A stretch of DNA of 32,000 nt from Promethearchaeia archaeon (GTDB lineage: Archaea; Asgardarchaeota; Lokiarchaeia; Sigyniarchaeales; SOKP01): assembly GCA_046497275.1 (NCBI GenBank), contig JAWOFX010000174.1:1-32000 (forward strand). The letters are read 5' to 3'. Each line of letters starts with the position of its first letter. Positions within the stretch are counted from its first letter, which is position 1. Both the position numbers and the translations under genes were made by a program. Below are positions 1-32,000 of this stretch, one piece after another. The notes below the pieces were generated by a model. The model worked only from the letters and a program-made list of their open reading frames with translations, searched no databases and was not told the DNA's origin.

Positions 1-1686
1 ATATGGTTGAAATCCTATGATGACCACGTGAATCCAGAGCTCGAATTAGAAATCTACTCATTAGTGGAAATGATGAAAAGAACTGTTAATAATTACTCTG
101 AGAGTCTGGCATATGACTTCCAAGGCAGTTGCGCGACTTATAGAGAAATGTTGGGATATGTTAACTCATTTGCTAATTTTCTTGTAGAGAATGGTGTGAA
201 AAAAGGCGATCGAGTGGTCATTAATTTACCAAATCTGCCACAATTCATTGTATCTCTTTTTGGAACTTTTTTCACGGGATGTGGTGCCTCTGGTATGAAT
301 TTTTTACTTTCTCCAAGTGAAATCAGATATCAATTACAAGACAGCGGAGCAGTTGCGATGATAACTTTAGATTCTTTTTATGAAGAAAAAGTGAGAGAAG
401 CCCTTAAAGGGGGAAAAACTAATGTTAAAGTGGTGATAACTACAAATGTCGCAGATGTTTTAGATCTTGAACCCTCCATGAAAGAGCAATTAATTAAAAT
501 TGGAAAAATCCCTAAAGGAAATGTGGAACCATTAGATGGGATTAAATATTTTACCTATAACGAGATTTTAGAAAATTATCCAAGTGATGACCCTCCCGAT
601 ATCAATATAGAGCCTGACGATCTTTTGTTACTCCAATATACGGGGGGAACGACTGGTCCACCAAAAGGAGCGATTCTAACTCATAGGAATCTTTGTTCAT
701 TAATTCAAATAGTAAATCATTGGTTTGAACCATCATTAAATCCAGGAAATAATGTTTATATGTCAGGATTCCCCTTTTTTCATTTAGCGGGGCTTCAATT
801 TTGTCTGCAAACTGTTGCACAAGCATGTGGTCAAATCCTTGTACCGGATCCGAGAGATACTAATTATATGATAAGCAAAATGAAGGAATATGAAGGGCGA
901 ATAGGGCTAATGTACAACGTTCCCACTCTCTATATGATGTTGTTGAATAATCGAAAATTTAAAAAAGTAGACTTAAGCTCTGTTGAAGGATATATTTCTG
1001 GAGCTGCGCCTTTTCCTTCAAAGAATATCGAGGAATTTGAGGATGTAGTAGGTGATGGAAAGTTAGTGGAAGCATATGGTATGACTGAAGCTTCGCCAGG
1101 AGTTTCAATGAATCCTTATCTTGGAAAAAAGAAAATTGGTACTGTTGGAGTTCCCTTTCCTCATACTGAAGTTAAAATTGTTGATGTAATGGATCGAAAT
1201 AAGGAAGTTCCTTTAGGTGAACCAGGTGAAATTGCTATTAGAGGTCCGCAAATCTTTTCTGGATACTGGAATAAACCAGAAGAGACTAAAAATGCACTGC
1301 AAGACGGTTGGTTTTATTCGGGTGATGTAGGAGTAATGGATGAAGAGGGATATATAACAATTGTTGACAGAACAAAGGATATGATAAATGTTAGTGGATT
1401 CAAAGTGTTTAGCGTAGAGGTTGATGATAAAATGAATAAACATCCCGCAATAGAATTATGCGCCACCGTGGGTGTCCCTGATCCCGAACGTCCTGGTTCT
1501 GAATACGTAAAACTTTATTGTCAATTAAAAAAGGGATTTTCCGCTTCAGAAGAAACTCGACAAGATATTTTGAACTATGCAGAAGAAAACCTCGCAAAAT
1601 ACAAAGTTCCTAAAGAATTAGATATGGTGGAGCAATTACCATTAACTACCGTAGGAAAAGTTGATAAAAAGGCTCTCAGAAAATAA
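1..1686 (+). CDS. Long-chain acyl-CoA synthetase / AMP-binding enzyme, 5'-truncated by the window edge
   Basis: Adenylate-forming motifs YTGGTTGPPKG, YGMTEASP, SGDVG and DRTKDMI. The frame is open to base 1 (ATA TGG TTG = I-W-L-K-S-Y), so the real start is upstream and the track's TTG at 7 is not the start. Confidence 0.92.
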   Translation: MWLKSYDDHVNPELELEIYSLVEMMKRTVNNYSESLAYDFQGSCATYREMLGYVNSFANFLVENGVKKGDRVVINLPNLPQFIVSLFGTFFTGCGASGMNFLLSPSEIRYQLQDSGAVAMITLDSFYEEKVREALKGGKTNVKVVITTNVADVLDLEPSMKEQLIKIGKIPKGNVEPLDGIKYFTYNEILENYPSDDPPDINIEPDDLLLLQYTGGTTGPPKGAILTHRNLCSLIQIVNHWFEPSLNPGNNVYMSGFPFFHLAGLQFCLQTVAQACGQILVPDPRDTNYMISKMKEYEGRIGLMYNVPTLYMMLLNNRKFKKVDLSSVEGYISGAAPFPSKNIEEFEDVVGDGKLVEAYGMTEASPGVSMNPYLGKKKIGTVGVPFPHTEVKIVDVMDRNKEVPLGEPGEIAIRGPQIFSGYWNKPEETKNALQDGWFYSGDVGVMDEEGYITIVDRTKDMINVSGFKVFSVEVDDKMNKHPAIELCATVGVPDPERPGSEYVKLYCQLKKGFSASEETRQDILNYAEENLAKYKVPKELDMVEQLPLTTVGKVDKKALRK

Positions 1687-1694
1687 GATACTAA

Positions 1695-1703
1695 TTTTTT
1701 TTT
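1695..1703 (+). terminator. Oligo-T tract, possible archaeal intrinsic terminator
   Basis: T9 run 8 nt after the synthetase stop codon, in a convergent intergenic gap. Confidence 0.4.
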
Positions 1704-1826
1704 ACCTTATTTAATAATATAGGAATTCATTTATTAAGATTCAATTATGATATCTTATTGTGGTATTTGACGAATGGAATCAAATCATAAAAAGTTAAAA
1801 AGAAAAGAATAATAGATAAATAAGAT

Positions 1827-1961
1827 TTACAGCTTCTCGAAGAGATCCTTCCCAACGCCACAAACAGGGCATGTCCAATCATCGGGGAGATCCTCAAATA
1901 GAGTGCCTTCTGCCTCCTCATCATAAATATATCCGCAAGCCGTGCATTCCCATTTTGCCAT
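1827..1961 (-). CDS. Rubredoxin, 44 aa, short-loop type (not in ORF track)
   Basis: Manual translation: [44 protein letters not shown]. Two CxxCG knuckles and the LPDDW motif. Alternative in-frame ATG at 1970. Confidence 0.95.
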
Positions 1962-2156
1962 AATGTTCATTAAATTATTTTTTTGTATTTATTTTGCTGC
2001 TAGAAGTAAATAAAAAAATGATAAAAAGTTTAATTTTATATTTTATAAAATCTATTACAAGCGGATAAAACTCTCAATTTTTAACTCTAAGAATAACCTT
2101 TTCATAAAAATAAAAAGTCTTATATAATTTTTTAAAATAAGGGAAATTAGGGCTAA

Positions 2157-3614
2157 TTATCCCAAAAATTTTCGAATATTTGCAGCCATTAGAATTTGTT
2201 TGGAAAGATCTTCAGATTTTATTTTTTTTATCGAATCCCGAATATAAGAGGTGATTTCATTATGCTCCTCATTTTGTTCATAGTCTATATCAAGTTCTTT
2301 TACTTTTTCAGAAATTTCGTCTGGTAAAAAATCAGAACCAAGATTGTAATATTGGAGAGAATCTTTCAGGTCCTCTTCAAAATTAACATATATATTTTTA
2401 ATATATTCAAAATCCTTTTCATTTAACGCGTTAATTCCTAATATCTCTGGTGGTAAACCCATAGAGTATAATGATGCTGTAAACGTAATCGCTCTTGGTA
2501 ATTTTATTTCTCCCATATTTCTTGAATATCCAAATAATCCTATATGTAATTTTCTCTTTCGGCGTTTAGGAACATATTTCGCTATTCGATTTATTAGGGG
2601 GGCCAATGATAGGATTTGTTTGGTATATTCTTCACTATATCTCTCAATTATATCTAAACATTTTTCCTCATTAACTTTTCTTGGTGGTGATCGTTTTCTT
2701 GATCTTAATACTTTAATTGCGTTAGTAACTTCATCGGGAGGATTATCATATTTGAATGCGGATTGAACAGTGAATGTATGAACACTTGGGTATTCATTTG
2801 AAACTCTTTCTGCTGTGCTGGGTCGTAAATTTCCACGAAAAGGAGCAGATCCAACTCCAATTATAGGGTAAATTTCCATTCCAATGTCCTCAGATAAATT
2901 ATAGATCCTTTGTAGAGCGATTTTATTAATCAAGACTGCAGAGATTAGTCCATAATTCATTGCTGGATCAGAACGGGCGAAAAAAATTCGATGATATTTC
3001 GGTTGTTTATCGGATAAATATTTTTTTAGAATATTATGAGCATCTAACATATGTTCCTTGTCTTCCACTAAAGGAATTACATTAATGTTATCAGGTTTGA
3101 ATTTACCTATCCATTCAGCAATCGTAATATCACCTTCTTGGAATGATTGATCTTGTTTTCCCACTATGAAATCTTTATAGTATTTGTAAACTCGATCAAC
3201 GCATCTGGCGGATGTAGTCATGGGAATAATAACTTCGAAAATTGGAGCAATTTCATCATCGAATATTAAATTAGATGCATCAAAAGAGCGAGGGATACTT
3301 TCTAAGGTTTCCAACAAAATTTTGGCTTCTGCTTTTTCAACTGTAGGATTAGGAACTCTTAGTGTAAGGAAAACATCTTTTCCTAATCGAAACTTTTCAA
3401 AATAATTGTCATATCGAGTGAGTAATTTTTTTACAACATAATTATCAATCTCCTTACCTTCACAGTCCCACATTTGTTCGTCACAACCAAGATGAGAAAA
3501 TGCGTAATAAGCTTCCATAATCTCGTCCTCACCACCAATTTCCGAGCTATCTGTAAAAAAAGGTGAAGAAACATTATCAGGGTGCTGAGTACTCATACAT
3601 TTAGGAATATTCAT
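2157..3614 (-). CDS. ppcA: Archaeal-type phosphoenolpyruvate carboxylase
   Basis: N-terminal IPKCMSTQHPDN, RSDPAMNYG and GSAPFRG motifs. The 485 aa length matches the archaeal form, not the ~900 aa bacterial/plant form. Confidence 0.95.
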   Translation of the reverse strand: MNIPKCMSTQHPDNVSSPFFTDSSEIGGEDEIMEAYYAFSHLGCDEQMWDCEGKEIDNYVVKKLLTRYDNYFEKFRLGKDVFLTLRVPNPTVEKAEAKILLETLESIPRSFDASNLIFDDEIAPIFEVIIPMTTSARCVDRVYKYYKDFIVGKQDQSFQEGDITIAEWIGKFKPDNINVIPLVEDKEHMLDAHNILKKYLSDKQPKYHRIFFARSDPAMNYGLISAVLINKIALQRIYNLSEDIGMEIYPIIGVGSAPFRGNLRPSTAERVSNEYPSVHTFTVQSAFKYDNPPDEVTNAIKVLRSRKRSPPRKVNEEKCLDIIERYSEEYTKQILSLAPLINRIAKYVPKRRKRKLHIGLFGYSRNMGEIKLPRAITFTASLYSMGLPPEILGINALNEKDFEYIKNIYVNFEEDLKDSLQYYNLGSDFLPDEISEKVKELDIDYEQNEEHNEITSYIRDSIKKIKSEDLSKQILMAANIRKFLG

Positions 3615-3853
3615 TTCTTAATTCTCCTTAGCAATTATATAATTTTTGCATTCCTATTAGAAGATTCATTTTAACGCTTGAAAACTTTTCTTATTTCTTT
3701 TAATATAATGAAATTTTTATTAAAAAAATTCGTAAGATTGAATTTCTTTCACTGATCCTTTTCATTTTTCTGAAAGAGTTTTAATTGACAGTTTCAAATG
3801 TTAAAAGTTTTATCTTTTCAATTGAAATTTGTTTAAACGTGGAAATTAAGCTC

Positions 3854-4009
3854 CTATTTTGGGAGGATTTTTTTCTCAAATTTATTTTTCCTAGATTGGC
3901 ATTTTGGACATTGATAATGTTCTTCAAGATCCTCAAATTTTACACCCTTCTCTTCTTCCTCATAAATATAATTACATATTTTGCATCTATATATAGCTAT
4001 TTCAATCAC
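3854..4009 (-). CDS. Divergent rubredoxin, about 48-51 aa (not in ORF track)
   Basis: Manual translation from GTG at 4009: (M)IEIAIYRCKICNYIYEEEEKGVKFEDLEEHYQCPKCQSRKNKFEKKILPK*. Two CxxC motifs with rubredoxin spacing plus YIY, FEDL and FEK. Begins 4 nt after the oxidoreductase stop. Start codon uncertain. Confidence 0.88.
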   Translation of the reverse strand: MIEIAIYRCKICNYIYEEEEKGVKFEDLEEHYQCPKCQSRKNKFEKKILPK

Positions 4010-4013
4010 TATT

Positions 4014-5357
4014 CTATTCTTCTATTTTTTCGAAATTTTCCTTAGAGGATCCACATTTTGGACATTCCCAACTATCTGGCAAATCTTCAAATGCTATATC
4101 TTTTTTTGCTTCATCATATTCTGCTCCACAGTTTTTACATTTATAAATAAAAGCATCAATAGCTTTCCGTACTTCTTTTGGATCCACTTCTGATTCAATA
4201 TTTTTATTAATAAAAGAGATTGCATCTTTTTCCCCAAAAAGAATCGCTCCCTTTAGTTTATTGTCTTTTAATACTATTTTTTGATAACAATTGTTTGTTT
4301 TATCAATTTTTCTCATAATTTCCCATCCTCCACCTAATTCTTCGGACGGATCATATACACCGATTGATGTTAAATCAATTCCAACAATTTTTAAGGTATT
4401 TTTTGGAGTTGTCCCCTTATATTTTTTTTCTTTATCACCTAAAAGAGAGCTTGCAACGATCTGAGATTGGTCCATGCACGCAGGAATGATTCCCCACGTT
4501 TGATCATTAAATTGAATACAATCGCCTACAGCATAGATATCTTTTTTACTTGTTTCTAAATACTCGTTAACCACGATGCCTTTATCTGTATCCAATCCTG
4601 TAACTTTTGCTAGTTCGATATTAGGTCTAACACCTGCTTGGATCAGTATTAGGTCAGCATCATATTGATTCCCATTCTTAAGTTTAACTCCTTCTACATA
4701 AGAATTCCCTAAAATTGTTTCGGTTTTCGCGTCTAATTCTACTGTTATTCCCATATCTTCCACATCTTTCTTAAGCATATTTGCGCAATCTACATCGAGC
4801 TGTCTAGGTAGTAATCGAGGGAAAAATTCAATTACTCGTGTATCTAATCCCGTATTTTTAATTTGTTTACTTAGTTCTAATCCGAGTAGACCCCCTCCAA
4901 TGATGATGGCTTTTTCGCAGTTCTTTTCCTTTATATAATTGCGAATTGTATATGCATCATCAATATTTCTGAGTGTAAATACCCCCTTTCCTAACAATTC
5001 TCTTGTATTATCAATAGGAGGGATATTAGGATGACTTCCTACTGCTAAGATTAATTTATCGTACAATATTTTCTGATTAGATTCTTCAGAGGAAATAAAT
5101 TTCTCATCTGGATTAATAGCAGAAATTTTTGAGTTTAAGTGAGTACTAATATTGTTATTAACATACCAATCATCCTTAAATACGATTAAATCATCTATCG
5201 TCTTTAATTCCGAAATAATTTCTGGCAATTTAATTCTAGTATAATAATTGTAATTTTCTTGCGAATATATATGAATTTCAGCATTTTCATCTTTATTTCG
5301 AATATTTTGTGCTGAAAATGTACCCGCTACGTTATTCCCTATTATCACGACCTTCAT
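4014..5357 (-). CDS. FAD/NAD(P)H-dependent oxidoreductase (NADH:rubredoxin oxidoreductase / NirB-N-like) with fused C-terminal rubredoxin
   Basis: [13 protein letters not shown] loop, [13 protein letters not shown] loop and IYAVGDC. C-terminal CKNCG...[14 protein letters not shown] rubredoxin. Confidence 0.9.
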
Positions 5358-5466
5358 ATTTTTTAAAACATGATTTCTCTTATTTTAAGATTGTTCTAAT
5401 AAATTATGAATCTCGTTGAACATGTTCGATAGAAACCTTATTAAAATTCCCCTATTGAGTGTAAAT

Positions 5467-6210
5467 ATGAGTGTGACAAATAAAAGAGAAAAAATTAAAA
5501 GAAAAATCATTAAAGTAGATAAGGATAAATGTACTGGTTGCGGAAAGTGTGTTGTTGGATGTGAAGAGGGTGCTTTAGAGATAATAGATGGAAAAGCAGA
5601 AGTCGTGAATGAAAGTTTTTGTGATGGCCTTGGCGCGTGTATTGGAGAATGCCCAGAAGGAGCATTGACCATTGAAAAAAGAGAAGCATATCCATTTGAT
5701 GAAGAATTAGTTGAGAAACTACAAAATAAAGAAATAAATAAAACTTATAAAGGGATAAACAGTAGATTTACTTGTTCATGCCCTTCTTCTCAAAAGATCA
5801 TATATGATGCCCCCTGGAAAGATTCGGAGAATATCGATGAAATACCCTCTGCATTACGACAATGGTCTATAAAAATAGAATTAGTAAATCCCGATTCACC
5901 ATATTTTAGAAATAAGGAATTGTTAATCGTTTCTGATTGCTCTCCTCTTGCATATGGAGATTTTCATAGAAAAGTTCTTAAAGGGAGACCTCTCGTAAGT
6001 ATTTGTCCAATGTTAGATTTAAATGATACCACATTAACAAAATTACAAACAATAATAGAAAATAATCCAATCGAAATTATAGAATTAGTTCTTATGGAAG
6101 TTCCATGTTGCAAAAAGATTACTTTCCTTTTAGATTCAATTATATCTAATATTAATAAAGAAATTACTGTTAAAACAACTATTATAAGCCGTGATGGTAG
6201 AATTAAATAA
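5467..6210 (+). CDS. 4Fe-4S dicluster ferredoxin-domain protein with Cys-containing C-terminal domain
   Basis: CTGCGKCVVGC and CDGLGACIGECP motifs, followed by CSCPSS, SDC, CP and MEVPCC. ATG at 5467 preferred over the track's TTG at 5416. Confidence 0.85.
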   Translation: MSVTNKREKIKRKIIKVDKDKCTGCGKCVVGCEEGALEIIDGKAEVVNESFCDGLGACIGECPEGALTIEKREAYPFDEELVEKLQNKEINKTYKGINSRFTCSCPSSQKIIYDAPWKDSENIDEIPSALRQWSIKIELVNPDSPYFRNKELLIVSDCSPLAYGDFHRKVLKGRPLVSICPMLDLNDTTLTKLQTIIENNPIEIIELVLMEVPCCKKITFLLDSIISNINKEITVKTTIISRDGRIK

Positions 6211-6336
6211 TTCAAATTTTTTAAAATTCTTCAATCTAAGTGAAAATATTATGTCTTTTAATGTTTAGAAATTATAAAATAATTTTAGCATCATCCTTAT
6301 AAAATTTAAATAAGAAGTAAAAAAATAAAAAAGGAT

Positions 6337-8262
6337 TTAAGATCTTCTTTTACGTATTATTAAAGCTCCAGCTATAAGTGCTATTACAATGCCCTCAAAG
6401 ATGACTAAAATGATAAGGATGGTATTTAAGCTTAAAGAAAATCCAGATGGCGCTTGGCAGATATTATCTACAAAAACATTATTACTAGACCCCGTTTCAT
6501 TATAGCAATCACCATTGTTAAGCAATATATTATCGAAAATTAGATTATTGTTGCTTGTATCTAAAAAAGTTCCATTATTATTGTTGTTTGCGGTATTTGA
6601 AATTATTGAATTGTCATCACTCTGAAGAAGGTGAATACCATTCAATCTGTTATTATTTACCGTATTAGATATTATTACATTATCATCGCAACTCTCAAGA
6701 TATATCCCATGTTCTAAATTATAAGAAGCAGTATTTCCAGATAATAAATTATCATTAGATGAGTCATAAATATAGATCCCACTTAAATTATTGTAATTGG
6801 CAATATTATTTTTAAGGATATTACGTTCATTTCCAATTCTTAGTTGTAATCCATATAATGTGTTATGATGAAGATTGTTTTTCTCTATTAAACATTCGTC
6901 AGATGCAAATAGATAAAGCCCCTTTTCATTATAATGGGCCATATTCTCAGTGCAGGTTATATTGTCTCCAAATAATAGTGAGATACCATTACCTGTGTTA
7001 TTATATACTGTATTCTTATGAACAACGCAATCATCGTGACTATTTAAGTAAATTCCACTATTTTCATTATTATTAGCTACATTTTCACTTACTATACTTC
7101 CAGAATATCCACCAATATATATCCCATAATCACCGTTATTATTAACTTCATTTCCACTTATAATAGTACTAAAAGCTCCACCAATATATATTCCATCATT
7201 TCCATTATTCTTTACAATATTTTGATTAATTATATTTCTGTGGCTTTGCGTTGAAATAGAACTAATCCCATAGAATTCATTATTGACAAAGTTATTAGAT
7301 GAAATTGTATTATCTCCAGATTGAGAGTTCAAGCTTATTCCTACATCGTTATAATTGGCATCATTTCCAGAGATCTTGTTATAATTACTACCTTCAAGTC
7401 TTATAGCATTATCCGAGTTATTAAATAATGTATTATCAAGAATCTGAGATTTATTACTCCGCTCAAGAATAATTCCATCGGCATTGTTCTCGTTCAATTC
7501 ATTATCATCGATAATAGTATCGTTAGAATTTAATATATAAACTCCATCAGTATTATTATAAATCCTATTGCCTTTTATTTCATTGTAATTGCCCATATCT
7601 TCATAAATACCCACAGAAAATCCATTAATAATATCATTATTACTTATAGTTGTATACATTTCCTCATCTAGATATATACCCCAACTAACTGATTTTTCAA
7701 TATGATTCATTTTAATATTCAGATTATCGGAATCGTAAGTATAAAGACCAGCTAAACAGGACGTTATATTATTATCAACCACACTCACCGAACTGCAATT
7801 ATCGAAATTGATTCCAAACCAAATGTTATAAATAGTATTATTTGTAATAAGACCATTTGTTGTATTAATTAAATAAATGCCAGAGGTAAAAAAACCAGAG
7901 GTATCAAAATTACAACTTTTAACAATAAAATACTTTCTTGAATGAGAAATTGTTAGGCAGGTTGATGTTCCAGACATTTCAAAAATATGATCTTCAATCA
8001 CGTAAGGATCACTTGAAGTACCAGATCCAGTACAAATTCCAGCACTTTTGGCGGTTTCCCAATTACTTGAAGGATCTGTCTCATCTATTTCTATTGGACT
8101 AGTATAAGTTGCTGCAGATTTTATAACCAAAGGCTTTTCTGGAGTTAAATCTTTTTCCATATTCAATCTATAATTCATTATTGGAATTAGAGCTGTTATA
8201 GCAAAAAAGGAAGTCAAGAGGATTATTAGAAATAATTTTAAATTAATATTTTTTATTTTCAT
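6337..8262 (-). CDS. Secreted/membrane-anchored right-handed parallel beta-helix (NosD/PbH1-repeat) protein
   Basis: N-terminal hydrophobic segment, GSGTSSDPYVIE motif, a long run of N-x-x-x-N-N-x-x-x-G-I-x-L repeats, and a C-terminal TM helix followed by RKRRS. Confidence 0.85.
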   Translation of the reverse strand: MKIKNINLKLFLIILLTSFFAITALIPIMNYRLNMEKDLTPEKPLVIKSAATYTSPIEIDETDPSSNWETAKSAGICTGSGTSSDPYVIEDHIFEMSGTSTCLTISHSRKYFIVKSCNFDTSGFFTSGIYLINTTNGLITNNTIYNIWFGINFDNCSSVSVVDNNITSCLAGLYTYDSDNLNIKMNHIEKSVSWGIYLDEEMYTTISNNDIINGFSVGIYEDMGNYNEIKGNRIYNNTDGVYILNSNDTIIDDNELNENNADGIILERSNKSQILDNTLFNNSDNAIRLEGSNYNKISGNDANYNDVGISLNSQSGDNTISSNNFVNNEFYGISSISTQSHRNIINQNIVKNNGNDGIYIGGAFSTIISGNEVNNNGDYGIYIGGYSGSIVSENVANNNENSGIYLNSHDDCVVHKNTVYNNTGNGISLLFGDNITCTENMAHYNEKGLYLFASDECLIEKNNLHHNTLYGLQLRIGNERNILKNNIANYNNLSGIYIYDSSNDNLLSGNTASYNLEHGIYLESCDDNVIISNTVNNNRLNGIHLLQSDDNSIISNTANNNNNGTFLDTSNNNLIFDNILLNNGDCYNETGSSNNVFVDNICQAPSGFSLSLNTILIILVIFEGIVIALIAGALIIRKRRS

Positions 8263-8524
8263 TGAATTTACCTATTTTGGTAAAGATATTGTTTAAAAAT
8301 ATTAATCATATCTCATTTAAAAATCATTTTTTTCATAGAATTTTTTTAATACTATAATTTAATTTAAGATATTATAAAAAAAGAATCAAGATTTGTTTTA
8401 AATTATTTATGCAAACTCCTTTTTCCTATCTAATTTTGTTGCAAGAAAAAATTTTATACAGGATTATGTTTAGAGAGAATTAATTATGAACCATGCACAT
8501 TTTTTTAATCGGAGTAAAAATCCT

Positions 8525-9898
8525 TTAGAGAGGGTTTAAATATTTATATCTTTGAATTAAGACTTTTGCTGCATAGGCTGCTTCATAAGGAGTATAAAAT
8601 ATAGGAGTCTTATTTTCATCAGCAAAATTGGTAAGTTCGTCGAATCCTTCACTAAATAGCATAAGCGGAATTAATGGCTTCTTTCTGTGAGATTCATCCC
8701 AAGCACGTATCATTCCTTTATAATGTTCAATCGATCTCATTCCTAAGAAAGGGGGAATTACACAACATCCCACTACAATATCAATATCGTCATCTTCTAA
8801 AAAAGATTTAGTTATTTCGTAATATTGGGGTTCTCCTGCTCCAGCAATCATATCTAACGGATTTTCTAATTTAACTAAAGAATAAAGATATGGAGAAATT
8901 GTTTTTTTCAATTCTTCAGAGAATTCAGCAAAATTTAAACCAAGAGTTTCGGCGTTGTCGCTAAATAAAACTGAAGTCCCTCCACTATTTGTTAACACAC
9001 CAAGCTTTGAGCCTTTAGGTATAGGTAAAAATGAGAAACTTTTAAGAGCAATTATAAACTCAGAGATGTTTTCACAAAGTAGAACACCCGATTGCTTTAC
9101 TGCTGTTTTCAATAATTTGTAATTTGTTGCGATTGATCCAGTATGACTACTCGCTGCTTCCCGTCCTTTTTTAGTTTTCCCGCCTTTTAATATTACAATG
9201 GGTTTTACTTTATTTACTTTTTCAATAATATCTAAAAATTTCCGTCCTTCTAATAACTCTTCCATATAGATTGCTATGATCTCTGTATTTTCGTCTTCCA
9301 TCAAAAATGGTAAAATATCATCAAATGATATATCAATTTTATTGCCTAGATTGACGAACTTAGATATTCCAAGATTATGAAATTCCATTTCATAAAAACA
9401 AGCACATCCAAATGAACCTGATTGACTAATCATGCTAATATGACCCTTAGAAGGCATTTGAATGAAAGATGCATTGAGGTTTATATCCGTATTAATAATT
9501 CCAACACAATTAGGTCCCATTACACGAACTCCAGCTTTTTTGCATTTTAACGCGATTTGTTTTTCCAATTCTTTTCCTTTTTCATCAATTTCACCAAAAC
9601 CCGCGCTGACGATAATAATTCCCTTTACTTCTTTTTGTATGCATTCATCAACTACGTCTTCAACATATTTTGCAGGAACTAGAATGATTGCGAGATCAAT
9701 TTCTTCAGTAATATCTAAAACAGATTTGTAGGTTGGGATATCACAGATTGTTTTACTGCCATGAGTTACTAAAAAAATTTTACATCTTAAATCATCAATG
9801 TTGAGTAAATTCATCGTAACCGCATTCCCAAATTTTTTAGGATCAGATGTTGCTCCGATAACAGCGATGTTTTGCGGATTAAAAAATTTTGGGATCAT
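8525..9898 (-). CDS. acdA: ADP-forming acyl-CoA synthetase alpha subunit (CoA-binding plus ligase domains)
   Basis: FFNPQNIAVIGA, RVMGPNCVG, SQSGS and the AASSHTGS phospho-His loop. No ATP-grasp domain. ATG at 9898 lies 1 nt after the iorA stop, so it is preferred over 9955. Confidence 0.88.
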   Translation of the reverse strand: MIPKFFNPQNIAVIGATSDPKKFGNAVTMNLLNIDDLRCKIFLVTHGSKTICDIPTYKSVLDITEEIDLAIILVPAKYVEDVVDECIQKEVKGIIIVSAGFGEIDEKGKELEKQIALKCKKAGVRVMGPNCVGIINTDINLNASFIQMPSKGHISMISQSGSFGCACFYEMEFHNLGISKFVNLGNKIDISFDDILPFLMEDENTEIIAIYMEELLEGRKFLDIIEKVNKVKPIVILKGGKTKKGREAASSHTGSIATNYKLLKTAVKQSGVLLCENISEFIIALKSFSFLPIPKGSKLGVLTNSGGTSVLFSDNAETLGLNFAEFSEELKKTISPYLYSLVKLENPLDMIAGAGEPQYYEITKSFLEDDDIDIVVGCCVIPPFLGMRSIEHYKGMIRAWDESHRKKPLIPLMLFSEGFDELTNFADENKTPIFYTPYEAAYAAKVLIQRYKYLNPL

Positions 9899-9899
9899 T

Positions 9900-11804
9900 T
9901 CAGAGTTCCTCTTCATATATCGCCTCTTGTGGACAAACATAAGTACAAACTCCACATCCGCGGCATAAAGATTGATCTATTTTTGCTTTTTTTAATTCCT
10001 CATCAAAAGTTATTGCGGGACATCCAAATTGGTTAATACAGATTTGACAGCCTGTACATTTCTCAGAATCTATTTTATAAGTCGGAGGAGAGATATTTTG
10101 AGCCTTAAACTCGCTCATTTCCAACAAAGAGCAAATATGTCTTGATATGAAAACGCGTACTCCATTTGCTTCTATTGCCTCTTGTAATTTTTCAATCATT
10201 TTATTGATATTATTAGAGTCTTCAACCCATATGTTTTTTTCAGGCACTCCACATCCTTTAACTAAGTCTTCTAAAATTACTCTGGTGCCTGGTTCCTCAC
10301 CTATTTTCATCCCAGTACCTGGATTATCTTGGAAACCTGTCATACTGGTGCTTCTATTATCTAAAATTATAATTAGCATATCATTTTGATTATATACAGC
10401 ATTTATTAGTCCTGGTACCCCTGTATGGAAAAAAGTTGAATCTCCTAGTATTGCCAACAGGGGTTGTTCTTTACCATAAAGTTTAGAAAATCCGTTTGCC
10501 ATTCCAATTGACCCACCCATACATATTTGAGTATCTATTGCTGCTAATGGTTTATATACTCCGAGAGTATAACATCCGATATCTGACGAGTTGATAAATT
10601 GCTTTTTTAATTTTTTCTCAACTTGATTTATAGCATAAAATGTTGCTCTATGACTACATCCGGGACAAAGCATTGGAAGTCGAGGTGGTAAATTTAAATC
10701 ATTTTCTGGAATCTCCATTTGTTCATATTCAATATTTAAGAATTCAGAAACTTTTTCAATTATTAGTTCGGCTGGGAATTCAAATTTTTGTGGCAAAATA
10801 TCTTTTCCATGAATTTCTATTTTATCACCGAAACCTTCCTCAAACGCAATTTTTTTCACCATTGTTTCAAAAATTGGTTCGAGTTCTTCCACAATCAATA
10901 ATTTATCAACAGAATGTAATAAATCTATAATTCTTTTTCTTGGTAAAGGGTATACAATCCCTAATTTAAGAATTGAAACATTATCTTCAATTTCTAAGTA
11001 GCTTAGCGCATCTTTTAAGTGTGCATAAGGAATTCCCGCTGATAAAAACCCATATTTTGTACCATTTATACTTTTTCTACTAATAATTAAGGAATTAAGT
11101 TCAGATTCGTTAACATCTTTAGAGATTCTCTCCATTCTATTTAATAACTTTTCACGATTAACACGAGAATGAGAGGGGACGCAAACCCAACGTTCTCTGT
11201 CCCAATCAAAACCAAATTCTTTTTGAGGTTCTTCAATCTCTCCCAAAAGAACATTCCCTCTTCCATGGTTTAGCCTGGTTGTCGTTCGAAATAAAACAAT
11301 TGTTTCATATTTTTCCGAAAACTTAAACGCATACTTAATCATATCTTTTGCTTCTTGAGGTGTAGAGGGTTCAAATACTGGTACAAGTCCATGTAATCCA
11401 TAAAATCGGTTATCTTGTTCATTTTGAGAAGAGTATAAATTAGGATCATCTGCAGAAACTAAAACTAATCCCCCCCTTGCACCCGCATACGCAATTGTCA
11501 TAAATGCATCAGCCGCAACATTCACCCCCACATGCTTCATGCATGCAACAGACCGAACTTTCGACATTGATCCAGCAATCGCAATTTCTAAAGCAACTTT
11601 TTCATTAGTACTCCACTCAAGCTTAAGGTGTGGAAAATAGTTTTCCATTATTGCTAAAGTTTTTAATATTTCTGAGGAAGGGGTTCCGGGGTATCCGGCT
11701 CCGATGATAGTTCCCGCTTCAAGAATACCTCTGGCTATGGCCTCATTTCCTAACATAATAACAGATTTTCCAGGGTTATCTTGAGCGAAATATGGTACTT
11801 CCAT
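9900..11804 (-). CDS. iorA: Indolepyruvate:ferredoxin oxidoreductase alpha subunit
   Basis: MLGNEAIARG, GYPGTPSSEI, NEKVALE, MKHVGVNVAAD, LCPGCSHR, SDIGCYTLG, the LGDSTFFH TPP motif and a C-terminal 2x[4Fe-4S] ferredoxin. Confidence 0.95.
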   Translation of the reverse strand: MEVPYFAQDNPGKSVIMLGNEAIARGILEAGTIIGAGYPGTPSSEILKTLAIMENYFPHLKLEWSTNEKVALEIAIAGSMSKVRSVACMKHVGVNVAADAFMTIAYAGARGGLVLVSADDPNLYSSQNEQDNRFYGLHGLVPVFEPSTPQEAKDMIKYAFKFSEKYETIVLFRTTTRLNHGRGNVLLGEIEEPQKEFGFDWDRERWVCVPSHSRVNREKLLNRMERISKDVNESELNSLIISRKSINGTKYGFLSAGIPYAHLKDALSYLEIEDNVSILKLGIVYPLPRKRIIDLLHSVDKLLIVEELEPIFETMVKKIAFEEGFGDKIEIHGKDILPQKFEFPAELIIEKVSEFLNIEYEQMEIPENDLNLPPRLPMLCPGCSHRATFYAINQVEKKLKKQFINSSDIGCYTLGVYKPLAAIDTQICMGGSIGMANGFSKLYGKEQPLLAILGDSTFFHTGVPGLINAVYNQNDMLIIILDNRSTSMTGFQDNPGTGMKIGEEPGTRVILEDLVKGCGVPEKNIWVEDSNNINKMIEKLQEAIEANGVRVFISRHICSLLEMSEFKAQNISPPTYKIDSEKCTGCQICINQFGCPAITFDEELKKAKIDQSLCRGCGVCTYVCPQEAIYEEEL

Positions 11805-12460
11805 TAAATCCCTCTGATTTGCCGTGCTTTGTCAATTCCTAGATGGAATGCAATTTTATTTACGTCTTTTGCTTTTTGTGGAACAAAATCTAATATATTT
11901 TCTTCCAATAATTTTCTATTAATAGGTAATATGTTTAATCCTGAGATGAAACCAAGCATTACTACATTAAGAGTTCTTGGATTTCCAGCTTCTTTAGCTA
12001 ATTCAGTAGCGTTTATAACATATATTTCTGGAGTAATCTTTTGAAGATATTCTATAATATCTTCTAGATTCGGATAATTTGCTTTTCTTTTAACTCCAGA
12101 GGGATATACAAATCGATCATTTATGATTATATGAGTTTTATAACCTACATAGTCCGCATATCTTAAAGCTTCACTCGCTTCGAACGCTAGAAGAATATCA
12201 GTTAAGCCCTTAGGTATAAGTGGACCTTCTGCATGAGTTCCAAATCGAGTAAAAGAGGATACAGATCCTCCTCTCTGAGCCATTCCGTGTGTTTCTGCTG
12301 TCCTCACTTTATATCCTTGTTTCATTGCAGCCCATGCTAAAATTTGAGTTGCAGAAATCACACCATCTCCACCAACACCCACACTCAATATATTGAATGA
12401 TTTATATTTTTTAGAAATCTCTCTGGGAATTTCTTCAGACTGGGTATACATCTTTTTCAA
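11804..12460 (-). CDS. iorB: Indolepyruvate:ferredoxin oxidoreductase beta subunit
   Basis: GVGGDGVI, ETHGMAQRGGSV and NVVMLG motifs. Its TAA overlaps the iorA ATG (TAATG). The start could be TTG 12460 or ATG 12451. Confidence 0.93.
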   Translation of the reverse strand: MKKMYTQSEEIPREISKKYKSFNILSVGVGGDGVISATQILAWAAMKQGYKVRTAETHGMAQRGGSVSSFTRFGTHAEGPLIPKGLTDILLAFEASEALRYADYVGYKTHIIINDRFVYPSGVKRKANYPNLEDIIEYLQKITPEIYVINATELAKEAGNPRTLNVVMLGFISGLNILPINRKLLEENILDFVPQKAKDVNKIAFHLGIDKARQIRGI

Positions 12461-12528
12461 ATTTGATTTGATAATTAATGTTCTACGTATTATATATGAA
12501 TTTGACTCATAAAAGTTTATTATTTAAG

Positions 12529-12564
12529 GGGAAGTATCTCCCACTGTGTGGGATATTTATCCCA
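12529..12564. promoter_or_regulatory. Tandem palindromic operator-like sites (GGGA-N6-TCCC x2)
   Basis: GGGAAGTATCTCCC at 12529-12542 and TGGGATATTTATCCCA at 12549-12564. The GGGA starts are 21 bp apart, in an otherwise very AT-rich divergent intergenic region. Confidence 0.6.
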
Positions 12565-12784
12565 TCATTAATTCAAACGAGTTAATACATTTGAGACATT
12601 GCTTTATAATAAATCATAAGTTAAAATAATATTCTCTAAAAAATTTAGACTGAAAAGGTTTTATTAGAAAATAATCAATTTATTAATAGAGAAAAATATA
12701 TTTTCATTGAAAATCACATTTGTAAAATTGATTTCTTAATAAATTTATAATAAATTATAATTAAATGACTTTTAAGAAGAACTT

Positions 12785-15196
12785 ATGACCGTAATAGCTT
12801 CTGAAAAACCCTTGAAAAGGACTGAAGAATTAAAAAACAAATTACTTGGCTGTAAATATGAAATCTGTCTCGAAAGAATGAAATTCTTTACAGAAACATA
12901 TAAAAAATATCCCAATGAGCCAGAGATTATCAAAAGAGCAAGATCCATCGCTTATGCCTTAAGAAATATGACTATTTTCATCCGAGATGATGAATTACTT
13001 GTAGGAAACGAAACTAGTAAGGAATTAGGAGAAAAGATTAACCTTGACTTAATGCGATTTAATATCGGACTCGATAATAAAAATAAATTAGAAAAATTAA
13101 GAAGAAGAAAAGTTCAGCCTTTTCATATCACAGATAAAGAAATCGATGAACTTTTAGAGTTAATCTCTTTTTGGAAAGGAAAGTCCCTTGTGGGAGATCA
13201 CATAAACAAAAGATTGGTGGAGGAGGGTCTTGTACCAAAGGGAGGAAAACTTTCAACTTTAGCCCCAAATATTTCAATTCAAGTAGGAACCACAGAAGGG
13301 CATCTCTCTGCTAATTATGAGAAAATATTAAATTTAGGATATAAAGGGATTTTAGAGGAAGCAATAAAATTACAAAAAAAGTTATCAAAAGAAGATCCAG
13401 AATATCAGCAGAAATTCAATTTTTATGAAGCCGTGAAAATATATTATGAAGCAGCTATAGATTTTCTTATAAGGTTTTCTAAACTTGCGTTAAGCAAAGC
13501 AGAAAATGAAAATAACGAAACTCGTAAAAAAGAATTGATGAATATTTCAGAAATGTTGGAAAGATTCACTCATAGTGTACCTGAGACGTTTTATGAGGCG
13601 GTTCAATTAATTCATTTTACACAAAATATTGCTAATATTATATATCAGAGATCAGTTCTAGCGTTGGGCAGACTTGATCAAATTTTATGGCCTTATTACA
13701 AAAAAGATATAAAAGAAGGAAAAATTACCAAAGAATTTGCTTTAGAATTAATTGAAGAATTAAATTTGAAACTCACTTGGAATCTTACGCTTCTTCCAAC
13801 AGATTTTACGATGGTTGCAAATGCGTTTGGTCAGAACACACAAACAATAACAATTGGGGGTATAGACCCAATAACTGGACAGGATGCCATAAACGATTTG
13901 TCTTATTTATTTTTAGACGCCTATAAGCATCTCAAAGTATTTACGACCGATTTATCAGTCAGAATCCATGAAAATACTCCAGAAAAATTCATTCATGAAG
14001 CAGTTAAGCTATTTAAGAAAACTTCGGGAATAGCATTTTACAACGACAATATAATCATTCCTGCATTAAATAATGCGGGATATGCCTTAGAAGATGCTCG
14101 TGATTACGTACTTATCGGTTGTGTAGAACCTACGGGACAGGGAAATAGTTTTGCTGCTACGGGAAGGATGTTTATGAATTTACCGGGTGTCTTAGAACTC
14201 ACATTAAATAATGGATATAGTAATTTTTCAAAGCAAACAGATGGATTACAGACTGGGGATCCAAGTAGATTTAGAACATTTGATGATCTTTACGAAGCTT
14301 TCAAGGAGCAATTATCATATAATATTAAAAAATCTATTGATATTGCGAAAGTGGGAGACGAAGAAGCGATGAAATATTTCCAACACCCATTTACCTCCGC
14401 CATGATTGATGGATGTATGGAAAATGGAAAAGATTTTGTATGTGGAGGGGCAAAATATAATTATTCTTCAATCACAGCTTATGGATTTGCCACATTGGTT
14501 GATTCTTTTTATGCTATTAAAAAAGCTGTATATGAAGATAATTTAATATCACTTCCCGAATTAATTGAAATTTTAAATTCTAATTTTAGTCAATATGAAG
14601 ATTTAAGACTCAAACTAAAGAATAAATATCCTAAATGGGGAAATGATAATGATGAAATTGATGAATTTGCAAACAAATTATGGGATTTATATTGCAATGA
14701 AGTTTCTAAATTTACTCCTTTAAGAGGAGGGAAATATAGCGCAGGAGCTTATTCTATGGGGATACATGTAATGGAAGGATTTTTTACCCAACCGACTGCT
14801 GATGGAAGAAAAGCGATGGAAGCTATTTCTAATAGTTTATCCCCCGTTAATGGTGTAGAAAAGAATGGAATCACAGCCATTATGAATTCTCTTTCAAAAT
14901 TAGATTATACTTTAGCTACTAATGGAGTGGCAGTTAATGTGAGGATTCACCCTCAAAATTTTGAAGCACAAGAGAATATCGAAAAATTTTCCCATTTGCT
15001 CAGAGGATACTTTGAATTAGGAGGAATGCAAATACAGCCTAATGTTGTTTCGAGTGAAACTTTACGTGATGCGCAAAAAAATCCCGAAAATTATACCGAC
15101 TTGATTGTGAAAGTTGGTGGTTATAATGCTACTTATATAGATCTTGGTACACCTATTCAAAACGATATTATAAATAGAATAGAGAATAGTTTTTAA
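12785..15196 (+). CDS. Glycyl radical enzyme (PFL2/eliminase-like), substrate unknown
   Basis: IRDDELLVGN, LGRLDQIL, the catalytic loop IGCVEP (Cys446, Glu448), PTADGRKA and the C-terminal glycyl loop LIVKVGGYNA (Gly779). Confidence 0.92.
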   Translation: MTVIASEKPLKRTEELKNKLLGCKYEICLERMKFFTETYKKYPNEPEIIKRARSIAYALRNMTIFIRDDELLVGNETSKELGEKINLDLMRFNIGLDNKNKLEKLRRRKVQPFHITDKEIDELLELISFWKGKSLVGDHINKRLVEEGLVPKGGKLSTLAPNISIQVGTTEGHLSANYEKILNLGYKGILEEAIKLQKKLSKEDPEYQQKFNFYEAVKIYYEAAIDFLIRFSKLALSKAENENNETRKKELMNISEMLERFTHSVPETFYEAVQLIHFTQNIANIIYQRSVLALGRLDQILWPYYKKDIKEGKITKEFALELIEELNLKLTWNLTLLPTDFTMVANAFGQNTQTITIGGIDPITGQDAINDLSYLFLDAYKHLKVFTTDLSVRIHENTPEKFIHEAVKLFKKTSGIAFYNDNIIIPALNNAGYALEDARDYVLIGCVEPTGQGNSFAATGRMFMNLPGVLELTLNNGYSNFSKQTDGLQTGDPSRFRTFDDLYEAFKEQLSYNIKKSIDIAKVGDEEAMKYFQHPFTSAMIDGCMENGKDFVCGGAKYNYSSITAYGFATLVDSFYAIKKAVYEDNLISLPELIEILNSNFSQYEDLRLKLKNKYPKWGNDNDEIDEFANKLWDLYCNEVSKFTPLRGGKYSAGAYSMGIHVMEGFFTQPTADGRKAMEAISNSLSPVNGVEKNGITAIMNSLSKLDYTLATNGVAVNVRIHPQNFEAQENIEKFSHLLRGYFELGGMQIQPNVVSSETLRDAQKNPENYTDLIVKVGGYNATYIDLGTPIQNDIINRIENSF

Positions 15197-15225
15197 ATAA
15201 TGAGTTAATTTTTTTTCATATTTCT

Positions 15226-15879
15226 TTAAATACTAATCATTACTTTCTTTTTTATTATTTTGCGCAAAATAACCGACAGAGTAGATTTTGATTTTCCAAG
15301 TTCATTGGCTAATTCCTCTAAGGAAATTTTTCGGGGAACATCAAAAAATCCTTCATCTATTGCTTTCTCTAAAATTTCAATCTCCTCTAAGCTCAATCGA
15401 TGACCCTCATCTTCTAGATTAATTGAAGTGTTCCCGATTCTTAATAATTCAAAATCGATACCCATCTCTTCAAACATAGTAAGCATTTTATCAATACGAG
15501 CCCTTGTAGAAATTAGATCCCAATAAGCAAATCCATCTTCAACATTAACCGGAAAATCCACCAATACCCCACATTTAATCACCCCATAAAGCAAATAGGG
15601 ATCCATTGTCTTGACATTAAATTTAATCCGGTTTTCCTCTCGTTCGATCAATGAAAATTCCATCACAGATGAATGATTCTTAATTTCCTCAATAATTAAT
15701 TCTATATCATAATGCATGATCTCAACCACTGCATTTCCAATCGATTTTTCCAAGTCATAAGGTAGAAAATATAGGATTTCCATCTGAATGTCATAAAACT
15801 TTTCAAATAAATCGGAAATCCAGATCCCTTTAGGAAATTCAATCTTAATAGTGGCAATTGTGGACTTTTCTGAATCCAT
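15226..15879 (-). CDS. Archaeal transcription regulator with C-terminal HTH_10 (Bat-like) domain
   Basis: C-terminal EILEKAIDEGFFDVPRKISLEELANELGKSKSTLSVILRK pattern. N-terminal putative sensor domain. Confidence 0.85.
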   Translation of the reverse strand: MDSEKSTIATIKIEFPKGIWISDLFEKFYDIQMEILYFLPYDLEKSIGNAVVEIMHYDIELIIEEIKNHSSVMEFSLIEREENRIKFNVKTMDPYLLYGVIKCGVLVDFPVNVEDGFAYWDLISTRARIDKMLTMFEEMGIDFELLRIGNTSINLEDEGHRLSLEEIEILEKAIDEGFFDVPRKISLEELANELGKSKSTLSVILRKIIKKKVMISI

Positions 15880-15918
15880 ATATTATCACGAGAATGATAT
15901 TATATTGAAGTTTCATCT

Positions 15919-15954
15919 AATTAGGATTAAAAATAAATAATACATATCCTAATT
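15919..15954. promoter_or_regulatory. 9-bp inverted repeat in the divergent promoter gap
   Basis: AATTAGGAT (15919-15927), an 18-nt spacer, then ATCCTAATT (15946-15954), between the regulator and the flavoprotein gene. Confidence 0.4.
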
Positions 15955-15960
15955 CTTCTT

Positions 15961-16569
15961 ATGCCTTTAAATGAAAACTTCCTTTTAGGTATTTGTGGAA
16001 GCCCTCGAAATCAAGCTACCGAATTTGCAGTAAAATATGCACTTGAATATGCTACTGAAAAATTTGATTTCGAAACAGAGTTTTGGACGGTAAGGAATAA
16101 AGAAATTAAATTCTGTATTCATTGTGATTACTGCATTCGAGAAAAGAAGGGATGTATACATAAAGATGATCTGCAAGATCTCTATCCAAAACTAGAACAA
16201 GCAAAATTTCTTCTATTTGGGACCCCAGTATTTCAAGGTAATTTATCAGCTCAGACAAAAGCTGTGATGGACAGATGTCGAGCAATTGTTGCTAAGAATC
16301 CCCAAGTGTTTAAAAATAAGATTGGGATGGCTCTTGCAGTAGGAGGAGACAGGAGTGGTGGACAAGAACTTGCAATAAGAAGCATTTTGGACTTCTATCA
16401 ACAAAATCATGTTATCTCAGTTTCGGGAGGAGCATTTGGAGCGAATCTTGGGGCTGCGCTATGGAGTAATGACAAAGGAAAACTAGGAGTAAAAAATGAC
16501 GATGAGGGTCTAAAAGCAATACGAATGGTTATAAAAAGGATAGGCGAATTTAAAGGACTTAATTTATAA
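15961..16569 (+). CDS. Iron-sulfur flavoprotein (Isf-like, flavodoxin fold)
   Basis: GICGSPR, the compact Cys motif CIHCDYCIREKKGC, GTPVFQG and SGGQE. Confidence 0.88.
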   Translation: MPLNENFLLGICGSPRNQATEFAVKYALEYATEKFDFETEFWTVRNKEIKFCIHCDYCIREKKGCIHKDDLQDLYPKLEQAKFLLFGTPVFQGNLSAQTKAVMDRCRAIVAKNPQVFKNKIGMALAVGGDRSGGQELAIRSILDFYQQNHVISVSGGAFGANLGAALWSNDKGKLGVKNDDEGLKAIRMVIKRIGEFKGLNL

Positions 16570-16657
16570 CAGAATGTAATAATTGAGAGAGTAACTTGAA
16601 ATTTTGTCATTCTTTTCAAAAATTATAATTTTAAAATAATTCAAATAGAGATTCAAT

Positions 16658-17620
16658 ATGCCTAGTTATCAAGATATTATAGATGCCTATGAGAGGATAA
16701 AGAATTTTATTAATAAAACACCAGTAATGACCTCAAGAACCTTAAATGAGAAGACTGAAGCAGAAATCTTCTTAAAATGCGAGAATTTTCAGAAAGTTGG
16801 AGCTTTCAAGATGCGGGGAGCCATCAATGCTATTTCACACCTATCTGAAGAACAAAAAAATAAAGGAGTTATTACCCACTCAAGCGGAAACCATGCGCAA
16901 GCTGTTGCCTTGTCTGCGAAACTTTTAGATATACATGCAACGATCGTAATGCCAGAAACATCTCCAGAAGTGAAGATAAGAGCCACAAGAGATACATATA
17001 GTGCGAATGTCGTTCTATGTGAAAATACTATAGAAGCTCGTCAAAACACTACTGAAATCCTTATCAATAAACATGGATATACTTTAATCCATCCTTATGA
17101 CAATGAGCATGTTATCGCAGGTGCAGGAACCGCTGCTTATGAATTATTACAAGAAATCGATGATTTAAATATGATATTTGCTCCAATTGGAGGAGGAGGC
17201 TTATTAAGTGGCACATCCATCGCAACGAAGGGATTCGATTCATATATTCAAGTCTTTGGGGTTGAACCACAAAATGTAGATGATGCCTATCGATCTTTAC
17301 AAACTGGAAAAATCCAAATGAATAGAACAATCAACTCGATTGCAGATGGGTTATTGACAAATTTAAGCCAAAGGACCTTTTCAATTATTCGAAAAAATGT
17401 CGATCGGATTATTACTATTTCCGAACAACAAATTCTAGATGCGATGAAGTTTCTATGGGAGAGGATGAAGCTTGTGGTTGAACCTTCCGGTGCTTGTTCA
17501 TTAGGAGGAGTGTTGTCTAATAAAGTTTCTGTTCAAAATAAAAGAATTGGTGTAATAGTAAGTGGAGGTAATGTTGATCTAAGTGAATTTTTTAAAGAGT
17601 ATGAAAAAATCATCCAATAA
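16658..17620 (+). CDS. PLP-dependent serine/threonine dehydratase or serine racemase-like enzyme (fold type II, no ACT domain)
   Basis: LKCENFQKVGAFKMRGA (PLP lysine), SSGNHAQA, IGGGGLLSG, VVEPSGA and VSGGNVD. Confidence 0.9.
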   Translation: MPSYQDIIDAYERIKNFINKTPVMTSRTLNEKTEAEIFLKCENFQKVGAFKMRGAINAISHLSEEQKNKGVITHSSGNHAQAVALSAKLLDIHATIVMPETSPEVKIRATRDTYSANVVLCENTIEARQNTTEILINKHGYTLIHPYDNEHVIAGAGTAAYELLQEIDDLNMIFAPIGGGGLLSGTSIATKGFDSYIQVFGVEPQNVDDAYRSLQTGKIQMNRTINSIADGLLTNLSQRTFSIIRKNVDRIITISEQQILDAMKFLWERMKLVVEPSGACSLGGVLSNKVSVQNKRIGVIVSGGNVDLSEFFKEYEKIIQ

Positions 17621-17663
17621 GGACCTAAAACTATTAAATTCTCTTTTATCGATAAATGTTTAT

Positions 17664-18623
17664 TTATTTAGTAATATCTATTTTTCCAGAACGATTTGAA
17701 TTCCGAATAATAATAATGTTAGCAATTATAATCAAAATCCCTCCCAAAATAGTAAAAATTGAAAATTTCTGTAAAAAAATCGCAGTATTTATAACTGCCA
17801 CGAATGGTTCAAAGTAACCTAATATAATAATATTCCCACTTTCATCATTTTTAATCCCAATATTGTAAAGGATAAATGCTAATGCTGTAGGAATAAGACC
17901 TAATAATAAGCAAACAATTACATCGATTAGTGTTAATTTTAAAATATCAGCTGCTCCTAATGGAAGATAAAAAATTATTAGGGTTAAAGTTGCCCACCAA
18001 GCAAGAAAAGTATCAAAAGCACCCTCATCACTATTATTATATGATTTATAATTATAACGGTCATTATACATCTTTTTCCGTACATAAATATTAAATGCAA
18101 GAATAAGAGCAGATGCCAGTCCGAATGTGAGGGAATTTATTAATATAGATCCTTTCCATACTTCCATTATCACTAAAACTCCGATTACTGCCAAAATAAA
18201 ACTAAATATATTTTCTTTTGGAATATTTTCTTCTTCCTTAGTTACGTATAAAATTCCCAATAAAAAGATCCCATTCATATATAATAGGAAGGCTGCAATG
18301 GCATACCCAGAAATCTGAATGTTTAAAAAATAGAAATAAATACCAAGGGGATAAATCAAAACTAGTAACATTATATTTTTCCAATGGAGTTTAAAATTTA
18401 ACTTAAGGAAGTCTTTAGAGAAGGCCCCCGTTTTAATCATCCATATACTTAAAAAAAAAGTACCGAAAATTCCCCTAAACAAAACGATTGAATACGTTGG
18501 GTATGAGGAGAGAAGATCAACCATTAAACCAACAAAACCCATTGAAATAGCAGAAATTAACATTGAAATTTGAGAAATAAGTCTTCCAGCATTATCCCTA
18601 TTATTATTCATCTTTTTTTCCAT
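17664..18623 (-). CDS. DMT/EamA family transporter
   Basis: About 10 hydrophobic segments in two repeats, with LIPTALAFILYNIGIK and GYFEPFVAV motifs. Confidence 0.8.
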   Translation of the reverse strand: MEKKMNNNRDNAGRLISQISMLISAISMGFVGLMVDLLSSYPTYSIVLFRGIFGTFFLSIWMIKTGAFSKDFLKLNFKLHWKNIMLLVLIYPLGIYFYFLNIQISGYAIAAFLLYMNGIFLLGILYVTKEEENIPKENIFSFILAVIGVLVIMEVWKGSILINSLTFGLASALILAFNIYVRKKMYNDRYNYKSYNNSDEGAFDTFLAWWATLTLIIFYLPLGAADILKLTLIDVIVCLLLGLIPTALAFILYNIGIKNDESGNIIILGYFEPFVAVINTAIFLQKFSIFTILGGILIIIANIIIIRNSNRSGKIDITK

Positions 18624-18749
18624 CAGTTGACTTAAAGTTCCATATAATAATTATATTATTATTTGAAAGGAGCTATTCTGGAATAGTCTACTCATGAATT
18701 AACTGGATTTCATAAAAAAATAATTTAATAAAAAAATAAAAGAAATATT

Positions 18750-19043
18750 TCAATCTAAAAACATTTCTTCTGCTTTTTTTTTCCTTAAACCTGTCTGGGA
18801 AAATAATTCCTTGAAATAATAATTGCCATCTTGGATTACGACGGGTGTGTTCACAATACATTCATCCTCATCGCAGAAGGTCTTCAAAAAATTTTTGTCT
18901 TGAAGAAGTTGGTTCACAAATTTCTCTTCATTAATGTCTTCTTCTACATACTTCACATCATTTTCTTTAAGCCATTCTTTTAACTCTGCGCATCTATGGC
19001 AATCTTCTTTTGTTATTATTATAGGAAGCTTCATCTCAGTCAT
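18750..19043 (-). CDS. Glutaredoxin/thioredoxin-fold protein
   Basis: N-terminal CHRC active site and a VNTPVV cis-Pro motif. Confidence 0.75.
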   Translation of the reverse strand: MTEMKLPIIITKEDCHRCAELKEWLKENDVKYVEEDINEEKFVNQLLQDKNFLKTFCDEDECIVNTPVVIQDGNYYFKELFSQTGLRKKKAEEMFLD

Positions 19044-19271
19044 ATATAGGGACCTCTTTGATTTATTTAAATTCTTTTTTCTGTTATATTTCTGAAATAG
19101 TAATGGAATAAAAAAAGTTCAGATTTTAAATTATAAAAAACTAAAGTGTCTTATCAAAAAATAAGAAATTTGGGGATGTCTGCTTGATTCGAATTAAGTT
19201 CTTTTGGTATCTTTCTTTTTTTAAAATAATATAATTCTATCAATTATGAATTAAAACTCTCGGGTGATCAA

Positions 19272-19742
19272 ATGATTAAATTAAAAAAATCTAAAATAAT
19301 CAAAAGGGTAAAAACGGCTCAGTTTATAGGAAAGCAACTTTCGAGACTTAAATTAGGACAGTCGTATTATAGTATTGCTGTATCTACCGTAAGCGCAATA
19401 TCATTAATTTCTTTGGCATTCCGCATTGAATTTTGGATGATTGCTATTGCTTTTCCGATATTATTATGCTTTGCCTATATTATCGGATATTTTCTTGATA
19501 TTTATAATATTAATACGATGGATACATTGAAATCAAATGAAATAGCTCAACGATTTTTGACGACAAGTGATTTAAAAAACCAAGAATTTCAACTGCTTCA
19601 AACTGAGATATTGCTCGAAGCTGTAAAGGCCATAAATGACGGAAAGCAATTAGAACCAAGAAAATTATTAGAGAAATATGAAGACTATTATGAGAAATGG
19701 AAATCCCCTGAACCTTTGATTGATAAACAAAAATTAAAATGA
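19272..19742 (+). CDS. Hypothetical membrane protein (two predicted TM helices)
   Basis: 156 aa ORF with a GGTGAT ribosome-binding site about 4 nt upstream, two hydrophobic segments and a charged helical C-terminus. No family recognised. Confidence 0.7.
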   Translation: MIKLKKSKIIKRVKTAQFIGKQLSRLKLGQSYYSIAVSTVSAISLISLAFRIEFWMIAIAFPILLCFAYIIGYFLDIYNINTMDTLKSNEIAQRFLTTSDLKNQEFQLLQTEILLEAVKAINDGKQLEPRKLLEKYEDYYEKWKSPEPLIDKQKLK

Positions 19743-19759
19743 TGACTGTGTTAGATAAT

Positions 19760-20797
19760 TTAAATGATTTTTCTTACAATCCATCCTAATGCTTTCATCA
19801 TTTTTTCATGATTATTGGATAAGTTTACAGGAAAATATTCGATGGAGATATTGCATTTTTTAGTTTTTTCGAGATCAAATAATTTATCTAATTCTTCTTC
19901 AGAAACCTCTTCATGGTCGTTTTTTTTGTTCCCAATGATGAGTATTGGGGTTCTATTATCCAACTTAATATTGCATAATCGATTAGTAATAAATTTAAAT
20001 TTCCCCCTTGCATCAAGAAAAGATTGTTTATGTGATGCATTAAAGATTAATATAAAACCTTGAGCCTTATTTATACATCTATTTTTTTTGTTGCATTGTT
20101 CACAGTTAAATTGTTTATCAATGCAATCTTCCATTACGATTTCCATGTTATCAATTACCACATTAAAAATTTTTGTTGGAAGATCGAGGTTATCTTGTTT
20201 TTGAATTTGAATTGATTTAAGATTATTGATAAATGCACTTTTACCAGCATTTTCAGCACCAAAAATAAAAATCTTCTTAGTTTCTTCAATATTTTCCGTT
20301 TTAAAGGAAGCTTCTTTTGTACTTAATCTGCTAAAATAAGAATCATACAGATCAAAAAATTCCTTTTGAAACTCATTGCTTTCTAATGATATCTTATTTT
20401 GTAATGGGTATTTATTATTATTTTTATTTAAAACATCCGAAAAATCTCTTAATTCCTTCAATTTAACAGCATATTCTTCTAAAATAGGAGTTTTTGTCTC
20501 TAAATATTTAAACACATCTGTTATTTCATTTTTAAAATATTCTGCTCTAATCATATAGGTAATCATCAGCAATAATCTTCCCCCTCGCGCATTTTCATTT
20601 TCTATATAGAAAATATGGTTGACAGTTTGATAATTTCTAAAAGCAAAAATAAAAGTACCTTCTTCATCAGTGATATCTAAAATCCTTCCTAAATCGGGAT
20701 GATCAAATTCTTTTGATAATTCCTCATTACAATAAAATATAGTTGGTCCTATGATTGTATCAAAATATGAAATGCAGAGAAATTCCTCTTGTGCCAT
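19760..20797 (-). CDS. Longin/uDENN-like N-terminal domain fused to a degenerate Ras-like P-loop domain
   Basis: N-terminal SYFDTIIGP and NARGG motifs. C-terminal GAENAGKS Walker A, GFILIF strand and IIGNKKND (G4-like). ATG at 20797 preferred over the track start at 20827. Confidence 0.7.
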   Translation of the reverse strand: MAQEEFLCISYFDTIIGPTIFYCNEELSKEFDHPDLGRILDITDEEGTFIFAFRNYQTVNHIFYIENENARGGRLLLMITYMIRAEYFKNEITDVFKYLETKTPILEEYAVKLKELRDFSDVLNKNNNKYPLQNKISLESNEFQKEFFDLYDSYFSRLSTKEASFKTENIEETKKIFIFGAENAGKSAFINNLKSIQIQKQDNLDLPTKIFNVVIDNMEIVMEDCIDKQFNCEQCNKKNRCINKAQGFILIFNASHKQSFLDARGKFKFITNRLCNIKLDNRTPILIIGNKKNDHEEVSEEELDKLFDLEKTKKCNISIEYFPVNLSNNHEKMMKALGWIVRKII

Positions 20798-21001
20798 AAT
20801 TATTATATAATTGGAAGGATAAAGCAAATAATCTTCATTTTATATTTTAAAAGATTTTATTGACTTGGTTATTCATTTAAAATAATAATAAATTGCGGTA
20901 TGAATATTTTATAAAGATTAAAATAATAAAATTGGGAAATCTTTTGATATCAAGATTTCTATATTTCATTAAAAAAATGATTTAATCGGTGAATAAAAAA
21001 T

Positions 21002-21319
21002 ATGGAGAAAATGGAAATTCCCGAGTATATTGAAAAAATAGCTAATAAAGTAGAAGGGAAAAATGATTCGAAAGATATGATGGCTTTTACACTCTCTACA
21101 TGTCAATGGTGTAAAAAATTTAAAAGATATATGAAGGATCGAGATGTTTCCTTTAAATATGTAGATGTGGACCAAATAGATCCAAGTGAAAAAGCACAAA
21201 TATTAACTTTCTTACGTAATAATTTTGATGAACGAGTTTCCTACCCATACTTAATTTGTGATGGAAATGTGGTGGTGGGATATAATCCGAATAAATATGA
21301 TGAATTATTAAAGGACTAA
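21002..21319 (+). CDS. Glutaredoxin (NrdH-like)
   Basis: TLSTCQWCKK CxxC, FKYVDVD and SYPYL (cis-Pro) motifs. GGTGA site upstream. Confidence 0.88.
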   Translation: MEKMEIPEYIEKIANKVEGKNDSKDMMAFTLSTCQWCKKFKRYMKDRDVSFKYVDVDQIDPSEKAQILTFLRNNFDERVSYPYLICDGNVVVGYNPNKYDELLKD

Positions 21320-21331
21320 TGGTGGTTTAAT

Positions 21332-21712
21332 TTGAGTTTTAATTTAGAGAGTAAGGAAGGAATGAGAGAATATTGTGATAAGATTTGTGAAATGAATGAT
21401 TGGATTTTACAAAAAGATAAAGAAACTTTAGATGATTTAATTGATGGACTAGTTGAAAATAAGAAAAAATATGGATACCAATCGTGCCCTTGCCGTTTTG
21501 CATGTGGGAAAAGAGAGTTAGACAGAGATTTAATTTGTCCCTGTGTTTATGCTAAACCAGATATAGAAGAATATGGGACATGTTACTGTAATCTCTATCT
21601 TAGTCCGGATTTTTACGAAACTCATGAAGAGGATTTCCTACAGATTCCAGAGCGTCGACCTGTAGAAAAGGAAAATGCTGTTTTAGAATACATGAATGAA
21701 CAAATCCAATGA
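21332..21712 (+). CDS. Ferredoxin:thioredoxin reductase catalytic subunit
   Basis: YGYQSCPCR, ICPC and CYCNLY: the CPC/CPC/CxC signature of the FTR catalytic chain. Confidence 0.92.
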   Translation: MSFNLESKEGMREYCDKICEMNDWILQKDKETLDDLIDGLVENKKKYGYQSCPCRFACGKRELDRDLICPCVYAKPDIEEYGTCYCNLYLSPDFYETHEEDFLQIPERRPVEKENAVLEYMNEQIQ

Positions 21713-21853
21713 TTTTTAATTTTAAAATTTTTTCTTACTTTTTTTAGATTATAAAAAAGAATCTCTTAATTTTAAAAATAATTAAGCTCTTTGTTCAAAA
21801 ATCAATAATTTATAAAAATAATTTATATATATTATAGATCCTCACTAGTTAAT

Positions 21854-22012
21854 ATGTCAAGAGAAGATTTAACGGACGAAGAAATAGAGGAAATGCTTGA
21901 GAAAGATTTAAAAGCAAATGAAGCGAAACGTGATAACTGTGGAGTTGCAATCCCCCCTAATCGAGAAATTGGAATTCAAAGAGATCAAGTAAAACTCAAG
22001 AAAAAAGATTAA
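21854..22012 (+). CDS. Small hypothetical protein, 52 aa (not in ORF track)
   Basis: MSREDLTDEEIEEMLEKDLKANEAKRDNCGVAIPPNREIGIQRDQVKLKKKD*. Purine-rich coding-like composition. A TTTATATA box at 21822-21829 lies about 25 nt upstream of the ATG, consistent with a leaderless transcript. Confidence 0.65.
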   Translation: MSREDLTDEEIEEMLEKDLKANEAKRDNCGVAIPPNREIGIQRDQVKLKKKD

Positions 22013-22177
22013 GATAAACTTAGATTTTTCTATTTTTTTCCTTTATTCTATTTTTAATTATGCTTATTTAGAATTGATTAAATAAAATAACTCAAAAAAC
22101 AATATTATAAATTCTAAAAGATATTTTTATTAAGGAATCCCATTTCATTATATTACATTAGTTAGAGGTATATCTCC

Positions 22178-23161
22178 ATGGATGAGAGAATTGAAGGAAG
22201 AAAAAATTATCCCACTAAGGAAGTGGATCCAAAAAATTTCATTGATGATGATGAAATCCGTGAAATGGTAAAACAATTAGATTCAATAGAATTTTCTGAA
22301 GATGATTATTATAAAGTTTATAACTGTGTAGATTGTGGAGAGTGTGATACCGAGGAGGATCGTATCCGATTAAAGCAGAAATATGTTGAGCAAGGACATA
22401 TCATTGAAGATTTAAAGAATATGAGACAATGCTTTGAAAAATATAGAACCCCGTATCCTATGAATGAAATGCGAATGAAAATCCCGGAAGGGATCCCTGA
22501 AGAATCTGATACACTTTTTTTCATGGGATGTCTTTCTACGATGAAAATCCCTCGATATACTCAACATGCGCTTGAATATTTATTACATCGAGATATTGAT
22601 TTTACAATATTAGATGAGGAAATCTGTTGCGGATGGCCATGGTATGTTTCTGGTTCAAATGAAGAACTTGAAGTATGTATGAAAGAGAATATTGAAATTT
22701 TTAAAAATTATCAAAAAATAATTTGCCTATGTCCCGCGTGCTATTATTTATTCCAGAACAACTATTGCAAGGAAATGGATAAAGATGTCAAAATTAGCTA
22801 TATCGTTGATTATTTGAGACCTGCTAAAGAAAAAAAATCTGGAAATGTAGCGTTCCAACATCTATGCCAGCTCAAGTTCAGAGGGGAAGACAATATAGAT
22901 AAATTTGTGGAAAATATTTTTAGGAAGAGTGGATATAATATTATCGATATTCCCCATTGGTGCTGTGGACATGGGATTGGCAGAATGCATAGACTGGATG
23001 TAATTGATGCTATAGGAGAAAAGCGTATTAAGGATTTTGACCAGAAAGATATTGATTTCGTTTCCACGTACTGTGTTTCCTGCTGGTGGTGGCTGTATCG
23101 TTTCTCTAAAAAATTCAGAATACATCCTCAAGCTAGGGATATTTTTGAATTACTTATGTAG
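22178..23161 (+). CDS. CCG-domain (Fe-S)-binding protein, HdrD/GlcF-like, paralog 1
   Basis: N-terminal CVDCGEC. Two CCG domains: MGC...ICCGW...CPAC and HLC...WCCG...CVSC. Confidence 0.85.
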   Translation: MDERIEGRKNYPTKEVDPKNFIDDDEIREMVKQLDSIEFSEDDYYKVYNCVDCGECDTEEDRIRLKQKYVEQGHIIEDLKNMRQCFEKYRTPYPMNEMRMKIPEGIPEESDTLFFMGCLSTMKIPRYTQHALEYLLHRDIDFTILDEEICCGWPWYVSGSNEELEVCMKENIEIFKNYQKIICLCPACYYLFQNNYCKEMDKDVKISYIVDYLRPAKEKKSGNVAFQHLCQLKFRGEDNIDKFVENIFRKSGYNIIDIPHWCCGHGIGRMHRLDVIDAIGEKRIKDFDQKDIDFVSTYCVSCWWWLYRFSKKFRIHPQARDIFELLM

Positions 23162-23191
23162 ATTTATATTTATTATTCAAAAGGTTATAAT

Positions 23192-24163
23192 ATGGGTAAT
23201 AATGATAAAAAGGAAAGAAAATACCCTGCTCAAGAGGTAGAACCAGAAAGTTTTATCACTAATGAAGAAGTAGAAGAACTTCTTAGAACAAAACATGAGT
23301 ACCGTTTTCAACAAGAGGATTATAAAAGATTATATAGCTGCATCCATTGCAGAGAATGCGGGACATCTGACGAAAGAATCCTCCTCAAGCAAAAGTTTCT
23401 TAAAGATGGAAACAAAATTGAAGGATTAGAAGAGACCAAAAGAGTATTTCAAAAATATGGAAGTCCCTATAAAGATACAAAAAGACGAATCAAACTGCCA
23501 AAAAATATACCAAAAGAAAGTGACACTTTACTTTATTTTGGGTGTTTTGTTAATGTAAAAGTACCTAAATATGGAGAACATGCGGCACAGTATCTTTTAG
23601 ATAAAGGGGTTGAATTCACAATTTTAGAAAAGGAGATTTGTTGTGGATATCCAGTACTTGTAACAGGTGATACAGAAACTTATGATTATCTCATCGAGAA
23701 AAATAGAAAAATATTTACTGACAAAGGGTTCAAAAAAATAATTACTATATGTCCAAGTTGCTATATGACCTTCAATAAACACTATGCTGACTTAGATATA
23801 GAGATAGAATATTATACGAAATATTTAAAGCCCGCCGAAACGCAAAAATCTGGAAATGTAAGTATTCAACATGCGTGTCCTTTAATATATGATTGTATGC
23901 CTGAAATGAAAGATAGGATTGAAGATCTTTTGAAAGAATCTGGTTATAATGTTATGGATATTCCTTTGTTCTGTTGTGGGGGTGGTGTTGGTCATCAGTT
24001 AAGAACAGATATAGCAGAAAAGATTGCTAAGCTTCGAGTGCAAGACTATAAAGGAAATTTTGTGACTTATTATTGCCCTGATTGTTATTGGTTTATTAAT
24101 GTATTTGGAAAGAGAGCTCGAATCAAACCGAAATTGAAGGATTTAGTGGAATTATTATCTTAA
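23192..24163 (+). CDS. CCG-domain (Fe-S)-binding protein, HdrD/GlcF-like, paralog 2
   Basis: N-terminal CIHCREC. Two CCG domains: FGC...ICCGY...CPSC and HAC...FCCG...CPDC. Colinear with paralog 1. Confidence 0.85.
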   Translation: MGNNDKKERKYPAQEVEPESFITNEEVEELLRTKHEYRFQQEDYKRLYSCIHCRECGTSDERILLKQKFLKDGNKIEGLEETKRVFQKYGSPYKDTKRRIKLPKNIPKESDTLLYFGCFVNVKVPKYGEHAAQYLLDKGVEFTILEKEICCGYPVLVTGDTETYDYLIEKNRKIFTDKGFKKIITICPSCYMTFNKHYADLDIEIEYYTKYLKPAETQKSGNVSIQHACPLIYDCMPEMKDRIEDLLKESGYNVMDIPLFCCGGGVGHQLRTDIAEKIAKLRVQDYKGNFVTYYCPDCYWFINVFGKRARIKPKLKDLVELLS

Positions 24164-25153
24164 TAATTGTTTGATCTCCGAGAATAATTTATTAAGATCT
24201 CTTGAAGATATCTGCCCAGGAGCCCATTTAATTTGACAATTAGTTGCATATATGAATGGAATATTTTTCGTATCTTTAATCAGTTGCTTAAGGTCTTTTA
24301 GAGTTTTTTCTTTTGGTTGGATTTGAATACTGACGGGGTCTATTCCTCCACAGAGAATTAAATTATATTTTTTAGCTAATTGTATATTCTCAATTACATT
24401 AGGAATATTCAATCCTATAATTCCAGCATCTTTCATGGGACCTATAATATCATCATTCAATACATGGCTAATCTTTTTTGCGCAAAAATGGATTAGTGTC
24501 GGTTTATTAAGTTCTGAAACGCAATATTTTATAAGTTTATTCATTGAATCTTGAATAATATCAATATAGGAGCGCTTCATTATTGTACATTCACTTGGAG
24601 CCAAAATAAATAGTGTATCAACAAACTCACTTATCATTTTAGCATAAAAGTTAATTATTGATTGAGAGAACTCTATTAGAGATTTTAAAAATTCAGGGTT
24701 ATATATTACTAATTCTGAAGCAACTTGCAAATCGAGAATAAGTGAAACTAAAGTATAAGGTGCTGGAATATATCCTCCTTTATATCGAAAAATACCATCT
24801 GAAGATTCATACAAATTTTTAAGTACTTGATAAGTCGAGGATTGGGATATTCGTGCCAATGTGGGAGAACGGATTATTTCTTTTGGTTCAAATTGAGCCC
24901 AATCTTGACTTTTTGAGATATTAATTTTCTTTTTTTTTACATTAGAAACAATTTCGACATACTCATCTAAGTCCATACGAGGAAAGGTGATATCAAAATT
25001 GTACGTTTTTTGAAATTCCTTTAATGCCTTAATTTGATTTAGAGGATTTTGTTCAATATCATGAGATTCCATATATGCTTCGATAGCAAATAAAGAAAAC
25101 CAGGGATCCCCTTTTTGAAGGGATTTATAAATATTTGTAATATAATTCACCAA
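24155..25153 (-). CDS. Divergent URO-D/MtaA family protein (putative methylcobamide:thiol methyltransferase, MT2-like)
   Basis: GYIPAPYTL (family GPFT motif), IHFC (H-x-C), LCGGIDP (family GNIDP) and a distal ATNC cysteine. Cotranscribed with the mttB-like and corrinoid genes. Confidence 0.68.
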   Translation of the reverse strand: MVNYITNIYKSLQKGDPWFSLFAIEAYMESHDIEQNPLNQIKALKEFQKTYNFDITFPRMDLDEYVEIVSNVKKKKINISKSQDWAQFEPKEIIRSPTLARISQSSTYQVLKNLYESSDGIFRYKGGYIPAPYTLVSLILDLQVASELVIYNPEFLKSLIEFSQSIINFYAKMISEFVDTLFILAPSECTIMKRSYIDIIQDSMNKLIKYCVSELNKPTLIHFCAKKISHVLNDDIIGPMKDAGIIGLNIPNVIENIQLAKKYNLILCGGIDPVSIQIQPKEKTLKDLKQLIKDTKNIPFIYATNCQIKWAPGQISSRDLNKLFSEIKQLLR

Positions 25154-25168
25154 AAGTGTTTATGTTTT

Positions 25169-26680
25169 TTAAATATTAGAGCCAGGTACAGGTGCAGATG
25201 CGGAATCTAACCCTTCTGCTTCCATATAATCTTTTAAAGTCCGTGATTCTACTTTTTCAATATATTTTTCCAGTTCTGCTTTAATCCTCTCTGGAACTTC
25301 TGGGCTTTTATGGTCTTTAAGAATCACCTCAACTTTTTCCCTGGCACGCTCTATAATATCTTTAGCACCTTTCTTCCACCAAGTATTCCTTCGATTTCTA
25401 TCCACCAATTCTGGCATATATAAAGATTTTTTCATATTTTTGAGGGTATGCATTTCACCTAAAAAGGTGGAACCTTTCTTCTCACTCGTAGCAACTTTTT
25501 CAATAATCTCCAAGGCAATTGTATCCTCATTCACTTCTATCCCATTTAATGCTCTTTTAACCATACCAACTAACTCATCATCAATCAATAGTAGTTCCAA
25601 TGATTCTACTAAGGTTGCTTCATACGTTCCAGCACAGGTGATATAATTTATCCCCGCTTGAGCTGCTAATAATAAAGTTTGGAATCTTTCAAATCCATTT
25701 TGAAGATCTAAGATTTTTGAATCAGTCACTCCTCCAGGTCCTCTAGAGGGATAGCCATAAAAATCTGCTAATTGCGCAACGGCAGCAGTGATTAGACCTG
25801 TTTCGATTGAACCCATAGCCGAGTTTCCAGTTTTCATATCAGTTATATGCGAAACGGTCCCATAGAAGAGAGGAGCTCCAGGATTATATATCTGAGCTAA
25901 AACAGCACCCCCGAGGTTTTCTGCATTTGTTTGAGTTAATAAGCCTGCTAATGTTACTGGTGCGGAAGAGCCCGCAAGAGCTTCTGGTGCAACTATGGTT
26001 GGTTGTTTATATTTGGCAAACACTTCAAAACCATTCGTCATAATTTTGGGAAAGTGGAGTGGACTTGTCGTACTAAAAAAACCTACTAATCTTGGATTTT
26101 TTATCAATTCTTCATCTCCTCCACATGCTATAGATGCAATATTCATCATATCTTGGCTAGGAAGTCCCCCATAACAACCTAAACCGTAAGGTTTACGTGT
26201 ATTCATTATCCATTGATACATTGCATGAGCATGAAGGGCGGTATATTTTACATCATTTGGCCACACATCCACATGTGAACAATTAATATGTTTCAATGTA
26301 TCAACTATCCTAATTTGTTCAATAGTGTCCGCTAATAACGTTTTTCTTACCCCTTTCTTCTTGTTTGGGTCATAAATTTTCACGGGTGTTCCAATTGTAG
26401 CGAATTGGGTTGATGATGTATTCACTTCAAAGCTAAAGGAGCCGTCTGGTCCGTTTAAGGTGAAAGACTTTGGAACTTTTTTGACCATTTCCATTACAAG
26501 TTCTTCTGGAATCCTTACAAAATCAGACTTTTTGTCTACTTTACAACCATATTCTTCTAATTTTTTTTGAGTATTTTTACAATCAATTTTAATCCCTACC
26601 TTTGAAAGAAGTTGAAGCGTTGCTGAATGAATTTGTTCAATTTCATCTTGTCCTAATACTTCAAGTTTACTCATTTTCAT
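25169..26680 (-). CDS. MttB-superfamily corrinoid methyltransferase, non-pyrrolysine, paralog 1
   Basis: EIEQIHSATLQLL, TTSPL, APVTLAGLLTQ, PSRGPGGVTDSK and LQNGFER. No in-frame amber codon. Confidence 0.92.
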   Translation of the reverse strand: MKMSKLEVLGQDEIEQIHSATLQLLSKVGIKIDCKNTQKKLEEYGCKVDKKSDFVRIPEELVMEMVKKVPKSFTLNGPDGSFSFEVNTSSTQFATIGTPVKIYDPNKKKGVRKTLLADTIEQIRIVDTLKHINCSHVDVWPNDVKYTALHAHAMYQWIMNTRKPYGLGCYGGLPSQDMMNIASIACGGDEELIKNPRLVGFFSTTSPLHFPKIMTNGFEVFAKYKQPTIVAPEALAGSSAPVTLAGLLTQTNAENLGGAVLAQIYNPGAPLFYGTVSHITDMKTGNSAMGSIETGLITAAVAQLADFYGYPSRGPGGVTDSKILDLQNGFERFQTLLLAAQAGINYITCAGTYEATLVESLELLLIDDELVGMVKRALNGIEVNEDTIALEIIEKVATSEKKGSTFLGEMHTLKNMKKSLYMPELVDRNRRNTWWKKGAKDIIERAREKVEVILKDHKSPEVPERIKAELEKYIEKVESRTLKDYMEAEGLDSASAPVPGSNI

Positions 26681-26703
26681 TTGATATTCCCTCCCCTGCT
26701 AAA

Positions 26704-27348
26704 TTAGTTTTTTGCTAATAATTGATTAATTTTATTTACTGCATCTAAAGAATCATCTGCCCATGCATCCGCATCAATTTTTTTTGCCCAATCTGCTGAT
26801 GTGGGTGCCCCTCCAACAATTACTTTATATTTATCCCTTATTCCTTCCTTTTTCATTTCTTCTATAACTTGTCTCTGAAAATCCATGGATAAGGTTACTA
26901 AAGATGAGAGTCCAATAACGTCCGCATTTACTTCTTCAGCTTTTTTAATGAAATCATGCGCCTTCACATCCACTCCTAAATTGTATACTTCATACCCATT
27001 AGAAAAAAGAAAAGAAGCTACAAGATCCTTTCCAATACTATGAACATCACCCTCAACAGTTCCAATCACTATTTTTCCTTTAGATTCTCTAACCTCTCCT
27101 CTCTCCCTGATGGCAGGATCTATTATTTCATCAATTACAGATTTTACAATATTGGCCGCAACAATAAGTTCTGGTAGCATTAATTCTTCTTTTTCGAACT
27201 TTTCTCCTAGAATTTTCATTGCATCTCCAATGAAATTCACAAGGTTAATAGGATTTATATCATCTTTGATCGCATTCTTACAAATATCTCTTAATTTTTC
27301 TTCTTCCCAGTTAAATATTGCATCCTTAATTGTGTCTTCTAAAGCCAT
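26704..27348 (-). CDS. Corrinoid (B12-binding) protein, MttC/MtaC-like
   Basis: Cap domain LMLPELIVAA, the base-off/His-on motif EGDVHSIGK, NLGVDV, IGLSSL and VIVGGAP. Confidence 0.93.
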   Translation of the reverse strand: MALEDTIKDAIFNWEEEKLRDICKNAIKDDINPINLVNFIGDAMKILGEKFEKEELMLPELIVAANIVKSVIDEIIDPAIRERGEVRESKGKIVIGTVEGDVHSIGKDLVASFLFSNGYEVYNLGVDVKAHDFIKKAEEVNADVIGLSSLVTLSMDFQRQVIEEMKKEGIRDKYKVIVGGAPTSADWAKKIDADAWADDSLDAVNKINQLLAKN

Positions 27349-27472
27349 TTTTTTCTCATTTAATAGTTGTAATTAAAACATTATTAATAAGAATTAATTC
27401 TAAGAATAAATAAATTAATTATCAATAATACTAAAACATAATTTAACAGTTTTTTATGAGAAGATTTTAAGT

Positions 27473-28987
27473 ATGAAACTTAGTAATTTAAAAGTACTCA
27501 CTCAAGATGAGATTCTACAAATTCATCAAAAAACTTTAAAATTATTGTATGACGTCGGAGTTAAAGTAGAAACTGAAGAGGCTAGAAATCTCTTAATAGA
27601 GAATGGAGCTATTTTAGATTCTGAGAAGAGTGATTATATCAGATTTCCGGAGGAATTAGTTTTAGAACAGTTAAAGAAGGTTCCCAATTCCTTTACCTTA
27701 TGGGGTGCCGATGGGAGTTATAAAGTTGATATTACTACAGATACTGTGAATTTTGCCACAGTAGGTACACCTGTGAAAATGTATGATCCGAATAAAAGAA
27801 AACTTGTGAGAAAGTCCCTTCTTGAAGATACGATAAAACAAATCCGCATTGTTGATAGTTTAAAAAATATTGTTGCTTCACATGTAGATGTATGGCCGAA
27901 TGATGTCCCCTATACCGAATTACATTGGCATTCAATGTATGCGTGGGGCAAAAGCAGCACAAAACCTTATGGATTGGGTTGTTATGGAAGGACTGCTTCC
28001 CATGATATGATGGAAATAGCTTCTATAATTGTTGGGGGGAAAGAAGAATTGAAAAAACGACCTAGATTAATTGCCTTTTTTAATCCTACAAGTCCATTAA
28101 CATTAACCCCTATTATGTTGAATGGTCTTTTTGAATTTGCAAACTATAATCAACCAATCATTATTGCCCCTGCCGCGAGTGCGGGATCCACAGCACCTGT
28201 AACTTTGGCAGGCTTACTTATCCAATCAAATATAGAGATTTTATCCTCTATTGTATTAACTCAATTAATTAAGCCGGGATGCCCTATCTTTTATTCTACA
28301 ATGAATAGCATAATGGATCCTCCGACAGGTAATGTGGCGTGGGGTAGTATAGAAACAGGGTTAATTTCAACGGCACACGCGCAATTATCTAAATTTTATA
28401 ATATCCCTTCAAGAGGTCCGGGATGTGTGACGGAATCTAAATGTTTTGATATCCAAAATGGTTTGGAGCGATTTATGACACTCTTTTTTTCCGCAAATGC
28501 AGGAATTAATTATATCACCTGTGCGGGAACCTATGAATCTTCTTTATCTGAGGCTTTAGAATTATTAGTAATAGATGATGAAATTTGTGAGATGGTAAAA
28601 AGAGGGATGAGGGGGATTGATTTTAATGATGAAACATTAGCAATTGAACCAATTAAAAAAGTGGCAGAATCTGGAAAACCTTATTTAATGCTTCGCCATA
28701 CAGCGAAAAATACACGAAAGGAGATATTCGTCCCTAAATTAATGGATAGAGAGAGACGGGGCAAATGGTTAAAATCAGGCGCTAAAGATATTATGGAACG
28801 AGCAAGAGAGAAAGTAGATGAAGTTTTACACACGCAAGAAGGACCAGGTTATAGTCCCGAGGTAGATAAAAAATTAAAAGAATATTTGAAAGTAATTTCT
28901 ACTCGAACTATGGAAGATTATAGAAAATTGGAAGGAATGGAAGATGAAGATGGTTCTGTGGATCTTCCCGGAAGAAATTTGGATTAA
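27473..28987 (+). CDS. MttB-superfamily corrinoid methyltransferase, non-pyrrolysine, paralog 2
   Basis: EILQIHQKTLKLL, PTSPL, APVTLAGLLIQ, PSRGPGCVTESK and IQNGLER. No in-frame amber codon. Confidence 0.92.
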   Translation: MKLSNLKVLTQDEILQIHQKTLKLLYDVGVKVETEEARNLLIENGAILDSEKSDYIRFPEELVLEQLKKVPNSFTLWGADGSYKVDITTDTVNFATVGTPVKMYDPNKRKLVRKSLLEDTIKQIRIVDSLKNIVASHVDVWPNDVPYTELHWHSMYAWGKSSTKPYGLGCYGRTASHDMMEIASIIVGGKEELKKRPRLIAFFNPTSPLTLTPIMLNGLFEFANYNQPIIIAPAASAGSTAPVTLAGLLIQSNIEILSSIVLTQLIKPGCPIFYSTMNSIMDPPTGNVAWGSIETGLISTAHAQLSKFYNIPSRGPGCVTESKCFDIQNGLERFMTLFFSANAGINYITCAGTYESSLSEALELLVIDDEICEMVKRGMRGIDFNDETLAIEPIKKVAESGKPYLMLRHTAKNTRKEIFVPKLMDRERRGKWLKSGAKDIMERAREKVDEVLHTQEGPGYSPEVDKKLKEYLKVISTRTMEDYRKLEGMEDEDGSVDLPGRNLD

Positions 28988-29021
28988 AATGTATTATCAT
29001 TAAAATAAAAAGGTGTATATT

Positions 29022-30305
29022 ATGGAAAATGAAAAAAACATAAAAACAAAGGGACAAATTGAAGAGGAACAGAGAGAAAAGTGGGATGAAATGGAATTTG
29101 CTACACAATTAATGCGAGCGGGAGAGGATCCATATCCCGAAACCTCACATTCATTACGAACTCCTCTATACGCAACGAAATCTTACGTATACAAATCACT
29201 CTCTGAACTTGTCGAAAATCATTATTATTATTCAAGAACGGAAAATCCTACTTTATATGCGTTGGATCAGAAATTAGCCACTCTACATGAAGGAGAAGCA
29301 GGTCTCTCTGTTGCATCTGGTATGGCAGCAGTCCATTTATCATGTATGAGTGTACTCCAAGAAAGAATTGAGCGGATAAGACCAAAAAGGATTAAAAAAC
29401 TTTATCCTCAAACCCATCCCGGTAAAATTCCTAACATAATAATTCATAAAAATCTATATACTGGCTCTTTTCGATTATTTACGAAAATTTATCCTCAGAT
29501 GGGTATTGAAACCCGACGTGTTGATCTCACGAATCTAAATGAGATTAAATCAGCGATTGATGATCAAACTAAGTTACTTTTTATTGAGACACCCGCAAAT
29601 CCAACTGTAGATATTATAGATATAAAATCTTGTGCTGATTTAATTCATGATAATGGAGGTCAATGCATAGTAGATAATACTTGGGCATCACCAGCTTTAC
29701 AAAAACCATTAAATTTGGGAGCAGATCTTGTTGTAGAAAGTTTAACTAAATACATAAATGGTCATGGCGATTGCCTTGGAGGGGCTATTATTGGTCCCAA
29801 AAATCAATTAAGAGATTTACGATATTATTGGCTGGAAACTCAAGGAGCAGTCCTGAGTCCTTTTAATGCATGGTTAATTTTAAGGGGGGTGCGTACACTT
29901 GGATTAAGAATGGATAAGCATAGTGTAAATGCAATGGAAATTGCGAGATTTTTAGAGAGCCATGAAAAGGTTAAGGAAGTAGTTTACCCAGGGTTAAAAA
30001 CTCATCCTCATCATCAGGTTGCGAAAAAACAGATGCAAAATTTCGGTGGGATGATTGGATTCGAGTTATATTCTGTTAAGGAGAGTAATATATTTATAGA
30101 ATTACTTAAACAAATAAAAGTAGGTGTTTCTCTAGGAGATACAACTTCGTTAATTGAATACACTTCCCTAATGACTGGTATAGACCTTGCATCATGGGAA
30201 AAAAGATCCATGAATATTTCCGATACTCATTTTCGCTTATCCGTAGGATTAGAGGACTCAAAAGATCTTATAAAAGATTTAGATCAAGGACTTAAGCAAC
30301 TCTAA
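29022..30305 (+). CDS. PLP-dependent transsulfuration-family lyase (cystathionine gamma-lyase/synthase, methionine gamma-lyase-like)
   Basis: YSRTENPT, ASGMAA, ETPANP, DNTW, ESLTKYINGHGD (PLP lysine), VSLG and RLSVGLED. ATG at 29022 follows an AGGTG site. Confidence 0.9.
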   Translation: MENEKNIKTKGQIEEEQREKWDEMEFATQLMRAGEDPYPETSHSLRTPLYATKSYVYKSLSELVENHYYYSRTENPTLYALDQKLATLHEGEAGLSVASGMAAVHLSCMSVLQERIERIRPKRIKKLYPQTHPGKIPNIIIHKNLYTGSFRLFTKIYPQMGIETRRVDLTNLNEIKSAIDDQTKLLFIETPANPTVDIIDIKSCADLIHDNGGQCIVDNTWASPALQKPLNLGADLVVESLTKYINGHGDCLGGAIIGPKNQLRDLRYYWLETQGAVLSPFNAWLILRGVRTLGLRMDKHSVNAMEIARFLESHEKVKEVVYPGLKTHPHHQVAKKQMQNFGGMIGFELYSVKESNIFIELLKQIKVGVSLGDTTSLIEYTSLMTGIDLASWEKRSMNISDTHFRLSVGLEDSKDLIKDLDQGLKQL

Positions 30306-30358
30306 ACTTACTTATTCATCGTTTATAATCTTAAAAAAGAGAAAAAAATAGAATTTAT

Positions 30359-31771
30359 TCATCTATTAGTTCTAACTTTGTCCAACTTCTTTCTGTGGAG
30401 TTCTTCGAGTTTAATTTTCATTTCACTGACTTTTTCTTTTGTAAACGGATAATAATATAAGCATATCATGGTGAATCCTAATGCAATTCCAGGAAAGACG
30501 ATAAATAAAACTAATAATCCTAATGTAGGGTCTATGGTTGGATCATATGTTTCCCATTCTGTCATATTGAACACTAAACCGACAGTTACTATGGACAGAA
30601 TCATACTTAAACGCATAAAAAAGTTGGTGACGCCAAAAAATGCTCCTTCTCTACGTAATCCGGTATTTAATTCATCTTCATCGATAATGTCAGCGATAAT
30701 AAGATAAATAAAATACAGCATGCCTCCAAAACCTATTCCTACAAAGAGAGAAAAAACTATAGCAAATTCATATACTTGAAAAAACATAATTGGTAACGTC
30801 GAGATAAAATAAACGACAATCGAAATAGCATATCCTTTTCTGCTTCCAATAGTCAAATCTAATTTTCTCCATAGAATAACTGAAATGGCTCCAATGATAT
30901 ACATAATTCCCAGAATAATCATAGTTGGAAATTCTCCAATATCCCAAACGTATTTTCCAAATAAGGGCATAATTAGACCTAAGAGTAGCAATGTATATTC
31001 ATATAAGAAAAACATTATCGAATATAATTGGAATCCTTTATTACTTAAAGTATATTTAAGATTTTCCAAGAGTTTAAACTCTTGCCGATTATCCAACTTA
31101 AATTCTTCACGTTCTTTCACCCCCCATTTCAAAGAAATGATCAGAGAAATTCCAACGATTATAGATGTAACAATCCCATTTATAAGGTAGCCAAATGTTT
31201 CTGTTGAACCCCCAAATAAATCAATGAACAATCCGGGAACAAGTGCCGCAAAAATTAAACCCACCACGGATAATAATTGTTTTATAGTGTTAACTTCTGA
31301 TCTTTCCTCAACACTGGTATATAGTTCTGGAAATAAGGAATCAAATGGTAATGCTATCATTGTGTAAAATGTATCATAACAAAACAACATAATCAATAGA
31401 TACAAGAAGTTCATCCAAGTATTTCCGGGATTTGGCAGCCATACGATTATTTCAAGGATTAATATTGGGATAGTCCCAATCATAATGAATGGTTTTCTTC
31501 TTCCATATTTTGTGTTTGTTCTGTCGGAAAGATATCCAATTAAGGGATCATTAATCGCGTTCCACAAAGACCATATCACATAAGCCAGAATGATAAAATA
31601 CGTACTTAATCCAATTGCCGTAAAATAAAATGTGAAAATCCATATATTGAATGCAGAATTAATAAACCACTGAGCAAAAGAACCCATTCCGAAGCTCCAT
31701 TTCTGTTTTTTACTAAATCTTGTTTCTTCACTCATAAGTTGATTTTTTTTGCTAGACATATCCTTGATCAA
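30359..31771 (-). CDS. MFS transporter, GPH/MelB (MFS_2) family
   Basis: WNAINDPLIGYLSDRTNTKYGRRKPF and IADIIDEDELNTGLRREGAFFG motifs, about 12 TM segments. The start may be 31759 or 31735. Confidence 0.9.
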   Translation of the reverse strand: MIKDMSSKKNQLMSEETRFSKKQKWSFGMGSFAQWFINSAFNIWIFTFYFTAIGLSTYFIILAYVIWSLWNAINDPLIGYLSDRTNTKYGRRKPFIMIGTIPILILEIIVWLPNPGNTWMNFLYLLIMLFCYDTFYTMIALPFDSLFPELYTSVEERSEVNTIKQLLSVVGLIFAALVPGLFIDLFGGSTETFGYLINGIVTSIIVGISLIISLKWGVKEREEFKLDNRQEFKLLENLKYTLSNKGFQLYSIMFFLYEYTLLLLGLIMPLFGKYVWDIGEFPTMIILGIMYIIGAISVILWRKLDLTIGSRKGYAISIVVYFISTLPIMFFQVYEFAIVFSLFVGIGFGGMLYFIYLIIADIIDEDELNTGLRREGAFFGVTNFFMRLSMILSIVTVGLVFNMTEWETYDPTIDPTLGLLVLFIVFPGIALGFTMICLYYYPFTKEKVSEMKIKLEELHRKKLDKVRTNR

Positions 31772-32000
31772 TTTAATAATTTAAGATCTTGAAAGTAGGA
31801 TCCTATTAAAACTTCCCAAATTCTAAAGTATTAATTCATAATAGTAGAATTATAATTCGGATTACAAAATTATAAAGTAGTTCAAGGTTTAAATTACATT
31901 TTTTAGCAGAAATTAAATTCAATTTTATGTTTTATTAAAAAAAGAAATATTAATCTCCACCGTATTTTAATCTTAGAAAAATGAGAAGATAGAAAAATTA

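Follow-up and report, generated by a model that had tools for sequence, protein, structure and literature searches.

A predicted GAP-type longin domain fused to a degenerate Arf-like domain in one family of Asgard archaea

Introduction

In eukaryotes, FLCN, GATOR1 and C9orf72-SMCR8 are longin-based GTPase-activating proteins (GAPs) whose targets at the lysosome are GTPases of the Rag and Arf families. Pseudo-GTPases, for their part, have the GTPase fold and are still conserved as proteins, even though they have lost one or more of the G motifs. To our knowledge, no pseudo-GTPase that carries a GAP-type longin in cis has been described.

[quoted passage not shown] The arginine finger (R164 in FLCN, R147 in SMCR8) is located in the β4-β5 loop of the longin domain (preprint on the C9ORF72-SMCR8-WDR41 structure), and the two longins of C9orf72-SMCR8 cup ARF1 with Arg147 inserted. 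Yeast Lst7, the FLCN homologue, consists of a longin domain only. In Asgard archaea, the GP plus arginine-finger signature was reported in 2025 for 15 longins, in a paper whose Section 2.6 leaves the partner GTPases open and makes no mention of a fusion (PMC12290439). Asgard Arf proteins with an N-terminal longin have already been published, as have 'Rag family GTPases with fused longin', and the cultured Lokiarchaeon MK-D1 has LG, LGR and LGX architectures among its 74 GTPases, with longin-mediated homodimers predicted.

Here, we describe P0001, a two-domain protein of the Lokiarchaeial type encoded in a 32,000-nucleotide stretch of DNA from a Promethearchaeia archaeon (contig JAWOFX010000174.1, positions 1 to 32,000), which is referred to below as the window. 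The N-terminal half of P0001 resembles the longins of FLCN, NPRL2 and SMCR8 in its fold, in having GP where strand 2 begins and in the presence of an arginine in the loop between strands 4 and 5. These eukaryotic proteins act on GTPases of the Rag/Arf family, and the domain fused to the longin in P0001 belongs to that same family. Unlike them, P0001 has no DENN or NPRL2-specific domain and bears a GTPase-like domain on the same chain, and its GAP activity is a prediction. It resembles the longin-only form found in Lst7.

With the other Asgard longin-GTPase fusions (LG, LGR, LGX and the like), P0001 shares the domain order, an Arf/Rag-like G domain and the GP and ARG columns, but in P0001 the G3 motif, the Asp of G4 and the G5 motif are lost and switch II contains cysteines. 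The GP and arginine-finger arrangement is the same as in the GP-motif Asgard longins described in PMC12290439; P0001 and a second protein of the same genome (L069, see below) have a domain of the partner type fused in cis. A preliminary description of this DNA had proposed a regulator-plus-GTPase fusion on one chain and had noted that related domains are known from Asgard archaea. The sequence features were confirmed and the proposed reading is supported by the present analysis; both GP/Arg longins and longin-GTPase fusions are indeed in print, so that the architecture itself is known and the novelty lies in the pseudo-GTPase state, the cysteine-bearing switch II and the one-family distribution. 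The literature searched contains no work that joins the GP/Arg longin with GTPase fusion, describes the degenerate clade or names Asgard pseudo-GTPases, and this degenerate, cysteine-bearing, one-family branch of longin-GTPase fusions appears to be undescribed.

The gene and its family

Read on the minus strand, the frame opens with an ATG at position 20797 and yields a product of 345 residues, in which all motifs quoted in the preliminary description were located (Table 1). A TTG codon lies upstream in frame, at 20827, and is probably not the start, since most of the aligned homologues begin at the position of the ATG or at most two residues away from it. The segment ENARGGRLLLMITY, which holds the ARG triplet, corresponds to residues 68–81. 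In 120 full-length homologues, no variation occurs at Y11, F12, D13, G17, P18, R71, G72, G180 or K186 (100% conservation at each), which puts the motifs far beyond chance.

A word-indexed search returned 282 full-length homologues of about 345 residues. Among the 120 matches listed, all but one are 338–359 residues long, span 99–100% of the query and, wherever a label is given, stem from an Asgard archaeon. With a profile built from 40 homologues, the clade was detected in 58 of the 68 genomes sampled from one GTDB family, mostly in one copy per genome. With the same profile, no member was found in 233 genomes from 29 other families of the phylum, among them a closed, single-contig 4.4-Mb genome of the sister family. 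On the strength of the homologue set and of this distribution, the gene is real, constrained and lineage-restricted.

The constraint is spread unevenly along the chain. The longin core has a mean pairwise identity of 67%, the G domain one of 51%, and values of 39% and 25% were obtained for switch II and the linker, respectively. Thirty-six positions are conserved in at least 98% of the sequences, with 25 of them in the first 147 residues and 11 in the G domain.

Table 1. Positions of the gene, its domains and motifs, and neighbouring features in the window
Feature	Position	Strand	Residues or size	Basis or remark
Whole coding sequence, product P0001	19760–20797 (including stop)	minus	345 aa	
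Longin domain with helical extension	20318–20797	minus	aa 1–160	AF2 models, fold matches, Atlas neighbours
YFDTIIGP (GP motif)	20744–20767	minus	aa 11–18	strand 1/strand 2 junction
A70-R71-G72 (candidate arginine finger)	20582–20590	minus	aa 70–72	strand 4-5 loop
Interdomain linker	20279–20317	minus	aa 161–173	poorly conserved; pLDDT <50 at 162–172
Degenerate Arf-like G domain	19763–20278	minus	aa 174–345	Pfam Arf, VIA-align
P-loop GAENAGKS (G1, Walker A), intact	20237–20260	minus	aa 180–187	conservation in 120 homologues
Rewritten switch II, ending in Arf-like QG	20057–20128	minus	aa 224–247	aligns with DxxGQ...W of canonical relatives
Degenerate G4, NKKND	19916–19930	minus	aa 290–294	N and K retained; Asn at the position of the specificity Asp
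Divergent intergenic region, A+T-rich, common to the target and the glutaredoxin-like gene	20798–21001		204 bp	sequence reading alone
Glutaredoxin-like gene	21002–21319	plus		Pfam; divergent from target
Ferredoxin-thioredoxin reductase catalytic-chain homologue (FeThRed_B)	21332–21712	plus		Pfam; divergent from target
52-aa gene	21854–22012	plus	52 aa	after the FeThRed_B homologue
Thiol-redox block	21002–24163, with 18750–19043 and 15961–16569	plus, with minus and plus, respectively		glutaredoxin-like, FeThRed_B, 52-aa and two CCG-domain genes; second glutaredoxin-like, FMN reductase and HTH_10 genes on the other side

The N-terminal longin domain

The N-terminal part had been labelled longin/uDENN-like in the preliminary description. 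Modelled on its own with AF2 from a 31-sequence alignment, the segment of residues 1–162 reaches a pLDDT of 82.7 and a pTM of 0.83. The model contains five strands (residues 5–13, 17–23, 47–53, 56–66 and 74–84), a short helix (36–40) and a helical region spanning residues 92–158, and its topology, strand-strand-helix-strand-strand-strand-helices, is that of a longin.

An exhaustive VIA-align comparison of the N-domain model gave Z-scores of 12.0 for a Loki longin (8yqg), 11.1 for FLCN (6nzd_H), 10.8 for a longin subunit of GATOR1 (8fw5_C), 10.6 for Lst4 and 9.7 for a SEAC subunit. The longins of TRAPP, Sec22 and SNAREs rank lower (Z of at most 9.6), and the SRX-SR-beta complexes 1nrj and 5ck3 are weaker matches (Z 6.4). 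The best five Foldseek matches of the same model are GATOR1 and FLCN chains (E-values from 4e-5 to 8.5e-4); which of the single GATOR1 chains is NPRL2 and which is NPRL3 was read from protein chain length only. Structural neighbours in the ESM Atlas include eukaryotic NPRL2, SMCR8, C9orf72 and FLCN clusters and also a Heimdallarchaeal cluster that is annotated in part with Pfam Folliculin. The kinship to folliculin, SMCR8 and NPRL2 suggested earlier is thus supported both by the GAP-class longins, which are the best solved matches, and by the Atlas clusters.

The two motifs fall where this kinship places them. G17-P18 forms the start of strand 17–23, which matches the published position of the GP motif. 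R71 is found between strands 56–66 and 74–84 and is invariant in the clade and in distant paralogues; its equivalence to the published arginine finger was judged by its position in the secondary structure. FLCN and NPRL2 presumably resemble the clade consensus around the finger, with ARG followed by a hydrophobic strand.

Sequence comparisons recover little of this relationship. Neither Folliculin (PF11704) nor NPR2 (PF06218) is listed as a Pfam match for P0001, even to an E-value of 10, and two of 25 relatives match one of these families at E-values of 0.05 or lower. Pfam searched with the N-domain alone returned nothing meaningful, and NCBIfam gave short P-loop matches only. A profile of the N-domain alignment run against the sequences of the PDB produced just three chance matches (E-values of at least 0.3), so the link to FLCN and NPRL2 stands on fold and motif position. 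Neither a DENN domain, as in FLCN and SMCR8, nor the NPRL2-specific C-terminal domain is present; the second half of the chain is taken up by an Arf-like G domain instead. With no DENN module, 'longin' is a more fitting label than 'uDENN'. Taken together, the models make the N-terminal domain a predicted longin of the folliculin/NPRL2/SMCR8 GAP class.

The degenerate Arf-like domain

The C-terminal part, previously described as a degenerate small GTPase, is Ras-like and, more exactly, Arf-like. It matches Pfam Arf with 32.8 bits (cut-off 22.3), and the best 50 VIA-align matches listed are all Arf, Arl or Sar proteins, with Z-scores of 14–15.8 (Arf1, Arf6, Arl and Sar1) and an rmsd of about 3 Å over 142–148 residues. 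Further features of the Arf family (Arf, Arl, Sar and Asgard ArfR) are the QG-hydrophobic signature of strand 4 and the tryptophan of the C-terminal helix, both of which are present. In contrast to that family, the domain lacks DxxGQ, NKxD and SA, and the N-terminal amphipathic helix of Arf is absent, its place being taken by the 160-residue longin that precedes the G domain. Gtr1_RagA is not among the Pfam matches listed for P0001, and no roadblock domain follows the G domain, with which the chain terminates.

The P-loop is retained. In the 120 homologues, G180 and K186 are conserved in 100%, G185 in 95% and a Ser or Thr at position 187 in 91%, and an acidic residue (D/E224) occupies the Walker-B position in 95%. 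Members without the P-loop Ser/Thr make up 9% of the clade, and one whole paralogue branch has lost it as well.

The remaining nucleotide-binding motifs have fared differently. The G3 motif DxxGQ is missing in every member of the clade. The G3 position after strand 3 reads D224-C-I-D here, and the residues aligned with the complete motif are DCIDK. The earlier statement that there is no DxxG is therefore correct in the functional sense and incorrect literally, as DEEG (residue 44) and DARG (residue 262) both exist, away from the G3 position. At G4, whose NKKND string had been recognised as G4-like, N290 is conserved in 99% and K291 in 92% of the 120 homologues, while just 17% have an Asp at the canonical position. 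The pattern [NT]KxD occurs nowhere in the 345 residues. The SA motif of G5 is missing across the clade and is replaced by VNL here; the single 'SA' of the protein falls within the P-loop.

Because the Gly and Gln of switch II, the Asp by which NKxD specifies guanine, and the SA of G5 have all been lost, the C-terminal domain is, as judged from its sequence, a pseudo-GTPase derived from the Arf family. It shares with other pseudo-GTPases the loss of G motifs within a conserved GTPase fold, and the word 'degenerate' in the preliminary description was apt.

Switch II has been rewritten. Its length is about that of switch II in Arf1, according to our own comparison, and four cysteines, C225, C232, C235 and C241 (C-x6-C-x2-C-x5-C), stand where DxxGQ was. 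C241 is conserved in 100% of the 120 homologues, C225 in 80%, C232 in 59% and C235 in 41%, and Q246 in 98%. All four cysteines are found together in 41%.

The AF2 model of the full-length protein (pTM 0.50) contains a disordered linker and displays no confident packing between the two domains.

Canonical relatives and paralogues

Distant longin-GTPase relatives identified in an exhaustive search can be aligned from end to end and share the FD..GP and ARG columns. GLDxAGKT, DxxGQ...W, NKxD and SA are all retained in these proteins, which match Pfam Arf with E-values down to 3e-48. The degeneration of the G domain in the clade is therefore a derived state.

The genome that encodes P0001 also contains the paralogue L069 (470 residues, 681–2090 on the minus strand), which has the same GP and ARG columns and scores 23.1 bits against Pfam Folliculin (cut-off 23.3) and 1e-24 against Gtr1_RagA. 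Its Rag-like G domain is canonical (GLDKVGKT, DLGGQ, NKYD), and the chain has space for another C-terminal domain. Within one genome, then, the GP/Arg longin shares a chain with an Arf-like domain in P0001 and with a Rag-like domain in L069. As gene-fusion evidence, this suggests that the link of longin GAPs to both the Arf and the Rag families is older than the eukaryotes.

Relatives carry extra modules, which are PAS, GAF, histidine kinase or TIR domains. In other genomes, the same type of longin is joined to a TIR domain (P0138), and the combinations longin-Arf-PAS (P0171) and longin-Arf-PAS-GAF-HATPase (P0191) also occur. Two more GP/ARG longins are encoded in the genome of P0001, one of 293 residues (L060, 1501–2382, plus strand) and one of 441 residues (L059, 595–1920, minus strand); the C-terminal halves of both have no match to a Pfam family. 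About 49 matches to small-GTPase-like domains were counted in this 3.85-Mb genome.

A paralogue branch of about 337 residues (L046–L051, genera g3, g6 and g7) has a shortened switch II without cysteines and P-loops of the type GPKGSGKD. In this branch, too, GP and the arginine are invariant, and its genes are sited outside the thiol-redox block described below.

Mode of action

With moderate confidence, we favour the reading that P0001 is a trans-acting GAP-type longin that carries a tethered pseudo-GTPase. The longin would be the working end of the protein. It would probably form a dimer platform, with Arg71 serving as arginine finger for a GTPase, most likely an Arf- or Rag-like protein of the cell other than P0001 itself. 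The G-like domain on the tether would no longer cycle as a classical GTP/GDP switch and may instead serve as a docking or regulatory domain, either holding a nucleotide or working independently of one.

A finger that acts in trans is favoured mainly because of the stronger constraint on the longin and the invariance of GP and Arg71 in the face of P-loop changes. Neither varies even in sequences whose P-loop Ser/Thr has been substituted (GSKKSGKK, GPKGSGKD), which argues that Arg71 is independent of catalysis by the domain in cis. C9orf72-SMCR8, with Arg147 inserted into ARF1, provides a precedent. The invariant Arg71 could instead be structural. Among the neighbouring genes analysed with Pfam, no partner GTPase is encoded adjacent to the target. 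A homodimer prediction with two copies and GTP gave 0.44, 0.00 and 0.00 in its runs and speaks neither for nor against dimerisation.

Possible, though in our estimate unlikely, is that the protein is its own substrate. Arg71 would then complete the active site of the protein's G domain, either on the same chain or between the two chains of a longin homodimer, and replace the lost catalytic Gln, which would turn the protein into a slow, self-timed NTPase. The presence of a GAP-type longin and its usual type of substrate on one chain throughout the superfamily, fully canonical members included, is consistent with this, as are the longin homodimers predicted for the longin-GTPase proteins of MK-D1. 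The invariance of G180 and K186, the acidic residue 224 and the frequent Ser/Thr187 point the same way, and the conservation of Lys186 and of this Ser/Thr would permit nucleotide binding in cis and GAP action on the own chain or within a dimer. Yet the Gly and Gln of switch II are gone in every clade member, the full-length model contains no confident intramolecular docking, and GP and the arginine stay invariant in the very sequences, a whole paralogue branch among them, that have lost the P-loop Ser/Thr. As a small, single-chain prokaryotic system, the degenerate clade is a test case both for an arginine finger in cis versus in trans and for the role of a pseudo-GTPase.

The thiol-redox neighbourhood

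Thiol-redox genes flank the target on both sides (Table 1). The divergent side starts with the glutaredoxin-like gene and the FeThRed_B homologue, after which come the 52-aa gene and the two CCG-domain genes. On the downstream side of the target lie another glutaredoxin-like gene, the gene for an FMN reductase and one for a regulator of the HTH_10 type. The same arrangement is found around the gene in 29 of 57 related loci, which belong to five genera.

This neighbourhood and the cysteines of switch II bring up a further reading, in which C225, C232, C235 and C241 coordinate a metal or make up a redox-active disulfide. The glutaredoxin-like, FTR-like and CCG (heterodisulfide-reductase-like) proteins encoded nearby would determine the state of the cysteines, and the switch would have taken over the role of the sensor of the γ-phosphate. 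We consider this improbable. The conservation of C241 and C225 and the thiol-redox genes that flank the target in the window and in about half of the related loci argue for it. So does the distribution of the cysteine patterns. All 26 loci with a CCCC or CxxC pattern (both include C225) and one xCCC locus are in the block, the exception being a CCCC locus whose contig is 4.4 kb long, and all 18 loci with the C232 plus C241 pattern are outside. However, this correlation between cysteine pattern and context is in step with phylogeny and goes back to very few events, which makes the redox link a lead and not a finding. Moreover, the full set of four cysteines is confined to the minority of homologues given above, and one paralogue branch has none of them.

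Nor is the gene an obligatory part of the block, which occurs in at least six genera, both where it encloses the longin-GTPase gene and where it does not. Of the three genomes of genus g2 examined, two (L070, L072) have an intact block that does not include the gene; in g2, the gene sits elsewhere and has a different cysteine pattern. The linkage is therefore dispensable and may be inherited gene order. We considered the neighbourhood as proof of a redox function and rejected it as such, given that the block occurs without the gene and the correlation tracks phylogeny.

A combined version, in which a GTPase-fold sensor with switch II turned into a cysteine or metal switch, read by the glutaredoxin, FTR-like and CCG proteins, gates an arginine-finger longin that acts on other Arf/Rag-like GTPases, seems to us rather improbable still. 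If true, it would amount to redox-to-small-GTPase signalling in the closest archaeal relatives of eukaryotes, in outline like the nutrient sensing of FLCN and GATOR1.

Non-catalytic readings

The longin could also be of the GEF or effector type, comparable to TRAPP, Mon1-Ccz1 or the SRX domain of SR-alpha that holds the Arf-like protein SR-beta, in which case the protein would be a non-catalytic platform and the arginine would be structural. The majority of longin and roadblock domains serve as platforms for GEFs, and SRX-SR-beta does appear among the weaker fold matches of the N-domain. Nevertheless, we think this very doubtful: the GAP-class longins outrank TRAPP, SNARE, Mon1-Ccz1 and SRX as matches, and the GP motif, which is invariant here together with the arginine, is restricted to longins of GAP complexes (PMC12290439). 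That the gene is a decaying, non-functional remnant, as the loss of three of the five G motifs might suggest, is effectively refuted by its conservation, that is, by the intact frame, the mostly single-copy presence in 58 of 68 genomes, and a G domain that retains 51% identity and 11 positions conserved to at least 98%.

Other genes at the locus

An ORF of 156 residues (19272–19742, plus strand) is convergent with the target gene. It has no Pfam match and contains two stretches that are hydrophobic by eye. In eight related loci, its product is 71–74% identical, compared to about 43% for the target.

In some relatives, a gene pair is inserted in the redox block (L003, 2018–4313; L004, 2401–4630). 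One gene of the pair encodes a protein of 367–371 residues with Pfam Fuz_longin_1, a longin of the Mon1/Fuz/HPS1 type, and the other a protein of 349–357 residues that belongs to no known family. The two products might form a longin pair.

Follow-up and report, generated by a model that had tools for sequence, protein, structure and literature searches.

An MttB–corrinoid–PLP enzyme cassette joined by a putative genus-level MtaA/CmuA-branch methyltransferase and abutted by a thiol redox unit in a Lokiarchaeial genome

The stretch of DNA analysed here (the window, 32,000 nucleotides from a Loki-type Asgard archaeon) is best read as a composite of three units: a methyltransferase cassette, a URO-D-like methyltransferase added to it, and a Grx-FtrB-CCG-CCG redox unit; with an add-on directed at sulfur, this reading has, in our judgement, about an even chance of being correct. 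An MFS_2 importer, a PLP enzyme, two MttB proteins and a corrinoid protein make up the cassette, which recurs as a conserved set in many genera of Lokiarchaeia. To the operon of the corrinoid protein and MttB1, the genus has added the URO-D-like gene.

Organization of the locus

An earlier note had described seven genes in a probable Asgard archaeon, five of them in two divergent arms and two CCG-domain genes that meet one arm tail to tail with a 9-nt overlap. ORF listing and Pfam/NCBIfam scans recovered this layout, with all seven genes at the same positions and on the same strands, and the host belongs to the Loki type. The gene for CCG2 and the URO-D-like gene are convergent and overlap at 24155–24163, and intergenic gaps inside both arms measure 15–25 nt. 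Between the arms lies a 124-nt spacer (27349–27472, from ORF coordinates) that presumably contains both promoters. Five further genomes of the genus share the core gene order, which also recurs, minus the URO-D-like gene, in many other genera; the arrangement is thus not due to chance. Three neighbours did not figure in that description: an MFS_2/GPH transporter gene adjoining the PLP gene, and glutaredoxin-like and FtrB-like genes directly upstream of CCG1.

A conserved methyltransferase cassette

MttB1 (25169..26680, minus strand; PF06253 at 345 bits) and MttB2 (27473..28987, plus strand; PF06253 at 319 bits) are paralogous substrate:corrinoid methyltransferases of the MttB superfamily with 56% identity. 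The MttB1 ORF has no in-frame stop, and pyrrolysine is absent from the MttB genes, which agrees with their original description as a non-pyrrolysine pair. The top PDB match of both is MtgB (9yce/2qne for MttB1, 245 bits; 253 bits for MttB2), the Desulfitobacterium hafniense enzyme being the best solved relative of either protein. Of the four residues by which MtgB binds glycine betaine (PMC13080624), each keeps a single one (R312 in MttB1) and therefore probably binds another substrate. Characterised enzymes of the superfamily act on nitrogen onium groups in every case; a sulfonium donor is known for none. The corrinoid (cobalamin) carrier (26704..27348, minus strand; PF02310 and PF02607, that is, B12-binding and B12-binding_2) is of the MtgC/MtbC type; it reaches 188 bits against the NCBIfam MtgC model, under the cutoff, and the DxHxxG, SxL and GG motifs are found in the alignment.

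The PLP enzyme of the Cys/Met-metabolism family (29013..30305, plus strand, GTG start; PF01053 at 399 bits), whose gene is co-directional with MttB2, belongs to an Asgard-specific, gamma-lyase-like clade. Its best solved relative is the methionine gamma-lyase (MGL) of Citrobacter freundii (PDB 2rfv, 313 bits), with which it shares the PLP lysine, the stacking Tyr, the phosphate-binding Tyr-x-Arg and the carboxylate-binding Arg. Unlike MGL, it features Y-T-G in place of Y-G-C (hence no Cys116), Glu at the position of Lys240 and, conserved throughout its clade, an Arg/Lys-rich insertion of about 25 residues ahead of the Tyr. Scores against gamma-synthase, gamma-lyase and sulfhydrylase models are nearly equal, and every NCBIfam score falls below its cutoff. 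Since the MGL signature residues are missing and the models do not separate, release of methanethiol by this enzyme is a guess from sequence. The last member of the cassette, a cation symporter of the MFS_2/GPH family (30359..31771, minus strand; PF13347 at 199 bits), is the presumed importer of the cassette substrate.

Orthologues of the PLP gene (64–80% identity) occur in about 75 of the 161 genomes of the class, or in 90 if weaker matches at E <= 1e-30 are counted. A match exists in only 21 of the 40 high-quality genomes; the gene is therefore accessory rather than housekeeping. In all 25 flanks checked it lies beside MttB2 (co-directional) or the corrinoid–MttB1 pair (divergent), and the MFS_2 gene adjoins it in 23 of 25 flanks of other genomes, as well as at L074–L078. 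Three long contigs of distant members repeat the cassette order in otherwise unrelated surroundings. Within the class, the lyase–MttB–corrinoid set is co-conserved, the URO-D-like gene is confined to the genus level and the CCG pair is separate. In some 70 genomes the lyase is tied to MttB, corrinoid and MFS genes without a URO-D-like gene. The lyase therefore cannot depend on the URO-D-like enzyme, and acting on an S-methyl product of that enzyme, as had been proposed, cannot be its general role.

The URO-D-like candidate methyltransferase

The product of the URO-D-like gene (24155..25153, minus strand, TTG start; PF01208 at 40.7 bits) scores far under every curated cutoff, its best NCBIfam match being MtaA/CmuA (36 bits against a cutoff of 235). 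By sequence it appears to be a divergent offshoot of the MtaA/CmuA branch and a candidate zinc methyltransferase. The residues H222-x-C224...C306 are invariant across its family and the 20 nearest outside relatives examined, which score as MtaA/CmuA/methylcobalamin:CoM methyltransferase-like; the last Cys of this triad is missing from the 12 other URO-D paralogues in the genome. These features bear out the assignment of the second transferase to the thiol-methylating type. The family is small and isolated, with 5 representative clusters at E <= 1e-30 among 1.84 billion proteins, and distant members (32–37% identity) have no adjoining corrinoid genes. Orthologues are found in 7 of the 161 class genomes, namely one genus and one other genome, so that the synteny evidence for the add-on comes from close kin. 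Two gene orders occur, and in each of them the gene always comes after MttB1 and the corrinoid gene.

An AF2 model of the protein (pLDDT 86) adopts the URO-D/MtaA fold. Modelled as a complex, the URO-D-like and corrinoid proteins score 0.74, against 0.00 for the best control; the pass mark is attained by 58 of 80 solved complexes and by 2 of 110 mismatched pairs. At least 90% of contacts are common to the runs, the partner pLDDT is at least 82, and the interface joins the barrel mouth near the triad to the cobalamin face of the carrier. The model thus supports docking of the URO-D-like protein on the corrinoid protein and, together with the shared operon, favours the link between the two that had been proposed before. 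Branch, triad and modelled docking together make it plausible that the enzyme transfers a methyl group to or from a sulfur compound. There are precedents: MtpA methylates mercaptopropionate rather than coenzyme M (CoM) and is physiologically a methylthiol:cob(I)alamin enzyme (10.1101/548461), and MtaA-like clusters of non-methanogens have been proposed to serve methyl-sulfur or methyl-selenium metabolism (PMC10418091).

Genomic context and possible methyl acceptors

A search of the genome, which is 98.9% complete, for mcrA and the CoM-synthesis gene ComA found neither, in keeping with the postulated lack of MCR. The companion claim that a pterin route is lacking stands for the window, where a scan for mcr, mtr and pterin methyltransferase genes found none, and falls for the genome. 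Two MtrH-like genes, CODH/ACS (CdhD) and a RACo/RamA-type activator gene are encoded there, and an MTHFR-like gene adjoins a third MttB elsewhere; an ordinary pterin route therefore exists.

A different, anabolic role for the locus appears unlikely. Here the PLP enzyme would act as a sulfhydrylase making homocysteine from activated homoserine and sulfide, and the URO-D-like enzyme would methylate homocysteine from the MttB-loaded corrinoid, a step that a core-MetE homologue would take in other genera. In favour of this, a search with the PLP gene found no other Cys/Met-family enzyme in the genome, neither an S-methyl_trans domain nor a MetH/BHMT-type domain was detected there, and the same contig carries CysE and CysK. 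Going by Foldseek matches, His-Cys-Cys zinc sites typify homocysteine methylation by MetE, and Ruegeria couples glycine-betaine demethylation to methionine synthesis via one corrinoid protein (PMC12478193). The one core-MetE-like ORF found is weak (PRK00957, 114.6 bits against a cutoff of 258), yet it also means that such a gene is already present. Weighing against it, the presence of two to four MttB paralogues with an importer of their own suggests catabolism, and the PLP enzyme has its best solved relatives among methionine gamma-lyases. Its gene is missing from roughly half of the class's high-quality genomes, and the URO-D-like gene from most genomes that carry the cassette.

Quite improbable, too, is an add-on that is not directed at sulfur, serving either as an additional substrate:corrinoid methyltransferase (MT1) for a halomethane, methanol, methoxy compound or selenide or as a means of unloading the carrier to a non-thiol acceptor, with the cassette feeding MtrH and tetrahydromethanopterin. 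Members of the URO-D superfamily do include O-demethylases as well as CdmB, a haloalkane enzyme with homologues in Asgard archaea (PMC13222342; PMC8630106), the protein is very weak against MtaA models, and the MtrH-like, CODH/ACS and MTHFR-like genes would provide the downstream route; an earlier proposal for Asgard archaea invokes non-methanogenic methylotrophy via MttB-like, MtbC-like and MtrH proteins (PMC11291895). Against it, the full His-x-Cys...Cys triad is common to MtaA/CmuA-like relatives and missing from the 12 paralogues of the genome, which are O-demethylase-like, and the gene sits with a lyase-bearing cassette each time, in both gene orders.

The adjoining redox unit

Next to the add-on lies a separate redox unit. 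Its first gene encodes a glutaredoxin-like protein with a CQWC motif (21002..21319, plus strand; PF00462 at 35 bits; NCBIfam GlrX_YruB and Uxx_star glutaredoxin-like), followed by a protein resembling the catalytic subunit of ferredoxin:thioredoxin reductase (FtrB-like; 21332..21712, plus strand; PF02943 at 76 bits; NCBIfam FtrB family) with the motif CPC...CPC...CYC. The HdrB/GlpC/TfrB-like CCG1 (22178..23161, plus strand; PF02754 at 73.5 bits in 2 stretches) features two complete CCG motifs and one N-terminal CxxCxxC, and its NCBIfam scores are all far under cutoff. CCG2 (23192..24163, plus strand; PF02754 at 75.2 bits), a paralogue with two CCG domains and 40% identity to CCG1 (tblastn), is probably its partner subunit.

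The pair, mostly in tandem, is present in 117 of the 161 class genomes, whereas the URO-D-like gene occurs in 7. Its neighbours in other genera are the glutaredoxin-like and FtrB-like genes, the latter accompanying CCG1 at 12 or more of 26 loci from other genomes, and adjacent MttB, corrinoid or URO-D genes were never found at the other-genus loci checked. The adjacency seen here is therefore incidental, and the CCG pair does not form part of the methyl-transfer system, to which the earlier note had assigned it. It is absent from the URO-D-like locus L078, lies 358 kb away from the cassette in genome G048, and is separated from the URO-D-like gene by unrelated genes in two relatives. The single methyl-to-thiol pathway of the earlier note, running from MttB via the corrinoid and URO-D-like proteins to a thiol such as CoM, homocysteine, cysteine or sulfide, with the lyase freeing methanethiol and the CCG pair re-reducing the thiol, is weakened by this synteny, by the 70 or so cassettes without a URO-D-like gene and by the absence of ComA. 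It is highly improbable despite the adjacency of all its genes in the window, the thiol-type triad and modelled carrier fit, the lack of MCR and a distance of no more than about 4 kb between the CCG pair and the URO-D-like gene in several members of the genus. The unit (21002–24163) would then be an unrelated, widely conserved disulfide-reductase-like set that merely abuts the other two. In the genus, two PDO-like genes and a TrxR-like gene flank the cassette on its other side. Since thiol-redox genes occur on that side too, some link between thiol redox and the cassette may exist.

Relation to known systems

A close parallel is found in Methanolobus vulcani, where a non-pyrrolysine MttB-superfamily enzyme (MtgB) loads its cognate corrinoid protein (MtgC), which is unloaded by a second methyltransferase, an MtaA homologue acting on CoM (PMC6855144); in the MtgB/MtgC/MtgA system of D. 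hafniense, a second methyltransferase likewise unloads the carrier. The Lokiarchaeial system differs in its largely replaced glycine-betaine site, in the lack of MCR and ComA and in counting a PLP gamma-lyase-like enzyme and an MFS_2 importer among the constant members of its cassette. Its URO-D-like enzyme is also distant from MtaA (36 bits; about 17–20% identity to the nearest MtaA-like relatives). With MtaA/MtbA, MtsA and MtpA (10.1101/548461) it shares the URO-D TIM-barrel fold, the His-x-Cys...Cys triad at the same spacing and, judging by operon and model, a small corrinoid protein as partner. Methylthio compounds can serve MtsA and MtpA as methyl donors, and thiols other than CoM can take part (10.1101/548461). 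In contrast to these enzymes, the one described here is known from sequence and models, comes from a non-methanogen and has its gene appended to an MttB operon.

Going by their description, the Type 1 mlp clusters of Kountz and Balskus resemble the add-on in combining an MtaA-like methyltransferase with a corrinoid protein; their hosts make no CoM and the cluster has no folate methylase (PMC10418091). However, the mlp clusters code for a Ram/RACE activase along with two or three proteins of URO-D type, and MttB, PLP lyase and importer are all missing (PMC10418091). Atabeyarchaeia and Freyarchaeia are likewise MCR-free Asgard archaea with non-pyrrolysine MttB-like and MtbC-like genes, from which the methyl group is assumed to enter the H4MPT or THF branch via MtrH (PMC11291895). 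In those archaea, MtrH and gcvH are found close to the MttB and MtbC genes (PMC11291895), whereas the ones described here are grouped with genes for a gamma-lyase-like enzyme and an MFS_2 importer, joined in one genus by that for a predicted MtaA-type zinc enzyme. For the redox unit, comparators are HdrD/HdrB, GlpC, the C-terminal half of TfrB and the NCBIfam set of FtrB, Uxx-star glutaredoxin and 'dicluster protein near Sec'. Like HdrB and HdrD, both CCG proteins contain a complete set of two CCG motifs, but they show one CxxCxxC motif and no Fer4 Pfam match in place of the two ferredoxin-type clusters of HdrD. Scores are far below cutoff throughout, and the MCR/CoM-CoB context of Hdr systems is missing; the weak NCBIfam match is 'diclust_near_Sec', and the neighbours match the FtrB and glutaredoxin-like families.

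Proposed mechanism

The analysis establishes the identities of the genes, their synteny, a conserved triad of the zinc type and the docking in the model; from these we infer a substrate, lyase reaction, sulfur partner, direction of transfer and downstream route as follows. The cassette (25169–31771) would import, through the MFS_2 symporter, a methylated onium compound resembling an amino acid, from which MttB1 and MttB2 would each pass one methyl group to the Co(I) of the corrinoid carrier that they share; the PLP enzyme, gamma-lyase-like as it is, would afterwards process the amino-acid part. The favoured substrate is S-methylmethionine or a close analogue; demethylation would yield methionine, and the lyase would convert methionine to methanethiol, 2-oxobutyrate and ammonia. 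As a complete chain, this S-methylmethionine route is doubtful. The putative genus-specific MtaA-type zinc methyltransferase (24155–25153), presumably co-transcribed with the corrinoid protein and MttB1, would dock on the carrier and exchange its methyl group with a small sulfur compound other than CoM. The favoured direction is recapture of the methyl group of methanethiol onto Co(I), in the manner of MtsA and MtpA; alternatively, homocysteine or sulfide may be methylated. With the RamA-type activator holding the cobalt reduced, an MtrH-like enzyme would unload the methyl-corrinoid to tetrahydromethanopterin, from where the methyl group would enter the CODH/ACS pathway of this archaeon.

Gene Content and Organism

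ORF listing together with Pfam and NCBIfam scans recovered all seven genes named in the earlier note. Two genes for CCG-domain proteins, CCG1 (22178-23161, + strand) and CCG2 (23192-24163, +), run towards a URO-D-like gene (24155-25153, −), which shares a 9-nt tail-to-tail overlap with CCG2. Beyond it lie MttB1 (25169-26680, −), a corrinoid protein gene (26704-27348, −) situated between both MttB genes, MttB2 (27473-28987, +), and a gene for a pyridoxal phosphate (PLP) enzyme of the Cys/Met-metabolism family (29013-30305, +). The earlier note had passed over an MFS_2/GPH symporter gene adjoining the PLP gene (30359-31771, −) as well as glutaredoxin-like and FtrB-like genes directly upstream of CCG1 (21002-21712, +). 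Named homologues stem from Lokiarchaeota/Promethearchaeota genome bins, Arf- and RagA-type GTPase genes are present in the genome, and a longin-domain gene is found on a related contig; the assignment to Asgard archaea, previously given as probable, is therefore sound. Synteny across Lokiarchaeia divides the stretch into three units: a lyase cassette, a URO-D-like add-on, and a CCG unit.

Other genes of the window include a PFL-like glycyl radical enzyme (12785-15196) that scores 642 bits with TIGR01774 (PFL2-3 subfamily), slightly below the cutoff, 552 bits as sulfopropanediol dehydratase, and 461 bits as choline TMA-lyase; an HTH_10 regulator gene (15226-15879, −) comes next. A serine/threonine-dehydratase-type PLP enzyme resembling threo-3-hydroxyaspartate ammonia-lyase (421 bits versus a cutoff of 452) adjoins an EamA transporter (16658-17620 and 17664-18623). 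An EamA gene also borders the cassette on a distant contig (L074).

The Lyase Cassette

Matches to the Cys/Met-type PLP enzyme occur in 90 of the 161 Lokiarchaeia genomes, about 75 of these at 64-80% identity. The gene adjoins either a same-strand MttB2 or a divergent corrinoid-MttB1 pair in all 25 flanks inspected, drawn from many genera, and 23 of them have an MFS_2 gene on the opposite side. Three long contigs from distant members carry these four or five genes too, within otherwise unrelated surroundings. The MFS_2, PLP, MttB, corrinoid, and second MttB genes stay together in the window, and the set was likewise seen in the flanks (25/25) and on the long contigs. As the PLP gene was matched in only 21 of 40 high-quality genomes, it is accessory rather than housekeeping.

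Both MttB proteins carry a full-length PF06253 domain (MttB1, 345 bits; MttB2, 319; cutoff, 25). Their frames of 503 and 504 amino acids are open and free of in-frame UAG, and therefore neither encodes pyrrolysine; the cognate corrinoid gene adjoins both. The closest solved relative of either protein is the glycine betaine enzyme MtgB, in which Y97, R312, H348, and F356 bind glycine betaine (PMC13080624). Alignment to 9yce_A shows that only R312 is retained in MttB1 and MttB2. Glycine betaine was rejected as substrate with one of four binding residues kept, and the loss of the others indicates that these enzymes act on something else, which probably still bears a carboxylate.

The PLP enzyme is a member of a large clade of Asgard proteins; its top 120 database matches are at least 67% identical. 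Alignment to 2rfv shows an intact PLP lysine, stacking tyrosine, Tyr-x-Arg, and carboxylate-binding arginine, all conserved across 117 clade members. Although its closest solved relatives are methionine gamma-lyases, the methionine gamma-lyase signature Y-G-C (Cys116) is replaced by Y-T-G, and a glutamate (0.99 conserved in the clade) takes the place of Lys240 in the Lys240/Asp241 signature. The protein scores 345 bits with the methionine gamma-lyase model TIGR01328, whose cutoff is 549.7, and all through the clade an insertion of some 25 residues, rich in Arg/Lys, is conserved. Assignment to gamma-synthase, gamma-lyase, or sulfhydrylase by NCBIfam score failed, the scores being similar and all below cutoff. 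PLP enzymes of the Cys/Met family need a free alpha-amino group. This requirement, together with the fixed pairing with MttB and importer, suggests an onium substrate with an amino acid as its backbone.

The genes just past the window (contig C65, 32042-41002; locus L089) encode a pair of PDO-like double-thioredoxin proteins, an MFS_2 protein, a relative of thioredoxin reductase (327 bits versus a cutoff of 343), an FAD protein, a second MFS_2 protein, and then CysE and CysK, both above their NCBIfam cutoffs. The PDO pair and the reductase border the cassette in two relatives (L077 and L078) as well. These neighbours place the cassette in a thiol and sulfur-amino-acid neighbourhood in the window's genus.

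Methyl Metabolism in the Genome

The assembly comprises 3.85 Mb in 188 contigs and is 98.9% complete. Several genes that the earlier note had proposed searching for were not found in it: mcrA, in keeping with the note's reading of a system without MCR; ComA, through which CoM synthesis was searched; and a MetH/BHMT-type homocysteine domain. A RACo/RamA-type activator gene and two MtrH-like genes, likewise on that list, are present. With neither mcrA nor ComA in the genome, no CoM acceptor or MCR context was found for the URO-D-like enzyme. The genome further encodes the CODH/ACS subunit CdhD and a weak core-MetE-like ORF, along with four MttB copies and thirteen URO-D paralogues, the window's included. 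Transfer from a methyl-corrinoid to tetrahydromethanopterin through an MtrH-like enzyme has been shown for MtoA (PMC8630106), and by analogy this ordinary route appears to be available here. Two genomic Pterin_bind matches were rejected as methyl-pterin transferases; one scores above cutoff, at 214 bits, as a dihydropteroate synthase, and the other is a DHPS-like archaeal protein. Besides the cassette's own, only three corrinoid-protein genes were detected by tblastn.

A third MttB, 57% identical to MttB2, is encoded on contig C103 in a cluster (315-8245; locus L087) with an HdrB-like CCG protein, an MTHFR-like gene, an FAD-dependent oxidoreductase, and an MFS_1/BT1 transporter. This cluster may constitute a separate methyl-oxidation module.

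The URO-D-Like Add-On

Orthologues of the URO-D-like gene are restricted to 7 of 161 genomes: the window's, five more of its genus, and one of another genus. In each case it comes last in an operon-like row with MttB1 and the corrinoid gene, the order being Corr-MttB1-UROD or MttB1-Corr-UROD. In relatives L008-L012 the URO-D-like protein is 56-66% identical, versus 73-85% for the MttB, corrinoid, PLP, and CCG proteins; the add-on is thus evolving faster than its neighbours. A profile search of 1.84 billion representative proteins returned five clusters at E ≤ 1e-30, followed by matches of at most 74 bits, and the nearest outsiders score as MtaA/CmuA or as methylcobalamin:CoM methyltransferase-like. 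Distant family members (L090, L092, and P0145-P0148; 32-37% identity) lie in unrelated contexts devoid of corrinoid genes, and neither MttB nor sulfur genes were found in the gene contexts of P0145-P0148; one distant member neighbours a ThiC-like radical SAM gene and another shares a contig with a BAR-domain gene.

Neither single-sequence nor profile searches gave a meaningful PDB match for the family, and fold comparison alone placed it. The AF2 model (pLDDT 86.3, pTM 0.87) resembles HemE (Foldseek TM 0.68-0.73), MtaA (4ay7; 0.64), and MetE (0.46-0.58), so that the protein is predicted to have the URO-D/MtaA/MetE TIM-barrel fold. A predicted His-x-Cys...Cys zinc triad (H222, C224, and C306) is invariant in 18 family members and over 25 aligned sequences, 20 of them MtaA-like outsiders. 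In the model, these residues directly follow barrel strands, and the 82 residues that separate C224 from C306 approximate the spacing in MtaA and MetE. The last triad cysteine is missing from the genome's twelve other URO-D paralogues, whose first zinc-ligand site reads HS(C/D)G and which are probably O-demethylase- or haloalkane-type substrate:corrinoid methyltransferases akin to MtoB/CdmB. Homologues of that branch have been reported from Asgard archaea (PMC13222342).

Modelled in complex, the URO-D-like protein and the cassette corrinoid protein score 0.74, compared with 0.00 for the best control; of the reference sets, 58 of 80 solved complexes and 2 of 110 mismatched pairs attain the mark applied to such models. 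The runs have 90% or more of their contacts in common, the partner has a pLDDT of 82 or higher, and the interface brings the barrel mouth beside the triad together with the cobalamin face of the carrier. The model thus supports binding of the add-on to this corrinoid protein. The earlier note had called the enzyme thiol-methylating in type, a view sustained at the level of predicted fold, motif, and partner. The protein does not, however, qualify as a CoM methylase (TIGR01463, NF040654), given the low scores (36.3 bits versus a cutoff of 235.4 for TIGR01463, MtaA/CmuA; 25.9 versus 400 for MtaA_Meth) and the missing CoM/MCR context. A non-sulfur role of the add-on is a less likely rival reading.

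The CCG Unit

The CCG pair is found in 117 of the 161 genomes. In none of 26 flanks from other genomes does it stand beside MttB, corrinoid, URO-D, or PLP genes, and its adjacency to them here is therefore incidental. In two relatives, some 3.4-4 kb of unrelated genes part the pair from the URO-D-like gene; it is absent from one URO-D-like locus and lies 358 kb from the cassette in another genome of the class (G048). At least 12 of the 26 flanks contain the same glutaredoxin-like and FtrB-like genes. In the window, the unit (21002-24163) consists of a glutaredoxin-like protein (CQWC), an FtrB-like protein (CPC...CPC...CYC), a 52-aa ORF (21855-22012), CCG1, and CCG2. The NCBIfam names (FtrB family, Uxx-star glutaredoxin-like, and dicluster protein "near Sec") indicate one redox gene set, and by sequence the unit looks like a cysteine version of this selenoprotein-linked set. 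It may be a ferredoxin-dependent disulfide reductase.

HdrD-type heterodisulfide reductases share with the CCG proteins the two CCG domains per polypeptide (PF02754, two stretches each). However, HdrD begins with a ferredoxin domain for two [4Fe-4S] clusters and acts in the context of CoM-S-S-CoB, whereas the CCG proteins have only one CxxCxxC motif, no Fer4 match, and a genome without MCR around them; HdrB/HdrD models give 20-29 bits against cutoffs of 345-450. The proposal that an HdrD-like pair regenerates the thiol of the system thus gives way to a separate unit, and the pair should not be annotated as the heterodisulfide reductase of this methyl-transfer pathway. A role as RamA substitute was rejected as well, with a RACo/RamA-type gene elsewhere in the genome and no linkage of the pair to corrinoid genes.

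Proposed Pathway and Alternatives

Gene identity, synteny, the zinc-type motif, and the modelled docking are results of the analysis; going beyond them, we infer a function for the remaining two units and favour a catabolic one. First, the MFS_2 symporter would import the substrate and MttB would transfer a methyl group onto the corrinoid protein. The lyase would then cleave the demethylated amino acid. In the window's genus, the putative zinc enzyme would additionally exchange a methyl group between that corrinoid protein and a small sulfur compound; an MtrH-like enzyme would unload the carrier to tetrahydromethanopterin. The add-on is more readily seen as a gained function than as a replacement, MtrH-like genes and a core-MetE-like gene being already present in the genome. 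Methyl groups are taken from methylthio compounds by MtsA and MtpA (10.1101/548461). With S-methylmethionine as substrate, the lyase would yield methanethiol, whose methyl group the add-on would recapture. A doubtful, specific version holds that Loki-type Asgard archaea eat an S-methylmethionine-like sulfonium or onium amino acid through a B12-dependent MttB, that a new gamma-lyase clade forms methanethiol and 2-oxobutyrate, that in one genus a new zinc enzyme of MtaA type recaptures the methyl on the corrinoid protein already used by MttB, and that both methyls enter the Wood-Ljungdahl pathway without methanogenesis. If true, it would provide the first case of an MttB enzyme that uses a sulfonium, and of methylotrophy on methanethiol in organisms other than methanogens.

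A less likely rival to catabolism is an anabolic, betaine-driven methionine synthase. It draws support from the single Cys/Met PLP gene of the genome, the failure to find MetH there, the presence of CysE-CysK on the same contig, and a precedent in Ruegeria (PMC12478193). The full chain of the earlier note, from MttB through the URO-D-like enzyme to a thiol with methanethiol release by the lyase and thiol regeneration by the CCG pair, is weakened as one pathway by the synteny, which resolves it into three separate units.

Significance

Asgard archaea are abundant in anoxic sediments, and their diet is mostly inferred. Non-pyrrolysine MttB systems are established, one of them with an MtaA-type second enzyme (PMC6855144). 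Earlier work has proposed non-methanogenic Asgard methylotrophy via MttB-like, MtbC-like, and MtrH genes (PMC11291895) and has connected MtaA-like enzymes of non-methanogens with the metabolism of methyl-sulfur or methyl-selenium (PMC10418091). Literature searches on MttB with methionine gamma-lyase or S-methylmethionine yielded no account of the MttB-lyase cassette. What the window adds is the genus-specific MtaA-type add-on and the recognition of the CCG pair as a separate unit. The cassette suggests that much of Lokiarchaeia can import a specific methylated substrate and demethylate it with B12, and its constant association with a lyase-like PLP enzyme restricts the candidates to onium compounds resembling amino acids. 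In one genus, the putative zinc enzyme suggests a connection of methyl groups with volatile sulfur (methanethiol, possibly dimethyl sulfide) without methane, which bears on sulfur and carbon cycling in sediments and on competition with methylotrophic methanogens.
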